Positions 1 to 64,000 of a DNA stretch of 64,000 nt are shown piece by piece. Both the position numbers and the translations under genes were made by a program. The notes below the pieces were generated by a model that saw only the letters and a list, made by a program, of their open reading frames with translations, ran no database searches and was not told the DNA's origin. Positions within the stretch are counted from its first letter, which is position 1. Every line of letters starts with the position of its first letter. This DNA comes from Candidatus Bathyarchaeota archaeon (GTDB taxonomy: Archaea; Thermoproteota; Bathyarchaeia; Bathyarchaeales; Bathycorpusculaceae), in NCBI GenBank assembly GCA_963827165.1, contig CAWGZR010000009.1, positions 64,001 to 128,000 of the forward strand, written 5' to 3'.

Positions 1-1
1 T

Positions 2-259
2 ACGGCGGAAAGAAGCCTTATGCTTCAGCTTGGTGGCGGCTGTCGAGTGCCCATCGGGGCAGTTGGGAAAGCAAATAGTCATGCATTAACTCTTCAGGGT
101 GTAATGTTTACTCTTGATGGGAAAAGTAAAATCGAAGGTTTTGAGCATGGTGACGTTAACGATGCGGAAGCTCTCGGCAAGAAAGTTGCTCAAAGACTTT
201 TGGAGCAGGGAGCCAAAGAAATCGAGCTAAAATGGAGAGAAAAATATGGTCCATGGTAA
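2..259 (+). CDS. hemC: Hydroxymethylbilane synthase (porphobilinogen deaminase), C-terminal part (5' truncated by window)
   Basis: Frame open from base 2: TAERSLMLQLGGGCRVPIG is the HemC cofactor-binding GGC-x-x-PIG motif; precedes cobA and hemD. Confidence 0.9.
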   Translation, partial: TAERSLMLQLGGGCRVPIGAVGKANSHALTLQGVMFTLDGKSKIEGFEHGDVNDAEALGKKVAQRLLEQGAKEIELKWREKYGPW

Positions 260-1001
260 AGTTTTTTTAGTGGGCGCGGGACCGGGCGACCCCAAACTGC
301 TTACGGTGAAAGCTGAGGCGCTTTTGAAGACGGCAGAGGTGGTAGTCTATGATCGCTTGGTTGGCGAAGAAATCCTTAAATTGGTTCCTGAAACTGCCGA
401 GAAAATATATGTTGGGAAACGAACGGGCAAGCATGTTGTTCCCCAAGAAAAAATCACTGAACTGCTCGTCGAAAAAGCACTCGCTTGCAAGAACGTGGTC
501 AGGCTGAAGGGTGGGGACCCATTTATTTTTGGCAGAGGCGGCGAAGAAGCTGAAGCATTAGCCGACAACAAAATTGAGTTTGAAGTGGTGCCAGGTGTTT
601 CTTCATCCGTTGCAGCACCGATGTACGCTGGAATTCCCTTGACGCATAGAAACTTCGCTTCATCCGTGGCAATAGTAACAGGTCACCGAGCAGGAGAAGG
701 AGAAAGAACCGTTGATTGGGCCAAGATTGCAGGCGCAGTCGACACTATTGTGGTTCTCATGGGCGTTGAGTCTTTAGATGCAATCACGAAGAAGCTGTTG
801 GAAGGCGGGTTAAACCCAGCAACACCCGTGGCCGTAATCGAAAAAGGAACTTCGGCGGAGCAGAGAACGGTAACTGGTACCATCAACAATATATTCAAAG
901 TTGCAGAGGCAGCAAAAATAATGCCTCCAGCCGTTATAATCATAGGCGAAGTTGTCTCCTTGGGCAGGAAACTTTCATGGTTCAAAACCAATCCGCGTTG
1001 A
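246..1001 (+). CDS. cobA: Uroporphyrinogen-III C-methyltransferase
   Basis: LVGAGPGDPKLLT, VRLKGGDPFIFGRGGEE, VPGVSS, GIPLTHR motifs. Confidence 0.95.
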   Translation: MVHGKVFLVGAGPGDPKLLTVKAEALLKTAEVVVYDRLVGEEILKLVPETAEKIYVGKRTGKHVVPQEKITELLVEKALACKNVVRLKGGDPFIFGRGGEEAEALADNKIEFEVVPGVSSSVAAPMYAGIPLTHRNFASSVAIVTGHRAGEGERTVDWAKIAGAVDTIVVLMGVESLDAITKKLLEGGLNPATPVAVIEKGTSAEQRTVTGTINNIFKVAEAAKIMPPAVIIIGEVVSLGRKLSWFKTNPR

Positions 1002-1819
1002 AAGGCAAAACCATAGCCGTGACCCGCCCATGCGGTCAAGCTGACGAAGAAGCAGAAATTATAATGAAAAACGGCGGCAGCCCATATTTGATCCCGACCA
1101 TAGAGATCAAGACTCTGAACGACTTGTCGCCCATAAAAAAGTTTATTGAGGAACTTACACTGGGAAAATTTGACTATGCCGTTTTCATGAGTGTAAACGG
1201 AGTAAAACACCTTTTAGCAGCCGCTGAAAACCTTAATCTCTCAAAAGAATTATTGGGTGGTTTAGAAAAAACTGTCATTGTGGCGGTAGGACCCAGAACC
1301 GCAGAGGAACTTAGAACCCACCACATTGACGTGAATCTTGTTCCCTTAAAGTACACCTCAGAAGGAATTGCAGAATGCATGCAGCCCTTAGGCGTCTTCA
1401 AAAAGAAAATAGCAATTCCCAGAACATCCTCAGCAAACCCAACTCTAAAAGAAAAACTAACAGAGATGGGCGGCATAGTTAAAGAAATCTTTGTTTACGA
1501 GTCGGGACTTCCTGCTGAAAGCGAATTGACAAAAAAGTTTTTACATGATTTGTCATCGGGAAGGATTCACGCCATCGTTTTTGGAAGCGGGTTATGCGCG
1601 AAGAATCTTTTTGAAATGCTCAAAGACATAGTCTCGCCGGATGAACTTGCGTCACTTTTGGGCTGCAAAGCAACAGTTGTCGCTATCGGACCGGTGACTG
1701 CAAGGACTTTGATCGAAATAGGTGTTAAAGTTAACGTGAAGCCAGAGTCACATACGTTTAAAGACGCAATAAGTGCGTTAGTCCGATTCTGGCAGGCGGA
1801 TTCACGAATTAGCTATTAG
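977..1819 (+). CDS. hemD: Uroporphyrinogen-III synthase
   Basis: IAVTRP, FMSVNGV, AVGPRTA and AIGPVTA motifs; operon with hemC/cobA. Confidence 0.9.
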   Translation: MVQNQSALKGKTIAVTRPCGQADEEAEIIMKNGGSPYLIPTIEIKTLNDLSPIKKFIEELTLGKFDYAVFMSVNGVKHLLAAAENLNLSKELLGGLEKTVIVAVGPRTAEELRTHHIDVNLVPLKYTSEGIAECMQPLGVFKKKIAIPRTSSANPTLKEKLTEMGGIVKEIFVYESGLPAESELTKKFLHDLSSGRIHAIVFGSGLCAKNLFEMLKDIVSPDELASLLGCKATVVAIGPVTARTLIEIGVKVNVKPESHTFKDAISALVRFWQADSRISY

Positions 1820-1930
1820 GTTTAAGCGCCACGTCATCTTTTCTTCAGGATTTTTAATACGAAGATCGCGTCAAGATTTGAGGTTCATAATTGATAAATC
1901 AAACATTCACTAAACCAATGAAGGATAGTA

Positions 1931-2128
1931 ATGGAAACCAATCAAGAAACACAGATACCCTGTGCCAAATGCCAATCGTATAATGCAGAAAGAAGAAAAT
2001 TCTCCTGCAAACCTCACATCTGCAAAGAACTCTCAGCATGGCTTCTAAAACATGTTCCCCAACTCGCGCCGAACCCAAACAAGATTGAATGGCATCTTCA
2101 GGAAACTATAATCCCGTACGTGGTTTAA
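1931..2128 (+). CDS. Small Cys-rich hypothetical protein
   Basis: 65 aa with CAKC...CKPHIC; AAGGA upstream of ATG. Confidence 0.55.
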   Translation: METNQETQIPCAKCQSYNAERRKFSCKPHICKELSAWLLKHVPQLAPNPNKIEWHLQETIIPYVV

Positions 2129-2174
2129 GCCACGCGCATTACTTTCTGAGCAGCAGTTTAATCTCCTAAAACTG

Positions 2175-2813
2175 TTGTTGCGACTCAACAGTCACAAAAC
2201 TATACAACAGCAAGAAGCCTACTTTTATGGTGTGAAATTCAAATCTCTACATGAAAAATCAAGGCTCCTTGACAGTTCAATAGATGAATATCTCAAGGCA
2301 AATGGAAGTTTTGTTCCAATGCGCCAGCTGCAGGAAAAAGTCCAAGCTGTTTTTCCCGATGCTGTTATGGTTAATTTTGGGTTGCATAAACTTGTTTTTC
2401 ACCTGCGGCATAAGAGCCATGAGTTGGTTCTTAAAGTTGGGAAGGCACAGGCGGTGGAGCGTGACCACAGAGTCTACAAGCAGATGCCGCCAAACTTGAG
2501 GCATGTGTATCTTGCAAGGATTTTTTGGCACACCCAATATTCGATTCTACAGGAGTACGGCGTTGAAGCTGACGTTTCATCGGAGAGCCTTGCACAGCTC
2601 AAAGAGATAGCGGAGCAGTACGGCTTATTGGACATAACATGCGACAACGTCAGGAGCGTAGACGGAAAATTGAAAATCATAGATGCAAACATCGCGCCAA
2701 CGGGGCTATTTCCACTCTGGAAAACGGCTGATACCATCAGGGACATCTTACCGCCGCCAATCAGAAAAGCAATAAGGAAGACCCGACTGCTCATCAGCGT
2801 TAAGGAAAAATAG
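2175..2813 (+). CDS. Hypothetical protein with minimal protein-kinase-like fold
   Basis: VLKVG (beta3 Lys), E in AVERD, ILQEY, DITCDN (D-x4-N) and IIDA motifs; start uncertain. Confidence 0.55.
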   Translation: MLRLNSHKTIQQQEAYFYGVKFKSLHEKSRLLDSSIDEYLKANGSFVPMRQLQEKVQAVFPDAVMVNFGLHKLVFHLRHKSHELVLKVGKAQAVERDHRVYKQMPPNLRHVYLARIFWHTQYSILQEYGVEADVSSESLAQLKEIAEQYGLLDITCDNVRSVDGKLKIIDANIAPTGLFPLWKTADTIRDILPPPIRKAIRKTRLLISVKEK

Positions 2814-2892
2814 GTACAGTTTTGATTGTTTTCTTTCTTTTGTTTTTTCGGAAAAACATATCAAGCCGATGCATTCATCATGAAAGTGTAAC

Positions 2893-4227
2893 ATGACAGT
2901 CACTTCGCCTCTGCAAAACGTCCATGGTTCAGACAACTGGCTAAAAGACATTTTGAACGCGGCGAAACTGGCAAGCACCGACCAACTGTTTACACGGACC
3001 TCAGAGGACAGCCTCTGCGTTTTATGCAAAGGCGCAAGGTTTCTCTGTGGCAAAACCCGTTGCCCAATCATGCTTAAAGTAAACTACTTCCTAAAAAGCG
3101 TCCCCTTGATGAGCGAAGACATCGCCGGCATGTCGCCCCCAAGCGTTTTCATTGGGCGAATTGGATACCCAAACGTCTATGCAGGACCCCTTGTCCCACC
3201 TATTCATGAAGACACGGCAATTTACGATTTGCCTGAACGATGGTTCGGTAAATCCATGGATGAAATCGTCGGTTTCCGCAGTCTCCTTGTAAGGGGAAAG
3301 CACAGGGTTAATGTAAGAAACTTCAATAGCGCTGGGAAGATCCTGGATCAAACCCGCGAGCTAGCCCTTGCCGACAGCAGCGTAGACATCGAATTGAACC
3401 TCACCAAAAAACCTCACAGCTCCCTCTTTCTTGACGACAATGTGCAACCGTTCGGTCCCTCCGCGCCCATTCGGGACTTACATGTCGGCAATGCACGCTA
3501 TGACGACAAAATAGAGAAGGCATACTACGACTCGGATCTTCGTGCTCAACCCGCGGTGCTTGAACTCTACGGAAAGGGAGTTATGGTTAGTAAGATCCAA
3601 AAGGCATTCAGTGTGGGTGCATTCGGAGTGGAAAAAAACAGGCGTTTAGTTCCGACGCGCTGGAGCATAACTGCCGTCGACGACATGATCTCTAAGAATT
3701 TGATGACGAAAGTAAGAACCTACCCTGAAATCAACGAGTTCCGCGTTTACGAATCAATCTATTTGGATAACGTTTTTGAAATCTTGATGATTCCGCAACA
3801 GTGGAGTTACGAATCCATGGAAGCTTGGTACCCCGGCACCGTTTGGAACCCAACGGGCAACAGCATTGCAATCTATTCGGATTGGGAAGGCAACAGTGGG
3901 CGAACAACTTACGCTGCAATAGGCGGCTGCTATTACTCCGCCCGGCTGGCAACGTGTGAGCAGCTTGAGAGAGAACGACGGCAAGCCACAGTTGTAGTGT
4001 TACGGGAAGCACGACCTGGGTACATAATGCCAATCGGCGTCTGGCAAGTCCGTGAAAACGTCAGAAACGCCATGAAGCAGAAACCCTTCGTTTTCAAAAG
4101 TTTGGCAGAGTCGCTGCAGTTCATCGGCGGCAGATTTGAGATTCCTATGCAACGTTGGATATTGCAAAGTGAACTATTGAAGAAGGCGTTGTTCCAAAAG
4201 AAAATATCCGACTTCTTCAAAGCTTAA
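2893..4227 (+). CDS. nreA: Nre family DNA repair protein
   Basis: CVLCKG..LCGKTRCP N-terminus, SPPSVFIGRIGYP, RRLVPTRWSITAVD, GGCYY, GVWQVRENVR, C-terminal PIP box QKKISDFF. Confidence 0.92.
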   Translation: MTVTSPLQNVHGSDNWLKDILNAAKLASTDQLFTRTSEDSLCVLCKGARFLCGKTRCPIMLKVNYFLKSVPLMSEDIAGMSPPSVFIGRIGYPNVYAGPLVPPIHEDTAIYDLPERWFGKSMDEIVGFRSLLVRGKHRVNVRNFNSAGKILDQTRELALADSSVDIELNLTKKPHSSLFLDDNVQPFGPSAPIRDLHVGNARYDDKIEKAYYDSDLRAQPAVLELYGKGVMVSKIQKAFSVGAFGVEKNRRLVPTRWSITAVDDMISKNLMTKVRTYPEINEFRVYESIYLDNVFEILMIPQQWSYESMEAWYPGTVWNPTGNSIAIYSDWEGNSGRTTYAAIGGCYYSARLATCEQLERERRQATVVVLREARPGYIMPIGVWQVRENVRNAMKQKPFVFKSLAESLQFIGGRFEIPMQRWILQSELLKKALFQKKISDFFKA

Positions 4228-4265
4228 TCGCGGACCATCCTGTCGAAATTGAAGTTTTCAGTTGG

Positions 4266-5939
4266 GTGACAACAAATTTTAAAAAAGAAGCATCATTATA
4301 CTCTGAACTGAATCCTATGTTAAACCCTGCCTTGAGAAAGTTCCTTTTGCCCTTTGCACCACAAAAAAGCAAGGAGCCTTTCAACGCGGAACTTGAAGAA
4401 GCCACCGTTTACGCGTTCGCGGAGCTTGAAAGAGTTAAGGGCGGCGGATTAATTTTGAAGCAGCCTGAGGAGAAGCTCGTGTTTTTAGCCAAAATCGGCT
4501 ATCCACTTTGGTTGCTTCCCAATGGCGAAACAACCTACATTTTCGATGATTTAAAAAACACAAAGTACGTTATGACCTATTTTGAATTGCCTTCTACAAA
4601 AGCCTTCACAGATGGTCTAGAAACCAACTCCAAGACTATAGAGAACTTCATGACTTTCTTATCCGATCACAGTAACTATTTTTTGCAGCCGAAAAAGGAG
4701 AAGGAGCTTTCGGTTGACAATTTGATCGTCGACTCGGATTTCAAACGGGAATTTGCCATTTACCGCCGCGAAGCCGTTGAAGTTACGGCTCAAACGACAA
4801 ACGCTTTGCTCCCACCTGTTCAGCAAGAAACTGCAGTTTCATCGCTCTTGACGGAAATTGTGTATCTGCAGGCTGGTGCGAGGGAAGACGCAAACAAGCT
4901 TGCTGAATGCCTAAGATCCGTCAAAAGAACAACAGGCGAATACGTCGCGGACCTTGATTACGCTGCGAAAGCCGTCGAGGACGAGGCAAACGCCAAAATT
5001 AAAGCTCAACAAGAATTCATAAACCCCAAAATCATGAACCTGAACAACCTTTACAAGAAGCGAATAGCAGACGTCACCAGAAGCTTTGACCGAGAACTTG
5101 AAATCTGGGTGAAAATAAAGTCGAAGAACGAAAAACACACGGAGAATGACCAGGAAAAAATTAGAACCTACATGCGAGAAGCCGAAGCTCAAGCATCAAA
5201 AAACCATGCTATTTACGAGAAGCGATGGAAAGAAAAAATTGCACAAACAAAAAAAGAAATCAACGGAATAAAGAAAGAACTAAAACGCGCTGAAAAAAAC
5301 ATTAAAAACCTCACAAAACAGAAAAAATCGCAGACAACCAAGTTCCAGTTTGAATTGGAAACGGAAATTAAGCGGCTCCGCCAGCCCCTATACGACTTGG
5401 AGGTCGCCCGCGACGCCAAAATGCTTGTTTTTAAACGGGAAACAGAGAAGCTGCTTAAACTCGAAAAACCCTTAGTCGACGGGCTTAACGACGCGATTAA
5501 ACTGGGAGAAACCGTGAACGCGAAGTTCGCAGTGCTTGGCAATGTAGATCAACAACTGAAGAGCCCAGCTCTATTCTACATTCCTTTCTACGCTGCATAC
5601 TACCAATCGGGATCAAGCAGACGCTTCATTTTTCTTTCCCCGTCCACAGCAAGCGACGAAGGTTTCAGCTCCAAAATTAAAGGCGCATTGGGCAGGTCAA
5701 AGATTAAGCAGCTTGTGATTCCACGTTTCAAAGCCATTTCGAGTTTGATCGACAACATACAAGTCCTTGTTAAACAGGACAGCTCCTTAGACAGTCAAAT
5801 CCGAAGTTTAGGAGAAAAAAACAACATTTTGAACAGCCCTTTAATGCGCGGCAAAATTGCCGATGGATCGCTTCGCCTCAGAAGTGAAGGTTGGCTTTCA
5901 GACAAGGAATACGAGGAAGTAAACGACAGTTTGGCATGA
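4266..5939 (+). CDS. Hypothetical long coiled-coil protein
   Basis: 557-aa ORF, Lys/Glu-rich heptad central region, YIPFY motif near C-terminus. Confidence 0.75.
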   Translation: MTTNFKKEASLYSELNPMLNPALRKFLLPFAPQKSKEPFNAELEEATVYAFAELERVKGGGLILKQPEEKLVFLAKIGYPLWLLPNGETTYIFDDLKNTKYVMTYFELPSTKAFTDGLETNSKTIENFMTFLSDHSNYFLQPKKEKELSVDNLIVDSDFKREFAIYRREAVEVTAQTTNALLPPVQQETAVSSLLTEIVYLQAGAREDANKLAECLRSVKRTTGEYVADLDYAAKAVEDEANAKIKAQQEFINPKIMNLNNLYKKRIADVTRSFDRELEIWVKIKSKNEKHTENDQEKIRTYMREAEAQASKNHAIYEKRWKEKIAQTKKEINGIKKELKRAEKNIKNLTKQKKSQTTKFQFELETEIKRLRQPLYDLEVARDAKMLVFKRETEKLLKLEKPLVDGLNDAIKLGETVNAKFAVLGNVDQQLKSPALFYIPFYAAYYQSGSSRRFIFLSPSTASDEGFSSKIKGALGRSKIKQLVIPRFKAISSLIDNIQVLVKQDSSLDSQIRSLGEKNNILNSPLMRGKIADGSLRLRSEGWLSDKEYEEVNDSLA

Positions 5940-6015
5940 CTCTTGGAATAAAGTTTCTAGCCATTTTAGAAGAAGACTTATAGGTTGCCACTGTTAACCT
6001 GTGGTGGTTTCTAAA

Positions 6016-6099
6016 ATGGTAAACCTATTTGTCAAAGAAGAAGAAAACGAAGAAGATTGCGACGACTGCGACTGCGAAGATTGCGAAGACGAAGAATAA
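6016..6099 (+). CDS. Unannotated 27-aa acidic Cys-rich peptide (MVNLFVKEEENEEDCDDCDCEDCEDEE)
   Basis: Hand-translated; GGTGG SD-like sequence upstream, T-tract downstream (about 6113-6126). Confidence 0.5.
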   Translation: MVNLFVKEEENEEDCDDCDCEDCEDEE

Positions 6100-6205
6100 A
6101 GCAACTCATCACTTCTTTTTTTCTTTAAAACCACTTAATTTAAATGTGTTCCTCGAAAAACTTAATGCGCTCTTTCGCCTTCAATAAACCTAAGGCGATT
6201 TTGAA

Positions 6206-6628
6206 ATGAAAAAGTTTACGGGAAAAACCTCAACTGCGATAATCCCATTTCCCAAGGATAAGATTTTGCTTGTCAAAAGGGACACGGTGCCTTTCAAAGG
6301 CTACTGGGCGCTGCCCGGAGGCAGAATGGACCTAGGCGAAACCGTCGAGCAAACAATTGTTCGCGAGTGTAGGGAAGAAACGGGGCTTCAGGTAGAAATA
6401 ACCGGTAAAATAGGGGAGTATGTGGAGAAGGGAGTTAAGGATGATGTGGATTATGAGTATTACCCAACGTGCTTTTTAGTCAAGGTGGTCGGGGGAGAAA
6501 TAAGGCGGCAAGAAAGCGAAATCCAGGAAATACGGATTTTCAGTCTAAAGCGTCTGCCTAAGGTTTTGGCGTTTGAGCACTATAAAATGATTGAGGATTA
6601 CTTGAAAGCTGCGAAAGATTTTCTTTAG
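6206..6628 (+). CDS. NUDIX hydrolase
   Basis: Nudix box WALPGGRMDLGETVEQTIVRECREETG. Confidence 0.93.
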   Translation: MKKFTGKTSTAIIPFPKDKILLVKRDTVPFKGYWALPGGRMDLGETVEQTIVRECREETGLQVEITGKIGEYVEKGVKDDVDYEYYPTCFLVKVVGGEIRRQESEIQEIRIFSLKRLPKVLAFEHYKMIEDYLKAAKDFL

Positions 6629-6715
6629 ATAAAGAATAATTGGATATTCTCATAGGCGTGTGCGAGTGAAATCATTTGATTTAGGTGGTTATTCTCCGGT
6701 GTCTCTTGCCTTGGT

Positions 6716-7195
6716 TTATTTGGAAGATCTAAACCTTCTTGGTTTCAGGTAGTTCCATGGTGCGTAGTGAAGGCCATAGAAGAAAACGAGTACGCCGAAA
6801 GCGATTATCGTAACTCCGACAACAATCGCTATGACAGCCAGAAATGCATCAGCTGCGATTATCCCGCTAGATGAAGCCTCTAGTGGCACTCCAAAAGTCA
6901 AAAATACGCCAAGGGCAAGTGCAGATGTGCCTAGAATTGCGAGACCTACGTCACTCTTTTTGACTCCATTAATCTTTCCGTAAACTGTTACAAAAGTAAG
7001 GAATGCAATTCCTGCTGCAAAAAGTGCAATGATCTCAACCCAATATACAGGCATAATGTGTACTGTAGGGTTCCCTTCGGCGTCATATATTGTTACGTTC
7101 TTAGTGAATTCAAAGAGGTAACTTGCTAACCCCCAAAGAACCACCCCAAGCGCAACGAAGCTGATTCTAATTTTTTGTAGGCTAATATTACTCAT
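6716..7195 (-). CDS. Hypothetical membrane protein (about 4 TM)
   Basis: Four hydrophobic segments; 4-bp overlap with upstream flavodoxin. Confidence 0.7.
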   Translation of the reverse strand: MSNISLQKIRISFVALGVVLWGLASYLFEFTKNVTIYDAEGNPTVHIMPVYWVEIIALFAAGIAFLTFVTVYGKINGVKKSDVGLAILGTSALALGVFLTFGVPLEASSSGIIAADAFLAVIAIVVGVTIIAFGVLVFFYGLHYAPWNYLKPRRFRSSK

Positions 7196-7614
7196 AGCTG
7201 CTTTTCCAATGCCTTCCTTATTTCACCAAGAACCTCTGAGAAATCTGCATCTTTATCAGGTTTCATCCCCTTTTTGGATACTTTCGCTACTGTCTTGTAG
7301 CCTTTGTTTTCCAGCTGCTTTTCGATTTTTTTCATTGCTCGCTCGTTTCCGAAGGCGCGGTAAGTGCAAAACAAGATGACCTTCTTTCCCTCTGCCATAG
7401 GCATGTTTTCAACAAAGGCTGTTGCTTCTTTCGCAGGGCTGGCGCCTTCAACAGGGTTACCGATAATTAAGACATCAAATTCTGCGAGTGCTGACGGCTG
7501 CGTTGATCCCATGTCGAAAATCGGCGCTTTGAACGCATCGGCTATTGCTTGGGCTAAACGTTTTGTGTTTCCCGTTCTTGAAAAGTAGACAATACACGGC
7601 TTCATAATTTCCAT
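7192..7614 (-). CDS. Flavodoxin family protein
   Basis: IVYFSRTGNTKRLAQAIA FMN-binding loop. Confidence 0.88.
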   Translation of the reverse strand: MEIMKPCIVYFSRTGNTKRLAQAIADAFKAPIFDMGSTQPSALAEFDVLIIGNPVEGASPAKEATAFVENMPMAEGKKVILFCTYRAFGNERAMKKIEKQLENKGYKTVAKVSKKGMKPDKDADFSEVLGEIRKALEKQL

Positions 7615-7711
7615 TAGCGTTTAGTCGGTTAATATAACCTTCTATATAGTCCTCCAAGCATCGACGGTGTTAATTTTAATAGTTCAGCAATAATAGTTGG
7701 TTTGACCGAAA

Positions 7712-9487
7712 ATGATGGATTACGCGGTTATTGCCGAAGCTTACGAGAAAATTGAAGCAACCTCAAAACGGCTTGAAATGACCGATTTGCTAGTTGACCT
7801 ACTCAAGAGAACACCAAAAGACGTCATTGCAAAAGTCGTATATTTAACTCAAGGCAAACTGTACCCAGATTTCCTGGGCGTCGAAATGGGCGTCGCTGAA
7901 AAACTAGCCATCAGAGCATTAGCTCGTGCTGCTGGGCAAAGCGAAAGCCTAATCGAGTCGGAACTGCAGAAAAGCGGGGACATCGGCGAAACATCCCAGA
8001 AGCTCCTGTCAAAAAGGAAACAGTCAACCTTTTTCAACGTTAAGCTGACAGTGGAGCGGGTTTATGAGACCTTGGATAAGTTGGCTAAAACTTCAGGTTC
8101 TGGCGCAGTCGACACGAAAATGGCGATGCTATGCGGATTGTTAACTGATGCATCGCCAAATGAGGCGAAGTGGATTATTAGAACGGTAACTGGTAACCTG
8201 CGGCTTGGAATCGCGGACATGACCGTTCTTGATGCCTTAGCAATCGCGTACGCAGGGGGAAAAGAATCTCGGGAAATAGTTGAGCGAGCGTATAGTATTT
8301 CATCTGACCTTGGTAGAGTTGCAAACGTTGTGGTTGAACAAGGTCTAGAGGGAATTAGAAAATTCACAGTTATGGTTTTCGAGCCTATAAGGCCCATGCT
8401 GGCTGAAAGGTTAGCGTCACCTGAAGAAATCCTCGACAAGTTAGGAGGTAAATGCGCAGCCGAGTACAAGTACGATGGCGAACGTATCCAAGCTCATAAG
8501 AAAGGGGATAAAGTGATATTGTTTTCGCGACGTTTAGAAAATATTTCCAGCCAATACCCTGACGCGGTGGATTTAATCAAAGAAAAGATCTCTGCTAAAG
8601 AAGCCATTTTGGAAGCGGAATGCGTCGCAATGGATTTGGATACTGGCGACATGCGTCCTTTTCAGGAGCTTATGCACCGGAGGCGCAAATACGGCGTCGA
8701 AGAAGCCATTTCTCAATACCCGATTTCCCTTTTTCCCTTTGACTTGCTCTACGTGGACGGGGAAGACTTAACCCAAAAACCCCTCAGGGAAAGACGAAAA
8801 AAACTCCAATCCACCATTAAGGAAACTGACCGCGTTAAACCAGCTATCCAAAAAATCGTAAAGAATCCCAAGGAGCTTGAAGATTTCTTTGAAGAAGCAA
8901 TAGAGAAGGGCTGCGAAGGATTAATGTGCAAATCCATTGCGGATAACTCGCCTTACCAAGCAGGAAGCAGAGGTTGGCTATGGATAAAGTATAAACGCGA
9001 CTACAAAAGCGAAATGACAGATACCGTGGACTTGGTGGTTGTCGGCGCATTTCACGGTAGAGGAAAACGTGTGGGAACCTACGGCGCCCTGCTGTTGGCC
9101 ACATACAACAAAAAAGCGGACACTTTTGAAACCGTAACTAAATGCGGAACAGGATTCACCGACAAAGACCTCATAACACTTCGTGATACCCTAGCGAAAC
9201 ATCTGATTCCCCGCAAAAACACCCGCGTCCAATCCACATTGCAGGCTGACGTCTGGTTTGAACCTAGCTTGGTGCTTGACATTTTAGGCGCAGAAATCAC
9301 TCTTAGCCCAATCCACACATGCGCAATGAACTCAATTCGTAAAGGCAGCGGCTTAGCAATCCGTTTTCCGCGGTTCACAGGAAAATACCGAAACGACAAA
9401 GCCCCGGAAGACGCAACATCTTCAAAGGAAATCGTTGAAATGTATCGAGCGCAACTTAAGAAAATCAGCGAAACTCCTAACCCGTAA
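7712..9487 (+). CDS. lig: ATP-dependent DNA ligase
   Basis: EYKYDGER adenylation motif, EGLMCK, WIKYKRDY, IRFPRF. Confidence 0.97.
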   Translation: MMDYAVIAEAYEKIEATSKRLEMTDLLVDLLKRTPKDVIAKVVYLTQGKLYPDFLGVEMGVAEKLAIRALARAAGQSESLIESELQKSGDIGETSQKLLSKRKQSTFFNVKLTVERVYETLDKLAKTSGSGAVDTKMAMLCGLLTDASPNEAKWIIRTVTGNLRLGIADMTVLDALAIAYAGGKESREIVERAYSISSDLGRVANVVVEQGLEGIRKFTVMVFEPIRPMLAERLASPEEILDKLGGKCAAEYKYDGERIQAHKKGDKVILFSRRLENISSQYPDAVDLIKEKISAKEAILEAECVAMDLDTGDMRPFQELMHRRRKYGVEEAISQYPISLFPFDLLYVDGEDLTQKPLRERRKKLQSTIKETDRVKPAIQKIVKNPKELEDFFEEAIEKGCEGLMCKSIADNSPYQAGSRGWLWIKYKRDYKSEMTDTVDLVVVGAFHGRGKRVGTYGALLLATYNKKADTFETVTKCGTGFTDKDLITLRDTLAKHLIPRKNTRVQSTLQADVWFEPSLVLDILGAEITLSPIHTCAMNSIRKGSGLAIRFPRFTGKYRNDKAPEDATSSKEIVEMYRAQLKKISETPNP

Positions 9488-9558
9488 AATGCTCCTGGGA
9501 AAAAGCTATGCTAAGACTGATAAGCATCTACTGACAAAATAAGTGGCGTGGGATTGGT

Positions 9559-10221
9559 TTGTCGCAAGATCCAGAGAAAATGAAGTCGCTTATCGCTTTC
9601 AAGAAGAGGCTTGAAGACCAACTTGAAAAATTGGCCGCTGAATCCAAAGAAGTTCAGGATTCGTTGGACGCGGTTAACGAGATTTTGCTTGATAAGGGGT
9701 TTAGACGCCTAGACCTCAAAGATGCCGCTGCAACGTCGACGCCTCCGCCTAGTCCTAAAGAAGTTGTCTTGCCCAAATCAGGGCCTGAAGCACCAAAAGT
9801 TGTGATTCAACGACCGCCGGAGCAGGTAAAAACCGCTGAACCCCAGCAATCCCTGGAAAGGGAGCCCGTTATCCCCCTCAAAACCATGGCTGAAGAACCC
9901 TTAGCGCTGATAATCTTTGACAAGCAGGGAATGCATGTGTTGCCTGACGAAACCAAAAACTTCAGCGTCAACACCCTGCCCTTCAACAATTTCTTAGTTG
10001 AGAAAGTTTTCGCTAAAATGCAGGAGAAAGATGCTGAGTTAGTGAAGACCAAGCAGTTAACGCCGGATAAAGCGTTTTCCTTCAATGTTGTGCGTGAGGG
10101 CGATTTGATTAGGGAAATAGTGATTCGAAACGTCGACGAAGAAAGGCTCAAGGAGCTTAAGTCTAGCATCCGCTGGACTTTCGAGAAAATGCATGAAAAA
10201 ATGAAAAGTGCCCAAAGCTAA
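9559..10221 (+). CDS. Hypothetical protein (N-terminal coiled coil, Pro-rich linker)
   Basis: 220-aa ORF downstream of lig. Confidence 0.7.
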   Translation: MSQDPEKMKSLIAFKKRLEDQLEKLAAESKEVQDSLDAVNEILLDKGFRRLDLKDAAATSTPPPSPKEVVLPKSGPEAPKVVIQRPPEQVKTAEPQQSLEREPVIPLKTMAEEPLALIIFDKQGMHVLPDETKNFSVNTLPFNNFLVEKVFAKMQEKDAELVKTKQLTPDKAFSFNVVREGDLIREIVIRNVDEERLKELKSSIRWTFEKMHEKMKSAQS

Positions 10222-10544
10222 ACTAAATGTTTCTGAAAGGTCTCAGTTATTCTGTTTTTGGGGCACAAGCCAACTAGCCGTTCAGCTTCCTTGCCATCTT
10301 TGAATAGGATCATTGTTGGTATGCTGAAGACTTGGAAGCGTTCAGCCGTAGCTGAGTTCTCGTCGACATCAAGCTTGCCAACCAAAACCTTACCGCTAAA
10401 CTCCTTCGCTAACTCCACAATTGTCGGCGCTAAGGCTCGGCAGGGTCCACACCAATTCGCCCAAAAATCAACCAAAACAACCTTGTTTTTCTGTATTGTT
10501 TCTTCAAAATTTGCGTCTGTAACATGAAAAGGTTCAACACTCAT
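10218..10544 (-). CDS. trxA: Thioredoxin
   Basis: VDFWANWCGPC, SIPT; start re-called at MSVEPF (ATG 10544, AGGTG upstream). Confidence 0.93.
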   Translation of the reverse strand: MSVEPFHVTDANFEETIQKNKVVLVDFWANWCGPCRALAPTIVELAKEFSGKVLVGKLDVDENSATAERFQVFSIPTMILFKDGKEAERLVGLCPKNRITETFQKHLV

Positions 10545-10715
10545 AGTTAACAACACCTTATGACAATAATAATTTCCGGCACGTTTCATATAAACCGTTC
10601 GCGACGCGTTTTGAGCTTGTTCTCCCGCAAATCCTTCGCGGGGATTTTTTGGGTTTTGACTGCAACGCTTAAATGAGTTCGGTCTCCCTAAATTCATGTT
10701 AGAAGGCAGTTTTTT

Positions 10716-11222
10716 TTGAGCGTCAACTCCAATGAAACAGGGCGTTTCGCACACAGTTTGGATGCGGCTAAGAATTACGGTGAAGTCTGGCAGATCGTTA
10801 AGGAAACGGTGCAGTATGCTTTGGGCACAAGAAGAGATAGCATGATGCTGTTTTTGGATGATTTGCCCCTGCAGTTGGGAGCTTACTACCCCGTGGGAAC
10901 CAACAACATCGTTTTGAATAGGGCGCTGGTTGAAATTGTCGAGGCATCCGTAAGCTCCAAGCCAACGGTCAACGCCCTGGTTTACAACCTCCTTTTGCAC
11001 GAGTACCTGCATGCGCTAGGCGACTACACAGAAACTGGAGTCAGACGAGGAGTTGTCGACGTCGCAACGAAATGCTTCGGCCAAGAGCATATCGCGACAG
11101 TTGTTGCCCGCAAAAGTCCATGGGTGCTTCTAAAAGACATCCCGCTTGGGCCACGCACAGGACCTAAACGCGTCATGCAAATCGTTAAAGACTTCGAGAA
11201 AACAAGCAAATACATAGTATAA
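10716..11222 (+). CDS. Small zincin-like metalloprotein
   Basis: LLHEYLHALG HExxH motif. Confidence 0.7.
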   Translation: MSVNSNETGRFAHSLDAAKNYGEVWQIVKETVQYALGTRRDSMMLFLDDLPLQLGAYYPVGTNNIVLNRALVEIVEASVSSKPTVNALVYNLLLHEYLHALGDYTETGVRRGVVDVATKCFGQEHIATVVARKSPWVLLKDIPLGPRTGPKRVMQIVKDFEKTSKYIV

Positions 11223-11308
11223 GTCGGTGATGGCAGATTTCTGCGGAAATTTTTGTTTGTGTTTTGGGTTGCTTTTTTGCGGAAAAGCTTAAATCATCTG
11301 CAGGTTGC

Positions 11309-11398
11309 GTCAACTATAGTCTACTAAAGTCAACAAAAGTCTACTAAAGTCAATAGAAGTCAGCGAAAGTCTACTAACGTCAACTAAAGTCAACAGAC
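11309..11398. repeat. Tandem array of nine 10-bp units, consensus GTC(A/T)ACTAAA
   Basis: gtcaactata gtctactaaa gtcaacaaaa gtctactaaa gtcaatagaa gtcagcgaaa gtctactaac gtcaactaaa gtcaacagac. Confidence 0.85.
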
Positions 11399-11479
11399 GC
11401 ATTTCCCTTCTGTCAGCTAAATTTTTCCGCCAACCCAACGTCGTACCCAGTTATGCGCATTAATTATTTTTAAGCAAAT

Positions 11480-11617
11480 CTATGATGCTCGACGTCTTTG
11501 GATGGTACAACTATCAGTTTCCACATTGATTAGCGCTTGCGGGAAAGTTTCGTTTTCTTCATTGTATCTTTCAGGATGTCTGCGCTTATCACTTACCCAA
11601 GTTACTCTGTTTTCCAT
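11480..11617 (-). CDS. Possible 45-aa small protein (MENRVTWVSDKRRHPERYNEE...)
   Basis: Hand-translated; GGTGA SD upstream of ATG; no recognisable family. Confidence 0.3.
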   Translation of the reverse strand: MENRVTWVSDKRRHPERYNEENETFPQALINVETDSCTIQRRRAS

Positions 11618-11868
11618 TATGTTTCACCCAAAGAGTACAGCATCCCATTAACTATAAGGAGATTGCAGCGTCCCAGGTAAGACAAACATTAACTCAAACA
11701 TCACTTCTGATCTTTCCATCAACAATCAGACCGTTCGATTTCGGTTTCTTGAAGTTCAATTTTTCCATCTTTAACGATTATCGCGTTAACTTTGCCGAAA
11801 AACTCAGTATATCCTATTACCTTATTTTCGGTCATGTATCTTCTATCACTTTTTATCAATTGCAGTAC

Positions 11869-13065
11869 TTAGCCTTTGCCACCTCTGTTCGTTTCTTTAC
11901 GGTATGGAGGGTTTAAGATTTTTCCGCGCTTTGAAGGAGCGGTCATTTTCTTTCTTGCAAACACAATAGATACTAGGATCAATACTGAAACAAGTAACAG
12001 AATTATCCAAAATGAAAACTCCGGAGTAGCAGTTTGCGAAATCAAGCTAAAATATTTGCTTAATGCAGGTTTGGGATTTGAATAAAAATCATATAGACCA
12101 AATGAGGTCGTATTGTAATCGTACAAATTATTGGCGACATTATTATCATTAAGTTCATACCAGAAGTATGCTTTTACGTGCTGAGATTTCAAAAGTGCGT
12201 AACTTGAACTGAGATAATCTGATTGTTCTTGTGGACTGTACGCGATGTCATCATATGGTTCCGAGTATTGTCCGGTTTCTGTAATCCAAACATCTTTTCC
12301 AGTAATCTCAGTAAATTTTCGAAGGGAACTTACATAGGAATCCCCAGCGTATTTTGCAGCATATTTTCCATATGGATAAGCGTGTAAAGCTACAGCATCG
12401 CAGTAGTTCATCCCGCCTAAATTGACGACGGTCTGGGCGAAGTTTTCCGAGTAATCAACCCACGTGTAACCAGATGGATATTGAACCAACGTCGTATTAG
12501 AGGGCCCATCTGTGCTTGTATAAAGGGGTAATCCGCCTAACCCCAGTACGGTAGCGTTTGGATAAACTGATTTAATTATGGGATAAGCGGTGCTCATTAA
12601 TTCTACATACTGTGCTGCAGTTCCATTGAATACGCCAAAGTAATTGGAACTGAAACATGGTTCATTCCATATTTCCCAAGCGGATATTCCGCTTCCATAC
12701 GTAGATATGGCTTCTGTAACTGCGTTTTCCCAATCAATTATTGAGAACGTGTGGTTGAAATTCATCGTCCATTGATCTAAGATTCCTAGAACCTGCAAAT
12801 GATTTTGCTGAGCTAAAGTATAAACAGTATTCCAATTACTCGCGCTTTGATTGAAATCTATATCGTCGCTGACCCAATTAACTCCATTTTCTGCTAATGT
12901 TGCTGCTTGTTCCGCGTTTAATTCATGGCACATTACGCCATTTATCATTGTAGGTGCTTTTTCTTGAGTGGAATTGGATTGGGCTATTAAGGTTGGCTGC
13001 AAAATCGGCATGCCTATCAGGAATAACGTTACAAAACCAATTAGCCCCAGTACACTTCTACGCAT
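11869..13065 (-). CDS. Secreted clan GH-A glycoside hydrolase (GH5/GH39-like) with PEF-CTERM anchor
   Basis: Signal peptide, WEIWNEP acid/base, HAY, WITETG nucleophile; TPEF + TM helix + RKK C-terminus. Confidence 0.8.
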   Translation of the reverse strand: MRRSVLGLIGFVTLFLIGMPILQPTLIAQSNSTQEKAPTMINGVMCHELNAEQAATLAENGVNWVSDDIDFNQSASNWNTVYTLAQQNHLQVLGILDQWTMNFNHTFSIIDWENAVTEAISTYGSGISAWEIWNEPCFSSNYFGVFNGTAAQYVELMSTAYPIIKSVYPNATVLGLGGLPLYTSTDGPSNTTLVQYPSGYTWVDYSENFAQTVVNLGGMNYCDAVALHAYPYGKYAAKYAGDSYVSSLRKFTEITGKDVWITETGQYSEPYDDIAYSPQEQSDYLSSSYALLKSQHVKAYFWYELNDNNVANNLYDYNTTSFGLYDFYSNPKPALSKYFSLISQTATPEFSFWIILLLVSVLILVSIVFARKKMTAPSKRGKILNPPYRKETNRGGKG

Positions 13066-13311
13066 AAAGCTTTAGGCTTGTAAATAACTACTTAATCCTT
13101 CTCTTATTTCATCTCATCCCTGTGTTCAGAAACCTAAACAGGCTCTAAACTTGCTAAAATAAATTTCAGCTAACAAATACACCGATAATACTGCAAATAG
13201 CACGTATTTCAGAGCTTAGTCACGAAATCTGAACGAAAAAATAAGCGCTTAGTCAACAAACCTATACGAAAATCCTTTTATCGCTTTATCGGTTTTAGCA
13301 AATGGAAACGA

Positions 13312-14796
13312 ATGAAAAAGAAAAGAAACGTGGGTACATTAGCATTTGCATTTATTGCTATCTTGTGCCTATCGTTGTTCCCAGCATTTATGCCGAAGGT
13401 GAATGCTAAACAATCTTCCGGCGTTGGAGGTCCAACAGTCACTCAACTGTGGAAATTCACACCGATTTCGAGTGAAGTCTATACGCCTGTTGTAAAAGAT
13501 GGCTTCGTTTACGTGACCTCTCAGGACTATGGAGGTCTTCCTACAGGCATCATCTGCATTGGCGCTTCTACAGGCAATCAAATATGGAACCAAACTGGTC
13601 TATTCGACATGTTCACGGTTTCAAACGGCTACATTTACGTTGGCGATCAAAGTGTTGTTTCCTGCTTAAACGCTTACAACGGTGTCCGATTATGGAATTA
13701 TACTACCGGCAACGCAGTTTCTTCATCGCCTGTTGTTGTTGGAAGCACGGTCTTCGTTGATGGCTACAACCTTAACGGCAGAGGCGGCTTAGTTTATGCT
13801 TTTAACTCATCAACAGGAAAAGAAATATGGAGCTACTCAAGCCCAGCAGGCACACGTTTCGGTCCAATAAGTTTTACTCAAAACGGTAATGTTCTCGAAA
13901 CTTCTCTTGTAGTTTCGAGCGGATATGTATATGCAGTTAGCAGCGGTACTGTTTTCGCATTAAATGCTTCCACAGGCGAAGAAATATGGAACTACACAAC
14001 TTCAGGTCAGTTGAGTTCTCTTATTGCGGAGGGAAACAAAGTCTTTGTCAACTGCAACTACGCCAATGCCACCACTAATACGGAAGGAGACCTGCTTGCT
14101 CTTGAAGCTCAAAACGGCTTATTAATATGGAACCACACAAGCTCATATTCTGTTGGCTCATCCATATTTGCAAACGAGACTGTTTACGTTGTCTCGAGCA
14201 GCGATTTTGTGTATGCTCTTAATGCTTTAAATGGCGCAGTCATCTGGAATTATACAACCGACTCGAGCCTTGGTTCTGCCTTAATTGCCAACGATTATCT
14301 CTATGTCGCCTCTTCTGCAGGCGTGATCTGCTTTGATGCATCAAATGGTACAGTAATTTGGAACTTTGAAGCCCCTGACTTCGCTGATTCTTATGCTACT
14401 AATCCAACGTATGTTGACGGCGTAGTTTATGTGGGTTGGAATGGTCCAATGTTTTTTTCGCCTGTCACTCAGCATAATTTTTATGCACTTGATGGGTTGA
14501 GCGGCAAGAAGCTTTGGAACTACACAATTGGATCCACTGTCGCCTCTACTCCTGTGGTCGTCGGTGGCACCGTTTATATAGCCTCCAATTTCCTAACCGC
14601 CCAAAGCCCTGATTTGGTAGGAGCAGGTGCTGTTTTAGCTCTAAAACCGGAAATGAGATCTTCGCCATTTTCAACAACCGATGCCGCAATAATCGTGATA
14701 GTCATAGCCCTGATTCTAATTTCAACAGCCGTTTTCATGCATCGAAAAAAATTGAAAACTAAGCCTCACTGCCCAATGTCTCAACTACAAGGCTGA
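13312..14796 (+). CDS. PQQ-binding-like beta-propeller surface protein
   Basis: Repeated ALNAxTGxxIWNY motifs, signal peptide, C-terminal TM + basic tail. Confidence 0.88.
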   Translation: MKKKRNVGTLAFAFIAILCLSLFPAFMPKVNAKQSSGVGGPTVTQLWKFTPISSEVYTPVVKDGFVYVTSQDYGGLPTGIICIGASTGNQIWNQTGLFDMFTVSNGYIYVGDQSVVSCLNAYNGVRLWNYTTGNAVSSSPVVVGSTVFVDGYNLNGRGGLVYAFNSSTGKEIWSYSSPAGTRFGPISFTQNGNVLETSLVVSSGYVYAVSSGTVFALNASTGEEIWNYTTSGQLSSLIAEGNKVFVNCNYANATTNTEGDLLALEAQNGLLIWNHTSSYSVGSSIFANETVYVVSSSDFVYALNALNGAVIWNYTTDSSLGSALIANDYLYVASSAGVICFDASNGTVIWNFEAPDFADSYATNPTYVDGVVYVGWNGPMFFSPVTQHNFYALDGLSGKKLWNYTIGSTVASTPVVVGGTVYIASNFLTAQSPDLVGAGAVLALKPEMRSSPFSTTDAAIIVIVIALILISTAVFMHRKKLKTKPHCPMSQLQG

Positions 14797-14916
14797 TTAA
14801 CAATGAAAATGGAATCTATGGATTTGGAGGATTGGCAGGTTGAGTCAAAAAATCGACAGAACCCCATCAAATCCAGAAAAATGCGTACACAAAGCGTATC
14901 AAGGTTTCAAAAGTTA

Positions 14917-15333
14917 TCAGGTTTCTTTTTCGTTGATCGCCATAATTGAAAACTTTATCTGCTTTACAGGTTTGTTTGCTTTCAACCCGTCAATTAAGCC
15001 TCTAAGCCTCTCTGAGGAGCCCTTGACAACCATGACTTCAAGGCAACTTGTCTCCGACAGATGCGCATGCAAATATGCGGTAATCATATCGTCAAACTCA
15101 TGCTGAAGCTTGAAAAGCTCCTTGTTTTGCTCCGCCTTATCGTAGAGAACCGTGATTGTCGCTATGACGTTTCCCCGGATTTTCTCCAGTTCACTGTACT
15201 GCGTGAGATACATTCGGACTGCTTGTCGGACAACTTCGGATCGATTTGCGCTTCGGTCTTCGCCCAAAACCGTGTCCAGCTCTTCAAGCAGCTCACTTGG
15301 TAATGAAAGACTGATAATGCTCACATAATTCAC
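14917..15333 (-). CDS. nikR: NikR-family ribbon-helix-helix metal-responsive regulator
   Basis: ISLSLP..LLEELD, NRSEVVRQAVR, QH and HAH-x5-CLEV metal ligands. Confidence 0.85.
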   Translation of the reverse strand: MNYVSIISLSLPSELLEELDTVLGEDRSANRSEVVRQAVRMYLTQYSELEKIRGNVIATITVLYDKAEQNKELFKLQHEFDDMITAYLHAHLSETSCLEVMVVKGSSERLRGLIDGLKANKPVKQIKFSIMAINEKET

Positions 15334-15500
15334 CCTAAGCTTAATTTCTTCTTTCTATTGGGTTTGCTTGACTTAAATATTGCCATTTTAATTTGTAAGA
15401 ATCAGGCGTTTCCCACGCAGGCAAGAAAATTGCCTAAAATTGCTTTATCGTTTTAAGTAAGTGATTTTGACTTGTTTCTTAAAAAAGACTGATTTTTTCG

Positions 15501-15528
15501 TTATTAAAAAAAACACAAAACTTAATAA
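15501..15528. promoter_or_regulatory. Putative NikR operator TTATTA-N16-TAATAA overlapping the likely TATA box of the ABC operon
   Basis: Perfect inverted repeat with 6-16-6 geometry, 32 bp upstream of ATG 15560. Confidence 0.55.
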
Positions 15529-15559
15529 AGTCTCTGAGAGTTCAAATATGTGGAAATAA

Positions 15560-16492
15560 ATGAAAAAAACTACCTATATAATAGTCGCAGTTTTGGTCAT
15601 AGTAATTGTACTTGCAGCCTTCATAGGCTTTTACCTCTCAGGCAACCCTAATGCAAACTCAAATTCAACGTCCAACGTCATAAAAGTAGTTGCCGCCGAA
15701 AATTTTTGGGGCAGCTTGGTAACTCAACTTGGCGGAACGCGCGTTAGTGTAACGAGTATCGTTTCAGACCCAAATACTGATCCTCATGAATACGAAAGCA
15801 ATGCAGCCAACGCCGTGGCAATTGCAAATGCCCAATTTGTTATAGTCAACGGAGCCGGATATGACACCTGGGCGCTACAACTTATAGCTGCAAGCAATAC
15901 TCCACATCAAGTAGTTTTAAACGTACAAGAGCTCATTGGCCAACCAGTTGGTGCCAATCCTCACTTCTGGTACAGCCCTACATATGTGAATGAAACAGTG
16001 GCAGCTATGTATAACAACCTTGTATCCATGGATCCCTCTCACACATCATATTATACCCAGCAGTATGCTGCATTAAATGCATCTCTTGGAGTATACATGG
16101 CACGCGAGGCTGAGATAAAGCAACAGTTCGGAGGCGTAAAAGTGGCGTCAACAGAGAGCATTTTTGAATATATGGCAACCCCTTGCGGTCTCGATTTAGT
16201 TTCTCCTCCAGCTTTCATGGAAGCAGTAGCTGAAGGAAACGATCCCCCAGCGCAGAGTATCGTGCAGTTCCAGAACCTGATTACAAACGGAACTGTTACA
16301 GTGTTGGTCTACAATGAGCAGACAGTTACGCCGCTTACGCAGAGCATCAAGGCACTAGCTGCCCAACAAGGGATTCCAATCGTCGGCGTAACAGAGACCA
16401 TACAACCACCCGATGTCGCGTTCCAAGTCTGGATGGAGTCAGAGTTAATCACTCTTCAAAACGCACTAAACGCAAACGCTCTGGGGCAATAG
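15560..16492 (+). CDS. Metal ABC transporter substrate-binding protein (TroA/ZnuA/PsaA family)
   Basis: DPHEYE, NPHFW motifs; N-terminal membrane anchor. Confidence 0.9.
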   Translation: MKKTTYIIVAVLVIVIVLAAFIGFYLSGNPNANSNSTSNVIKVVAAENFWGSLVTQLGGTRVSVTSIVSDPNTDPHEYESNAANAVAIANAQFVIVNGAGYDTWALQLIAASNTPHQVVLNVQELIGQPVGANPHFWYSPTYVNETVAAMYNNLVSMDPSHTSYYTQQYAALNASLGVYMAREAEIKQQFGGVKVASTESIFEYMATPCGLDLVSPPAFMEAVAEGNDPPAQSIVQFQNLITNGTVTVLVYNEQTVTPLTQSIKALAAQQGIPIVGVTETIQPPDVAFQVWMESELITLQNALNANALGQ

Positions 16493-16495
16493 ACA

Positions 16496-17293
16496 ATGAC
16501 CACTCAATACGGGATTATCACCGCCGCGCATCTGGTTGCCGGCTACCCTGGCAACATAGTTTGGAAGGACGCAAGCTTCACCATTAATCGCGGCGAGTTC
16601 GTAGCGGTTATCGGCCCAAACGGAGCAGGCAAAACAACTATGTTTCGTTTACTCCTCGGGTTGCAAAAACCCATCAGCGGCACCCTCAAGATATTCGATG
16701 AAGCCCCTAAACGCGGCAATCCCCAGATTGGTTACGTACCCCAGCGACACATATTTGACGGTGAAACAAGTGTTGAAGCTTTTGAACTTGTGCGACTGGG
16801 AGCCTCCGGCACACAGTGGGGCCTAGGTCTGTTATCCAAAAAAGACCATAAAGCTGCTTTAAACGCGCTGGAAGCTGTTGACGCGACAGGTTTGGCTCAT
16901 CGTTCCCTCAGCGTGTTGTCAGGCGGAGAACTGCAGAAAATATTTCTAGCCGAGGCACTTGTAAGCAACCCCTCTATCCTATTGCTTGACGAACCTCTGT
17001 CGAATCTTGACATGCGACGCGAGAGAGAACTGCTGCAGCTTATCCACAAAGTAGTTCAATCACGCAACGTAACTGCAATGCTAATAGCACATAACATCAA
17101 CCCTCTTTTACCATACCTCGATAAAGTGGTCTACATCGCTAACGGTAAAGTGGCGACTGGAATGCCACAAGAAGTCCTTACCTCAGAATGTCTCTCGGAT
17201 TTGTTCGGAGTACACGTCGAAGTTCTCAAAGATTCGAGAGGTAACATCGCAATCGTAGGAATAGAAGACTGCCACGGGTGCCAAACAGAATGA
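16496..17293 (+). CDS. Metal ABC transporter ATP-binding protein
   Basis: GPNGAGKT, GYVPQ, LSGGE, LLDEP. Confidence 0.93.
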   Translation: MTTQYGIITAAHLVAGYPGNIVWKDASFTINRGEFVAVIGPNGAGKTTMFRLLLGLQKPISGTLKIFDEAPKRGNPQIGYVPQRHIFDGETSVEAFELVRLGASGTQWGLGLLSKKDHKAALNALEAVDATGLAHRSLSVLSGGELQKIFLAEALVSNPSILLLDEPLSNLDMRRERELLQLIHKVVQSRNVTAMLIAHNINPLLPYLDKVVYIANGKVATGMPQEVLTSECLSDLFGVHVEVLKDSRGNIAIVGIEDCHGCQTE

Positions 17294-18186
17294 GCTTAAC
17301 AGCATTGTCTACTTTATCGTCAACCTTCAGTTTCAATCCAATTGTCGATCTGCAACGGATTTTTCAATTTGCCTTCATGCAGCACGCCTATGAGGCAGGA
17401 ACAGTCGTCGCAATTATCGCGGGCATTGTCGGCTATTTCATTGTGATTCGGCGTTCCTCATTCGCAGCGCATGCACTTTCCCACGTTGGTTTCAGTGGGG
17501 GGGCGTTTGCCGTATTAATCGGAGTTAGTCCCATTTATGGTCTTCTCGTGTTCACAAGTATTGGCGGACTTGCGATGGCTGCGCTTGGTAGGCGTGCTGC
17601 CTCGCGTGACGTTCAGATTGGAACAGTTCTCGCATTCATGCTCGGTCTAGGAGTGTTGTTCCTCAGCCTCTATACTGGTTATGCAACTGAAGCGTACTCG
17701 ATCTTGTTTGGAGAAATATTAGGCGTTAGTTATAGCGCTGTTCTTTTAACCCTCATTGCCGGTGCGGCAATTCTGGTTGTCACCGCGGTGGTATATCGAC
17801 CGCTCCTTTTTTCATCGCTTGATGAAGATGTGGCTGAAGCAAAAGGAATGCCAGTACTTTGGCTCGGCGTAATTTTCATGCTTCTGGTAGCAGTAGTAAC
17901 GTCATTTGCTGTTCAGGTCGTTGGCGTCTTGCTCATTTTCGCATTGATGGTCACGCCAGCTGCGACTGCTCAGATGTTGGCAAAACGACCGCGGCAAGTC
18001 ATAATTATTTCTGTAGTCATTGCTCTTCTGGCGACATGGCTGGGGCTTTTTATCGCGTTTTATACACCCTACCCGGTTAGCTTCTTCATATGTGCTAACG
18101 TTTTTATTTTGTATTTGCTTGTCCGATTCGTTTACCCCAAACTAAAGTCCTCGAAAAACACCCAGATTGACAAACCTCAGATTTAG
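17290..18186 (+). CDS. Metal ABC transporter permease (ZnuB/ABC-3 family)
   Basis: HALSH, ILFGEIL, DEDVAEAKG, VGVLL motifs; start at ATG 17290 (ATGA overlap) or 17278. Confidence 0.9.
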   Translation: MSLTALSTLSSTFSFNPIVDLQRIFQFAFMQHAYEAGTVVAIIAGIVGYFIVIRRSSFAAHALSHVGFSGGAFAVLIGVSPIYGLLVFTSIGGLAMAALGRRAASRDVQIGTVLAFMLGLGVLFLSLYTGYATEAYSILFGEILGVSYSAVLLTLIAGAAILVVTAVVYRPLLFSSLDEDVAEAKGMPVLWLGVIFMLLVAVVTSFAVQVVGVLLIFALMVTPAATAQMLAKRPRQVIIISVVIALLATWLGLFIAFYTPYPVSFFICANVFILYLLVRFVYPKLKSSKNTQIDKPQI

Positions 18187-18241
18187 ACCGACAACCAATA
18201 GAAAAGCACCTGCAAACTTTGAGTAAAAAAAATGAAGGGGT

Positions 18242-18814
18242 TTAGTAGTTTTCAACCCAAGCTTCAAAATAGGCTTTCGGATGTGCGCATACGGGGCATT
18301 TTTCTGGCACAGTTTTGCCCTCGAAGACGAAGCCGCAGTTTCTGCATTTCCATTTGATCGGCTGATCTTTACTGAAGACTTTGCCCTGCTGCAGGGTTTC
18401 AAGCAGTTTGTTGTATCTCCGTTCATGGTAAGATTCGACTTTTGCGACCATGCGGAAGGTTGTGCAAACATCTTTGAAGCCTTCACGTTCCGCAACGTCG
18501 GCGAAGTCGGGGTAAAGTTTACCCCACTCAAGTTTCTCCCCCTCTGCTGCCGCCTTAAGGTTTTCAGCGGTTGATCCAGTCATTCCTGCCGGATAGGTGG
18601 CTTTGATTTCAACCATTCCGCCTTTAAGATGATTAAAGAATAGTTGCGCATGCTCTTTCTCGTTGTCTGAGGTTTCTTGGAAGATAGCGGATATCTGCTC
18701 GTATCCTTCTTTTCTCGCTTGGCTAGAGAAAAATGTGTATCTGGTTCTTGCTTGTGATTCGCCTGCGAAAGCTGCTAAGAGGTTCTTTTCAGTTTGGCTA
18801 CCCACAAAATCCAT
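18242..18814 (-). CDS. rbr: Rubrerythrin
   Basis: AFAGESQA, NEKEHA, ESYHE, C-terminal WKCRNCG...CPVC; start re-called at MDFVGS (AAGGAG upstream). Confidence 0.95.
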   Translation of the reverse strand: MDFVGSQTEKNLLAAFAGESQARTRYTFFSSQARKEGYEQISAIFQETSDNEKEHAQLFFNHLKGGMVEIKATYPAGMTGSTAENLKAAAEGEKLEWGKLYPDFADVAEREGFKDVCTTFRMVAKVESYHERRYNKLLETLQQGKVFSKDQPIKWKCRNCGFVFEGKTVPEKCPVCAHPKAYFEAWVENY

Positions 18815-19424
18815 AGTTACAAAACTCCTTAACTCACTTACGGTGCAGTCGAAAAATAAAAGGGTTCCCCGTGGCCTGACGGAAGTCAAAGTATAGGCTT
18901 TTATTTGGGTTGAACTAGATATGTGGTTGCCGAATGATGAGAAGGCATTAGCTTGACATTTATTTGGATGAAAGTTCAGAGTTACTCAGACGGCGACGTC
19001 TGGGAAACTTTATTCAGCGGTTAGCGATAAGGTTTCCCAGGCGAAAACATTACAATTATTTGAAGTTGACTAACTGAAAATGGAAAAGAGAAGTAAAAAG
19101 GTTGTTTGGACCCCAAGAATAGTCCTTTGATACTTTTGGTTGCACACCCCCATGGCATGAGTGGGGACAGTTTACAGTCCGATCCTGCGAGAAGCAATAT
19201 GAATATCAGAATTTGAAATAGGAAAATTTGATCGCTCATATTAATTAATAAAGATTCGCTTGCAATTTTAACGTAAGAAATCGCTTCAATTTAGGAATCG
19301 AATTGTTCAGATTCCGAATATAGAAGTTTCAGTGTTCATAACTCTTTTTTAATACTTACCATCAATCCTGTCCTATGTCACCCAACCGAAGATGGGTTGT
19401 AAAATAGTTTAATTTGAACGCGAA

Positions 19425-19820
19425 ATGGAAAGGAAAAAAATGTTAGAAACAACAAGTGTCATCAAGAACAAAGTAATAATTGAAAACAATTTAATGGCCG
19501 AAGATCAAACAGCAGAAAGAAACGTTAAGACCTTTCTGGATATCGTAATAATGTCATTGCTGAATGGCAAAGCAACATATGGCTACAAAATCATTGCGAT
19601 AGTACACAAAGAGTTTGGCATTTTGCTCAGTCCAGCCACGCTTTACCCATTGCTTCACACATTAGAAGATGAGCAGTTAGTAGAATCCGATTCGGCCGAT
19701 GGGAAAACCTTCTACACATTAACTTTGAAAGGAAAGGCAACGTTTAGGAAGAAATTCATAGCTTATAATTTGTCTACACAAATAATGTGCTCCTTTGTAA
19801 AGAAATGTGGCTCGATCTGA
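19425..19820 (+). CDS. PadR-family wHTH transcriptional regulator
   Basis: TYGYKII...LSPATLYPLLHTLE...YTLTLKG. Confidence 0.88.
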   Translation: MERKKMLETTSVIKNKVIIENNLMAEDQTAERNVKTFLDIVIMSLLNGKATYGYKIIAIVHKEFGILLSPATLYPLLHTLEDEQLVESDSADGKTFYTLTLKGKATFRKKFIAYNLSTQIMCSFVKKCGSI

Positions 19821-19841
19821 ACGCAACCAACGAGGATCAAT

Positions 19842-20459
19842 TCAGATTGCGGGCATCAAAACCTCCTCTGATTGCCCAAGCTCTCTTACCACTTCTTCAA
19901 TTTTGCTCTTTAGAGCATCTATTTTCACGGCGCGAATTAATGCTATCTCAGTAACTAATTGATCTTTTATTAAAACCTGAAGTACGCCGCTTCCATCTTC
20001 TACGGTTTCTTCCGTAATAGTTGACAGACCTTTTATTTTGCATATAGATGTTTCAAACAATAGTTCGGTTGGCTTTTTTCTGAATAGAAAAAATCTTTTG
20101 TTCGTTACATAAAGATATCCTGGTCTCCATGTTCCAGAGACTGATTTTTTTTGGCAAAAATAAGAGGCAAACGTCTTTAGAATAATTTTTTCATTTTCAA
20201 ACAATGGAGCTTCTTCTGAACTTTCCGCCAAAACGGTTCTTCTGATCTGTTCATCCCAAGTTCCCATCATCCCGTAATCTATCATTGTAGTCAACCCCGC
20301 GATTGCAGCTTTTAAGTTGATGCCAATTAATGGAACGCCTGAAACTGAAATTATGATATCTGCATTAAGAATTATACCTTTAACCAAGATTCTGTCAATG
20401 AGGTCAACTAGAGCGCCATCCCTTGAGGGTTGCAAGTTAATCTTCTCCGTAATCAGCAT
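19842..20459 (-). CDS. gvpM: Gas vesicle protein GvpM-like fused to C-terminal PH/GRAM-like domain
   Basis: LVDLIDRILVKG...PLIGINLKAAIAGLTTMIDYG..WD (GvpA-family, GvpM type); GYLYVTNKRFFLF PH/GRAM-like motif; true start likely TTG 20435. Confidence 0.75.
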   Translation of the reverse strand: MLITEKINLQPSRDGALVDLIDRILVKGIILNADIIISVSGVPLIGINLKAAIAGLTTMIDYGMMGTWDEQIRRTVLAESSEEAPLFENEKIILKTFASYFCQKKSVSGTWRPGYLYVTNKRFFLFRKKPTELLFETSICKIKGLSTITEETVEDGSGVLQVLIKDQLVTEIALIRAVKIDALKSKIEEVVRELGQSEEVLMPAI

Positions 20460-22362
20460 CTAACAAAATCAACATTTCCCTCAAATTAAGGAACTCCAAG
20501 TTCACGTGGTCATGCGATGCTTGTTCAATTCGTTTTACGGAGGCTTCTAGTTCTTCCTTTTTCTCCTTTGGCAGCTTTTTGCCCAATCGACCTTCCGCGG
20601 CGGAAAGCAGCATTCGGCTCTGGTTTACTCTTTTTATCTTCGTCCTTGTACCTTCCATTAACTTGAGAAGTTGAACGGTCGAAATTTCGATCGTTGTGAG
20701 ATCCTTGTTATTCACATTCTTATTTAAATTGCGTAACGCCAAGTCCAGTTTTCTTTTATCTTTACAAGGGATTCTGCCAGCTTCCTCTTGAAGAAATTTT
20801 TTCACAGCCTGGATAGTTCCCGTTACACAATTTTGGGTTTCGATAAACCCCTTTACTTTCTCATCTGACTCGCTGAACCTAGTCGCTTCGATAATTCTCT
20901 TCATAATTTCATCTTCTGAAAGATTCTTTGTTTCCGCAATCTTGATAGCTTCTATTTTTCCTGTTTCTAAAATTTCTGCGGAGACAGTCAGGATACCGTT
21001 AGAATCTATTTTAAAGGCAACATCCACTTCTTGTTCGTGTTTAGCTCCTTGGGGGATACCTTCAAGCTTGAACATGCCTACAGTGGTGTTATCTTTGGCC
21101 ATTTCGCGTTCTCCTTGCAAGACATGAATTATCATCGACGTCTGGAAATCCTCTTCCGTTGCAAAAGTCATGTTTTCCTCTGTTGGAATTGCACTGTTTC
21201 TTTTAATTAGTCGGGTAAACAGCCCACCAGTTGTCTCCACACCTAAAGATAACGGAGTCACATCTAACAATAACAATTCTTTTATTTCGCCATTTAAGAC
21301 ACAGGCTTCAACACTCGCTCCAGTAGCGACTATTCCCATCGGGTCTATACCTAATTCAGGTTGCGTTTCAAAGTAACTGCCAAAATATTTTCTGACGATA
21401 GGTATTCTAGTTGGTCCTCCGACTAAAATTAGCTTATCAATATCCTCACGGTTTAAGCCTGAATCACTCAAAGATTGCTCTATTGGACCTTGCAGCCTAT
21501 CGAGCTGAGGTTTGATAAGTTCTTCAAGCTTATCACGTGTCAAAGCTATTCTCAGATTTGCGCCAGAGCACTTTGCCTTTACGCCGGTATCTATTGATGT
21601 TGAGACTTCTGTTGAAAGGTGAATCTTCGCCATTTCACCTGCATCTCTAAGTTTGCTTAGTCTCCTCTTATCATTCTCCAAGCAAATTCCGTACTTCTCT
21701 TCAATTTCTTCAACAAGATAGTCTAAAATTTCGTCATCCATGTCCTTACCGCCCAAATGAACATCGCCGCTGGTAGAAAGAACATGGAATAGCCCGTTGT
21801 TTATGTCCAGAATGGTAACGTCAAAGGTTCCGGCGCCCAAATCAAGCACTGCGATCTTAAGATTTTTTCCTAATTTGGCCATACCATAAGCTAACGAAGC
21901 TGCTGTGGGTTCGCTGACTATCCTCAAGACTTCAAAACCGGCTATTTCCCCGGCTTCTTTTGTTGCATTTCGTTGATTGTTGTTGAAGTAAGCGGGCGCC
22001 GAAATTACTGCTTTATCTATTTTCTCGCCCAAATAGGTTTCAGCGTCTTTTTTTATCTTCTTCAATATAAAAGCTGATATTTGTTGAGGGTTATATGACT
22101 GACCATTTATGTTCTCACAATGATCTGTACCGATTTTTCTTTTAATCCACTTGACAGTTCGATCAGGATAATCGTAAGAATATCTCTTTGCATCTTTTCC
22201 CACTAGAACTTCACCGTCATCTTTGAAAGCAACAATTGAAGGTACCATTTTCCCGTAAGCGGTTGGACCTTCTGCGGCTGGAACTATCCTTATTTTTCCT
22301 TCTTTCATCACAGCACCTGCAGAGTTGGAGGTCCCAAGATCGATTCCAATCGTTCGTCTCAT
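20437..22362 (-). CDS. dnaK: Hsp70/DnaK family chaperone (divergent paralogue inside gvp cluster)
   Basis: GIDLGTSNS, PAYF, EPTAA, DLGAGTFD, LVGGPTRIP, LLLDVTPLSLG linker, QGERE; start re-called at MRRTIG. Confidence 0.92.
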   Translation of the reverse strand: MRRTIGIDLGTSNSAGAVMKEGKIRIVPAAEGPTAYGKMVPSIVAFKDDGEVLVGKDAKRYSYDYPDRTVKWIKRKIGTDHCENINGQSYNPQQISAFILKKIKKDAETYLGEKIDKAVISAPAYFNNNQRNATKEAGEIAGFEVLRIVSEPTAASLAYGMAKLGKNLKIAVLDLGAGTFDVTILDINNGLFHVLSTSGDVHLGGKDMDDEILDYLVEEIEEKYGICLENDKRRLSKLRDAGEMAKIHLSTEVSTSIDTGVKAKCSGANLRIALTRDKLEELIKPQLDRLQGPIEQSLSDSGLNREDIDKLILVGGPTRIPIVRKYFGSYFETQPELGIDPMGIVATGASVEACVLNGEIKELLLLDVTPLSLGVETTGGLFTRLIKRNSAIPTEENMTFATEEDFQTSMIIHVLQGEREMAKDNTTVGMFKLEGIPQGAKHEQEVDVAFKIDSNGILTVSAEILETGKIEAIKIAETKNLSEDEIMKRIIEATRFSESDEKVKGFIETQNCVTGTIQAVKKFLQEEAGRIPCKDKRKLDLALRNLNKNVNNKDLTTIEISTVQLLKLMEGTRTKIKRVNQSRMLLSAAEGRLGKKLPKEKKEELEASVKRIEQASHDHVNLEFLNLREMLILLDADYGED

Positions 22363-22381
22363 CGAAATTCCCCCAAGATTG

Positions 22382-23362
22382 TTAGTTAATTCTTTCCTCG
22401 ATGAGAAAATTCTGTTTAACTTGGCTTTCCTCAAGTGAACAAAGATAGTGTTCACAGTATCTCGTTAGGAGAGATTGGGCTTCTCTAATTTTCTTGAACT
22501 TATTTTCACAAGATGGTTTATTTCGATGAAGGTCAGGATGATATTTTCGTACCAGAATGTTATATGCTGAATTAATCTCGGATATGCTTACTTCTTGACC
22601 TAATCCTAGGGTTTTTCTTGCATCGTCTAACTCGTCAAAGTTCATTTTTTTTACGCAGATTTTGGTAAAATTGTAAGCTGGCAAGTGACCTACTGAGAGA
22701 AACTCAAGCCTGCCGGCGTATTTTTCTTCCAACTTGTTTAATCTTTCGTTAAAATCTTGCTCGCGGTTTTTATCAATTAGAAAAGACATATTCGTTAGTG
22801 TATCTTGATCTTCGTTTTTGTTCTCTTCAGAATCCAACAAAACGGTTCCAAGTGAATGTTCTATGTCGGTTATGTATTCAAGTTTCTTTTCATCAAGGGC
22901 TTCCTTCACTTTTTTGCCTAGCTCAACTCTGAGGGTTTGATCATTATTTTTCTTAGATGCTTCGACCAGTTCTTTGATATGTTTGTTTTCGTTCAGGACG
23001 TATGCAAGGATGGTTTTGTTCCATGATATTTTAACGTTAATTTGTAATTTGTTGTCAACTTTTTCTAAAGTTTTCTTAAATTGCATTTTGCCTCGTTTTA
23101 GAATATTCTTTATTTCTTTTTCGTTTTTAGCCACTAATCCGAAACCCATTGGAATTAACGAGTATGGATCCATGATTTTACATAATACCTTTTCATGTGT
23201 TTTCGCTTCTTCGATGCCAATTCTGCAGTTGTCAAAAACGTCACTAACTACAGCACCCAGCTCTCCAAATTGGACAATGTATGTTTCGCCATTTCCAACT
23301 CCGATGTTTCCGAACGTTTTCTTGTTTTCAGAATCTATAATTCCGTAAATGTATTTTGCCAA
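22382..23362 (-). CDS. GvpL/GvpF family protein fused to C-terminal J-domain
   Basis: YIYGII, HEKVL, IPMGFG, GHLPAYNF (GvpF/L); then ARKTLGL...EINSAY...KYHPD...KFKKIREAQSLL (J-domain, HPD). Confidence 0.88.
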   Translation of the reverse strand: MAKYIYGIIDSENKKTFGNIGVGNGETYIVQFGELGAVVSDVFDNCRIGIEEAKTHEKVLCKIMDPYSLIPMGFGLVAKNEKEIKNILKRGKMQFKKTLEKVDNKLQINVKISWNKTILAYVLNENKHIKELVEASKKNNDQTLRVELGKKVKEALDEKKLEYITDIEHSLGTVLLDSEENKNEDQDTLTNMSFLIDKNREQDFNERLNKLEEKYAGRLEFLSVGHLPAYNFTKICVKKMNFDELDDARKTLGLGQEVSISEINSAYNILVRKYHPDLHRNKPSCENKFKKIREAQSLLTRYCEHYLCSLEESQVKQNFLIEERIN

Positions 23363-23367
23363 ATTTT

Positions 23368-24174
23368 TCAGTTCTCCTTAATTTTTGACTCGTTCATTTG
23401 TCCTGAGAAAGAATATGGCGGCCAAGGTCCAGTGAATCTAACGTCGAAGCCGTCATTCACAAACTTGGCTAATATGTTTCCTAATTCCTCAATTTTTCCC
23501 GTGTAAGCAAGACAGCTCATGTTAAGAATCATTTGTTTGTCTTTCCACTTTTCGGGAACTTCTTTGTTTGTTGAAGAAAGCTTTACCTCATCGACCAGAT
23601 TCTCGATTTGAACGCAAATATTTTTTGTGAATTTGTTTATGACAAGTTGTTTTTCAACCTGTATTTTTTGGTCTAGCTTTTTCCCCAGAAGGTAGGCTGC
23701 GCCGCCGCATGATTTTTTCAATTTCTCTTTTAAAGACTGTATTTCTTGATTTTCATTTAGTAAATCATCAAGATTTTGGTTCTTAAGGAAGATCTGAATT
23801 CCATATTCGGCTTTTCCTTCCAATCTGGCGAACAACTTTTTGAGCTGAAAGTACTGCTCAGATAACCACTTTCCGAGAGTTTCGTCGTTGCCTTTGAAGA
23901 TTGTGTCGAATGTCAACGGAATAACCGTTCCATATTCCTCTGTTGCCAAGTCAATTACATATTGATGCGCCAAAATCCACTCACCCGCTTTTTCTTTCGA
24001 TTTAGTTTCGTACGGTTTTGCTTTACACGAGTGAATGACCAGCCCCACGTCTTGAAAAGCTACAACTCTTACTTCATTGTCTTCAACGCCTATTGGCCGA
24101 AAATCATTTGCGTTTCCATTATTGATAATACAATAGACGTATTTTCCTTCTTCGAAACTATTTTCTTGAATCAT
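23368..24174 (-). CDS. gvpL: Gas vesicle protein GvpL (GvpL/GvpF family)
   Basis: GKYVYCI, HQYVID, TVIPLTFDTIF, GAAYLL, RFTGPWPPYSF; follows gvpK. Confidence 0.88.
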   Translation of the reverse strand: MIQENSFEEGKYVYCIINNGNANDFRPIGVEDNEVRVVAFQDVGLVIHSCKAKPYETKSKEKAGEWILAHQYVIDLATEEYGTVIPLTFDTIFKGNDETLGKWLSEQYFQLKKLFARLEGKAEYGIQIFLKNQNLDDLLNENQEIQSLKEKLKKSCGGAAYLLGKKLDQKIQVEKQLVINKFTKNICVQIENLVDEVKLSSTNKEVPEKWKDKQMILNMSCLAYTGKIEELGNILAKFVNDGFDVRFTGPWPPYSFSGQMNESKIKEN

Positions 24175-24488
24175 TGGGTAACACCTTTATTGTCTATGTT
24201 TTCAGGATCAGTCATTATATTGATGGTATCTTCCACCATTCGGTCGAGGTCAGTCCTCAAACATTTAACAACAGATTGAAGACTGTTTTCTTCCTTGATG
24301 TGCTCAAGCGCATGATCAAGTTCCATCAACCCATTGCCCAATCTTTCAACTTCGTACTCGTCTAATCTGCCTGACTCCATTCTTCTCACAGCTTCTTTTT
24401 CAAGAACTTCCTGGATAACTTCAACTAAAGTGACAATAACTCCGAGAAGACCGGTTTTCAGGTCTTGTTCATTAATTTCTATTGGCAT
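24171..24488 (-). CDS. gvpK: Gas vesicle protein GvpK
   Basis: GLLGVIVTLVEVIQEVLEKEAVRRMESGRL...ERLG. Confidence 0.92.
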   Translation of the reverse strand: MPIEINEQDLKTGLLGVIVTLVEVIQEVLEKEAVRRMESGRLDEYEVERLGNGLMELDHALEHIKEENSLQSVVKCLRTDLDRMVEDTINIMTDPENIDNKGVTQ

Positions 24489-25014
24489 GTGATTCCTCCT
24501 TCGTGCTTAGTTTTACCTCCAAGACACTGTTGTGAAGGTTTTTTTCAATTTTGCCAATGACTGAGCAGGGCAAATGAACTTCTTTGTAATATTCTTTCCC
24601 AGATATTATTAGACAAGACTCAGTCAATCTCAATTGTACAAATTTCTCCGTCGAAGGGAGCGCGGCAATGACCCTTACTAGATTTTCCTCTTCTATTACA
24701 TCTATAAGCTCCTCTGCACGAACTTTGCTGGCGAAATCTTCATCTACCCACCAGCTGAACATGATTTTTTGACCAGTTAACCGATCTATCTTCGACTGCT
24801 GGAAAGAAAGGATTGGTTTACCAATGATCTCTTTGGCAGTTGGGTTGATGATTTCTCTTATGATCAGAAGAACTTCCATATCTGAGGATGCGCACAGCAG
24901 ATTCGATAAATCTCTTAGCTCTGCATGACTCTCGTTTAATAGGAACATTGTCATCTTTCTGCTTTTCTCGTCCAAAACATTAAGGAGCAAATCAAGTTTG
25001 GTCAAAGCGCTCAA
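24472..25014 (-). CDS. Hsp20/alpha-crystallin-like (GvpH-like) protein with N-terminal helical (HTH-like) domain
   Basis: C-terminal IDVIEEENLVRVIAALP...YYKEVHLP...HNSVLEVKL. Confidence 0.7.
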   Translation of the reverse strand: MSALTKLDLLLNVLDEKSRKMTMFLLNESHAELRDLSNLLCASSDMEVLLIIREIINPTAKEIIGKPILSFQQSKIDRLTGQKIMFSWWVDEDFASKVRAEELIDVIEEENLVRVIAALPSTEKFVQLRLTESCLIISGKEYYKEVHLPCSVIGKIEKNLHNSVLEVKLSTKEESHANRN

Positions 25015-25397
25015 TTCTGTACCCCCAATTTAACTCCAACTTTCATAGCTTTTTCTTTCTGCGATCTGGCACTTTCCCATCCGCACCAAGGACATGCAAA
25101 GTTCAATAATTCGTTTCTGTTAACGTCTTTTCCACATTGAGGGCAATCTTCTTTTTCGATACTAACGTCTTTCCAAGCGATTGTTTCCAGATTGGTTCCC
25201 GATGGAAATTCTAGCCCATATTTTGCTGCGGTCTCAAATGAAGCGAGTGCAGCTCTGATTTTTATTCCCAGCAGTTCCACTCCAGCAACGCTGATTGCAA
25301 TATCTGCGTTAATTACCAATCCCTTATCCAAGATTCTATCGATTGCTTCGGCTAAACCCGAATTCTCTTTTTCTGGTCTTAATGCTAAATTCGTCAT
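25011..25397 (-). CDS. gvpJ: Gas vesicle protein GvpJ with C-terminal zinc ribbon
   Basis: LAEAIDRILDKGLVINADI...RAALASFETAAKYGLEFP; CPQC...CPWC. Confidence 0.9.
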   Translation of the reverse strand: MTNLALRPEKENSGLAEAIDRILDKGLVINADIAISVAGVELLGIKIRAALASFETAAKYGLEFPSGTNLETIAWKDVSIEKEDCPQCGKDVNRNELLNFACPWCGWESARSQKEKAMKVGVKLGVQN

Positions 25398-25415
25398 ATT
25401 CTTAATCTCCTGATT

Positions 25416-25760
25416 TTAGTATTGAATTCCGCCACACCAAGGACACTCTCTTTCATGTTCTTCCCCAGTGGATTTTCTACCGCACTTTCGACAGATCTGC
25501 AACATTGACATGGCTTGCCATGCTTGCGCCTCTAGATTAGTATTTGCGGGAAATTTCAAACCCAGCTTTTTTGCTGTCTCAAAGGAAGAAAGAATTATGC
25601 GCGACTTAGTGTCTAAAAGACTGATGTCACTAATTCGAATCTTCGCAGCCGCGTCTATTATGACACCTTTGTCCATTATCACATCTAATAGACTGTTCAA
25701 GGTGGCCTCTCGTGATTTACTGAATACCAAAAAAGACCCCCCTTGCACGTTGATAGACAT
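25416..25760 (-). CDS. Divergent GvpJ paralogue with zinc ribbon
   Basis: LLDVIMDKGVIIDA...SSFETAKKLGLKFP; CRKC...CPWC; start uncertain. Confidence 0.8.
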   Translation of the reverse strand: MSINVQGGSFLVFSKSREATLNSLLDVIMDKGVIIDAAAKIRISDISLLDTKSRIILSSFETAKKLGLKFPANTNLEAQAWQAMSMLQICRKCGRKSTGEEHERECPWCGGIQY

Positions 25761-25881
25761 GTTCTTTTCTTTGAAAAACGGTCAACTCCGATCCGATGTT
25801 TCCGTTACCAAATAGGTTTTCGAAACTATTCCATCTGCCTGATTTTTGTACTTCTTTCAATACATTCGCTTCCTACAATAT

Positions 25882-26172
25882 TTAGCCTAAAATGTTAATT
25901 CTTTGACTTGGACGAACTATGTTTAACCTTTTATTTGTCATCCGTTGGTGACAAAGTGCATTGTTGCGTTCTTCATATTCTTCCTGAGTTTTCTCGCCAA
26001 GTTCATAGAGGAGTCTATTTTCTCTAAGTTCATTGTTAATTCTTTGCTGATTTTCATTAACTCTACCTTCATCGGCATAATCCATTATAGTCTCCATTAG
26101 CCAAACCATGTCAAATGGTGGCACAGAAAGACCCAACATTTCCAGGAAAAGATCATCTATAAAAAAGGGCAT
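25882..26172 (-). CDS. gvpG: Gas vesicle protein GvpG
   Basis: FFIDDLF..PF, ELRENRLLYELGE...EEYEER; follows gvpF. Confidence 0.85.
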   Translation of the reverse strand: MPFFIDDLFLEMLGLSVPPFDMVWLMETIMDYADEGRVNENQQRINNELRENRLLYELGEKTQEEYEERNNALCHQRMTNKRLNIVRPSQRINILG

Positions 26173-26176
26173 TCGA

Positions 26177-26836
26177 CTACACCCGTTTCTTCTTTACTTC
26201 TACACCTTCTGCACCTATCTTTATGTACACAAAGTTATGTGGTGCCCAGGGTCCACTATATAGAAACTTTAGCGTTGAATATTTGGTCTGAAGTCTTTCA
26301 ACTTCCTCTGAGAATGAACCTATCAATTCTTTCCCGACCAAAAAAGACGCGTTTAAAACAAGTCTTTCGCTGAACAAGCCACATGCGACTGCTTCCTTGG
26401 ACTTAGATTTCAGAGATTCTAATATTTCTGAAACCATTGTTTCTTTCTGTTCTGCATCTACAAAAGCAGTTTTGTCGGTTCTAACAATCTTTACCCCGAG
26501 TTCAACCATATTTTCGACTACTTTTAGAGATTCTAAAGCAGGGCTATAGGCCTTCTTAATCAAGCGTTTCAAGATTATGTCATTTTTTATTGTTGTTCCA
26601 AATTCAGTCGGGACAACTGAGTATTCATTCATTATTTCTTGAACAACTTTCTCATGTTTCTTTGTATTATTTTCGGTCAACTCGTAGTCTGTCATCGGAG
26701 AATCGCTGACAACTGCCGCAATGCCGCCGCAGGGAATGGTAAAAACTTCCTTGTCATTCAAGCCTATCTTGCCGAAGTTTCTTTCTTCAGAGCATTTTAT
26801 TACGCAGTAAAAATATTTTCCTTGTTCCTTATCCAT
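26177..26836 (-). CDS. gvpF: Gas vesicle protein GvpF
   Basis: GKYFYCV, AVVSD, HEKVVQ, VPTEFG, LNASFLV, YSGPWAPHNFV. Confidence 0.9.
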   Translation of the reverse strand: MDKEQGKYFYCVIKCSEERNFGKIGLNDKEVFTIPCGGIAAVVSDSPMTDYELTENNTKKHEKVVQEIMNEYSVVPTEFGTTIKNDIILKRLIKKAYSPALESLKVVENMVELGVKIVRTDKTAFVDAEQKETMVSEILESLKSKSKEAVACGLFSERLVLNASFLVGKELIGSFSEEVERLQTKYSTLKFLYSGPWAPHNFVYIKIGAEGVEVKKKRV

Positions 26837-26847
26837 TTGACAAACCT

Positions 26848-27669
26848 CTAGATTTCAAGTTCTTGTTTCAGGTAATGGTTCAGAACAGAATGAGCTTGAA
26901 TATGTTCATGAACCAAGTTTCTTATTCTTGGTTTGGCATCTTCAACCGGGCCATAAACTATTTCTTTGCCTGATTTTTTGAATGCCAGTAACCCTTTTTG
27001 CTCCAGCGAATGAAGCAACGGATATATTGTTCCTGGACTAAGTAGCACGTTAAACTTCAAATGTATGGTTCCTATTATTTCAGTTCCACACATCATGTCC
27101 TTCTGAAGAATGGCTAAGATTACATTTTCTAAGTTATCCTTTACTATTTTTTCAACAGACTTGCCCGACAATTCAGATTCATTGAAGAAGTCTCCAGACA
27201 ATATTGTCAAATCACTTGTCGTCAAACGAAGCTCATTATGATACGTAGCTAACTGCTTGATTTTTTCAAAGTTGAATTTTGTAAGGTCATAAGTACATAA
27301 GCAGTTTAAGTTGCTGCCCCGGCATAATTCGTTTAGATAACCCTCTCTTTTTTCAATTTCAGCACATTTTTCGTTAGCTAATGACCCCGCGTCAATTATA
27401 AGCTGCAAATCATTGTCTTCGCTGTTGAGTTCGTAAAGTTCGCTTGAATTAATAATCTTCAACTGAATGCTTAAATGATTGAACTCTTCCGTTAGCAATG
27501 AGCTGTCGTCTCCAGTAACATAAATTATTCTTTGGTTTGCTCTGGAAGGAATCAAGAATGCGTTTTGGATCGAATACTTATCTACATTTGGAGCATAAAG
27601 ATGCAGGGCATGTTTTGAATTAGTTCCGCAGATTTTCAGGGATTCCATAGGCAGATTTTTTGTGTACAT
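26848..27669 (-). CDS. MEDS-like sensor domain fused to PadR/GvpE-like wHTH regulator
   Basis: N-terminal HALHLY...IIYVT...LIIDAG...LCTYD (MEDS-like); C-terminal MCGTEII...LSPGTIYPLLHSLEQKGL. Confidence 0.75.
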   Translation of the reverse strand: MYTKNLPMESLKICGTNSKHALHLYAPNVDKYSIQNAFLIPSRANQRIIYVTGDDSSLLTEEFNHLSIQLKIINSSELYELNSEDNDLQLIIDAGSLANEKCAEIEKREGYLNELCRGSNLNCLCTYDLTKFNFEKIKQLATYHNELRLTTSDLTILSGDFFNESELSGKSVEKIVKDNLENVILAILQKDMMCGTEIIGTIHLKFNVLLSPGTIYPLLHSLEQKGLLAFKKSGKEIVYGPVEDAKPRIRNLVHEHIQAHSVLNHYLKQELEI

Positions 27670-27689
27670 TCAGTTTCCTTCCTTACCTC

Positions 27690-27971
27690 TTACTCCTCTA
27701 TCTCAGACGCAATTCGATCACTGCGTTTTCTGACCATTTTCTGTGTCCAGCCAATTACTTTCCCTTCTTCATCTAGTCTTATTACATATCTTGCGAGAAG
27801 ATCTTGTGTGTCCGGTATGGATTTTCTCTGCAATACTTCGACGGTGACTGCCCATTCGCCATTTTTCTCTTTGATATCTACAATGGTTTCAGGGTTTTTG
27901 GAGAGAAACCTTTTTGCCGCGTCAAGAGCAACTTCTGTAATCTTAAAAAGCGAAAGCTTATTTTGCGTCAT
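27690..27971 (-). CDS. gvpO: Gas vesicle protein GvpO
   Basis: GEWAVTVEVLQRKSIPDTQDLLARYVIRLDEEG. Confidence 0.92.
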   Translation of the reverse strand: MTQNKLSLFKITEVALDAAKRFLSKNPETIVDIKEKNGEWAVTVEVLQRKSIPDTQDLLARYVIRLDEEGKVIGWTQKMVRKRSDRIASEIEE

Positions 27972-27998
27972 TTTCGTTTGCTCTCCTCTTCAAAACCC

Positions 27999-29060
27999 CT
28001 ACGGTTGGCAAACGCCGATTTCTGGAACTATAAAATCGGGGCTGTTTTTCTGTATGTTAACGTGGGCATCGCACAGTATTTCTCTAATGAAATCAATTTT
28101 GTCAGGGATCTCCACTGGATTACCTATTTTTGTTGCGAGCACATCTAAGCAAATTTGTTCAAAGTCTTCTTTGGAATAATTACCCATTGCTTTGAGTCCT
28201 TTAGAAATCATGATTTCTGCACGTGTACCAGGCTTGTGAGGATCAGGCAATTCTTTTCTTAGGGAACGAACGATTTTGACAATATTTTTTGCCTCGACCA
28301 CTGATATGTGGGAATGTGCTCTGACTATTTTCACTTCGGTGTCAAAGTCGTAATAGTCCATGTGAAGATCGATCATTCTGTCCAACAGGGCGTCTTGTGG
28401 TCTATGAACTCCCGCGTATTCAACAGAGTTACTTGTGAATATTACCTTAAAGTCTGGATGAACTTTTACGTATCTTTCGTCTCCGAACATCGTTGGAAGT
28501 TCTAAAACGTGTTCCTCTAATACTGATAGAAGAACATTGTTGGCTTCGGGCTTTGATCTTGAAAACTCGTTGTAAACTAAAGTGTAGCCGTATTTGCATG
28601 CGAGCGTAAGCGGATTGTCAACCCACCTATATTTTGTCTTATCCTTAGTCACCCTGACGTTATGGATATATTTGTCCACTAGACTTTCGGCTTCCATTTC
28701 TGAGTATCCACCGATTAAGTCGGTTGTTGTAATCTGATCGTCGCCGTTTATCCAAACTGTCGGTCGGCCCAATTCTTTTGCCACTTGCATGGCCATCGTT
28801 GTCTTTCCGCAACCAGTAGGTCCTACGATATGAGGGTGACATGAAGCTTTAACCCATAATCTGATTCTGTCTTTTAATTGTCTAACTTGATCGGTTTCAA
28901 TAAAACTTTCAATCTTGGGAGTTAAGAACTCTGTCTCCACTCGATCTATGGAGAGTTCCGCTTGTTTCGTTTCATCAGAAATCTTGGATTGTCTTTCTTC
29001 CAAAGTTTCATGAACCCGTTTTCCACGGACAACTCTTTGATGAGTCGGCATATATTTCAA
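27999..29060 (-). CDS. gvpN: Gas vesicle protein GvpN (AAA+ ATPase)
   Basis: GPTGCGKT, WVDNPLTLAC, YNEFSRSKPEANNVLL, HPDF, EYAGVH.PQDALLDRM. Confidence 0.95.
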   Translation of the reverse strand: MKYMPTHQRVVRGKRVHETLEERQSKISDETKQAELSIDRVETEFLTPKIESFIETDQVRQLKDRIRLWVKASCHPHIVGPTGCGKTTMAMQVAKELGRPTVWINGDDQITTTDLIGGYSEMEAESLVDKYIHNVRVTKDKTKYRWVDNPLTLACKYGYTLVYNEFSRSKPEANNVLLSVLEEHVLELPTMFGDERYVKVHPDFKVIFTSNSVEYAGVHRPQDALLDRMIDLHMDYYDFDTEVKIVRAHSHISVVEAKNIVKIVRSLRKELPDPHKPGTRAEIMISKGLKAMGNYSKEDFEQICLDVLATKIGNPVEIPDKIDFIREILCDAHVNIQKNSPDFIVPEIGVCQP

Positions 29061-29111
29061 TTCTAAATTCCTCGGTTTTTTCTTGTAAGAACGTGTATCT
29101 CGACAATTCCT

Positions 29112-29152
29112 TTTAAGGAATATTCAGATATTCGTTACGAAAACTGTATCGA
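29112..29152 (-). promoter_or_regulatory. gvpN promoter motif TCGATAC-N17-TCTGAATATTcCTTAAA
   Basis: Same motif and spacing as upstream of gvpA; ends in TATA-like CTTAAAAG. Confidence 0.65.
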
Positions 29153-29261
29153 AAAGCGAAAACTATCTAGAAGGTTTCTCTATCTGGGTCAAAACAAGAT
29201 CTTGGTGAAAACGCTTAATCAAACCTTGATTTGGAGGTCTCGATGAAAGAAAAAAAAGGGC

Positions 29262-29432
29262 TCAATTTTTCAAGGCTTTTTCTTTTTTGAGATCATTTAC
29301 CCATAGCATACGTACTCGCTGTGGACGAGGCACGACTGAACAGTATTGTACCATTTCTCTGTGTTTTCTTAACCACTGTATTTTCTTATCCCTTTCTTGT
29401 GCATTAACAGCACTTTTCGGCATTTTTGACAA
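29262..29432 (-). CDS. Unannotated 56-aa basic protein between gvpC-like and gvpN (possibly GvpI-like)
   Basis: GAGGTGA SD then TTG; MSKMPKSAVNAQERDKKIQWLRKHREMVQYCSVVPRPQRVRMLWVNDLKKEKALKN; T8 tract follows stop. Confidence 0.6.
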   Translation of the reverse strand: MSKMPKSAVNAQERDKKIQWLRKHREMVQYCSVVPRPQRVRMLWVNDLKKEKALKN

Positions 29433-29536
29433 ACTACTTCACCTCTTAATTAATCAGTTTCTTGAATGTTAATTTTGATTATATTAATAGGAAAATATGG
29501 AGAAGAGGAACAGCTTATTCTAAGGATGAGTGGAGC

Positions 29537-29911
29537 TCATCCATAGAACTGTTTCGTGTATTCGCGTTGTTCTTTCACTTGTTTGGCTATGCTAGCTTGC
29601 ATGGCAGCAATACCGGATACCATTTCAGCGACGCCTGAACTAAGGTTGTTGGAACCTTCTGCATGCATTTTGATTGCGGCCTTTTGGAAATTGGCGCTGG
29701 TTTTTTGAATGCTTTTTTGCATGTCGCGAACGCCTGAATTAAGGTTGCTGATACCTGATGCAAGCATCTCGTTGGCGGCTTCTTGGAAATTGACGGCGGT
29801 TTGCTTGTAAAGCGTTCTTTTGCCATTTACGCTATTCGGGTTTGGTTTTGTTTCTGTTTTCGTTGGTTCAGCTGTTGTCACTGTTTGTTTTTTCGGTTTT
29901 TGTTTAGACAT
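29537..29911 (-). CDS. gvpC: GvpC-like protein with two 33-aa repeats
   Basis: TAVNFQEAANEMLASGISNLNSGVRDMQKSIQK / TSANFQKAAIKMHAEGSNNLSSGVAEMVSGIAA; position between gvpA and gvpN; ends FYG. Confidence 0.65.
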   Translation of the reverse strand: MSKQKPKKQTVTTAEPTKTETKPNPNSVNGKRTLYKQTAVNFQEAANEMLASGISNLNSGVRDMQKSIQKTSANFQKAAIKMHAEGSNNLSSGVAEMVSGIAAMQASIAKQVKEQREYTKQFYG

Positions 29912-29949
29912 TTATTATTCAACTCAACTTTGTTCGTTTTTTTGCAGAT

Positions 29950-30177
29950 TTAGGAGGCTGGAACAGGAGCGGCTATTGCTGCTTGTTCGACCTTTGTGAT
30001 CTCTTCCGCGTAGTGTAGGAATGTATCTACTGAAGCGACTACCACTCTAGCTTCGATGGTGAGAATTTCAATTCCAACCAGTGAAGCTCTTGCCCAAGCA
30101 TCGACGACTATTCCTTTATCCATTATGCGATCAATTACTTCTGCCAAACTACCTGAATCTGGACTTTGTTGCACCAT
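29950..30177 (-). CDS. gvpA: Major gas vesicle structural protein GvpA (copy 2)
   Basis: [51 protein letters not shown]. Confidence 0.97.
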
Positions 30178-30256
30178 TTTTAATTCACCTCACGATTTTT
30201 CGGTTTTTGTTTAGACATTTATTATTCAACTCAACTTTGTTCGTTTTTTTGCAGAT

Positions 30257-30484
30257 TTAGGAGGCTGGAACAGGAGCGGCTATTGCTGCTTGTTCGACCT
30301 TTGTGATCTCTTCCGCGTAGTGTAGGAATGTATCTACTGAAGCGACTACCACTCTAGCTTCGATGGTGAGAATTTCAATTCCAACCAGTGAAGCTCTTGC
30401 CCAAGCATCGACGACTATTCCTTTATCCATTATGCGATCAATTACTTCTGCCAAACTACCTGAATCTGGACTTTGTTGCACCAT
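30257..30484 (-). CDS. gvpA: Major gas vesicle structural protein GvpA (copy 1)
   Basis: Identical to copy 2; GAGGTGA SD. Confidence 0.97.
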
Positions 30485-30544
30485 TTTTAATTCACCTCTT
30501 TATGCATGCGATTGTTTCTGCATCTCGAGTATGATATATTGTTA

Positions 30545-30585
30545 TTTAAGCAATATTCAGACTGTAAGAACGGGTTTCGTATCGA
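30545..30585 (-). promoter_or_regulatory. gvpA promoter motif TCGATAC-N17-TCTGAATATTgCTTAAA
   Basis: Shared with gvpN upstream region; ends in TATA-like CTTAAATA. Confidence 0.65.
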
Positions 30586-30763
30586 GATTCGATATGTGAC
30601 GTGTTCATTTCTTCAACTATTCCCATTTCGGAGTAAAGCCTAAACTACCTTCATGACAGTTAAACGGTTAAGAACTGGATCAAGATTATATGAAATTGAG
30701 TGCTTTCGGGTTTCCAAAACAATATTACGTCTGTTTGATGATGTAACGAAAGGAAAGGGTTAG

Positions 30764-31351
30764 TTGATGTGGCTGATCTGTCGAATGACTTTCAGAAAAG
30801 GCATAACCAAATTACTGGTCCGAGGCATAGACGGTGCTGGATGGGTTTTTTGCCCGATGATAAAAAGCATAAAGAACGACAAAGTATCTCTACAATGCTG
30901 CAACAAATGTACCCAATTTATTCGTTTCGAACACAACTCCTTTCACCAGATAGCCGCCACTGGAAGACCAAGATTTATTCCGAATCATGTGGGTCGATCT
31001 CATTTCAGCAGGCCTACATCAAAACGAAAATGTTTCCCAATTTCCACAGTGCCGAGGCAGTATCCATCGTCAATTAGTTTTAGAGGAGAAAAGCAGCCAA
31101 TTGTAGACGTCTTTGAAGAGGAAGATAGCGTAATAATTTTAGCGGAATTACCCGGGATTGAAGAGAAAGACATAGACCTGCAAATAGAGGAAAACTTTGT
31201 AACAATTATTGCAGAAAACGCAACTAAGAAATATTTAGAAAAGAGAAAACTTCCAACACGAATCACTGGAGATCCGGTGAAATTCATTTACAGAAACAAT
31301 ATATTGCAAGCAAAACTGAAAAAATCTGTAAAAAATTCGCCAAATGCCTGA
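30764..31351 (+). CDS. Hsp20/alpha-crystallin domain protein with Cys-rich N-terminus
   Basis: PIVDVFEEEDSVIILAELPGIEEKDI...YRNNILQAKL; N-terminal CP..CCNKC; divergent from gvpA. Confidence 0.8.
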   Translation: MMWLICRMTFRKGITKLLVRGIDGAGWVFCPMIKSIKNDKVSLQCCNKCTQFIRFEHNSFHQIAATGRPRFIPNHVGRSHFSRPTSKRKCFPISTVPRQYPSSISFRGEKQPIVDVFEEEDSVIILAELPGIEEKDIDLQIEENFVTIIAENATKKYLEKRKLPTRITGDPVKFIYRNNILQAKLKKSVKNSPNA

Positions 31352-31412
31352 ATCAAAAAAAGCTTGTATCACTACCAATCCAAAGCCGTGATTTTAATAC
31401 TGGTCATGGCCC

Positions 31413-32018
31413 TTAAGTTCTAGCGTCGAATCCAATTGAGATTTTATCTATTGTTTCCATGAGTTTACGCAGACCTGATTCAATATCACCTTTTGACATA
31501 TGCAATATTATTTGTGAAGTCCCCTTTTTCAATCCAGCCACTTGATGGCAGGTTTCACAACTCCATTTTCCTTTTTCAAAGCTCTTGCAAGCCAAAAGTA
31601 TTTCAGCAGCGTTCATCAGTTCGCGTGCTTTTGATGCTTTTTCTGTCAAGTTTTGTGCATGATTTATTTGGTTAGTAAGCTGTTTAATTGCCTGATCCAT
31701 TTTTGTGAAATTCGCACAGCTTGTTAGGTCAGGTTGTTTTTTTACTTTGAAGCCTGATGAATTTATAGCGACTTCGATACCCACAGAGTGGCAGATTTTA
31801 TAGTATTTTCGTGCCGCGCCCAAAGGACTATCTTGGCGAAAGCTTTCGATCAGACCAGCTTGTTCGAGGATGCTTAAGTGTTTGAGAATCGCCGGTTGTG
31901 TAATCTCCAATTCCTTTGCAATTTCAGATATGTAGTGTGGTTCTTGAGAAAGGAGAGTGAGTATTTTTCGCCTCGTTTCGTTTCCGACTATTTGTAGAAA
32001 TTTTCCTGTTGGTTCCAT
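31413..32018 (-). CDS. ArsR-type wHTH regulator, Phr/HSR1 heat-shock repressor-like
   Basis: GNETRRKIL.LL..EPHYISEIAKEL...AILKHL.ILEQAGLI...RKYY; start re-called at MEPTG (GAGGAGG upstream). Confidence 0.8.
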   Translation of the reverse strand: MEPTGKFLQIVGNETRRKILTLLSQEPHYISEIAKELEITQPAILKHLSILEQAGLIESFRQDSPLGAARKYYKICHSVGIEVAINSSGFKVKKQPDLTSCANFTKMDQAIKQLTNQINHAQNLTEKASKARELMNAAEILLACKSFEKGKWSCETCHQVAGLKKGTSQIILHMSKGDIESGLRKLMETIDKISIGFDART

Positions 32019-32050
32019 TTGTCGCCTCCTCACCCATTTAGAGTGAAACA

Positions 32051-32088
32051 AAATGTATATATACATTTAGTTATTAACTAAAGGTTAA
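32051..32088. promoter_or_regulatory. Overlapping palindromes in the divergent regulator/cdc48 promoter, including TTAAC-N5-GTTAA
   Basis: AAATGTATATATACATTT (32051-32068), TTTAGTTA-T-TAACTAAA (32066-32082), TTAAC-TAAAG-GTTAA (32074-32088). Confidence 0.6.
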
Positions 32089-32116
32089 GTAGCTCAAGTT
32101 AAGAAAGTGCAAATTA

Positions 32117-34291
32117 ATGTCGGAAACCCTCCAAAACACAACACTTCGAGTCGCTGAAGCGGCCCTCAGAGACTTCGGCCGAGGAATTGCAAGGATAGAT
32201 CCTGAAACAATGAAGGAAATTCAGGCTCAAACGGGCGACATTATTCAAATAATCGGCAAAAAAAGAACAGCAGCAAAAATCATGCCTTCTTACCCCGAAA
32301 ACCGAGGGAAGAAACTGATTCAAATAGATGGACTTATTCGGAACAACTCCTTCGTTGGAATTGGTGACAACGTATCTGTAGCGAAAATAGAAGCATGCAA
32401 TGCAGAAAAAGTAATACTCGCACCCATTGAGCAAGACCGGTCTTGGCGTGGTGGCGAAAGACCTTTGGATCATATACGTAACCTCTTGGACGGCTTGCCA
32501 TTGGTTGAAGGCGACCAGGTACGACTGACGCTATTGGGATCAAGCGTTTCCTTCATTGTTGCACGAATTAAGCCTAACGGTGTCGCAGCGATATTACACT
32601 CTTCTACTGAAATAGTAATTCGAGAAAAAACAGCAGAAACTGGGAGAAGATTCGGTTCCACCTATGACGATGTTGGAGGACTTTCCGAGCAGATTCAACG
32701 GACCAGGGAAATGATAGAACTCCCTCTTCGTCACCCAGAAGTTTTCGATCGTCTCGGCGTAGAACCTCCTAAAGGCGTATTATTGCATGGTCCGCCAGGA
32801 ACGGGAAAAACACTTATTGCAAAAGCCGTGGCAAATGAGACCTTCGCTACTTTTATCAGCGTTAGCGGCGGAGAAATCCATGGAAAATTCTATGGCGAAT
32901 CTGAAGCCAGATTAAGAGAGATATTCAATGAAGCTTCACAGAACAAACCTTGCATCATATTCATTGATGAGATCGACGCGATAGCGCCAAAAAGAGAAGA
33001 AGTTACCGGCGAAGTAGAAAAAAGGGTAGTTTCCCAATTACTTTCTTTGATGGATGGTTTAGAATCACGTGGACAAGTAGTTGTCATTGGAGCAACAAAT
33101 AGACCAAATGCCATAGATCCTGCCTTGCGAAGGGGGGGAAGATTTGATCGAGAGATTGAGATAGGAATGCCCACAAGAGAGGGGCGCTTCGAAATTCTTC
33201 AGATACATACTCGCGGAATGCCCCTGACTAAAGAAGTGGATCTTATGAATCTGTCCAATTTGACACATGGCTTTACGGGTGCAGATTTAACAGAACTATG
33301 CAAAGAAGCTGCGATGAAAGCTCTACGACGAATTTTGCCGGAGATAGACTTTGAAGCTGAATTCATTGCAACTGAAGTCCTCAATAAACTAGTGGTGAGG
33401 ATGGATGATTTTCAGGATGCTCTAAGATTTGTTGAACCCTCAGCACTAAGAGAAGTTTTGATTGAAACCCCAAATATTTCCTGGGATAGCATCGGGGGTC
33501 TTAACGAGTTAAAACAAGAACTTATCCAAGCTATCGAATGGCCCTTGAAATACCCAGAAATTTTTAAGGAAGCAGGGGCGAAGCCACCTAAGGGAATCAT
33601 TCTTTGTGGACCTCCAGGAACAGGCAAGACCCTTTTGGCCAAGGCTGTAGCTACGGAAAGCGAAGCTAACTTTATTCACGTGAAAGGACCTGCACTCATG
33701 AACAAGTTTGTGGGGGAATCCGAAAAAGGAGTAAGGGAAGTCTTCAGAAAAGCCAAACAAACCGCTCCTTGCATTGTTTTTTTTGATGAGATTGACGCGT
33801 TGGTTCCTAAACGTGGCAGCGGAGTAACTGATGCACATACATCTGAAAGGGTAATAAGCCAATTTCTCACGGAAATGGACGGTTTGGAAGAACTTCATGG
33901 AGTTATGGTTTTGGCAGCCACAAATAGAATCGACATCATAGATCCGGCTTTGTTGAGACCTGGGCGATTCGATCTTCTTCTGCAAGTTCCAGCTCCATGC
34001 GCCGACGCAAGGCTTGAAATCTTCAAAATCCACACTGCAAAGACCCCTCTTGCAAAAAACGTCTTGTTCGAAAAACTTGTTGAAGAAACCGATGGATGCA
34101 CTGGCGCGGAGATAGATTGGGTGTGTCGAGAAGCTACAATGCATGCAATTAGACAATTCCTCAGTGAAAAATCTAATGACTATAATTTAAAAAATAACAA
34201 GATCGAAATAACAATGGGCGACATGCAGGCAGGAATCAAGAAATTAAAAGAGCGAAAGAAAGTAGTAAAATCTTCTGGAGACGCGCTATGA
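32117..34291 (+). CDS. cdc48: CDC48/VCP family AAA+ ATPase
   Basis: N-domain GRGIARID, two AAA modules ([31 protein letters not shown]). Confidence 0.96.
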
Positions 34292-35271
34292 AAAAACCAT
34301 TTTCTTTAGAACCCGTGGCAGTAGAATACCAAGGAAAGCGCGCAGAATCCAGCCAAGAACAAATTGTTCTACAGCTCAAAGCAATTCACTCACAAATGAT
34401 AAAATTCTTCAAAATTGATTTTCCATTCTTTGGAGACGTTAAGGTGGTTGAACGAGTAGAATTTCAAAACCAATTAGTCAAGCGTATGGAACATGACCTT
34501 AAAGACAGTAATATTATTAGAAACAACGATAAATGGAGTCAAGTATCCATCGCTATTAGTCGAGACTACTCCGCAGGATTATCGGAACATTTTGCTTTTT
34601 ACGATCCTCAAAACGATATATTGCATTTTAACAAGAAAATGGTGACAGATTATCCCGAAAGAGTAATTTCAGTGTGTGCCCATGAACTTGCAGAGAAGCT
34701 TCTTTCTTTTATTGACCCGTCATCTCAAAAGCGTTCAGTACAGCACGCCGCAAAACTATACTTCGAAACTACGAATAACCCTGACATCAACCAACTTCAG
34801 CAAGTCGTAGATGTGTATTTTGAAACGATTTTTAAAACAATCTTCAAAGAAGGATGCTGCGAAGCAATAGCGATTCAAATCTTACGAAACATGAATTTTA
34901 ACGCAGAAGCTGCACGCTCGGATAAAGAATTGCAGAGTGGCTATCTCAAGTGCGTGGGGCTTTTGTCAATTATAGAGTGCAAAAGAAAGAGAATGATGGC
35001 TGCTGAGCCATTACAAACGGAGCAAAAGCCGGCTGACGTACAAGCAATATTTGGAGAGGTCTTAAAGCACGCTCAGATAATTAAAAGCGTTTCATATTAC
35101 TTGGGTTATCCGCTTGCACGAGAAGTTTTAGAAAAATATGGCCTTTATGGAGTATGCTCTTTAATCCAAAAGGCTATGCAGCCGAAAGCTGAACACTTCG
35201 TAAACCCAGAATCATATATAGCCATTTTGGAAACAACGTTTTCTGACCAAATGGAGAAAAGAAAATTATGA
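34288..35271 (+). CDS. Hypothetical protein with degenerate gluzincin-like motif
   Basis: AFYDP, CAHELAE, downstream KEGCCE, YYLGY; ATGA-coupled to cdc48. Confidence 0.7.
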
Positions 35272-36011
35272 TAAAGAAAGACAAACTTGGGAAAATTGTA
35301 ATTCAAAAGAAAGGAACACCGTCAAACGTAAAGGAAATTGATGATTTGCAAAAATCTAAGATTGAAACAATTCAAATTCACAAGAAAGAAGAAATTTACC
35401 CAACGAAAGATTTGAGCAAGGCTTTGAGCAATCTTCTCAATTCTAGTTTTGTCACATTGAACGGAGCAGATACGACCACTAGTGAAAAGAACGATGGGCT
35501 ACTTGGTTTGGTAAAGGAGTTGAGCAATTTTGCAGAGAACCCTCAAGTAAATCGGACAACGGAAAAGAAAATTAGTTTTGGGAAAAGTGGGGTAATTGAT
35601 TTTCGTGTAAGTTCGCGTCCGATAAGGACTGGACCGACCACAAAACCCGCAGTTGGACTAATGAATAGAAAACCAATGAAACAATTTTCAGGCACCCACT
35701 CATCATTAACGCCTGAAATGAGAACGATTAAAGAAAAAGAACGCATAGTTGACATCTTTGACGAAGACGATTATCTGCACGTGACGGTTGAGTTACCGAT
35801 GGTGGAGGGAAGCGAAATAAACCTTGACATAGATGATACAACTCTGACAATAACCGCAGGTCCAGTGACCAAACCATACTCCAAAACGGTGAAGCTCCCT
35901 ACTTCTGTCGAAAAAGAAGTAATAGAATCAAGATACAGAAACGGCATATTTGAGGCGAAACTGAGAAAGGCAAAAGAAAACACTTTAGACCGCAGTCCTT
36001 CGAATGGTTAA
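35268..36011 (+). CDS. Hsp20/alpha-crystallin domain protein with long N-terminal extension
   Basis: IVDIFDEDDYLHVTVELP...YSKTVKLP...YRNGIFEAKL. Confidence 0.85.
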   Translation: MIKKDKLGKIVIQKKGTPSNVKEIDDLQKSKIETIQIHKKEEIYPTKDLSKALSNLLNSSFVTLNGADTTTSEKNDGLLGLVKELSNFAENPQVNRTTEKKISFGKSGVIDFRVSSRPIRTGPTTKPAVGLMNRKPMKQFSGTHSSLTPEMRTIKEKERIVDIFDEDDYLHVTVELPMVEGSEINLDIDDTTLTITAGPVTKPYSKTVKLPTSVEKEVIESRYRNGIFEAKLRKAKENTLDRSPSNG

Positions 36012-36069
36012 ACAAACCCACAGCGATTGGAGGTTCAAGATAGTCGTACTATTTACGATAGCAACGGAA

Positions 36070-36432
36070 TCAAAAAGACGCGTTCGCCAAAGAATTTGAG
36101 GCGAGAACAAATTGTGTTTCATTAGTCTTTGCTTCGATTTGGATCTCGTCTAATCTGGGAAATTCCTTGAGTTTTTTGAACTGTTCAAGCACAGTCGCGC
36201 CTAATGGAGTAATTACGTAATATTTTCTCTTTTTCCCGATGATTTTGGTTTCAATCAATCCCTGTTTAATTAAGAAATCAAGATTAACCCTCACCGTGCA
36301 GCAATTGGCGTTCATTTTTTTCATTGCCTGTGCGAGCTTACATGGAACGCTTCTAAATAGAAGCTCTAGAATTTCCAAACACATCTCTACGTTAGTTTTT
36401 CCAATTGTGCCAATTTTCTCTTTTGTTATCAA
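36070..36432 (-). CDS. Small winged-helix DNA-binding protein
   Basis: EILELL...NLDFLIKQGLIE...YVITPLG. Confidence 0.7.
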   Translation of the reverse strand: MITKEKIGTIGKTNVEMCLEILELLFRSVPCKLAQAMKKMNANCCTVRVNLDFLIKQGLIETKIIGKKRKYYVITPLGATVLEQFKKLKEFPRLDEIQIEAKTNETQFVLASNSLANASF

Positions 36433-36509
36433 ATTTGATTCACCGCAAAACCCGTTGAATGGGAAATTGTTGATTTCGGTAATTGTCTGAATGAGAAAGT
36501 TTGCATTGT

Positions 36510-36908
36510 CTACTCCTCTATTATTATGTCTGTGAATATTTGCTGAATTCGTTTCCGGGTTTCAACTGTAGTTTCCATCAGCATACCACCCATATCTGTT
36601 AGCTTATATGTCCGACCGATTTCATTTCCGCTACTTTTGATCAAACCATGACGCTCCAAAGAATAAATCGTGCTATAGACGGTGCCTGGACTAAAAGGAA
36701 TATCAAATTTACGACGCAAGTAGATGAGAATTTCATATCCATTTGCGAGAGGATACTTTTGTAAGTATTTTAGTATAAGTAAGTCAATAAAGTTCTTAAT
36801 GATTTTTTCCTCAAGAGCTGCACTACCTGAAAATCTAGGATTTTTTGTTTTCTTCATCTCAGACGCCATAAAGATCTCAGGCATAACGATCACTCTGTTT
36901 TGACGCAT
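36510..36908 (-). CDS. PadR-family wHTH regulator
   Basis: NGYEIL...FSPGTVYSTIYSLERHGLI...YKLTDMG. Confidence 0.85.
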   Translation of the reverse strand: MRQNRVIVMPEIFMASEMKKTKNPRFSGSAALEEKIIKNFIDLLILKYLQKYPLANGYEILIYLRRKFDIPFSPGTVYSTIYSLERHGLIKSSGNEIGRTYKLTDMGGMLMETTVETRKRIQQIFTDIIIEE

Positions 36909-37275
36909 TTACTGCAAACTCCATATCTTGGCTTTACATTCTTTTTCTAAATCTTTTGCGACAGGAAAAAGACCATCAAACATTCTTAAATGGGACTTAT
37001 CAGATGTTTTCAACATTGCTATTTTTCCTTCCTTTTGGCGCAGCCCCAGTTTTTGATTTAGGCGTCGCAACTTCAAAAACCTGTTAAACAGTTAATAAGC
37101 TTATGAACTCAGGACAAGGCAATCTCACTTATCGATTTTTCTGAAATGATGCCTTATTTGCACGAAATGGGTACTTATTCCCAAGGATTATGATGAAAAT
37201 GGAGTTTTTTCATCATGAGGTAATGATAACTTCGAAGGTCCACTTACTTTTGAGCTAACGTTGAAGTGAAACAAA

Positions 37276-37707
37276 GTGAGTTTACTAAGCCGCATACCCG
37301 TGGATGAAGTCTCAGTTGCAGCTCACGCCGTCTGGTTCGATAAATCAATTGCTGACGAGATAACTTGGGAGACTGTTAGAATCATAAATCAGACTTACAC
37401 CCGAAAATTTTCGTTCTTCAGCGGCAAAAGTTCTAAATGCCTTGTTGGGGGGTTATTCTATCTTCTAGGCTACCGGTATGATGCTATTAAGAAACAGAAT
37501 GAACTTGCGGATGCACTAGGCACTTCTGACGTTTCCATCAGGGTATCTTACCGAAAATGGCTAGAAACATTTCCCGACTTGTTTTTGGACGTTATCGGTA
37601 AATTTGGGACGAATAGCGTTCTCAGAACCTTTGTCTTGCTAGATCTGAAGCAAAGTCTGCTTCGATCTAAAACAAAAAACCTGTGCAAATTGCCCTTTAC
37701 AATCTGA
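37276..37707 (+). CDS. Stand-alone TFB/TFIIB C-terminal cyclin-like repeat protein
   Basis: GKSSKCLVGGLFYL...QNELADALGTSDVSIRVSYRK resembles TFB repeat-2 HTH. Confidence 0.65.
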   Translation: MSLLSRIPVDEVSVAAHAVWFDKSIADEITWETVRIINQTYTRKFSFFSGKSSKCLVGGLFYLLGYRYDAIKKQNELADALGTSDVSIRVSYRKWLETFPDLFLDVIGKFGTNSVLRTFVLLDLKQSLLRSKTKNLCKLPFTI

Positions 37708-37959
37708 GTTATTTTTTGTTTGTCATCCTCATATGAATGACACGAAAGTCCTCAATTTCGCTTCGCGTTATGTATTGTCGAGGATTCCTTTCCCAGTTAG
37801 CTATTTTTATTTCTTCCAGTAAAAAAATTTTGGAAACATTACTTTCGTAACAATCGATGCTTCATTATTATGCATAATAGACTATATTGGACAAATAATT
37901 GTTGTTCTTGTATCATGGGGTAGGTATATGCTGCGGCAGCTCCATTATAAAGCACCAAG

Positions 37960-38301
37960 ATGTTTGATTTGGAAGACTCTGTACATAAAAACTCATTCAA
38001 TCCAGTGAATCAAATAAAAAGAAAATTAATCCCTAAAAAAACAGAGCTGGAAGTCTATATAGATATTCTAAAAATTTTAATCCATAACGGTCCACTTAGG
38101 TTGTCGTATATCAAACACAAAAATGATTTCAGCCCTTCGTGTACCGAAGAAAACTTGGTTTTTCTAGTCAATCTAAATCTTGTTGAGAAAATATTTGAGG
38201 GAGGGCAGACTCTTTTTTCAATTACACGACGTGGCACCCGAGTGTTGACGTTCTTTGGGGAAACTAAGGGCTTGCTTTCAGTTTTGCAGATTAACAAATA
38301 G
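37960..38301 (+). CDS. Small winged-helix DNA-binding protein
   Basis: KTELEVYIDILKIL..NGPLRLSYI...FSITRRG. Confidence 0.7.
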   Translation: MFDLEDSVHKNSFNPVNQIKRKLIPKKTELEVYIDILKILIHNGPLRLSYIKHKNDFSPSCTEENLVFLVNLNLVEKIFEGGQTLFSITRRGTRVLTFFGETKGLLSVLQINK

Positions 38302-38364
38302 TTAAAGTCTATTATGAGTATTATCGAATGTAGATGTATCTTGGGACTAACCTTAGGTAATAGG

Positions 38365-38865
38365 TTAGAACCTATTTTCTTTTATCGGCGTTATCTTCAT
38401 TTCAATTTCTGTTTTGTCGTCAAAAGGTGAGTAGTTCATTTTTTCCCAACTAAAACCTACTGAAACACATATGTGTTCAGCAGCTAAGTCTTCAAGGACA
38501 GCTCTGATGTCCTGGATTATAACACCCTCTGCGCCTTTAGGACAAAAAGCTACAAGAGTCAGATTATGTTCGCCATAAGTCCGCCAAAGAAATCGCACGT
38601 TATGATTTTTTTTAAGCAAATTGATGGCTTCGTTTTGGTTAACTTGTTGGATTCTGATTCCAATTGTCACTGGAGTAATATCCATTTGTTCCAAGTTTAT
38701 GACACAATGAAGAGTATTTTCAATTATTCCCTTTTTTTCAAGCGCAGCTATTCTGCGGTAAATAGTGTTTCGCGTGACTCCACAAGTATTAGCAAGTTCC
38801 TGATATGAGCTTGTGCCTGCGCTCAAATATTGAACTAATCTTCGGTCAAGGTCATCTAAAGCCAT
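38365..38865 (-). CDS. Lrp/AsnC family transcriptional regulator
   Basis: LDDLDRRLV...SYQELA...TIYRRIAALEKKGII; YGEHNL. Confidence 0.88.
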   Translation of the reverse strand: MALDDLDRRLVQYLSAGTSSYQELANTCGVTRNTIYRRIAALEKKGIIENTLHCVINLEQMDITPVTIGIRIQQVNQNEAINLLKKNHNVRFLWRTYGEHNLTLVAFCPKGAEGVIIQDIRAVLEDLAAEHICVSVGFSWEKMNYSPFDDKTEIEMKITPIKENRF

Positions 38866-39025
38866 TTCAACCTTTCACAATGTATTATGCAGCATAGTTG
38901 ATATATAAAATACAGTTGGTGTAAGTTCTCCCAACAGCAAGTTTCTTGGATTTCTGTTTATCGGATTCATTACGCCAAAACTTAAATCGCGTGGCCGACG
39001 ATTAGTAACAGAGAACGGCAAAAGA

Positions 39026-41362
39026 TTGAGTAATAATTTCGAAGAAGTCAGAACATTAACCGATCTTGGCCTCAGCGGTGCCCAAGCTAGAACCTATCTT
39101 GCCCTCATTCATGTAGGCAGTGGGACCATAAGAGAAATAGCTGAAGTTTCAAATGCAGCGCGACCCGATACTTATAGAGCGATTGTTTTCCTGCAACAAG
39201 AGGGAATAGTTGAAAAAATTGTTTCCCTGCCTGCCAAGTATAAGGCTCTGCCAGTCGCGGATGCAGTCGGCATATTAATGCTAAAGAGAAGTAAAGAAAA
39301 TATAGAGTTGAACAAAAGAGTAAATGAATTGATTAAACAAGTTGAAAAGTGGCACTCAAAACCACATAATGAAGAAGAGCAATTCGTATTAGTTCGTGAG
39401 GGCGATGCGCTTGAACTTAAATTCCAAAAGTTGATTGAAACTTCCGAAGACAACCTATGCATTAAAGTATCTTGGCAAAGAATGTTTCGATTCATTGTCG
39501 ACCACTATAAAACTATTGAAAAAGCTTTGCAAAGAAAAGTAAACATTAGAATCCTAACCGAGCAACAGTTTAGTTCAAAGAAGCTAAAAGAAATTAGCGC
39601 TCTTGAAAAATACTTAAATTTTGAAATTAGATATTTGGTTGGACCACCCACGGTTTGGCTAAGAATAAGAGATGGCAAAGAAATCATTCTTCACACGAAA
39701 TCCACAGATGATTTGGATCTTGCTGTGTTATCAAATAATTCGGGTCTAATCGAATTAGCTCAAAACTTCTTTGACTCTGCATGGTTCTCAGCGATCGAAC
39801 CTCAAAATCAGGAGTTCAAACGAGATAGACGCCAGTTTGACTACTTATTTGCAAACATGACCAGAGGCTTCGCTTACAACAAAATTATTTTTGGCGACGA
39901 CGGCAAACCAATTGATTTTACAATACTTGCTGCAAATGATGCTTTTGAAGAAATTACCGGAATAAGCAAGGATAAGAGGGGCAAGAAAGCTTCAAATATT
40001 TTGCCAATGTCGAACAAAGATTTTACGGAGATGCTTGAATCATACGGCCAAACAGTTATTTCAGGAAAATCAGTTAAGTTTGAACGGTATTTTGAGGGAC
40101 TGCAAAAATGGCTATCGATATTGGTGTACACTCCTGAGAAAGGTTATTTTGCTTCTATCCTCGAAGACATTACTGAACGCCAAAAATTGGAAAATGACTT
40201 GCAAGAAAGCGAGGAGAAATATCGATTATTAGTATCCATTGCCCATGAAGGTATTATTGCTTTAAACTCTGAAGATGAAATCATTTTTGCAAATCCAAGA
40301 ATGTACGAAATCGTGGGGACCAAGGAGGGTGAATTAATTGGAAAGAGTTTATTCTGGTACATTCCTGAAAGAGGATTAGCCCATGCAAAATATTATTTGG
40401 ATTTTTGTAAGGCAGGCTTAGGCGGTGAATTTGAGCTTGAGCTTCTTGATGCGGGGGGAAAAGTAATAAACGCCCTATTTTCAGCTTCACCTATTAAAGA
40501 TCAAGGAGGAAAGTGGCTTGGGTCCATGGCCGTTGTATCAGATATCACTGCACGCAAAAAGGAAGAGCAGGAACTAAAAGAAAGTGAAATGAAATATAGA
40601 ACACTCGTTGAACAATCACCGGAGGGAATATTGCTGGGCCAGGGACCACTACCCCATATAGTCTACGCTAACCCAGCTATGAAAAATATTTCTGGTTATA
40701 GCGTTCAAGAATTGAGTTCGTTTACATTTCAACAAACTGTGGGTCTTGTGCATCCAGACGACCGAGAACTCTTCTTTGAACGATTCAAAGACCGGCTAGA
40801 AGGAAAACCTACCCCCGAAAGGTACATGTTCCGCGGAATCAAAAAAGACGGAACCATTATTTGGGTAGATTTGTCCTCTGCTCTGATAGAATATAAAGGA
40901 CAACCAACCGTGCAAGCAATCTTCAGAGATATTACGGATCAAGTAAACACTGAAGAAAGAATCAAACAATCGGAAGAAAAATTCAAAGAGAGTGAAGAGA
41001 AATATCACCGTCTCGCAATCTACGCGCCGGTTGCTATCTATGAAATCGACTGCAAGAGCTTGCGGTTCAAGTGCGTAAATGAGTATATGAGTAAAATATC
41101 GGGGTACTCGGAAAAAGAATTGCTTTCTATGAGCCCACTGGAACTTTTGGACGCGGAGAGCAAAGGAATCTTTCAAAATATTATGAGAAAAAGCATAGCT
41201 GGAGAAAAAATAGACGAAAACATCGAATTCGGAGTAATAACAAAAGATGGTCGACACCTATGGAGTACGCTGAGCGCAAAGTTGACTTACAAGAACAACG
41301 AATTGGATAGCGCTTTCGTAGTTGCCTATAATTTCAACAAAGAAAAAAAGGGAAGACTTTAA
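39026..41362 (+). CDS. TrmB-type wHTH regulator with four C-terminal PAS domains
   Basis: LGLS..QARTYLAL, EIAEVS..ARPDTY, GIVE; TrmB effector-like domain; repeated SEEKYR..EDITER PAS/PAC units. Confidence 0.85.
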   Translation: MSNNFEEVRTLTDLGLSGAQARTYLALIHVGSGTIREIAEVSNAARPDTYRAIVFLQQEGIVEKIVSLPAKYKALPVADAVGILMLKRSKENIELNKRVNELIKQVEKWHSKPHNEEEQFVLVREGDALELKFQKLIETSEDNLCIKVSWQRMFRFIVDHYKTIEKALQRKVNIRILTEQQFSSKKLKEISALEKYLNFEIRYLVGPPTVWLRIRDGKEIILHTKSTDDLDLAVLSNNSGLIELAQNFFDSAWFSAIEPQNQEFKRDRRQFDYLFANMTRGFAYNKIIFGDDGKPIDFTILAANDAFEEITGISKDKRGKKASNILPMSNKDFTEMLESYGQTVISGKSVKFERYFEGLQKWLSILVYTPEKGYFASILEDITERQKLENDLQESEEKYRLLVSIAHEGIIALNSEDEIIFANPRMYEIVGTKEGELIGKSLFWYIPERGLAHAKYYLDFCKAGLGGEFELELLDAGGKVINALFSASPIKDQGGKWLGSMAVVSDITARKKEEQELKESEMKYRTLVEQSPEGILLGQGPLPHIVYANPAMKNISGYSVQELSSFTFQQTVGLVHPDDRELFFERFKDRLEGKPTPERYMFRGIKKDGTIIWVDLSSALIEYKGQPTVQAIFRDITDQVNTEERIKQSEEKFKESEEKYHRLAIYAPVAIYEIDCKSLRFKCVNEYMSKISGYSEKELLSMSPLELLDAESKGIFQNIMRKSIAGEKIDENIEFGVITKDGRHLWSTLSAKLTYKNNELDSAFVVAYNFNKEKKGRL

Positions 41363-41769
41363 TTTCAAAAAGGTTTTGGGCGCATTCAGCCCGGTAATTT
41401 TTTCTTTGAGTTGGGCTCCTTTGGTTTGGAAATTGTAAAATATCAACATCATTTGAGTTAAATAGTTCACTATTAAGAAAATCGCCGCCCAAAAATCCTA
41501 TTCTTCAATACTACTGTTCTCTAGCCCTTGTAGAATATTGTATAAATAAATAGCCAAATTTCAAATCTATGAAAGGAATCTCGGGTAATTGTAGCACAAT
41601 TTTTTCAACTCAATATTGAAAACGATCCTTTTTTTTTGAATTTGTCTGTCAATGCAAATAATTTCTGCTCCTTTATTCTTAATTGGAATTGGAGTAGTCT
41701 GCACTTAGTTTTCCATATTCATAATCGATTTATTCCAATTATTATCATTTGATTTGAACGTGTGCTTCG

Positions 41770-44532
41770 ATGCTAAACCTTGAAGAAGATAGACCAGTCA
41801 TAGAAGTGGATAGCGTGTCGTCTTCAACCAAAAAAAACGTTATACGCATATTGCATGTAGATGATGATCTATGCATTCTGGAAGTTTCAAAACAGATATT
41901 GATAATGGAAAATAACTTTGATATCGAAAATGCTTCATCTGTCGTCGAAGCAATAAGAAAAATGAAAGAAAAAATCTATGATGCAATAATTTCTGATTAT
42001 GAAATGCCTAACAAAAATGGATTAGATTTCTTGAAAGAACTCCGGGAACAAAATAATCAAATCCCGTTTATTCTATTTACAGGGAAAGGCAGAGAAGATG
42101 TCGCTGCAAAAGCTTTGAACTTGGGTGCAGACTGTTACGTAAACAAAAACGGTTCAGTTGAAACAGTCTATTGCGAATTGGCAGATGCAATAAATAAGAC
42201 TGTGGAAAGAAAAAAGTCAGTAAAGCTTCTTGCCGCATCGGAATCAAAATACAGAACATTGGTTGAGAATTCACTTCAAGGATTGTTGATTCTACAAGCG
42301 TCGCCACTCAAGATAGTTTTTGGAAATGCAGCTATCGAGAATATCATGGGTTACTCCATTGCCGAGTTGATGTCCCTTTCGCCCAGAGAAATCACTGAAT
42401 TGGTTTACCATGAGGATAGAATCACCTATTTTGGTCGCTTGGAAGGACGTTTGCGAGGTGAACAACCGAAGTCGTGCTTTGAGTTTCGTGCAGTACGAAA
42501 AGATGGCTCAATAATTTGGTTAGAAGCCCTTTCAAATAGAATTGAGTATGACGGACAGCTTGCTATTCAGGGAATGTTCTTGGATATAACCGAAAGCAAA
42601 AAGGAAAGAGAAATTCTTCAAGAAAGCGAACAAAGATACCGGGAGTTGGCAAATTCTCTGCAGGAGATTGTTTTTGAAACCAACTTAACTGGGAAAATCA
42701 TTTTCTTTAGCCAAAAGTCACATGAAATATCAGGTTTTACCCAAGAAGATCTTGAAAAAGGCATAAACATGCTGTCGTTCGTCGTTCCTGAAGAACGCGA
42801 AAGGGCAAAAGAGAACATGAAGAAGTCGATGGCAGGAAAAACGGACAAAAAAGCCGAAGGTGCCAGAGAGTATACACTCTTAAGAAAAAACGGCTCTACT
42901 TACCCAGCTTTGGTCAAAACAAACCCCATTTTTTCCGCGAACAAAGTGATCGGTCTCAGAGGGCTAGTTATAGACATCACTGACCAGAAGAAAATTGAAC
43001 AGGCACTTATCCAAGAGAAAAACAAGTTTGAATCAGTTATAGCGGCCAGCGGCGCCGGGCTAGTAATTGTCGGCAAGGATTATCATGTGCTTTGGGCAAA
43101 CGACTTCGTAAAACGCTACAAGGGGGACACAATGGGAAAATTGTGTTATGCAACGCTTAACAATTTAGATAAGCCTTGCACAGATTGTGGTGTAGCAAAA
43201 GTTTTTGCAGGAAAAACTACTCTTGACTCCCATGAATACCATTCTACAGATGTAAATGGTAATTCATATTGGGTCGAAATAGTCGCCACACCCATCAAGG
43301 ATAGGAATGGAAACATTACGTCTGCAGTAGAGATTGCGGTAGATATAACCGAACGCAAACATGCCGAGGAAGCCCTGAAAGAAAGCGAGAATAGGGCAAG
43401 AGCTGTAGTCGCTAACTCTCCACTTGGTATTGCCACATCAGGGGCTGACAAACACTTTTTAACTGCGAATAAAGCCTTTTGCCGAATATTAGGTTACACT
43501 GAAGAGGAGTTACGAAACTTAACTTTCAAAGACATTACTTTTTCAGATGATCTCATGGCAAGCGTCAAAAAGATGACAGAGTTGGAAAAGGGCATGATAT
43601 CCTCCTTCACATTTGAGAAGCGCTATGTAAAAAAACAAGGAACAGTGATTGAAGGAAAAATCATGGTTAACGCCCTCCGGAACCATGAAGGTAAACCTAG
43701 TCTCTACGTGGCAGAACTCGAAGACATTACTCAACGCAAAAAGACTGAAAAGCGCCGAGAGGCTTTGGAAAGAAAAGTAAAAAACCATACTGAGCATTTG
43801 AAGCGAACGGTTGATTTGAGAACTGCCGAGTTGAAAACCGCTAATGAGCGACTTGTTAAGTCCGAGCGTTTGGCAGCTATAGGCGAACTAGCCGGTATGG
43901 TTGGGCATGACCTGCGTAATCCTCTTACAGGTATCAAGAATGCAGCGTACTATTTGAAAAAGAAAGGAACTTCAATTTCTGAAGAACAAACTAAAGAAAT
44001 GCTTGAAACAATCGATAAATGCGTTGACCGTTCTGACAAAATCATAAATGACCTTCTAGACTATTCGAGAGAAATGCATCTAGAACTCACAAAATACAAT
44101 GCCAGTGCTCTCATCGACGAGGCCGCTCGGATGGTTCAGGTTCCAGAACGAATCCAAATTGTGAACCATGTCAGCCAAGAGACATTTATTTGGGTTAACG
44201 CTGACAAAATGATTAGAGTTTTTACAAATATTATAAAGAACGCTTTTGATGCAATGCCCCAGAATGGAACGCTTGAGATCAGAAGCGCTCAATATAGAAA
44301 CTGCATTAAGATCGCTTTTGAGGATACGGGCGTCGGCATACCCGAAGAAACTTTGCGAAAGCTTTTCACGCCCTTGTTCACCACCAAGGCGCAGGGAATG
44401 GGTTTTGGCCTTGCTATATGTAAGCGTATCGTAGAAGCGCATGGAGGCATCATAAAAGTGAAAACTGAGGTAAATAATGGAACAACCGTCACAATTTCCT
44501 TGCCCATTAATCGTCAAATTGAAATTATTTGA
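41770..44532 (+). CDS. Hybrid sensor histidine kinase REC-PAS(x4)-HisKA-HATPase
   Basis: LHVDDD/SDYEMP/FTG receiver, HDLRNP H-box, NIIKNA, DTGVG, FTTK, GMGFGL. Confidence 0.93.
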   Translation: MLNLEEDRPVIEVDSVSSSTKKNVIRILHVDDDLCILEVSKQILIMENNFDIENASSVVEAIRKMKEKIYDAIISDYEMPNKNGLDFLKELREQNNQIPFILFTGKGREDVAAKALNLGADCYVNKNGSVETVYCELADAINKTVERKKSVKLLAASESKYRTLVENSLQGLLILQASPLKIVFGNAAIENIMGYSIAELMSLSPREITELVYHEDRITYFGRLEGRLRGEQPKSCFEFRAVRKDGSIIWLEALSNRIEYDGQLAIQGMFLDITESKKEREILQESEQRYRELANSLQEIVFETNLTGKIIFFSQKSHEISGFTQEDLEKGINMLSFVVPEERERAKENMKKSMAGKTDKKAEGAREYTLLRKNGSTYPALVKTNPIFSANKVIGLRGLVIDITDQKKIEQALIQEKNKFESVIAASGAGLVIVGKDYHVLWANDFVKRYKGDTMGKLCYATLNNLDKPCTDCGVAKVFAGKTTLDSHEYHSTDVNGNSYWVEIVATPIKDRNGNITSAVEIAVDITERKHAEEALKESENRARAVVANSPLGIATSGADKHFLTANKAFCRILGYTEEELRNLTFKDITFSDDLMASVKKMTELEKGMISSFTFEKRYVKKQGTVIEGKIMVNALRNHEGKPSLYVAELEDITQRKKTEKRREALERKVKNHTEHLKRTVDLRTAELKTANERLVKSERLAAIGELAGMVGHDLRNPLTGIKNAAYYLKKKGTSISEEQTKEMLETIDKCVDRSDKIINDLLDYSREMHLELTKYNASALIDEAARMVQVPERIQIVNHVSQETFIWVNADKMIRVFTNIIKNAFDAMPQNGTLEIRSAQYRNCIKIAFEDTGVGIPEETLRKLFTPLFTTKAQGMGFGLAICKRIVEAHGGIIKVKTEVNNGTTVTISLPINRQIEII

Positions 44533-44559
44533 GAATCAGCGGATAATTGGAGAATAAAA

Positions 44560-46065
44560 ATGCAAACTGAAGACAAAGCTTCACTATTGCCTGAAAACTT
44601 GGTAAATTGTGATACCTTAAGAGAAAATTTGCTTGAGACGAACAACATTATAGATTGTCTTGGCGACCTACTATTTGTCATAGATAGAAACCGGTTAATA
44701 ACCAAAGTTAACCGAGTTACCTGCGAGTTCTTCAAAAAGAAACCTGAGGAACTGATAGGTAGGCACTGTTATGAAATCATGCACGGCTCAAAAGAGCCCT
44801 GGTGTAATTGTCCGGCAACAAAGACATTAGAAACAAAGCACATTGCAACCGAAGAAATAAAGGACCAACATTTGGGCATTCCTCTTTTGATCACCACTTC
44901 AGCAATTCTTAATCAACAAGGCGAAGTCGCTCATGTTATCCATATTGCTAAAGACATCAGTAAACAAAAGAAAGATGAAGAAGCGATCAAGATTCAAGCT
45001 AATTTGTTAGATTATGTCGGACAGGCAATTATAATGGTGGACAGTAGCAGAGTAGTTCGTTTTTGGAACAATGCAGCCGTAAATCTTTATGGTTGGTCAA
45101 AAGAACAAGCATTGGGGCATAAGGTCACAGAGCTATTGAGTCTTGTTTCGCAAAATGAGGTTGACGAAACAGCAAAGAGGTTAATGGCTGGTGAGAGCTG
45201 GTCAACTGAAACATTGGCCGAGAACAAAGACGGTTCTACCGTACCAGTAATTTTGAACTTAACGCCAGTTTACAATACAGACGGTGAGTTTCTTGGTGCT
45301 ACCAGCATAACTACTGACATAAGCTTGCAAAAAACCATTGAGGCCGACCTGACTTTATCATTAACTTCGTTGTCAGAAACCTTGGATAAAATTCAAGAAT
45401 TAAACGAAAAACTCCGAGTAGTCGGAAGCTTGACTAGGCATGATGTCCGTAACAAGCTCTCTACTGTCACCGGTTATGCGTACATACTTAAGAAAAAGCA
45501 TCATGAAGAGGAAGATATTGTTGATGGGTTAAAAAAGATGGAACAAGCGGTGGAAGAGATTGTCAGAATTCTTGATTTTGCCAAAATGTATGAGCAAATT
45601 GGTGTGGAAGAATTAACCTACATAAACGTGGAAGAGAAACTAAACGAAGCAGTTGCTTTCTTTTCAGGGATCAATTTAACGATAACAAATGAATGTCAGG
45701 GATTAACTTTACTCGCTGATTCTTTTCTGAGGCAACTCTTCTACAATTTCATTGATAACACAAAGAAATATGGTAAAAAAACCACAATCATAAAGACGTA
45801 TTTCGAAATGGCAGATCAAGATAGCCTCAAGTTAGTTTACGAGGATGATGGGGTAGGCATTTCTTTTGAGAATAAACGTCATCTTTTCTCTGAAGGCTTT
45901 ACTACTGGGGGGAGCACAGGTTTTGGGTTATTCTTGATCAAGAAGATGATTGATGTTTATGGCTGGCGAATTCAAGAGGAGGGCACTCCTGGAGAAGGAG
46001 CAAGATTTGTTATAACTATCCCAAAATTGAATGGTGCAAAAAGAGAAAATTATCAAATTGCATAA
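44560..46065 (+). CDS. PAS-PAS sensor histidine kinase
   Basis: RHDVRNKL H-box, NFIDN, DDGVG, GFGL. Confidence 0.9.
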   Translation: MQTEDKASLLPENLVNCDTLRENLLETNNIIDCLGDLLFVIDRNRLITKVNRVTCEFFKKKPEELIGRHCYEIMHGSKEPWCNCPATKTLETKHIATEEIKDQHLGIPLLITTSAILNQQGEVAHVIHIAKDISKQKKDEEAIKIQANLLDYVGQAIIMVDSSRVVRFWNNAAVNLYGWSKEQALGHKVTELLSLVSQNEVDETAKRLMAGESWSTETLAENKDGSTVPVILNLTPVYNTDGEFLGATSITTDISLQKTIEADLTLSLTSLSETLDKIQELNEKLRVVGSLTRHDVRNKLSTVTGYAYILKKKHHEEEDIVDGLKKMEQAVEEIVRILDFAKMYEQIGVEELTYINVEEKLNEAVAFFSGINLTITNECQGLTLLADSFLRQLFYNFIDNTKKYGKKTTIIKTYFEMADQDSLKLVYEDDGVGISFENKRHLFSEGFTTGGSTGFGLFLIKKMIDVYGWRIQEEGTPGEGARFVITIPKLNGAKRENYQIA

Positions 46066-46435
46066 TGGAGTTCCTCAAAGAAAATCTCAACTGGAAATTC
46101 TATATCTTGAACCCAAAAAAACGGTTTAAATTAAACTCGCATTCGAGAAACCCAGAAGATTTGAAAAAACTCCTTTCTGGCGTTTCTATAACAGCTCTTG
46201 GTTCAATGCGGTCGCCTTTCGGAACGCTAAAACAATAGCCATTCTTTTTCTCAAGTGTTACCAGAATAAGGATCAGCTTCAACTTCTCAACCTCCATGTA
46301 CTTTGGAAGCCAACCGCGTTAGGTGTGTCGATAACCGACCAATAGAAACATCATTTTTTCTTAGCGAACTTCTGAAAGGGCGTTGCAGAAAAAAATCGAA
46401 GAGTAGTATTTAAATAGCGACATTCAATTGGCGAC

Positions 46436-46801
46436 TCAGTACCATTTTCTGATTTCCGACACGGCATTTTCAGAGTTCTTTTGACTTAGCATACAGTCTA
46501 AAACTTTTTCGCATTCCACACATTGCTGCGGAATTATTTCAGTTTTTTCTTTTTGATTTAAGAAACCAAACCAATATTGGCAACCGGTTTTTGCGCTTTC
46601 GTCTATTCTTTGAAGGCAATGAGGACAGACTGGAACTAACTTTGGCGCGTCAAAACCCTTCTTGCACTTAGAGCAGCGGTTTTTGTTTTCACCATCATAC
46701 ACTTGATTTTTTTGATTCATTTCTTCAAGTGCACGCTTTCGGTCTTCTTCGCGCTTTTGGTCCAATATCCACAAATTTATGTGTTCGTTTTTGGATACCA
46801 T
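46436..46801 (-). CDS. Cys-rich (zinc-binding) hypothetical protein
   Basis: CSKC...CPHC plus CQYWFGFL...CVEC...C. Confidence 0.7.
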   Translation of the reverse strand: MVSKNEHINLWILDQKREEDRKRALEEMNQKNQVYDGENKNRCSKCKKGFDAPKLVPVCPHCLQRIDESAKTGCQYWFGFLNQKEKTEIIPQQCVECEKVLDCMLSQKNSENAVSEIRKWY

Positions 46802-47244
46802 TTTTTCAATATCAACTCGTCTCTATTCTATCTATCATGAAGTTTTTCCACAATCTCCAGGAAAATTGTCTGGAGTCACTCTCCTTTTCATTTTTTGAGG
46901 TTACAAGAGGTGAAAAATGCATGGTACGATTTATTCGGATAAGTCTATTCTTGGCTCAACAGAAGATCTTTTGGGTCTGAACCGTTCAAAACACCTTCAT
47001 CGTCAACTTGTAAAACTTGAAGTTGATTTTTCTTGTAATAATCGACTCAAACAAGCAATATTATTAATGTTCCATTCGGGTTTATATTGTATTAAACTGT
47101 CCTCCTCTCAAGTAGTCGATGAATTGACAATAAATCTATTATGAATCATGTTACTTAATTGCTAAATACTCCAACTCGGAACAAACAAAATCGCTTTTTT
47201 AGGCGAGAACATTTTTACCGAAACCACAACTGTTGAGAAAACTG

Positions 47245-47685
47245 TTAGCTGAATCTCCTTGATTTGCTTTCGGAACAGTGGGGATTAAAGCAATTAAGAC
47301 ATCCTTTAGGGAAGGTTTGGCAGAGTTGTTTTTTCTTAAAACCCCATTTATTTCTTAGTTCTTCGGCTTCTCCTTCTTGATCAACTGACCGATTTTTCGG
47401 TTCAGTGTAGTTAATGTATGCATGGGCTATTTCGTGGGCTATCAGGGATTCCGAGTCTGTTCTCTTTAGTATTATCATATATGGCTTGTTTATTTCTTGC
47501 ACTTGGATGGTTTGACTTTGACCCGCATGAAAAGAAATGTTTTGCAATGTGAATTGATAAACTTCTTCAGGGATCCTCGCCAAAGTATTTAGTAATCTTT
47601 TGTGTAGGGAACTCCATCTTTGAGCAAGGTGAATAAATTCGTCAATATCACTCTTTAGATCAATCTCGGTTTTGTCTCTTCTCAT
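47245..47685 (-). CDS. Small HExxH zincin-like protein with C-terminal Cys cluster
   Basis: IAHEIAHAY...EGEAE; C...CLNC...C; AGGAG upstream. Confidence 0.65.
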   Translation of the reverse strand: MRRDKTEIDLKSDIDEFIHLAQRWSSLHKRLLNTLARIPEEVYQFTLQNISFHAGQSQTIQVQEINKPYMIILKRTDSESLIAHEIAHAYINYTEPKNRSVDQEGEAEELRNKWGFKKKQLCQTFPKGCLNCFNPHCSESKSRRFS

Positions 47686-48215
47686 CTTTCATTCTCCTGT
47701 TCTTGATCTCGCTCGGCTGCAGCCTTCTTCGATGCTCAGGCAGAACTCACATGTTTAATTAATTCATTAAGGCGCTCAATTCACAATTTCTTGATCCCTC
47801 ATGAATTTTTGCAAGTTCATTCTTGTAAAGCCAATTTCTAGACAGTTTCCGACAAAGACTGGATCTTTAAAACGAAGTAGGATGGTTCTAAATGATAGCC
47901 TACATTGATGACTTTTATACAATCCAGAGCCGCAATAAGAAAGAACTGAAGCATACATTTCCAGAATTCAACGAACTTGGGCAGTTTGCTAAAAGGGTAA
48001 AAACTTTGAAAACGCATGATTGAGCCATTTTCAGGTATAATTGAGACTGCGAGAGAAAATACTTTGGCACCTCAATAGTAAGGTTATGTGACAAGCGGAA
48101 CAAGGCTGTCTAAATAGCCCATGTTGGGACTGGCTTCACCGACAAACGCCCAAAAGACCGATAAAGGGCAGAAGTTTTTCTGCCTAAGCGTAAATTTCAC
48201 TCACCTGTAAAAGTA

Positions 48216-48629
48216 TTATGAAACTACGCTTGTCACGAATTGAACTGCGAAAAGATGCCCCATGAAAAAAATAGGTACCAATATCATAGTTGTTTCTGTA
48301 GGTCCTCTCTCTTTGTTGATGAATGTCAGGTGTATCGTCGAAGCAATCATCTTATTCACTAGGTTCCAATATGCTGTTGATAGTGTTTCTCGACTATTCT
48401 CGGCAACAAAAATATCGAGGAAACCTTCTATTGCGGCCCATTCTTTCGGCGACTTATAGCCCAACATTGTTGCAAACTTGAGGTTGCAGGCTTTGTGGTT
48501 ATCGTCAAGATATATGTAGATGGGTTGTTCTGATTTTTCCAAGATTGGTTTCATTTGCTCAAATAGGGCTTCTACAAGCTCCTTGTGATGAGCCTCGGCT
48601 GTTTGCAGTTTCTCGGCCATAAAATTCAC
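48216..48629 (-). CDS. Stand-alone PAS-like domain protein
   Basis: PIYIYLD..ACNLKFATMLGY; AGGTGA near start. Confidence 0.7.
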   Translation of the reverse strand: MNFMAEKLQTAEAHHKELVEALFEQMKPILEKSEQPIYIYLDDNHKACNLKFATMLGYKSPKEWAAIEGFLDIFVAENSRETLSTAYWNLVNKMIASTIHLTFINKERGPTETTMILVPIFFMGHLFAVQFVTSVVS

Positions 48630-48890
48630 CTAAAAGTAAACAATGCAATTAAAAGAACATAAGTAATTGTGATTGTAGAATTACAGTAACAAGCCAAATC
48701 AATATTCGAGCATCTAATATTCTCACTACCTCTTTCAAAAAACTTAAGATGGGAATTCGTTTGCTAAAGAAGTATTTCTTGGTCAGAGAATAGGTGACTT
48801 TTGAGTTCTTCTATTTTACTCAACGGAAATTCCGAGATAAGAAATAAATAGCCATTTTACTCTTGGTTAACTAAAAGAGGGATTATTGTT

Positions 48891-49040
48891 TTGACTCGTC
48901 CAGTTTGTGCTAAATGTCAGGCTAATGTTTCCGAATTTGGGAGTTACAAATTAAGCGTTGCCGCAGATGGCTCAGCAAAAGATGTCTTAGTTATTTTTTG
49001 CACCAACTGTGGGGCAGTCCAAGGCGTAGTAAATTTCTGA
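48891..49040 (+). CDS. Unannotated 49-aa zinc-ribbon microprotein
   Basis: MTRPVCAKC...IFCTNCGAVQGVVNF; GAGGGA SD upstream of TTG. Confidence 0.65.
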   Translation: MTRPVCAKCQANVSEFGSYKLSVAADGSAKDVLVIFCTNCGAVQGVVNF

Positions 49041-49495
49041 GGAAAATCGCTGCAAATAACTAACCAGTTACTCGGGAGTTTTATCATCAGTCATATTCAA
49101 TCGGCGCATTAATTAGATTACCACTTCTTTTCGAACAGGTTTAAGACCATCGAATGCTGACGAAAACAACTTTAGAGATTCGTAAAACGGTTGGAAAGAC
49201 TGATGTCTTAGGTTTAGAACGCGCAGAAGATCCAGAGCTAACTTAGCGCATAGGTTTTCTTCGGTTCTCAAATTCTAGGAAAATTGATCCCGATGTTGAA
49301 GGCGAAATAAATGAAATCGTTCTGTCAGTATTGAAAAAGCACGCGTAACAACAATCAATTGAAAATGAAGAGAGCTAATGACTTAAATAAACAAAAAGGA
49401 AAGACCTTAGTCATCGTCAACAAGGCCGCAGCAATTCAAACAAAACGTTCATTTCTATCACCGCGCATCTTGAACGTGAAGTTGGTTTATAGCTC

Positions 49496-50272
49496 ATGAG
49501 TGTTGAAATCAGAATGCTAAGGGAGTTTACTCCCAATCAATTAATACTAATATGCGGATTGCCTGGAACAGCTTACATTGGAAAACTTTCAGTTGATTAC
49601 CTAATTCAGCAACTCAAAGCTGAACAGATTGGGGAGATCTATTCAAAGTATTTTCCACCTTTCGTTGTTATCAGAGAAGACGGACTTGTTGATCTTCTTC
49701 GAAATGAACTTCACTCATTCAAAGATGAATCAGGACGAACAATCGTTTTTCTCTCCGGCAATTCACAAGCCTATTCTCCGGAGGGTCAATATGAGGTAGC
49801 CGACGCGGTTTTGGATTGGGCAATCAAGAACGGTGTTCAGAGAGTATACTCCATTGCAGCCTACATAACCGAAAGACCTTTCGAAGAGCCAAACGTCTAC
49901 TGCACTGCGACAACGTTGGCCTTGCTTGAAGAAGCCAAAGCACAAAGTGCACAATTTCTCAACGATGGAGTCATCGGAGGCGAAAACGGAATAATAACAG
50001 GTCTTGCCAAAAAGAAAAACGTGGAAGCCGCGTGTTTGCTTGCGGAAACCCACGGGTACCAAACTCCCACTGGAGAATACGTAATAGATCCACGGGCAGC
50101 GAAGGCGGCATTGAAAGTCCTGACTTCAATGTTAAATTTGAAAGTAGATATGGAGCCAATGGACAAACAAGTTGCGCAAATGGATGAAACAATCGCTAAA
50201 TTGATTGAAATTGAGCGTCGAATTCGAGAACAAATGGCTGGTTCAGGTAAGAAGCCCGCTTACGTTACTTAA
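49496..50272 (+). CDS. PAC2 family proteasome assembly chaperone
   Basis: GLPGTAYIGKL.VDYL, GQYE, CLLAET, DPRAAK. Confidence 0.88.
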   Translation: MSVEIRMLREFTPNQLILICGLPGTAYIGKLSVDYLIQQLKAEQIGEIYSKYFPPFVVIREDGLVDLLRNELHSFKDESGRTIVFLSGNSQAYSPEGQYEVADAVLDWAIKNGVQRVYSIAAYITERPFEEPNVYCTATTLALLEEAKAQSAQFLNDGVIGGENGIITGLAKKKNVEAACLLAETHGYQTPTGEYVIDPRAAKAALKVLTSMLNLKVDMEPMDKQVAQMDETIAKLIEIERRIREQMAGSGKKPAYVT

Positions 50273-50287
50273 ATTGAGGATGCTCTG

Positions 50288-50968
50288 ATGGAAAAAGAAA
50301 CATGGATAGAACGCCGCGGCGACGCCAAAATTATCGAGCCAATAGCTGTGGTTGGGTCGCCCGGTTTGAGGTCCATAGGCAAACTTGTCATGGACAGTCT
50401 CATTGTCAAAACTAAAGCAATGAAATTTGCAGACCTGTATTCTACGCATATGCCTTCCATTTACGAAACCAAACCTTCCTACGCTGCCGATCCAGCCTTT
50501 CCGGGCTTTGGGGGTGTCATCGTTGAGTCTGGCAAAGCAGACTTTCCTAAAGTCGAGTTTTACACTTGTTCCTCGCCCTCTTTAATCATTACAAAAGGCT
50601 ATCACGCAAATTTTGAAGGCCAATATGAAGTTGCCATAAAAGTCTTAGATTTACTGGCTGAATGCGATGTGAAAAGAATAATAGTCGTCGCAGGTTACGG
50701 TTCAAAGGACAAGAAAGTATGCTGCGCTGCTACTAGCAAAGAATTAGTCGACGAGATGAAAGAAAAATATGGTATTGAGATAGGATACAAGGGACCTTTC
50801 ATGGGTTTCTCAGGGTTGGTATTTGGCTTGTCAAAGCGGAAGGGCATGGAGGCGGTATGCCTTTTTGCCGGCACCGAACCACGTGAAGAAGATCTCGAGT
50901 TTCCAGATAAGGAAGCATCAGAAAGAGCATTGGATAAGATGAATAAGATGCTTGGCTTTAACGAATAG
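50288..50968 (+). CDS. PAC2 family proteasome assembly chaperone (second paralogue)
   Basis: GSPGLRSIGKL, GQYE, GFSGL, CLFAGT, PDKEAS. Confidence 0.82.
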   Translation: MEKETWIERRGDAKIIEPIAVVGSPGLRSIGKLVMDSLIVKTKAMKFADLYSTHMPSIYETKPSYAADPAFPGFGGVIVESGKADFPKVEFYTCSSPSLIITKGYHANFEGQYEVAIKVLDLLAECDVKRIIVVAGYGSKDKKVCCAATSKELVDEMKEKYGIEIGYKGPFMGFSGLVFGLSKRKGMEAVCLFAGTEPREEDLEFPDKEASERALDKMNKMLGFNE

Positions 50969-51576
50969 CTCTTCACATTACAAACATTATCGTCCGAAGT
51001 CGTTACTGAGCTAATCTTGGCAAGAAAACAAGCCAATAAAACATTTGTTTTCTTCAGACATCGGAGCTTGGCGAGAAATGTCGTGATTGACTTGGGCGAC
51101 GAAATTTTTGATATAAGAAAACTCGAACAGGTCTCTTTTGAAAATAAAGAAAAGCTGCTACGGCTCGCACATAACCTACTTTTGAAATCTAAAACGCAGT
51201 AGTTTCAACTGCCAAAACGGAAAGAAGGCCTTTATGGAATTAATTGAGCAAACCACGGCGTATACCTTAGTATCACTGATAGGTTGTCGTTCTGTTTGTG
51301 AAGGCAAAAGGTTCGCCAGCATGTTTAGATGAGCCGACCATTGAGTTACACAGTATTGAGCCATCTGAACGCGAAGCATCTTCCATTATCGCCGAATAGG
51401 GGGAAAATGCTCTCATAAATAACGATGGGTTAAGCATTTTTCTAGGCAACACTTTAATGATGTTACTGCGATCACAAAGCCACAATAAAATATAGAAAGA
51501 CCCATAAAATCCGACTATTTTCAAACGGAATTCAAAAATATAAGCCATAATAAAGTTCTAACAAGAGACCCATCAA

Positions 51577-52962
51577 ATGCTTGCTAGCCAAAATCTACGG
51601 ACGGAAAATGAAGCTCGAGAACGAGAGTTTTACCTCAAGGAAGATATTAATCAATCAAAATTAGCTATGATCCTGTTTGCAATCCCCCTTGCCGGTTTCA
51701 TTTTTAACGATTACCTATTTTTTGGTATATCCAACATGTTTTATGGACTCATCTTCATTAGGCTTGCACTCTTGTCTGCAACAGGCGTAGAATTGATATA
51801 TATTGGAAGGGTGAAAAGCTACCGCAGCTACGACAAGATAATATTTGTCACGGTGCTGGCAATGATTATGGGTGGGGGAATCATTAATGCCACCCGCCCC
51901 TCAAACATTGCTATAACATGCATCATAACAATCGTGTCAGTGTTTGTTTTGTACTTGGTTGTACCTTTAAAATTTAAGTACCAAGTTTTTCTTGCCACAT
52001 TTACGAGTGTTGGCGAAGCCTTAATTATCGTGTTACTCGCCAGCAATGTCGCCACTTCGGCTATTTTTACTCTACTATTTAGCATGTTTGTTGCAAACGC
52101 AATTGCTGCGTTCAGTGCATGGCGGATGCATTCATATCGAGGAAGGACTTTCCAAGAGTACTTAGAGCATAAAGCACTACAAAATGAATTGGAGCGCCAT
52201 GCAAATCACTTGTCAGAATTGGTTTCAGAGCGAACCAAAGATTTAGTCGACGCTCAATCGCGTCTTATGCAGTCACAGCGCTTATCGGCGATTGGTGAGA
52301 TGGCTGGTATGGTTGGTCATGACCTTCGGAATCCTTTGGCCGCGATTAAGAATGCCGCCTATTTTTTAAGAAAAAAACATGGAACAGTTATCGGTGATAC
52401 CAGCATTGAAATGTTAAATGCAATTGATAGAGCTGTTGAGCATGCCAACGACATCGTTGCTGACTTGCTTGATTTCAGCCGTGAAATACATCTGGATCTT
52501 GAAGAATGTTCACCTAAATCACTAGTAAACTACGTATTACTCGCCATAAATATCCCAAGTAACATCAAGATAACACAAAGCATTCAAAGCGATCTTATGG
52601 TTTGGGTAGATGTATCCAAAATTGAAAGAGTATTTACTAACATAATTAAGAATGCTATTGAAGCTATGCCAAACGGTGGCACAATTGAAATTAGCAGCCG
52701 CCAAAATGAAGGAAATGTTGAATTTATTTTTGCGGATACGGGCAGCGGCATGCCTGAAGATGTAATTGGGAAAATTTTTACGCCTCTCTTTACCACCAAA
52801 GCACAAGGAATGGGTTTCGGACTGGCAATATGTAAACGAATGGTGGAAGCTCATGGAGGCAAAATTGGCGTTGAGAGTTCACTCGGCAAAGGCACAAAAT
52901 TTACAATTTCATTACCTACCGAGCAAACGCATCAGAAGATAGGACAGGAACAACAAAGGTAA
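51577..52962 (+). CDS. Membrane-bound sensor histidine kinase
   Basis: 5-6 TM helices, HDLRNP, NIIKNA, DTGSG, GMGFGL. Confidence 0.92.
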
Positions 52963-53080
52963 AAATTTCCAAAAGGCAATCGTTTGAGCTTCTAATTAGC
53001 CAATTATCCACTTTTTAAAAGGTAATGTATCAGAGTTAATCAAACGACATTACGCTGACAATATAAGTTATTCAACAAAA

Positions 53081-54340
53081 TTACAGAAGACGTTTTTTCG
53101 ACGTTTTCTTCAGGGCAACCAACAGCGCCGCCGAAACAGCAACTGTGAGCACCGCAATTGTAACATATAATAGTTGAAGCGTAAACAATCCGTTGGTCTG
53201 AAAATTAAGTTTTGCGAGCCATACGGACTGACTTTTTGAGCCTACAATTACGTAGCCGCCACTTCTAACGGGAATAAGCGAGTTATAGTTTGCCTCCAAC
53301 CCCCAGGGCAATGACACCCCGGGAAGACTCATCTTCCAAAGTTCGTCGCTGGATTTATCGATCATCATTAATCCAGGTTCAGTTAGGTTTGAGATGGTTA
53401 GCAACAAGTAGTCTTCGTTCGAGGTTTCAACTGCGCCTGTTATTGAGCTGCCTTTGGCGCCGAATGTTTGGTTCCATTGCATGGCGCCTACAGAATCTGT
53501 TTTGACTATCCAGGCGCATTTGTCCCAAAGATAACCGTACAATAGGTATCCACCATCTCGTGTAGCGATTGCTCCATTGCATTCAGGTTGGATGAAATAG
53601 CCTTGGCCGCCGTAAGTTGTATTCCAAATAATGCCGCCTGAGGCGTTCATTTTGGCGAGCGAGAAAAAGCCTTGATTGGGAACAAAAGAGTATGGAGTGC
53701 AAGACAAAATGTATCCTCCATCGGAAGTTTGAATAATGGTTGAGGGGCAATCAGCGACTTTTCCCAGAAGCGTCTCGTTCCACTGCATGTTTCCATACGA
53801 ATTAGTTTTAAAAAACCATATCCAGCCCAGACCTTCTACTGCGTTCTCCCCGAAATCCGCAAATGCGAAACCGCCGTCGCGAGTTTGAATGATTGACATG
53901 AGATAGTTTACTTGAGCGCCCGAACTGAACATTTGGGTCCATTGAACGTTACCTTGCGAATCAGTTTTCACCAAAGTGCACTGATTATTTACAAGTCCCG
54001 CCAAAAGGTAGCCACCGTCGCTTGTAGGAAGGAGGCGAGTAAGATTCGTAATATCTTGGCCTACTCGAATTGTCTTCATCCATAAAAGATGATTTGAAGA
54101 GTCAAGTTTTACTAAGAAAGTAGATGTTTGGTTGGAAGTGTTTAAAACCAAACTTCCGTCAGCAAGCTGAAAAACCGAGTAACCGGTTTCGCCGGGCAAA
54201 TTAGAATTCAACACAATAGGAGAAGACAACGGACTAGAATCTCTTGATTCCGTGGAAGCAAACGCTACCCCTGAAAAGGCTGAAATCAACATTACCGTTA
54301 TCAAGAATGCGGAAATCGTCTCCTTGTCCATATTGAGCAT
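53081..54340 (-). CDS. Secreted beta-propeller repeat surface protein with C-terminal TM anchor
   Basis: Repeated T.DGGY...KTDS.G..QWN.T.G motifs; signal peptide; TM + KK tail. Confidence 0.8.
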   Translation of the reverse strand: MLNMDKETISAFLITVMLISAFSGVAFASTESRDSSPLSSPIVLNSNLPGETGYSVFQLADGSLVLNTSNQTSTFLVKLDSSNHLLWMKTIRVGQDITNLTRLLPTSDGGYLLAGLVNNQCTLVKTDSQGNVQWTQMFSSGAQVNYLMSIIQTRDGGFAFADFGENAVEGLGWIWFFKTNSYGNMQWNETLLGKVADCPSTIIQTSDGGYILSCTPYSFVPNQGFFSLAKMNASGGIIWNTTYGGQGYFIQPECNGAIATRDGGYLLYGYLWDKCAWIVKTDSVGAMQWNQTFGAKGSSITGAVETSNEDYLLLTISNLTEPGLMMIDKSSDELWKMSLPGVSLPWGLEANYNSLIPVRSGGYVIVGSKSQSVWLAKLNFQTNGLFTLQLLYVTIAVLTVAVSAALLVALKKTSKKRLL

Positions 54341-54669
54341 AACATAAACCTGATTCCGATGAATATTAGTCTAATCTTGGAACGCCAATGTTCCACTTTT
54401 GGAACAGACTTACCGAAACCTGATTGGACGAACATTTCTAATTTGCTTCTCACAAGGGTTTGGTTTTGCCAGTGGTGCAAAACTGTATTTCTTATTGCTC
54501 TTCAAAAGTCAAAGATGAATTAAAGAGCAAGATAGCTTTCCGCTTAGATACTTTACAATTGTTTGGACCCAGCGGTCCAAGCGCTTGTTTACGTTGGGTT
54601 TCTAGTGTATCACCATGCAACCGATAGTAATTCTTTTAAGGACACCGGGCTATTCTTGTATGCTATTCG

Positions 54670-56301
54670 GTGAGGAGAGAAAAGGTGGCTACGGGCACAG
54701 GGGTTAAAATTGTTCTTACAGCGTCAGCAACAGAAATGAGCGATTTCTATAATAATCCATTTATAGCTTTCACAGCGGGTTTCGCGAGAGGTCCCTTCCC
54801 ACTTTCACTCGTGAGAAAAACCTTGTATCCGCCTGTTGACCGCAGACCCGACGGCAGGGCAAGATTCGCGCCATATGGCCTTCGAAAAGTCGAGGCTATG
54901 CTTCTAGAAAACGGGTTCACGTCCAAAGAAGTTGTCGTGGTTCACCCCGACGACCTAGAAGATTTTGTAGGCCCACAAACAAGGGTTCTTGGCATATCCT
55001 CGATGGATCCGACAGGCATGGGCTATGTAAGCAAAACGTACTCGTCAATTATCGGCGGTGGTGAACCCATGAATGCCGTGGAATTCCAAAAACTCGTAAC
55101 TCACCCAAGCATCAAGAAGTATAAACCGAAAATTATTGTCGGGGGATTCGGCGCTTGGCAGCTGGAACGCAAACATGTGTCAGATAGTTTAGGCGTCGAT
55201 TGTGTGCTTCTCGGCGGAAGACCCGAACCCATAATTGACATTTTCAAGAAAGCCGTCAGCGGCAAAGCTCTCCCGCGCATCGTCAAAGCTGACGAATCAA
55301 TCAGCAACTGGGATTACAACACTATTATGCCCCTGACCCGTCACGCGGGAATCCATGGCGCGGTGGAAATTTCAAAAGGCTGCGGAAGAAACTGCCAGTT
55401 TTGCACTCCCACTATGCAGCATAAAATTGATGTTCCGCTTGAAAAAATTATGCACGAAGTAGCGTTAACTACGGCTGAAGGCAGCAACCACATAACCCTC
55501 GTCACCGAAGACCTGTTCCTCTATGGAGCAGACAAGAACTTTGTTCCCAACAGAGAAGCCGTTGTGAACCTCGTCAAGAACGTTGCGAAGTACCCTGGCG
55601 TCAAAAGCATCCAGGCTTCTCACATGTCGTTGGCTCCGGCAGTTCATAACCCGCAGATGATTAAGGAACTCGCGGAAATTCTGATTGAACGCAGTTGGTA
55701 CTCGTTCGGCAAAAAAGCCATAATCACCGCTGAAACCGGAATTGAAACTGGCAGCCCCCGTTTGATGAAGAAGTACATGGGTGGCAAGATGCTACCGTAT
55801 AAGCCTGAGCAGTGGCAAGAAATCGTTGAAGGTGCGTTCGGCATCTTAAACGATAACAACTGGTATCCTCTGGCAACCTTGATTATCGGTTTGCCCGACG
55901 AGAAAGAAGAAGATGTACTGCAGACGCTTGAATTGATGGACAAACTTAAGAATTATAACGCATTTTACGTGCCCCTATTCTTCGTTCCGCTTGAGAACTG
56001 TGTGTTGATGAAACAGAAGGGCGCGGAACTTGACTCTCTCTCGCAGATACGCTGGGACTTCTTCATCAAATGCTGGGAATATAACGTCCGCATCTGGAAA
56101 CCCACTTTCCTAGAAAACCGCATCCGAAACCCATTTCTCTACAAAGCAATAGAACACATCGTCATTCCCTACGCGGGAAGAATCGCAGGATTTTACTTCG
56201 GCTTGACAAGAGGCGAACAACTGAAACAAGCGTTATGGAGTCTTAGCATGTCTGAGCCAGCCACCGTTAAAGGCATTAAGGGTCGGAGAAACTCAAGTTG
56301 A
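54670..56301 (+). CDS. B12-binding domain radical SAM protein
   Basis: APYGLRKVE, VGGFG, GCGRNCQFC, GIETGS, IIGLP. Confidence 0.9.
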   Translation: MRREKVATGTGVKIVLTASATEMSDFYNNPFIAFTAGFARGPFPLSLVRKTLYPPVDRRPDGRARFAPYGLRKVEAMLLENGFTSKEVVVVHPDDLEDFVGPQTRVLGISSMDPTGMGYVSKTYSSIIGGGEPMNAVEFQKLVTHPSIKKYKPKIIVGGFGAWQLERKHVSDSLGVDCVLLGGRPEPIIDIFKKAVSGKALPRIVKADESISNWDYNTIMPLTRHAGIHGAVEISKGCGRNCQFCTPTMQHKIDVPLEKIMHEVALTTAEGSNHITLVTEDLFLYGADKNFVPNREAVVNLVKNVAKYPGVKSIQASHMSLAPAVHNPQMIKELAEILIERSWYSFGKKAIITAETGIETGSPRLMKKYMGGKMLPYKPEQWQEIVEGAFGILNDNNWYPLATLIIGLPDEKEEDVLQTLELMDKLKNYNAFYVPLFFVPLENCVLMKQKGAELDSLSQIRWDFFIKCWEYNVRIWKPTFLENRIRNPFLYKAIEHIVIPYAGRIAGFYFGLTRGEQLKQALWSLSMSEPATVKGIKGRRNSS

Positions 56302-57217
56302 TCATAGGCGGCTCTTCAGACTCATTCGCGGTTTCATGTTTTTCCTCTTCTTTCAGCGGCTGTTCCTGAATTGTTTCAGCAGCGGGTTGAGTCGGCATTT
56401 TAAGGATTTTCCGTGCATGGGTAATGTATCCTGTGTGTCCAGTCATTAGGGTTTGAGGTCGGGTTTTTCCTCGTTCAACCTGCATTGCCCGCATCATGCA
56501 TTCAATGGTTTCGATGAATACGAACCCATTTTCTTTTAGTGCTTCGGTAGTTTTCACAACTTGGTCAATCGTTGGGCTGAAAGAAACAAGTATGCCTGAC
56601 GGCCTAAGCGCTTCGTACGCGTGGGGGACAACAAGCCAAGGAACAGCTAGATCCAAAATCACCGCATCCACATCCCTCTCCTCGATACCGAGGGTCACGT
56701 CGCCGCTTTTCATCTCTACATGATCAATGAGTTTTGAGCGTTCGAGGTTTTTGGCTGCGTTTTTTTGGAATTCGCATCGCAGCTCGTAGGTGTAGACTTT
56801 TCCTGTTGGACCAACATAATGTGCGAGGGCTGTGGTTAATGATCCTGTTCCTGTACCCGATTCGACCACTCGGCTTCCCGGACCGATTCCACTGAACATG
56901 ACAATTAGGGCTGCATCTTTCGGGTAGATGATCTGCGTATTTCGCGAAGACTTCATGATGTAGTCTGTTAAGGCAGGTTTCAGCGTGGTGAAGTAAATGC
57001 CTAAGCTGCTTTTGATTGGTTCGCCGTATTCTTTTCCGATTAATTCGTCTAGTTTCAAGTAGCCTTTGTGAGTGTGGAATGTTTGGCCTGCCTGCATCTT
57101 GATCATGTAGGTTCTGCGCGCGTCCAAGTAAATGAGAACGTAGTCTCCCTCGCATATTTTTTGGTTAGCCAACAGATTTGTTCCTCTTTGGGAAAATGAA
57201 AATGCAGGTTGTGCCAT
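56276..57217 (-). CDS. trmI: tRNA (adenine-N1)-methyltransferase
   Basis: TQIIYPKDA, VESGTGTGSLT, LDLAVPW, HTGY. Confidence 0.93.
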   Translation of the reverse strand: MAQPAFSFSQRGTNLLANQKICEGDYVLIYLDARRTYMIKMQAGQTFHTHKGYLKLDELIGKEYGEPIKSSLGIYFTTLKPALTDYIMKSSRNTQIIYPKDAALIVMFSGIGPGSRVVESGTGTGSLTTALAHYVGPTGKVYTYELRCEFQKNAAKNLERSKLIDHVEMKSGDVTLGIEERDVDAVILDLAVPWLVVPHAYEALRPSGILVSFSPTIDQVVKTTEALKENGFVFIETIECMMRAMQVERGKTRPQTLMTGHTGYITHARKILKMPTQPAAETIQEQPLKEEEKHETANESEEPPMINLSFSDP

Positions 57218-57411
57218 TTAAGCTTTGAATACCTGTTCCTTTAGGAAAGGTCTCTAGTCAATGAAAACAGAATTTTGATGTACTAATGAACGCCATTATT
57301 TTCTTATGTTTGAAAATACATAGATTAATATGGCTTATACACTGAGATTAGCTAGCGACCTATTTTGATACGTACGGGCAAGTTTAATTAATTTTTGGAG
57401 CTGAAAAATAA

Positions 57412-60400
57412 GTGAAAACGCCAAACAAAAACAAGAAAATGGAAAGCCCTTCTTTAAGTTCCAAAGTGGGAAAATCCATAATCGTGGGGATAGGCGCTTC
57501 CGCAGGTGGATTAGAGGCATTCAAAGTGTTGCTCGAATCCTTGCCTGCCGACACGGGCTTATCTTTTGTCATCATCCAGCATCTGGCTAGCGGTCAAGAA
57601 AGCTTGTTAACAGAAATTCTATCAAGATTCACCAACATGCCAGTTCAAACTGTTAAAGACGGGACGGAAGTTGAAGCAGACAATGTTTACGTAATTCCTC
57701 CTGGAACAATCATGACCATGGATAATAAGATGCTCAAACTCAACCCAAAAATCACAATGATCAAGCCTATAGATGCCTTCTTTGTTTCCCTTGCCGAGGA
57801 TTTGAAAACTCAAAGCATAGGGATCATTCTTTCAGGAACTGGATCTGATGGAACCGAAGGGCTAAAAGCCATCAAGACACATGGAGGAATCACTTTCGCC
57901 CAGAGTCCAGAATCTGCAGAGTATCCAGCGATGCCCCAGAGTGCTATTTCGGCTGACGCAGCAGATTTTGTTTTGCCTCCTAACAAAATTGCAGAGAAAC
58001 TGCCAATAATTGCCAAGAACCCTAAGCTTGTACACACCGAAATTGAATCAAAAGGGAAAAACAGGGCGAGAGAACCTGCAGCAAAAAACGAAACAGGCTT
58101 GATTGCAATTTTTTCAATGTTAAAAACCGCGTTTAATGTCGATTTCTCTCATTACAAGGAAACCGTGGTAAATCGCCGCGTAAACCGCCGAATGGTAATT
58201 AACAATATGGAAGAAATCGCACGATACGTGGAATATTTGAAGGCACACCCAAATGAGTTAGAAGCATTATATAACGACATGTTGATTGGCGTAACTAGCT
58301 TTTTCAGGGAAACAGAAACATTTGCATCCCTTAAAGAAACTGCGTTTCCAGAGATTGTGAAGAACCGTTTGCCTAAAGATCCCATTAGAATTTGGATTCC
58401 AGGCTGCTCAACAGGCGAAGAAGCCTACTCATTCGCCATAGCAATTCAGGAATTCCTCGATGAAAAGTCGCTTAATCTTCAGGTCCAGATTTTCGGAACC
58501 GACGTTAACGAAAGAAACATTGAGAAAGCTCGACAAGGCATCTACCCAAAAACCATTGAAGCCGACGTCAATGAAAACCGACTAAAACAATTCTTTATCG
58601 AAAATAATGGCAACTATCAAATTGCCAAAGCCATCCGAGACATGTGTGTTTTTGCGAAGCAGGACGTAACAGCAGACCCGCCATTCTCCAACTTGGACCT
58701 TGTCAGTTGCCGCAACATGCTCATATATTTTGACGAGTACCTGCACGAAAGAATAATACATACTCTGAATTATGCGCTGAAACTGGGTTGTTTTCTTGTT
58801 CTCGGATCATCTGAAAGCATCGGACAATTCACCAGTTTCTTTGAACCTGTTAGCAAACGAGGCGTGATTTACGTTAAAAAAAGAGCCCAACCCACCATAA
58901 CTTTCGGCTTGCAATCGTCATTCCCCTATGCAAAATCTCAAGCCGAAAAAAGTGTTGAGAAGAAAGACGTACTTTCGGCGCTACGGGACGAAGTCGACCG
59001 GTTATTGATTACGGAATATGTTCCCGCCGCATTACTGGTTAATAATGATTTAGACGTTCTTATTTTCCGAGGGAACGTTGGACATTACATTTCGCCTGAT
59101 TCGGGATTAGCGAGTTTAAATTTATCTAAGATTATTAGGAAAGAACTAAGACCCGAGATAACGTCAGTAGTTTATCGGGCAAAGAAAGAAAAGAAACCTA
59201 TTAAGGAAAACGCGGTGCGGTTTGAGTATTCGGGGGAGCAGAAAACAATCAATATTCAGGTACTTCCTTTGCATGTACCACAATATGAGGAACCTTTCTT
59301 TTTGCTTCTATTCGAAGACGTCAGTTCAGCAGCAACTCTCCTACGTCAAAACACGGAATTAACTTTCAGTTCCGAAGGTAAAGACATCGCCCGCGACCGC
59401 CAAAATCGAGAGCTCAGGGAAGAATTGGAGTCAACAAAGCAGACTTTGCAGCGAATTGTTGAAACTCAGGAAGCCACAAACGAAGAGCTGAGAACTACGA
59501 TGGAGGAGGCGCAGTCAAGCAACGAGGAGTTACAGAGCACAAACGAAGAATTGGAAACTGCGAAAGAAGAGCTTCAATCAAGCAACGAGGAACTGAAAAC
59601 GCTTAATGATGAGTTGAAGAACCGAAACCAGGTACTTGCGCAAGTGAACGATGACTTAACTAATTTGAACAGAAATGTGGATCCAGCGGTCATCATGGTC
59701 GATAAAAATCTAAAGATTAGATTATTTTCTCCCTCAGCACAAACAATTCTCAACCTTTCGGTTTCAGAAATTGGGCTGCCGCTGACAACTGTTAAATTGG
59801 GCATAAAAGTAGAAGACATAGAAAAAAATATTTACGAAGTAGTATCTAAACTCCATCCTATCACTAGAGAAGTGCGAGACGAAAAAGGTCGCTATTACGA
59901 TATGCGAATACGACCGTATATTACACAAGATGATAGGATCGGTGGTGCCATTCTATCCTTTTTAGACATCGATGAGCTGAGAAAATACCAGCGGCTTGCT
60001 AACATAGGTGAGGCAGCTGGCATGGTAGGTCATGATATCCGCAATCCCCTGCAGGCTATCACCAGCGACTTGTACTTGATCAACGATGAGCTAAAGGGTG
60101 TGCCTCAGGGCGAAAGCAGGAAAGCTATGGAAGAGAGTCTTGATTCAATTGGGCAAAACATCGTTTATATTGATAAGATAGTTAGCGATCTGCAGGATTA
60201 TACAAGGACGATCAAGCCAAACATTCAAGAAATTAACCTTAACGACTTGGCAAACATGATTCTTGCCAAAACAAACATTCCGAAAAACATACAGACTCAA
60301 ATCAACGTGGATCCAAACCTGATTCTCGGAGCTGATTCTGCATACCTTAGGCGAGTTCTAACCAACCTGATTATTAATGCAATACAGGCGATGCCTAACG

Positions 60401-60666
60401 GCGGCAAACTAACAGTAAGAGCGACGGTAAACGGGGGAAATGTATCCATTGATATTGAGGACACTGGCGTGGGTATACCTGATCGTGTTAAGCCTAACTT
60501 GTTTAAGCCTCTGTTCACAACCAAATCGAAAGGTCAAGGGTTAGGTTTAGCCGTGGTTAAGCGCCTTGTTGAAGGATTAGACGGCAAAGTAAGCTTTGTA
60601 AGTCAAGAAGGCAACGGAACAAAATTCACGATAGAGTTACCTCTGAAAGCAAGAAACACTGCATAA
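57412..60666 (+). CDS. CheB-CheR-PAS-coiled coil-PAS-histidine kinase fusion
   Basis: GASAGG/QH/GSDG (CheB triad), GVTSFFRE/GCSTGEE/CRN (CheR), NEELQS heptads, HDIRNP, GQGLGL. Confidence 0.92.
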   Translation: MKTPNKNKKMESPSLSSKVGKSIIVGIGASAGGLEAFKVLLESLPADTGLSFVIIQHLASGQESLLTEILSRFTNMPVQTVKDGTEVEADNVYVIPPGTIMTMDNKMLKLNPKITMIKPIDAFFVSLAEDLKTQSIGIILSGTGSDGTEGLKAIKTHGGITFAQSPESAEYPAMPQSAISADAADFVLPPNKIAEKLPIIAKNPKLVHTEIESKGKNRAREPAAKNETGLIAIFSMLKTAFNVDFSHYKETVVNRRVNRRMVINNMEEIARYVEYLKAHPNELEALYNDMLIGVTSFFRETETFASLKETAFPEIVKNRLPKDPIRIWIPGCSTGEEAYSFAIAIQEFLDEKSLNLQVQIFGTDVNERNIEKARQGIYPKTIEADVNENRLKQFFIENNGNYQIAKAIRDMCVFAKQDVTADPPFSNLDLVSCRNMLIYFDEYLHERIIHTLNYALKLGCFLVLGSSESIGQFTSFFEPVSKRGVIYVKKRAQPTITFGLQSSFPYAKSQAEKSVEKKDVLSALRDEVDRLLITEYVPAALLVNNDLDVLIFRGNVGHYISPDSGLASLNLSKIIRKELRPEITSVVYRAKKEKKPIKENAVRFEYSGEQKTINIQVLPLHVPQYEEPFFLLLFEDVSSAATLLRQNTELTFSSEGKDIARDRQNRELREELESTKQTLQRIVETQEATNEELRTTMEEAQSSNEELQSTNEELETAKEELQSSNEELKTLNDELKNRNQVLAQVNDDLTNLNRNVDPAVIMVDKNLKIRLFSPSAQTILNLSVSEIGLPLTTVKLGIKVEDIEKNIYEVVSKLHPITREVRDEKGRYYDMRIRPYITQDDRIGGAILSFLDIDELRKYQRLANIGEAAGMVGHDIRNPLQAITSDLYLINDELKGVPQGESRKAMEESLDSIGQNIVYIDKIVSDLQDYTRTIKPNIQEINLNDLANMILAKTNIPKNIQTQINVDPNLILGADSAYLRRVLTNLIINAIQAMPNGGKLTVRATVNGGNVSIDIEDTGVGIPDRVKPNLFKPLFTTKSKGQGLGLAVVKRLVEGLDGKVSFVSQEGNGTKFTIELPLKARNTA

Positions 60667-60853
60667 AAATTTCTTTTGAAGCGTCCTAACAATTTAGCGC
60701 TAACATGAAGCTTACTCAAGCTCGAGATTTGACAGGTAAAAGGTTTGCACGTATGCCCTTTCCCCAATGCGAGAAACTAATGAACAAGTACTGCAAAAAT
60801 GGATTATATACTCAGTTCTTTGTGGGTATTCTCGTATTCCTCAACCATGTGCT

Positions 60854-61096
60854 TTACTTTTTTTCTAGCTGCCGCTCATACACGTGTTCAGGTATAGGCG
60901 GAGACAGGGTCTTTTTGCTGTGTAGCTCAGTAGGCGTTACGATGCGTCTTTCGCCTGTTTTAACCTTGACTCGTTCGCCATCTGCAAAATCCTCAAAGTC
61001 TTCCAAGGCTTCAACAATCCAGTAACCTTCGCTTTTTGTTACAACCTTAACTTTGTAAAGTCCCCTATAATACAAAAAATCGTTCATAAAAACCAT
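60854..61096 (-). CDS. Small beta-rich hypothetical protein (possibly extends to 60804 via A7 run)
   Basis: 80-aa ORF; stop immediately follows A AAA AAG. Confidence 0.65.
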   Translation of the reverse strand: MVFMNDFLYYRGLYKVKVVTKSEGYWIVEALEDFEDFADGERVKVKTGERRIVTPTELHSKKTLSPPIPEHVYERQLEKK

Positions 61097-61142
61097 TTAT
61101 ACCTATGCATTTGGCGGTAAATAAACGCTTCATTCACCGCGG

Positions 61143-62495
61143 CTACAACAAATACTGCTTACCCTTCTCCACAAGCTGCACGTTGCAGCCAACGTTACCC
61201 ATAAACTTCTTGAACAACTCGGCGTTCTCGGTATGAATCGGAAAAACCTGCTTTGCACCCATCTTTTTCAATGCGGCTTTAAGTGGCAGAGGCATCATGT
61301 GTCCTGACACGTGAACGTGATATTGAGGCAAACCATAGTGGCTAAGCCAATTAACCAATCGGTCATAATCGATTTCCATCTCTTCGTTAAATGGCTCCGA
61401 AGCAGACAAGACGTAGCAGCTTCCAGCAGTTGGTTGAATGCTGATAAGCTCTTCGAAATCGTAGAAGCTCACTGCTAAAACCACTTTGCACTGTTGCTTC
61501 GAAACATCGAACACATCCAAAACCTTGTTTTCCCCGCCCAAACGCTCCATCAACCTGGTTTCCCATTTTTCATAACGTTTCTTCGATTTTCGAAAAACCC
61601 GAAGCCCATCATCCTCCAAAGCCGGAACCTTAAGATGCACGTCACCGCTAAGTGCATCCAGTAAATACGCTTGCCTTAGTGAAACCGCAAGGCATCGCTG
61701 ATGCTTCTGGGCGATTCGATGAAAAGTGTTGAGGCGATCAATGTCTGAGTAGCCGAATTCAGCCAACAGAATACCGTCAACCTGTGAAGCAATTTTGTCC
61801 AGTTTCGCTTCAACTTCAACTTCGTTGGAAACTGTTGCACCAATAGTGTTAGTGGCTTCAGTTACAACTGCAACGGGTTCAGCCTCACTTGCTTTTTCCA
61901 CAAACTCATGGGTCATCTCGGGTTTGCCGCCGTGATCTCGGAAATCACCCGTGTAAACTATTGTGCCGTTGGAAGTGTGAATCAGAAAACCATATGCACC
62001 TGGAATTGAATGATCAACATGGAAGGGTTCAACAACAACATCGTCGACTTGAATCTTGGCGCCAGTTCTGAAAACATTGAATTCGATATCACGTACGTCA
62101 AATTCTAGGTCGGCACGTCGAATTTCACTCATAGCGTGCAAGATTGTTTGAGCAGTTTCACCGCAGTAAACAGGAATTTCACGTTTGATAAAAGACAAAT
62201 ACCCAGAATGATCCAGATGGGCATGAGAAAGAAAAACCGCATTCGCTTCGGGCGGCGCAGGATCAAACTTGTAGATACCGCTTAAAGCAGGAAGAATCCC
62301 AAGTTCCTGGAGGCTTTTTTCGTTGCGAGGCGAAAGAAACGGCGGCGAATAAAACTGTTTTTTCGCGGAAAACGACATGCCGAAATCAAAGAAAATTTTT
62401 GTGGCGCGGTCTTGAAGCAGGATTTTGTTTCCTCCGATTTCGTTAACTCCCCCATAGAATGTTAAGGTCGTTTGGTTTTTGACCATGCCGTTCAC
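61143..62495 (-). CDS. MBL-fold metallo-hydrolase, RNase J-like
   Basis: GGVNEIGGN, SHAHLDH, VDHS, YTGD, HVSGH, PIH; sequence shows minus strand (CTA at 61143) despite track label. Confidence 0.88.
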   Translation of the reverse strand: MNGMVKNQTTLTFYGGVNEIGGNKILLQDRATKIFFDFGMSFSAKKQFYSPPFLSPRNEKSLQELGILPALSGIYKFDPAPPEANAVFLSHAHLDHSGYLSFIKREIPVYCGETAQTILHAMSEIRRADLEFDVRDIEFNVFRTGAKIQVDDVVVEPFHVDHSIPGAYGFLIHTSNGTIVYTGDFRDHGGKPEMTHEFVEKASEAEPVAVVTEATNTIGATVSNEVEVEAKLDKIASQVDGILLAEFGYSDIDRLNTFHRIAQKHQRCLAVSLRQAYLLDALSGDVHLKVPALEDDGLRVFRKSKKRYEKWETRLMERLGGENKVLDVFDVSKQQCKVVLAVSFYDFEELISIQPTAGSCYVLSASEPFNEEMEIDYDRLVNWLSHYGLPQYHVHVSGHMMPLPLKAALKKMGAKQVFPIHTENAELFKKFMGNVGCNVQLVEKGKQYLL

Positions 62496-64000
62496 TTCGG
62501 CAACTCAGTTTTTCTACAGACGTTTGCGATTGTCGAGATGATTGACCACATTGTGAAGATGCCAAATACTCTAGTGTACTTAGAGGCCCCTGCGTCTTTG
62601 ATGTCGTTGACGCCTCCGCCAGCTTTCAAGTACCCGTCTATGAAGGCTTTAGAAAATGATTCCGCTTTTGCGTTGCCGCTGTTTAACGGTTGAATGTAAT
62701 GCCCGGAGTAATAGAGGAAGACAGCTATGTCCCAGGCTTTATCACCTTTCTGTGTAGCTTGACTGGCTTGCTCAAAATCTATAAGGAAAATGCTGCCGTC
62801 GGGTTTTACCAACATATTTTCAGGCTTTGTATCGCCCAAAGTTATTCCAAATGAATGAACGCGGGCGAGAATTTCCCCTGCCTTGCTTACCTGGACAAGT
62901 TCGGGCTCAACATTCTCACCTTTCTTAGCCGACCCAATCTTTTTGATTGTTTCATTCAGTCCTTCACCGTCGATGAACTCCATAAAAACCAAACGTTGGG
63001 CATTACTTACGTGAAAAATCTTCGGCACATTGAACCCCTCACTCCTAAGTAGCTCGTTCATGGCGCATTCTTTGGCAAGCCGTGCCTGAGCTGAAACAGA
63101 GAGCGATCTCACCCCCAGAGACCAAACAGTCAAGGGAAACCATTTGAAGCCTGAAAGATCCTTGTAACGTTTCGCAAGGGCTTTTGTTTCAATGTCTTTG
63201 CCGCGGGCACGAATCAAATATACGTCATTTAGCATTCCACCCATCGGCTCAACAGTGACGTTCTCACTCTGTCCTTTCGGCAGCATTTTTTGCGCAAACC
63301 CTTTGATGTCAATCTTATCAGCGAGTGAAAGCAAGCCTTCCGAAGTTTGGAAAAACACGTATTTTAGGGGGTCAGTGATTAGATAGGCTGGGTCGGGAAG
63401 TTTTGGCCAATTGATTTTTTGGGTTTTGAGGTAAATTTCAGTGTTTTGTGAAACGATGCTCATGAGCTGAGGGAAAAAACCGAAAAACGACGTGAAAATC
63501 GTCCGAGGTGCATTCCTCGTTAAATTGAAAATTCGCACCATTGGGTTCTTGCATCGGGCAATGAGTTTATTTGAAATTTTGACGAACCCATCGAAGAAGT
63601 AGATTTTTCCTTCACCCTCAATTGCGGCTAACGCTTCATTGTAGCTGCCAAGAGAATCTTCCTCGTTAAGAGTGACAGCTGCGATGAGGTTTGAAGCGTC
63701 ATATGCGAGAAGAGGAAAAACCCGGATTCGATTCAAAACTACTTCATAGAGGAAATACTGAGGTTTGATCTGCATTCTGCTGGCTAGCTCGGGAAAATTT
63801 ATGGTTAGATTTTCCAGCAACTCTAAAACCAAGCGTTTCTTCAAAGCAACCTCTTGACCATGCAAGTAGTCAGCGCCTGCAATCGTTAAGTATGGAAAAA
63901 TGAGTTTGCTCGCGATCGCTTCTCCTAAGAACCCACGCTCAATGTCCCGTTCAAAAATCCATTGGTCAACAGCCAATACAAAAACGGGTCTTTCTCCGAT
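62492..64000 (-). CDS. Multidomain protein with C-terminal Bud32/RIO/Kdo-like kinase domain (5' truncated by window)
   Basis: GGMLNDVY, AKRY, VPKI, FMEFI, H..GITLGDTKPEN, IDFEQA, WD; frame open to window end on minus strand. Confidence 0.8.
   Translation of the reverse strand: MGERPVFVLAVDQWIFERDIERGFLGEAIASKLIFPYLTIAGADYLHGQEVALKKRLVLELLENLTINFPELASRMQIKPQYFLYEVVLNRIRVFPLLAYDASNLIAAVTLNEEDSLGSYNEALAAIEGEGKIYFFDGFVKISNKLIARCKNPMVRIFNLTRNAPRTIFTSFFGFFPQLMSIVSQNTEIYLKTQKINWPKLPDPAYLITDPLKYVFFQTSEGLLSLADKIDIKGFAQKMLPKGQSENVTVEPMGGMLNDVYLIRARGKDIETKALAKRYKDLSGFKWFPLTVWSLGVRSLSVSAQARLAKECAMNELLRSEGFNVPKIFHVSNAQRLVFMEFIDGEGLNETIKKIGSAKKGENVEPELVQVSKAGEILARVHSFGITLGDTKPENMLVKPDGSIFLIDFEQASQATQKGDKAWDIAVFLYYSGHYIQPLNSGNAKAESFSKAFIDGYLKAGGGVNDIKDAGASKYTRVFGIFTMWSIISTIANVCRKTELPK

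Follow-up and report, generated by a model that had tools for sequence, protein, structure and literature searches.

A gas vesicle island with a GvpL/F–J-domain fusion, Hsp70 and CDC48 in a Bathyarchaeia genome

Gene content and host of the island

The window, i.e., the whole 64,000-nt stretch of contig CAWGZR010000009.1 analyzed here, carries 16.6 kb at 19425–36011 that are, by gene family, a gas vesicle island, and the genome around them belongs to Bathyarchaeia. At 19842–30484, the ORF list gives 17 ORFs, all co-oriented on the minus strand, which Pfam and NCBIfam identified as two GvpA, GvpN, O, F and G, two GvpJ-like proteins, GvpK, L, a GvpL/F::J-domain fusion, Hsp70 and a GvpM-like::PH protein, among others. 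The initial annotation had placed all 17 in the same order and had seen counterparts of the haloarchaeal gvpA, O, F, G, J, K, L, and M; the Gvp Pfam models and NCBIfam bore it out on both points and added GvpN. Its limits for the cluster were right as far as they went, but the conserved unit is larger, running ~5.5 kb farther right, to 36011, and taking in a PadR gene (divergent), ArsR, two genes of sHSP type, a CDC48 paralog, and the gene of a zincin-fold protein.

19425–19820, plus: regulator of the PadR family, divergent from the gvp operon; the conserved island begins here (PF03551, 46.8 bits)
19842–20459, minus: GvpM-like (A-J-M family) with a PH/GRAM-like domain as C-terminal extension (PF00741, 48.2 bits)
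20437–22455, minus: Hsp70, cluster-specific paralog (PF00012, 573.7 bits)
22382–23362, minus: GvpL/F with C-terminal J domain (PF06386, 169.7 bits; PF00226, 44.9 bits)
23368–24174, minus: GvpL (PF06386, 192.5 bits)
24171–24488, minus: GvpK (PF05121, 68.4 bits)
24472–25014, minus: two-domain protein (p180), gvp-linked N-terminal and alpha-crystallin-like C-terminal domain
25011–25397, minus: GvpJ-like, C-terminal CPxC...CPWC zinc ribbon (PF00741, 60.1 bits)
25416–25760, minus: second GvpJ-like, more divergent, zinc ribbon (PF00741, 27.9 bits; NCBIfam GvpJ, E 4.3e-13)
25882–26172, minus: GvpG (PF05120, 31.5 bits, cut-off 30.6)
26177–26836, minus: GvpF (PF06386, 138.8 bits)
26848–27669, minus: MEDS sensor-like::PadR winged-helix (PadR 27.4 bits; MEDS 19 bits, under the cut-off of 29.8)
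27690–27971, minus: GvpO (PF05800, 64.9 bits)
27999–29060, minus: GvpN AAA+ ATPase (TIGR02640 equivalog, 345.8 bits, cut-off 266.8; Pfam AAA_5, 72.4 bits)
29262–29432, minus: 56-aa basic protein (p56), conserved, family unassigned (matches in 13 loci)
29537–29911, minus: 124-aa repeat protein (p124) in gvpC position (TIGR03057 heptad repeat, 22.3 bits, cut-off 18.6)
29950–30177, minus: gvpA copy 2, in tandem repeat with copy 1 (PF00741)
30257–30484, minus: gvpA copy 1 (PF00741, NCBIfam), GAGGTGA 8 nt before the ATG
30764–31351, plus: sHSP-like, divergent from gvpA, start codon uncertain (NCBIfam archaeal Hsp20, E 2.7e-22, under cut-off)
31413–32066, minus: ArsR-family regulator, syntenic (PF01022, 61.3 bits)
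32117–34291, plus: CDC48/VAT-type double AAA+ ATPase, island-specific paralog (CDC48_N, CDC48_2, two AAA)
34288–35271, plus: 327-aa zincin-fold protein (p327), invariant H-E-x-x-E, start overlapping the CDC48 stop
35268–36011, plus: 247-aa protein, alpha-crystallin domain at its C-terminus; the conserved island ends here (PF00011, 25.8 bits, cut-off 20.8)

Against three relatives, pN was far below pS for every island gene, with dN/dS ratios of 0.03–0.31 where dS was computable. Scores against curated family models and synteny in many genomes, together with this low pN, exclude a chance origin. Judging here from the genes alone, we consider it probable (roughly 0.7) that the island is intact, that purifying selection maintains it, and that gas vesicles are its most likely product.

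The ATP-dependent DNA ligase of the window shares 85% and 82% identity with its counterparts in two genomes titled “Candidatus Bathyarchaeota archaeon” at NCBI (68% with MAG BA2, 32% with a Nitrosotalea MAG), and the nearest relatives of the GvpL/F::J fusion protein are named “Candidatus Bathyarchaeia archaeon”. Because of these identities and names, we assign the host to Bathyarchaeia, which the initial annotation had thought probable. This uncultured archaeon comes from soil: the public runs holding the sequence are all labelled soil metagenome, not sediment, the setting that the initial annotation had named as usual for the lineage.

The initial annotation had itself raised the danger that the island is foreign to this genome, through contamination or misassembly; we hold this to be very improbable. 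The genome is a metagenome-type assembly (14 contigs, 94.5% complete, 3.92% estimated contamination), island GC (0.37–0.41) lies slightly under that of the left flank, and in run X1 contig depth is higher on the left flank, with one contig diverging at 20165. However, the island stands beside archaeal housekeeping genes in a window that encodes an archaeal Nre besides the 85%-identical ligase, the same island occurs on Bathyarchaeia-titled contigs of 0.4–2.0 Mb, and contigs from runs of two studies span the stretch without joints, one of them bridging 31458–37400.

Shell, assembly, and regulatory proteins

The two gvpA genes encode the shell protein. Their products are identical, 75 aa each (PF00741 52.2 bits, cut-off 25; NCBIfam 129.7 bits, cut-off 100), and over residues 6–70 they share 78.5% identity with GvpA of Halobacterium salinarum; the genes lie in a 300-nt tandem repeat (100% identical, spacing 307). 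By family, the two GvpJ-like proteins and the GvpM-like protein are minor A-J-M members. The best NCBIfam match of the GvpJ-like protein at 25011–25397 is the halo GvpJ (E 1.1e-29), and its CPxC...CPWC ribbon motif recurs in the best J match at 30 of 53 loci. For the GvpM-like protein the top match is halo GvpM (E 4e-25). Its C-terminal domain had an insignificant Pfam bPH_3 match (E 0.0095), but the PH label of the initial annotation was upheld by an AlphaFold (AF2) model of seven strands and a helix (block pLDDT mostly 80–87), which Foldseek matched to PH/GRAM domains (E down to 6.4e-6). The motif W-R-x-G-x-L-Y-x-T is kept in 21 aligned orthologues of this fusion, bacterial ones included.

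GvpF, L, G, K, O, and N are, judged by their family matches, the assembly set known from haloarchaea; in Halobacterium, according to the review text consulted (PMC9501494), GvpF binds GvpA, and GvpL binds GvpJ and GvpM. Walker A of GvpN reads GPTGCGKT and the Walker B position YNEF. At the latter, the window and each of the 14 Bathyarchaeia-type rows have Asn instead of the canonical Asp, which 22 of 22 bacterial rows keep. This substitution could weaken ATP hydrolysis.

Next to gvpA, the gene of the 124-aa protein contains two copies of a 99-nt (33-aa) unit and has dN/dS ratios of 0.19–0.31. The “C-like” label given earlier fails as a statement of homology, with no GvpC match in Pfam; what the protein shares with GvpC is position and repeat length, and it is a candidate outer stiffener. 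The adjacent 56-aa basic protein, for which no Pfam match was found, has pN of 0.03–0.08 vs pS of 0.45–0.55.

In the MEDS::PadR protein, the MEDS match is itself below threshold. Of its 18 orthologues, however, 17 match MEDS at E ≤ 0.01, the strongest at 6.8e-9, and all 18 match PadR, in line with the label of the initial annotation. Its PDB profile matches are PadR regulators only, and it is probably a regulator of the cluster. At the left edge, an orthologue of the separate PadR gene adjoins gvpM::PH in 15 of 18 Bathyarchaeia-type loci.

Chaperone-type genes within the island

The J domain fused to GvpL/F has its HPD motif at residues 275–277. H275, P276, and D277 are invariant in 30 fusion sequences, HPD is present in the J fusion at 22 of 22 archaeal and 16 bacterial loci, and both domains occur in all 120 fusion relatives among the matches listed. 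Directly downstream of the fusion, at each of the 22 archaeal loci, is an Hsp70 gene. In the window the likely true start of Hsp70 is Met32 at 22362, most orthologue alignments beginning at residue 29–30. The protein scores under the NCBIfam DnaK equivalog cut-offs and also matches HscA models, DnaK models scoring higher; a separate, housekeeping grpE-dnaK-dnaJ operon is found elsewhere on the same contig, and archaeal gvp-linked Hsp70s form their own clade (SH-aLRT 95).

The island CDC48 is likewise accompanied by a second copy in the same genome (55% identical). Of 30 congeners, 27 have only 47–58% identical copies, two gave no match, and one (G424), which also carries the island, has an 83%-identical copy; in the CDC48 tree the clade of the island copy has support of 100. 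From these comparisons, Hsp70 and CDC48 are extra, cluster-specific paralogs.

Three proteins are of alpha-crystallin type. The “Hsp20” label of p180 was half right: it had no Pfam match, and residues 100–176 match the NCBIfam archaeal Hsp20 model (E 4.4e-11, under cut-off), but its N-terminal half forms another domain, linked to gvp, which occurs alone in bacterial gvp loci and, on a Natrinema zhouii plasmid, is flanked by gvpK and the gene of a gas vesicle protein. The sHSP-like gene divergent from gvpA (Pfam HSP20 18.4 bits, under cut-off) is kept at the same position in Bathyarchaeia-type loci, and the 247-aa protein follows p327 in G424 (L095) and L039. p327 had no Pfam match and has at least 120 relatives, all hypothetical proteins, with H132, E133, and E136 invariant; its AF2 model (pLDDT 78.5) gave a VIA Z of 15.1 to 3cmn, then Z of 8–10 to M1, M4, and other zinc peptidases.

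We propose that the third GvpF/L paralog, through its J domain with intact HPD, would bring the cluster Hsp70 to the aggregation-prone A-J-M proteins, these clients being held on the GvpF/L scaffold. The three alpha-crystallin-type proteins, the CDC48 unfoldase, and the zincin-fold protein may hold, extract, or clear misassembled subunits, the 124-aa protein with its 33-aa repeats would take the place of GvpC, and the MEDS::PadR, PadR, and ArsR regulators would set expression. HscB and HscA, which act in Fe-S cluster assembly, are a dedicated J-protein/Hsp70 pair. The likeness, read from genes, is that a specialised J protein would hand one client class to a specialised Hsp70 paralog, whereas the client-binding module here would be a GvpF/L domain.

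Alternatively, Hsp70, CDC48, and sHSP could be general stress genes that travel with gvp and have no specific assembly role. Variable regions often hold chaperone genes, the CDC48 tree alone does not show gvp-linked copies as one clade, and Hsp70 lies inside only 1 of 16 bacterial J-fusion loci, several of them short; a dedicated Hsp70 is therefore not obligatory. However, the covalent J fusion throughout its listed relatives, the restriction of the extra Hsp70 and CDC48 paralogs to where the island is, the presence of CDC48 within 28 of 39 bacterial gvp loci, and two bacterial genomes carrying related clusters in which no CDC48 other than the gvp-linked one was matched make such a passenger role improbable.

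Distribution and proposed function

The unusual fusions pointed out in the initial annotation are real but not this genome's alone. The survey of Bathyarchaeia it had called for yielded the same island in 18 Bathyarchaeia-type loci, including MAG BA2, with the same gene order (L032–L047, L050, L053), and congener G424 holds the whole island through CDC48, p327, and sHSP. On this synteny, the architecture is a conserved island type. Its hallmark fusions are also present in other archaea and anaerobic bacteria. Among other sampled genomes, GvpL/F turned up in 6 of 400 from the class and in 7 of 400 from the phylum; this rarity indicates that the island is dispensable. The M. acetivorans control genome gave no PF06386 match. 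In the literature searched we found no description of this layout and no paper linking Bathyarchaeia to gas vesicles.

Compared to the Halobacterium salinarum vac region (gvpACNO / gvpDEFGHIJKLM), A, N, O, F, G, J, K, L, and M have counterparts here, a repeat protein follows gvpA, and GvpA is closely similar. In contrast, GvpD, E, H, and I were not matched in Pfam/NCBIfam scans, and the island gvp genes run in one direction as a single operon series, where the vac region has two divergent ones. Additional features of the island are the third GvpF/L with its J domain, Hsp70, the GvpJ zinc ribbons, the GvpM PH domain, MEDS::PadR, the CDC48 paralog, the zincin-fold protein, and three sHSP-like genes. 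According to the review text (PMC9501494), Methanosarcina clusters likewise have an anaerobic archaeal host and several identical gvpA, while Hsp70, J-domain, and CDC48 genes go unmentioned in that text. Hsp20 occurs in the bacterial gvp clusters of PMC2963123, which, in the portion consulted, have ArsA-type ATPases, not Hsp70, J domain, or CDC48, and include no archaeal Thermoproteota.

Clusters of anaerobic bacteria (L054–L091; Syntrophorhabdaceae, Dehalococcoidia, Atribacterota, Syntrophomonadaceae, and Petrotogaceae MAGs, and Desulforhopalus vacuolatus DSM 9700) share A, N, Hsp20, CDC48, GvpL/F (with J domain and HPD in 16 loci), K, L, O, GvpJ with the CPxC...CPWC ribbon, the p180 N-terminal domain, and GvpM-like proteins with a PH-type extension. 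They differ in gene order, with most genes at only 25–60% protein identity, and MEDS::PadR, p56, p124, and p327 had no match in these loci. Desulforhopalus vacuolatus, a gas-vacuolate species, is here a named isolate (DSM 9700) with a related cluster including Hsp20, CDC48, and GvpL/F::J-HPD.

A cluster that is real and maintained may still serve another end than flotation, e.g., responding to stress or desiccation, storing gas, or controlling cell volume, or it may be rarely expressed. The soil label of all runs, the many stress-type genes (three sHSP-like, Hsp70, CDC48), and the rarity of the island among relatives favor this possibility, and gvp clusters are known in organisms not seen to float, e.g., actinomycetes. 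We nevertheless regard it as unlikely, given that GvpA shares 78.5% identity with its counterpart in buoyant Halobacterium, that purifying selection keeps the full assembly set, and that water-saturated soils and peat would give a pore-scale water column. Bathyarchaeia carrying the island may float, its presumed use being to make cells buoyant in the pore water of peat or water-saturated soil.

Extent and gene content of the gas vesicle island

We delimited the gas vesicle island in two ways: 20 window proteins were run by tblastn on 61 related loci, and the window was compared with G424, a congener genome that carries the island. The conserved block exceeds the interval 19842-30585 first proposed for the cluster: it runs from a divergent PadR gene through position 36011, and to the right of gvpA it takes in an sHSP-like gene, an ArsR gene, a CDC48-type double AAA+ ATPase, a protein here called p327, whose start overlaps the CDC48 stop, and a 247-aa HSP20 protein.

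Principal features of the island (window coordinates)
19425-19820, divergent PadR regulator
19842-20459, minus strand, GvpM-like protein with C-terminal PH-like domain (M::PH)
20437-22455, minus strand, Hsp70
22382-23362, minus strand, GvpL/F protein fused to a J domain (J fusion)
24472-25014, minus strand, p180, two-part protein
26848-27669, minus strand, MEDS::PadR protein
27999-29060, minus strand, GvpN
29262-29432, minus strand, p56, 56-aa ORF
29537-29911, minus strand, p124, labeled "C-like"
30764-31351, sHSP-like protein
32117-34291, plus strand, CDC48-type ATPase
34288-35271, plus strand, p327
35268-36011, 247-aa HSP20 protein

Past the island edges, G424 and the gvp-less congener G016 have nothing further in common with the window, and the ABC-3 transporter of the left flank was found in 5 of 30 congeners. 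Searches for mobile-element signs were negative: no tRNA gene turned up in the window, direct repeats did not flank the island, and none of the scanned ORFs encoded an integrase. Scanning the window with Rfam models at their gathering thresholds gave no match. Immediately to the left of the island (18242-18889) lies a rubrerythrin that carries a rubredoxin-like domain, which fits an anaerobe. The right side (36070-46065) begins with several small regulators of the winged-helix/PadR/AsnC type, after which come a TrmB-PAS protein and a pair of PAS histidine kinases, of which one has a receiver domain; neither the rubrerythrin nor this group is conserved beside the island in G424. Farther along, a single 1084-aa protein (57412-60666) combines CheB methylesterase, CheR methyltransferase, PAS and histidine kinase ATPase domains.

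Within the island, ORF lists returned 17 co-oriented minus-strand ORFs (19842-30484) in exactly the gene order given by the initial annotation, and Gvp Pfam models identified the components it had named: two GvpA, GvpO, GvpF, GvpG, two J-like proteins, GvpK, GvpL and a GvpM-like protein. The two GvpA proteins are identical (75 aa), score 52.2 bits for PF00741 (cut-off 25) and 129.7 bits for the NCBIfam GvpA model (cut-off 100), and share 78.5% identity with GvpA of Halobacterium salinarum. Three further PF00741 proteins lie above the cut-off: two GvpJ-like proteins, whose top NCBIfam model is the haloarchaeal GvpJ (E 1.1e-29 and 4.3e-13), and a 205-aa protein that has the PF00741 domain at its N-terminus and whose top model is the haloarchaeal GvpM (E 4e-25), all under the haloarchaeon-specific cut-offs. 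Across loci, GvpJ carries a CPxC...CPWC zinc ribbon in 30 of 53. PF06386 is found in three genes (GvpF, GvpL and the J fusion; 138.8, 192.5 and 169.7 bits, cut-off 23.6), while GvpG (PF05120, 31.5 bits, cut-off 30.6), GvpK (PF05121, 68.4 bits, cut-off 25) and GvpO (PF05800, 64.9 bits, cut-off 25) each passed their thresholds. GvpN matches AAA_5 in Pfam and the equivalog TIGR02640 (345.8 bits, cut-off 266.8). At its Walker B position (residues about 161-166), the window protein and all 14 Bathyarchaeia-type rows read Y-N-E-F, where Asn takes the place of the canonical Asp, versus Y-D-E-F in 22 of 22 bacterial rows, the site being uncovered in one further row; the change to this ATPase motif is lineage-wide, and the gene that carries it is under strong purifying selection (dN/dS 0.05-0.11).

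Most neighboring genes lie <40 nt apart or overlap, with wider gaps between gvpG and gvpJ (121 nt), on either side of the 56-aa ORF (104 and 201 nt) and between the gvpA copies (79 nt). The latter sit in a 100%-identical 300-nt tandem repeat. Its unit takes in the first codons of the next gene, a sign of recent duplication or gene conversion. Purifying selection was evident throughout, with pN far below pS for every island gene against three relatives, and dN/dS of 0.03-0.31 where dS was unsaturated. The 56-aa ORF found no family match in Pfam scans, and we counted it as a real gene on its substitution pattern, because pN was 0.03-0.08 and pS 0.45-0.55 in three comparisons.

Several labels needed refinement. 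For the protein annotated as MEDS::PadR, the PadR part stood, with a match in 18 of 18 aligned orthologues and PadR regulators as the sole matches in a PDB profile search; the MEDS part (PF14417) scored 19 bits in the window protein, below the 29.8 cut-off, yet 17 of the 18 orthologues matched at E ≤ 0.01 (best 6.8e-9). The "Hsp20" label of p180 applies at most to its C-terminal part, where residues 100-176 match the NCBIfam archaeal Hsp20 model at E 4.4e-11, below the cut-off; a Pfam scan of the protein gave no match, and its N-terminal half is a separate domain that is found by itself in bacterial gvp loci and appears to be an unnamed gvp component. A homologue of this domain, annotated as hypothetical, also occurs in Natrinema zhouii on plasmid NZ_CP084884.1 (224423-226983), in a short haloarchaeal cluster comprising a gas vesicle protein, the hypothetical protein, gvpK, gvpL and gvpJ. 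As to the other two small heat shock candidates, the sHSP-like protein stays below the cut-off in both Pfam HSP20 (18.4 bits) and NCBIfam (E 2.7e-22), and the 247-aa protein reaches 25.8 bits for HSP20 PF00011, over the 20.8 cut-off.

The C-terminal domain of the M::PH protein agreed with its proposed label. An AlphaFold model built on an alignment of 21 orthologues had a moderate mean pLDDT of 67.9, with most blocks of that domain at 80-87, and placed seven strands (E92-177) before a closing helix (H180-193). Foldseek returned 130 matches at E ≤ 0.001 (best 6.4e-6) to PH/GRAM domains such as those of GRK2, Akt, Btk, MTMR2 and Lam6, and the domain is thus predicted to adopt a PH-like fold, i.e., a seven-strand sandwich capped by a C-terminal helix. 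The "C-like" label of p124 stood for position, directly after gvpA, and for its two copies of a 99-nt (33-residue) unit, a length shared with the 33-residue repeats of cyanobacterial GvpC; it did not stand for homology, as the GvpC family PF01304 gave no match at E ≤ 0.01 in Pfam. Save for GvpC homology, every testable feature assigns the cluster, known here from its genes, to the gvp kind.

Chaperone modules linked to the cluster

The island combines a complete gvp set with a J domain fused to a GvpF/L protein and with island-specific Hsp70 and CDC48 paralogs. In the fusion, the J domain (PF00226, 44.9 bits, cut-off 27.8) lies C-terminal to the PF06386 domain, and a 30-sequence alignment shows no variation at its H275, P276 and D277. 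A GvpL/F fusion with this HPD motif was found in 22 of 22 archaeal and 16 of 39 bacterial loci, and the protein database contained 196 relatives at E ≤ 0.001, the 120 listed being 52-100% identical and all carrying both domains. The Hsp70 gene directly follows the fusion in 22/22 archaeal loci and in 1/16 bacterial J-fusion loci, several of which are short. From this adjacency, which is the support for the link, we infer that the J fusion would be coupled to the cluster Hsp70; a complex prediction for Hsp70 (1-610) with the J domain (236-326) from alignment input gave a score of 0.01, i.e., no answer, and counts neither way.

The cluster Hsp70 scored 573.7 bits for PF00012 and fell below both DnaK equivalog models (630.2 versus 648 for NF001413; 625.7 versus 822.55 for TIGR02350); it is an Hsp70 by profile, but a divergent paralog. 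A canonical grpE-dnaK-dnaJ operon lies 155 kb away in the same genome. In a maximum-likelihood tree that leaves out ORFs <450 aa or matched over <400 residues (L034, L036, L038, L039, L042, L043, L045, L049 and L095), archaeal gvp-linked copies grouped together (SH-aLRT 95), separate from the housekeeping DnaKs that these genomes also encode, and the sole bacterial gvp-linked Hsp70 (L054) sat on a long, unresolved branch.

The ATPase at 32117-34291 has a CDC48/VAT make-up, with CDC48 N-domains (PF02359, 93.9 bits; PF02933, 37 bits) and two AAA modules (PF00004, 317 bits in two stretches). It is, by sequence comparison, an extra paralog: a second CDC48 in the window genome is 55% identical to it, and among 30 congeners 27 had only a 47-58%-identical CDC48, two incomplete genomes had no match, and G424 alone, which also carries the island, had one at 83%. 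CDC48 also lies within 28 of the 39 bacterial gvp loci, and in two bacterial genomes checked this was the only CDC48 match. Bathyarchaeia gvp-linked copies formed a clade (support 100) beside archaeal housekeeping copies, with the bacterial copies apart, in a tree that was midpoint-rooted, had some long branches and left out fragments <560 aa, and that cannot decide on a single origin of gvp-linked copies.

Next to CDC48, p327 is a member of a family with at least 120 clusters, none of them named. It had no match in Pfam, in the PDB sequence profile search or in Foldseek at E ≤ 0.001, and in the Atlas named families appeared only as leads below 0.9; a clear fold came from the VIA search alone. 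There, its AF2 model (pLDDT 78.5) matched 3cmn (Z 15.1) and then zinc metallopeptidases (Z 8-10), and we therefore assign p327 a predicted zincin fold, in which H-E-x-x-E (H132, E133 and E136, all invariant) replaces HExxH. No p327 match was found in bacterial gvp loci, although CDC48 is present there. The CDC48 paralog, p327 and the sHSP (32117-36011) form a translationally coupled trio, and the pairing of an AAA+ unfoldase with a zincin-fold neighbor resembles an FtsH-type protease divided between two genes.

Host, assembly and distribution

The source genome spans 3.13 Mb in 14 contigs (94.5% complete, 3.92% contamination), and the window, part of contig 9, also encodes an archaeal Nre and an ATP-dependent DNA ligase. 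For the ligase, identity is 85% and 82% to the enzymes of two genomes titled Bathyarchaeota by NCBI and 68% to that of MAG BA2, versus 32% for a Nitrosotalea MAG, and the closest relatives of the cluster proteins carry Bathyarchaeia names. The Bathyarchaeia host suspected at the outset is thereby borne out, a class placement drawn from one protein, record titles and kinship labels.

Contigs from four runs of two studies, labeled soil metagenome, cover the stretch without joints, one of them bridging 31458-37400, although the run that matches the sequence best may be the source sample and hence not independent; no RNA run is among those listed for the sequence. Among the listed pieces, which are short Logan contigs, no single record crosses the left island edge; bins without cover in runs X3 and X4 carry no meaning. 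In run X1, summed contig depth was 14-17 on 17500-19491 versus 7-9 across the island, and one contig fits to 20165 and then continues with unlike sequence; a second strain may share the left flank and differ from 20165 on.

A survey of gvp clusters across Bathyarchaeia, foreseen in the initial annotation, showed the island to be rare rather than unique. GvpL/F (PF06386) was detected in none of 24 congeners. Among other genomes, it was detected in 1 of 16 from the order, 6 of 400 from the class (three each from the family of the window and from one second family) and 7 of 400 from the phylum; the samples overlap, and a missing match in an incomplete genome does not prove absence. Scanning species-representative genomes yielded the 61 loci used here: 18 Bathyarchaeia-type (16 titled as such, BA2 among them, plus one titled Micrarchaeota and one Thermoproteota), 39 bacterial, mostly from anaerobic lineages, and four other archaeal loci (a Methanomicrobia archaeon and Thermoplasmatales, Halobacteria and Nitrosotalea MAGs) with the partial order MEDS::PadR-F-G ... 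L/F::J-Hsp70.

Some of these loci stand out. The two titled "Candidatus Micrarchaeota archaeon" (L039) and "Thermoproteota archaeon" (L053) carry a Bathyarchaeia-type island with a J fusion at 51-58% identity, and their Hsp70 or CDC48 falls inside the Bathyarchaeia clades; mislabeled or misbinned contigs, or transfer, may be the cause. A second Bathyarchaeia subtype (L042-L046, L050) places gvpM::PH between gvpL and the J fusion. Loci L038 and L039 encode an additional GvpL, and their GvpM-like protein is longer (318-325 aa).

A candidate chaperone line for gas vesicle assembly

In Halobacterium, according to excerpts of PMC9501494, A-J-M proteins aggregate when helpers are missing; GvpF binds GvpA, and GvpL binds both GvpJ and GvpM. 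In the island, the GvpF/L domain of the J fusion would hold A-J-M clients while its J domain triggers Hsp70, sHSP-like proteins would keep vesicle subunits soluble, and CDC48, perhaps with p327, would extract or clear misassembled subunits, with MEDS::PadR, PadR and ArsR presumably regulating expression. We propose, at slightly less than even odds (about 45%), that many anaerobes of both domains assemble gas vesicles with a dedicated and so far undescribed chaperone line: a J-fused GvpF/L scaffold would hand A-J-M shell proteins to Hsp70 (in archaea a cluster-encoded paralog), with gvp-specific CDC48 and sHSPs beside it and a zincin-fold partner in Bathyarchaeia, and carrier Bathyarchaeia would be buoyant, gas-vacuolate cells in waterlogged soils. 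Counting against the mechanism outlined for the island are the Walker B Asn of Bathyarchaeia-type GvpN as opposed to the bacterial Asp, and the rarity of the island, which is therefore dispensable.

Relative to haloarchaeal, cyanobacterial, Bacillus and Serratia clusters, as these are outlined in excerpted review descriptions, the island differs by its chaperone fusions, paralogs and regulators; an Hsp20 gene had been noted earlier in bacterial gvp clusters (PMC2963123, excerpts). Among CC-licensed PMC articles and bioRxiv preprints, from which subscription papers (e.g., the original BA2 description) and supplements may differ, we found no paper tying Bathyarchaeia to gas vesicles, nor one connecting gvp clusters with a J domain, Hsp70 or CDC48. 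The NCBI automatic annotation already names the J fusion in Bathyarchaeia MAGs a "GvpL/GvpF family gas vesicle protein", so the island genes are in the public record but undiscussed.

The helper genes of the island bear on poor heterologous vesicle yield, with only 5 of 15 gvp clusters giving vesicles in E. coli in one screen (PMC10344784, excerpts). What matters most for gas vesicle research is that a GvpF/L protein bears a fused J domain; with the cluster-specific Hsp70 and CDC48 paralogs, this points to a way in which cells handle highly aggregation-prone shell proteins. Bathyarchaeia rank with the most abundant archaea yet to be cultured, and the usual view of them is as non-motile dwellers of anoxic sediments and soils. 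Through a maintained gas vesicle island, some of them would gain a means of vertical positioning, and such cells could be enriched or sorted by a trait that is visible and collapses under pressure.

Follow-up and report, generated by a model that had tools for sequence, protein, structure and literature searches.

Why would a gas-vesicle operon carry an Hsp70 gene directly behind the gene for a gas-vesicle protein that ends in a J-domain? This arrangement was found in the 64,000-nucleotide stretch of DNA analyzed here (the window), which comes from the Bathyarchaeia-like genome of an uncultured archaeon, within a tightly packed gvp operon on the minus strand (19842-30484). The field has yet to explain what keeps the very hydrophobic GvpA in solution and how it enters the gas vesicle as this grows, and current models (PMC11445434) go no further than suggesting a role for GvpF and GvpG "like chaperones." With a probability of roughly 0.7, the fusion and the Hsp70 form a specialized, self-contained J-protein/Hsp70 module of the gvp operon that is dedicated to gas-vesicle proteins.

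Gene content of the gvp cluster

The following features were assigned, all on the minus strand.

19842-20459 (-): protein of 205 aa with a GvpM/GvpA-like domain (Gas_vesicle, E 1.1e-12) and a PH/GRAM-like domain (bPH_3, weak)
20437-22362 (-): gvp-linked Hsp70, 641 aa (PF00012, E 4.2e-172)
22363-22381 (-): spacer of 19 nt from the fusion stop codon to the Hsp70 ATG, read from the sequence, with a ribosome-binding-like GGGGG run inside
22382-23362 (-): GvpL/GvpF::J-domain fusion, 326 aa, TTG start (PF06386, E 1.5e-49; PF00226, E 1.2e-11)
22463-22615 (-): J-domain core of the fusion, residues 250-300 (Pfam match), with the HPD codons at 22532-22540
23368-24174 (-): GvpL/F paralogue 2, 268 aa (PF06386, E 1.6e-56), 5 nt upstream of the fusion
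24171-24488 (-): GvpK (PF05121, E 5.9e-19)
24472-25014 (-): divergent Hsp20-like (GvpH-like) protein, 180 aa (NCBIfam NF041800, 42.7 bits, below the cut-off)
25011-25397 and 25416-25760 (-): two GvpJ/M-like genes with zinc-ribbon tails (PF00741, E 2.3e-16 and 2.7e-06)
25882-26172 (-): GvpG (PF05120)
26177-26836 (-): GvpF paralogue 1 (PF06386)
26848-27669 (-): MEDS-like/PadR regulator
27690-27971 (-): GvpO
27999-29060 (-): GvpN AAA+ ATPase
29537-29911 (-): heptad-repeat protein, 124 aa
29950-30177 and 30257-30484 (-): two identical gvpA genes

The cluster that encodes the fusion thus includes gvpA, gvpN, gvpO, gvpG, gvpJ, and gvpK, and the fusion is the third of three PF06386 genes, as the first-pass annotation had it. 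Packing around the pair is close, with a 5-nt gap before the fusion, 19 nt between the two genes, and a 23-nt overlap between the Hsp70 stop and the final gene of the operon. That gene, which encodes the GvpM-PH protein (NCBIfam halo_gas_GvpM, 87 bits), adjoins the J/Hsp70 pair in most of the related loci that have sequence on both flanks.

The cluster contains two Hsp20-like genes, and an Hsp20-like gene occupies the position of 24472-25014 in the Methanothrix clusters as well. Regulator genes are located both within and beside the operon. Base composition gave no clear signal that the cluster is an island (GC of 0.37 to 0.41, versus 0.37 to 0.47 in the rest of the window). The sequencing runs listed for 19842-24174 were all DNA runs from soil and freshwater metagenomes, with no RNA run among them.

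Architecture of the GvpF/L::J fusion

The fusion consists of a GvpF/L part (residues ~3-233), a short linker modeled with low confidence (230-235), a J-domain (~241-305), and a conserved tail with the motif Y-C-x-x-Y. The GvpL_GvpF match of Pfam spans residues 3-233, and the DnaJ match (residues 250-300) reaches 44.9 bits against a cut-off of 27.8, so that both family signatures are found in one open reading frame. The claim of the first-pass annotation that a GvpF/L paralogue ends in a J-domain with an intact KYHPD motif was borne out: the motif is encoded by 22532-22546 and includes H275-P276-D277.

An AlphaFold2 model of the fusion was poor over residues 1-81 (pLDDT <50) and had a pLDDT of 85 to 91 over residues ~241-305, where helices 242-252, 260-274, and 283-305 were modeled with the HPD loop between the last two. 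Foldseek returned many J-domain matches for this part, including 4j7z, 6rzy, and the DnaK-bound 5nro_B (TMt 0.80), and the C-terminus thus folds as a J-domain; for the N-terminal part it returned the GvpF structures 6l5d_B (E 1.8e-9) and 4qsg (E 4.3e-9).

Conservation points to selection on the J-domain. The HPD motif was invariant in 20/20 aligned fusion homologues and in all five divergent fusions, and it was intact in 119 of the 120 best homologues, the remaining one having HPN. A zinc site in the tail (YCEHYLCS) was considered and rejected as a general feature, since G162, L045, L046, and L047 retain neither the His nor the second Cys; only Y-C-x-x-Y is invariant. Under the dedicated-module reading, the fusion would be a J-domain protein of the class C type, with the GvpF/L fold as its targeting or client-binding part.

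The gvp-linked Hsp70

The Hsp70 open frame extends over 20437-22455, and translation probably begins at the ATG at 22362, because 13 orthologues begin there with M-x-R-T-[IMV]-G-I-D-L-G and a Shine-Dalgarno-like GGGGG run lies upstream, at a distance of 7 nt. The G162 protein begins with LKRT at the same point, likely from a TTG. With this start, the 19-nt gap between the two genes agrees with the value given in the first-pass annotation.

The PF00012 match covers residues 5-573 (573.9 bits), and the protein has a nucleotide-binding domain, an LLLDVTPLS interdomain linker, a substrate-binding beta domain, a helical lid, and a helical-looking C-terminal tail of its own of ~70 aa. Alignment to DnaK (2v7y and 2kho) indicated that the equivalents of K70, R167, E171, T199, and D201 (E. 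coli numbering) and the linker are retained; these are invariant in 17 members of the clade, and the gvp-linked Hsp70 therefore looks catalytically competent from its sequence. Its scores lie below both DnaK equivalog cut-offs (NF001413, 630.4 bits against 648; TIGR02350, 625.8 against 822.55), whereas the housekeeping DnaK of the same genome exceeds both, with 850.4 and 845.6 bits, respectively. Among other Hsp70s of the clade, that of L029 is below both cut-offs, and those of L017 and L039 pass NF001413 only. Substrate-arch positions are altered (E. coli numbering): M404 is T, S, or A; A429 is E in the Bathyarchaeia type; and V436 is M.

These data bear on whether the J-domain mainly serves the housekeeping DnaK, with the neighboring Hsp70 having some other, J-independent role. 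Such an arrangement is compatible with the conservation of R167 and the linker in both paralogues. However, the position equivalent to E. coli N170, which is next to R167 and which we take to lie within the J-binding surface of DnaK, is Ser in 16/18 gvp-type Hsp70s versus Asn in 10/10 housekeeping proteins. The adjacency of the fusion and the Hsp70 in every locus, the congruence of their trees, and genome G008, which has no other Hsp70, also speak against it (see below), and we regard it as very improbable. Prediction of a complex between the Hsp70 (17-row alignment) and fusion residues 236-326 (20-row alignment) gave a score of 0.01 in both runs, which counts neither for nor against pairing of the two proteins.

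Linkage, distribution, and phylogeny of the pair

The co-occurrence search proposed in the first-pass annotation found the Hsp70 gene directly after the fusion gene in 20/20 loci: 15/15 from Bathyarchaeia, one in G162, one on the metagenome contig L039, and 3/3 in Halobacteriota genomes, which together span two archaeal phyla plus the metagenome contig. Among the 15 Bathyarchaeia loci, one Hsp70 gene was split into two open reading frames (L009), which could reflect a pseudogene or an assembly error, and two were cut by contig ends. The pair precedes the GvpM-PH gene in eight Bathyarchaeia loci and in the window and follows it in six; it moves as a unit.

In a sample of 201 genomes of the class, the same 4 genomes had PF00741, the fusion, and a gvp-type Hsp70 (at least 48% identity over the full length), and no gvp-type Hsp70 was found in the 197 genomes of the sample without gvp genes. 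In the Hsp70 tree, which had also been suggested as a check, the 18 gvp-linked proteins and two database representatives formed one clade with support of 100/100, separate from the Bathyarchaeia housekeeping DnaK and from the other Halobacteriota Hsp70s. The fusion tree was congruent with it, and the same groups were recovered.

Conservation of neighborhood also informs a regulatory role, in which the Hsp70 would titrate the MEDS/PadR regulator, comparable to DnaK acting on sigma-32 or HspR, and so make gvp expression respond to GvpA that has not been assembled. Feedback loops built on DnaK are known, and there are regulator genes in and beside the operon. The pair is nevertheless not adjacent to the regulator in L039, L045, and L046, and nothing in the analysis ties the regulator to the pair, which makes this role extremely improbable.

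The gvp clusters of Methanothrix and Methanoperedens, which are syntenic, lacked the module in all seven loci (0/7), as did ~42 of the ~45 Halobacteriota genomes in the sample that had a GvpF/L match. A protein-mode search with the fusion gave no J extension in 35 plasmid-borne GvpF/L records (from Halobacterium, Streptomyces, Rhodococcus, Nostoc, Octadecabacter, and others), no match extending past residue ~242, and no annotated example of the fusion from a cultured organism. There are thus gvp clusters without the module, which is therefore accessory and not a requirement for gas vesicles. A search with the G162 fusion gave seven matches, all of them close relatives or plain GvpF/L proteins, and a metagenome scan with P0122 gave two loci, L039 and L040 (33% identity). 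The fusion family itself is widespread in databases under generic annotation only; 13 Protein Atlas clusters, mostly labeled "Bacteria," have both Pfam domains, and the source names of the homologues are both bacterial and archaeal.

Housekeeping chaperones in this and related genomes

It had been noted that no grpE or canonical dnaJ lies near the pair. The sole GrpE match of the genome and its sole other J-domain sit in a grpE-dnaK-dnaJ operon outside the window, at C9:242102 to ~245900, which is ~155 kb from the gvp cluster (C9:84-94 kb). The gvp-linked Hsp70 is therefore a second copy and not the housekeeping one. A housekeeping operon was found in G000, G187, and G162, where the pair, co-encoded and co-inherited with gvp, is thus added to a housekeeping system. 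In the metagenome-assembled genomes G008 and G203, no housekeeping operon was found. In G008 (estimated to be 100% complete), the gvp copy was the sole Hsp70 and the fusion the sole J-domain, and a GrpE did not turn up; in G203, where Hsp70 and GrpE were looked at, the gvp copy was again the sole Hsp70, likewise with no GrpE match. These genomes speak for a self-sufficient pair. Because no other Hsp70 system was found in either genome, the pair is "private" there, not "additional," and it may also serve general proteostasis in them.

These two genomes, together with the retention of all general DnaK features by the Hsp70, would fit an ordinary proteostasis pair that rides on a mobile gvp island. 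Against this, the J-domain is covalently joined to a gas-vesicle protein, both Pfam domains being present in 120/120 of the best fusion homologues and again in 120/120 members of a second homologue set, and the gvp-type Hsp70 does not occur in the class sample outside genomes with gvp genes. Furthermore, some Hsp70 was found in 155 of the 201 genomes of the class and none, at E 1e-20, in the other 46, so that an Hsp70 is dispensable in this class. A general chaperone pair is, on balance, quite improbable. Comparative genomics thus lends good support to the first-pass proposal that the Hsp70 is private to the gas-vesicle system, through the adjacency in all 20 loci, the restriction to the same 4 of 201 genomes, and the separate clade. 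Those of the refuting conditions named with that proposal that computation can address were all decided in its favor.

Proposed function and comparison with known systems

The architecture, conservation, linkage, and phyletic pattern of the pair and the separate lineage of its Hsp70 are direct observations. From them we infer stimulation of the Hsp70 ATPase by the J-domain, what the client is, and whether the pair acts in assembly, insertion, or disassembly. According to PMC7688916, GvpF is the only partner found for GvpA, and GvpL binds all accessory Gvp proteins; a proposal that GvpF "chaperones" GvpA2 appears in PMC11445434. The GvpF/L part of the fusion would bind either the nucleation complex or members of the GvpA family (GvpA/J/M), and the HPD loop of the tethered J-domain would trigger ATP hydrolysis by the probably co-translated Hsp70, which would clamp exposed hydrophobic segments. 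Shell subunits might in this way be kept soluble and passed on, or assembly factors might be stripped and recycled. The cycle probably runs without GrpE, and the pair is probably independent of it.

The same proteins might instead act in clean-up, the GvpF/L part recognizing collapsed or misassembled, aggregate-like GvpA sheets and the Hsp70 disaggregating or recycling them, perhaps with the Hsp20-like proteins of the cluster. Cooperation between Hsp70 and small heat-shock proteins is classical where aggregates are handled, and the two Hsp20-like genes of the cluster fit such a role. It is, however, unlikely: the pair lies inside a biosynthetic operon and is probably co-translated with assembly factors, the cluster has no ClpB-type disaggregase, and GvpF/L proteins are described as early assembly factors in PMC7688916.

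Several known systems resemble the proposed dedicated module in part. The analogy to HscB-HscA drawn in the first-pass annotation fits: in both cases a client-binding J-protein and a specialized Hsp70 paralogue are neighbors in the operon of their pathway, that operon lacks an exchange factor, and a housekeeping DnaK exists besides. HscA-HscB is not known to require an exchange factor. Unlike in that system, the gvp Hsp70 is not an HscA (466.4 bits against a cut-off of 708.55 for equivalog TIGR01991), the J-protein has a GvpF/L targeting fold in place of the helical domain of HscB and carries its J-domain at the C-terminus, and the client is presumed to be a gas-vesicle protein instead of IscU. 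With auxilin/GAK-Hsc70, which uncoats clathrin, and other class C J-proteins that direct Hsp70 to a structure, the fusion shares a C-terminal J-domain on a protein that binds a self-assembling lattice, to which it would bring Hsp70; the gvp fusion differs in that it is prokaryotic, is unrelated outside the J-domain, has its own Hsp70 gene, and may either build or dismantle.

With respect to GvpF/GvpL (PF06386; 4QSG and 6L5D), the N-terminal 235 residues of the fusion are those of a family member encoded beside two plain paralogues, whereas the characterized members have no J-domain. The Hsp70, in turn, has the domain plan and catalytic residues of the DnaK-DnaJ-GrpE system, with the DnaK proteins of Geobacillus (2v7y) and E. 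coli as best PDB matches, but it differs in its subthreshold DnaK scores, separate clade, own C-terminal tail, and altered substrate arch, and its operon lacks a GrpE partner.

Significance

No published description of a gvp-linked Hsp70 or a GvpF/L-J fusion was found in the literature searched, which lay outside subscription journals and supplementary files; in the portions of PMC3899966, PMC12848028, PMC4046663, PMC9258230, and PMC2405808 that were covered, gas-vesicle and chaperone terms occur in unrelated places. That nature has fused GvpF/L to a J-domain, and has kept the fusion beside an Hsp70 of its own in different phyla, is direct evidence from genomes that GvpF/L can be the client-selecting arm of a true ATP-dependent chaperone. 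The pair also makes for an easily tested system, with two proteins, a mutant in the HPD motif, and a measurement of ATPase activity. It may be of practical value as well, because proteotoxic stress limits the expression of gas vesicles in foreign hosts (PMC12848028).

Archaeal Hsp70 is considered a bacterial acquisition (PMC3564930), and the pair is a new example of a specialized Hsp70/J-protein pair in archaea, one that is probably independent of an exchange factor. More tentatively, and as a possibility that we hold to be somewhat doubtful, gas-vesicle biogenesis in a wide set of uncultured archaea and bacteria might include an Hsp70 ATPase cycle as an integral, energy-coupled step, with GvpF/L::J at the site of subunit addition and a private, GrpE-independent Hsp70 delivering or releasing the extremely hydrophobic GvpA-family proteins. 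If this is true, the two genes would form a portable helper module with the potential to relieve proteotoxic stress in heterologous expression, and the building of gas vesicles would have its first defined chaperone step driven by ATP.

Organization of the gas-vesicle operon

The minus strand of the window (C9:64001-128000, in a genome of 3.13 Mb and 14 contigs) carries the gas-vesicle operon, which runs from 30484 to 19842. Among named genomes, the nearest relatives are Candidatus Bathyarchaeia/Bathyarchaeota MAGs. From gvpN on, spacings are at most 121 nt, and most genes are <30 nt apart or overlap; the spacings around the pair formed by the GvpL/GvpF::J-domain fusion gene and the adjoining Hsp70 gene are +5, +19, and -23 nt.

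Genes of the gas-vesicle operon, in operon order (window positions)
29950-30177 and 30257-30484, minus strand: two gvpA genes encoding identical 75-aa proteins, first in the operon
After the gvpA pair, minus strand: gene for a 124-aa heptad-repeat protein
After the heptad-repeat protein gene, minus strand: gvpN, then gvpO
26848-27669, minus strand: MEDS-like/PadR regulator gene, after gvpO
After the regulator gene, minus strand: gvpF (219 aa), then gvpG
25011-25397 and 25416-25760, minus strand: two GvpJ/M-like genes with zinc-ribbon tails, after gvpG
24472-25014, minus strand: weak Hsp20-like gene (180 aa), before gvpK
Directly before the fusion gene, minus strand: gvpK, then a second GvpF/L gene (268 aa)
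22382-23362, minus strand: GvpF/L::J fusion gene (326 aa)
20437-22362, minus strand: Hsp70 gene (641 aa), after the fusion gene
19842-20459, minus strand: GvpM-like::PH-like gene (GvpM-PH), last in the operon

Two gvpA copies are present here, compared with six tandem copies in L026, a locus from a Methanothrix relative. The zinc-ribbon tails of both GvpJ/M-like proteins are C-terminal and of the form CxxC...CxxC; we know of no such tails on GvpJ/M-like proteins from model gvp clusters. A second PadR gene (19425-19820, plus strand) is convergent with the operon end, and both it and the MEDS-like/PadR gene (26848-27669) are kept in related Bathyarchaeia loci; the two are probably the cluster regulators, replacing the haloarchaeal GvpD/E. 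A second weak Hsp20-like gene (30764-31351, plus strand) is divergent from gvpA, and one weak Hsp20-like gene occupies the slot of Hsp20 in Methanothrix clusters; together with the Hsp70, the two could make up a holdase/foldase set. The GvpM-PH gene encodes a GvpM/GvpA-like N-domain joined to a PH/GRAM-like domain. It is kept in Bathyarchaeia, Methanothrix, and Methanoperedens clusters, its PH domain is duplicated in L039 (a metagenome contig) and L047 (a related locus), and in the majority of related loci it is the immediate neighbor of the fusion/Hsp70 pair, on one side or the other.

The fusion protein and its family

As described in the first-pass annotation, GvpL/GvpF and J-domains are encoded in one ORF (Pfam GvpL_GvpF, E 1.5e-49, residues 3-233; DnaJ, E 1.2e-11, residues 250-300, exceeding the Pfam gathering score), the KYHPD motif is present (22532-22546), and the next ORF is DnaK-like (Pfam HSP70, E 4.2e-172). 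The proposed 19-nt gap between the two genes holds with an Hsp70 start at ATG 22362; the longest frame has a GTG start at 22455 and overlaps the fusion gene. The spacer was judged correct because thirteen orthologues begin M-x-R-T-[IMV]-G-I-D-L-G at the position of ATG 22362 and a GGGGG run lies upstream of this ATG. The Hsp70 of genome G162 begins LKRT, likely from a TTG start.

In an AlphaFold2 model of the fusion built on a 20-sequence alignment, the J region had a pLDDT of 85-91, and residues 1-81 were poorly modeled. Foldseek returned many J-domain matches for the model, including the DnaK-bound 5nro_B, consistent with the predicted J-domain fold of the C terminus; the N-terminal part matched the GvpF structures 6l5d and 4qsg. 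H275, P276, and D277 were invariant in the 20-sequence alignment. Both Pfam domains were present in all of the best 120 of 196 fusion homologs, and HPD was intact in 119 of these, with HPN in one. A wider search with a profile of three distant members gave 718 clusters at an E value of 1e-10 or better, and both domains were found in all 120 matches listed. The sources among the listed matches included the archaeal Halobacteriota, Methanophagales, and Methanobacterium and the bacterial Patescibacteria, Syntrophales, Desulfobacteraceae, Desulfobacterales, Zixibacteria, and Dehalococcoidia; the labels were only “GvpL/GvpF family gas vesicle protein,” “DnaJ-domain-containing protein,” or “hypothetical.” This taxonomic spread and the generic labels point to an old and widespread family that is already in the databases. 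Stand-alone ORFs of 95-123 aa in two Halobacteriota genomes (G237:C1:1365324-1365581, G253:C135:4296-4535, and G253:C59:16-252) match only residues ~239-324 of the fusion, comprising the J-domain and tail, and may be split forms.

Separation of the gvp-linked Hsp70 from housekeeping DnaK

Hsp70 genes and J-domains each number exactly two in the genome, and GrpE occurs once. The second set forms a separate, canonical grpE-dnaK-dnaJ operon at C9:242102 to ~245900, ~155 kb away, which bears out the proposals that the gvp-linked Hsp70 is private rather than the housekeeping copy and that no grpE or canonical dnaJ lies nearby. Its description as divergent was likewise upheld: it scored under both NCBIfam DnaK equivalog cutoffs (630 versus 648 bits and 626 versus 822.55 bits) and far below that for HscA (466 bits; cutoff, 708.55), and the housekeeping DnaK, to which it is 46% identical, exceeded both DnaK cutoffs (850 and 846 bits). 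Alignment to Escherichia coli and Geobacillus DnaK showed the catalytic and allosteric residues K70, R167, E171, T199, and D201 and the LLLDVTPLS linker to be present, and none of these positions varied among 17 gvp-linked clade members.

Eighteen positions were conserved in the gvp-linked group yet differed from ten Bathyarchaeia housekeeping DnaKs. These included a Lys-to-Glu change in the beta-domain (18 of 18 gvp-linked Hsp70s), Met at the equivalent of E. coli V436 (16 of 18), and Ser at the equivalent of N170 (16 of 18), a position that we take to be a J-domain contact. It is quite improbable that the J-domain of the fusion works mainly with the housekeeping DnaK. In Bathyarchaeia-type gvp Hsp70s, the substrate “arch” carries M404 to T/S/A and A429 to E, at positions that presumably govern substrate specificity. 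The last ~70 residues form a clade-specific tail, and the housekeeping copy has a Gly/Pro/Gln-rich tail. In L009, from a Bathyarchaeota MAG, the gvp-linked Hsp70 (11001-12924) occupies two ORFs with a break at about residue 216; a frameshift or faulty assembly may account for the split.

In a 59-sequence Hsp70 tree (LG+G4; a chosen subset of 28 of 150 listed representatives plus the loci sequences), all 18 gvp-linked Hsp70s and the database representatives P0121 and P0122, the latter named DnaK of a Thermoplasmatota MAG, formed one clade with support of 100/100; ten Bathyarchaeia housekeeping DnaKs and three other Halobacteriota Hsp70s fell outside it. A quick 104-row tree agreed. The clade may have originated either when an archaeal DnaK was duplicated or through a separate acquisition. 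The fusion-protein tree gave the same starred groups as the Hsp70 tree, a result consistent with the two genes being inherited as one unit.

Linkage and distribution of the pair

The expected co-occurrence was borne out, with Hsp70 directly next to the fusion in 20 of 20 loci examined. Hsp70 directly followed the fusion in all 15 Bathyarchaeia loci from GTDB genomes (two ORFs in L009; cut by the contig end in L013 and L016), in G162, from another family of the class (fusion, 35% identical; Hsp70, 48%), and in the metagenome contig L039. Full-length fusions were found in 3 of 401 sampled Halobacteriota genomes, each with Hsp70 directly next. Both genes were absent from the syntenic gvp clusters of Methanothrix and Methanoperedens (seven of seven loci), and the genomes checked had a single Hsp70 elsewhere. 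Because the pair precedes GvpM-PH in eight loci as well as in the window, and succeeds it in six, it behaves as a two-gene cassette.

Among 201 sampled genomes of the class, exactly the same four (G000, which is the genome of the window; G008; G187; and G162), a small number and, as kin, not independent, held the Gas_vesicle family, the fusion, and the gvp-linked Hsp70 (full length, at least 48% identity). Some Hsp70 was present in 155 (43-54% identity) and none in 46 (E 1e-20). Most gvp clusters examined were without the fusion/Hsp70 module, which is an accessory to gas-vesicle clusters.

In G008 (estimated 100% complete, 70 contigs), the gvp copy was the only Hsp70 and the fusion the only J-domain; in G203, a BA2 MAG, the gvp copy was the only Hsp70 found (J-domains uncounted). 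GrpE was found in neither. The two are sister lineages from different assemblies, and their gene content suggests that the pair needs neither GrpE nor class-A DnaJ. As the only Hsp70 system found there, the pair might cover general chaperone needs in both. That it is simply a general chaperone carried along on the gvp island is nevertheless improbable, since the gvp-linked type occurred without gvp genes in none of the 201 class genomes.

Related gvp clusters, unlike that of the window, encode a tandem ArsA/GET3-type ATPase (L039:831-2750, L045:5309-7381, L046:3278-5311, and L047:10596-12560; Pfam ArsA_ATPase, E 6e-162, for L039, and BLAST and motif for the others), adjoining the pair or within a few kilobases. 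Because hydrophobic tail-anchored proteins are what GET3 proteins handle, this ATPase is another possible chaperone of GvpA-type proteins.

Proposed role in gas-vesicle assembly

In J-domain proteins, the non-J parts choose Hsp70 clients or places, and the non-J part of the fusion has a GvpF/L fold. In a Halobacterium study, GvpF was the only GvpA partner found, and GvpL bound all other accessory proteins (PMC7688916); transient chaperoning of GvpA2 by GvpF was proposed for Bacillus megaterium (PMC11445434). On the simplest reading, with a probability of about 0.7, the private Hsp70 would receive GvpA-family proteins or the assembly complex from the fusion and would thereby help assembly or hand-over. 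A regulatory loop involving the pair is highly improbable.

Full-text searching of the literature outside subscription journals and supplements found no published gvp-linked Hsp70 or GvpF/L-J fusion. The Psychromonas ingrahamii genome paper lists the DnaK-like genes 1232 and 1233, which are close to the gvp genes 1248-1262, but makes no remark on them (PMC2405808). The pair would belong to a known kind, the specialized J-protein/Hsp70 pair; what is new is the predicted attachment to the gas vesicle. The gas vesicle is an organelle without a described ATP-dependent chaperone, and this putative pair would attach one to it.
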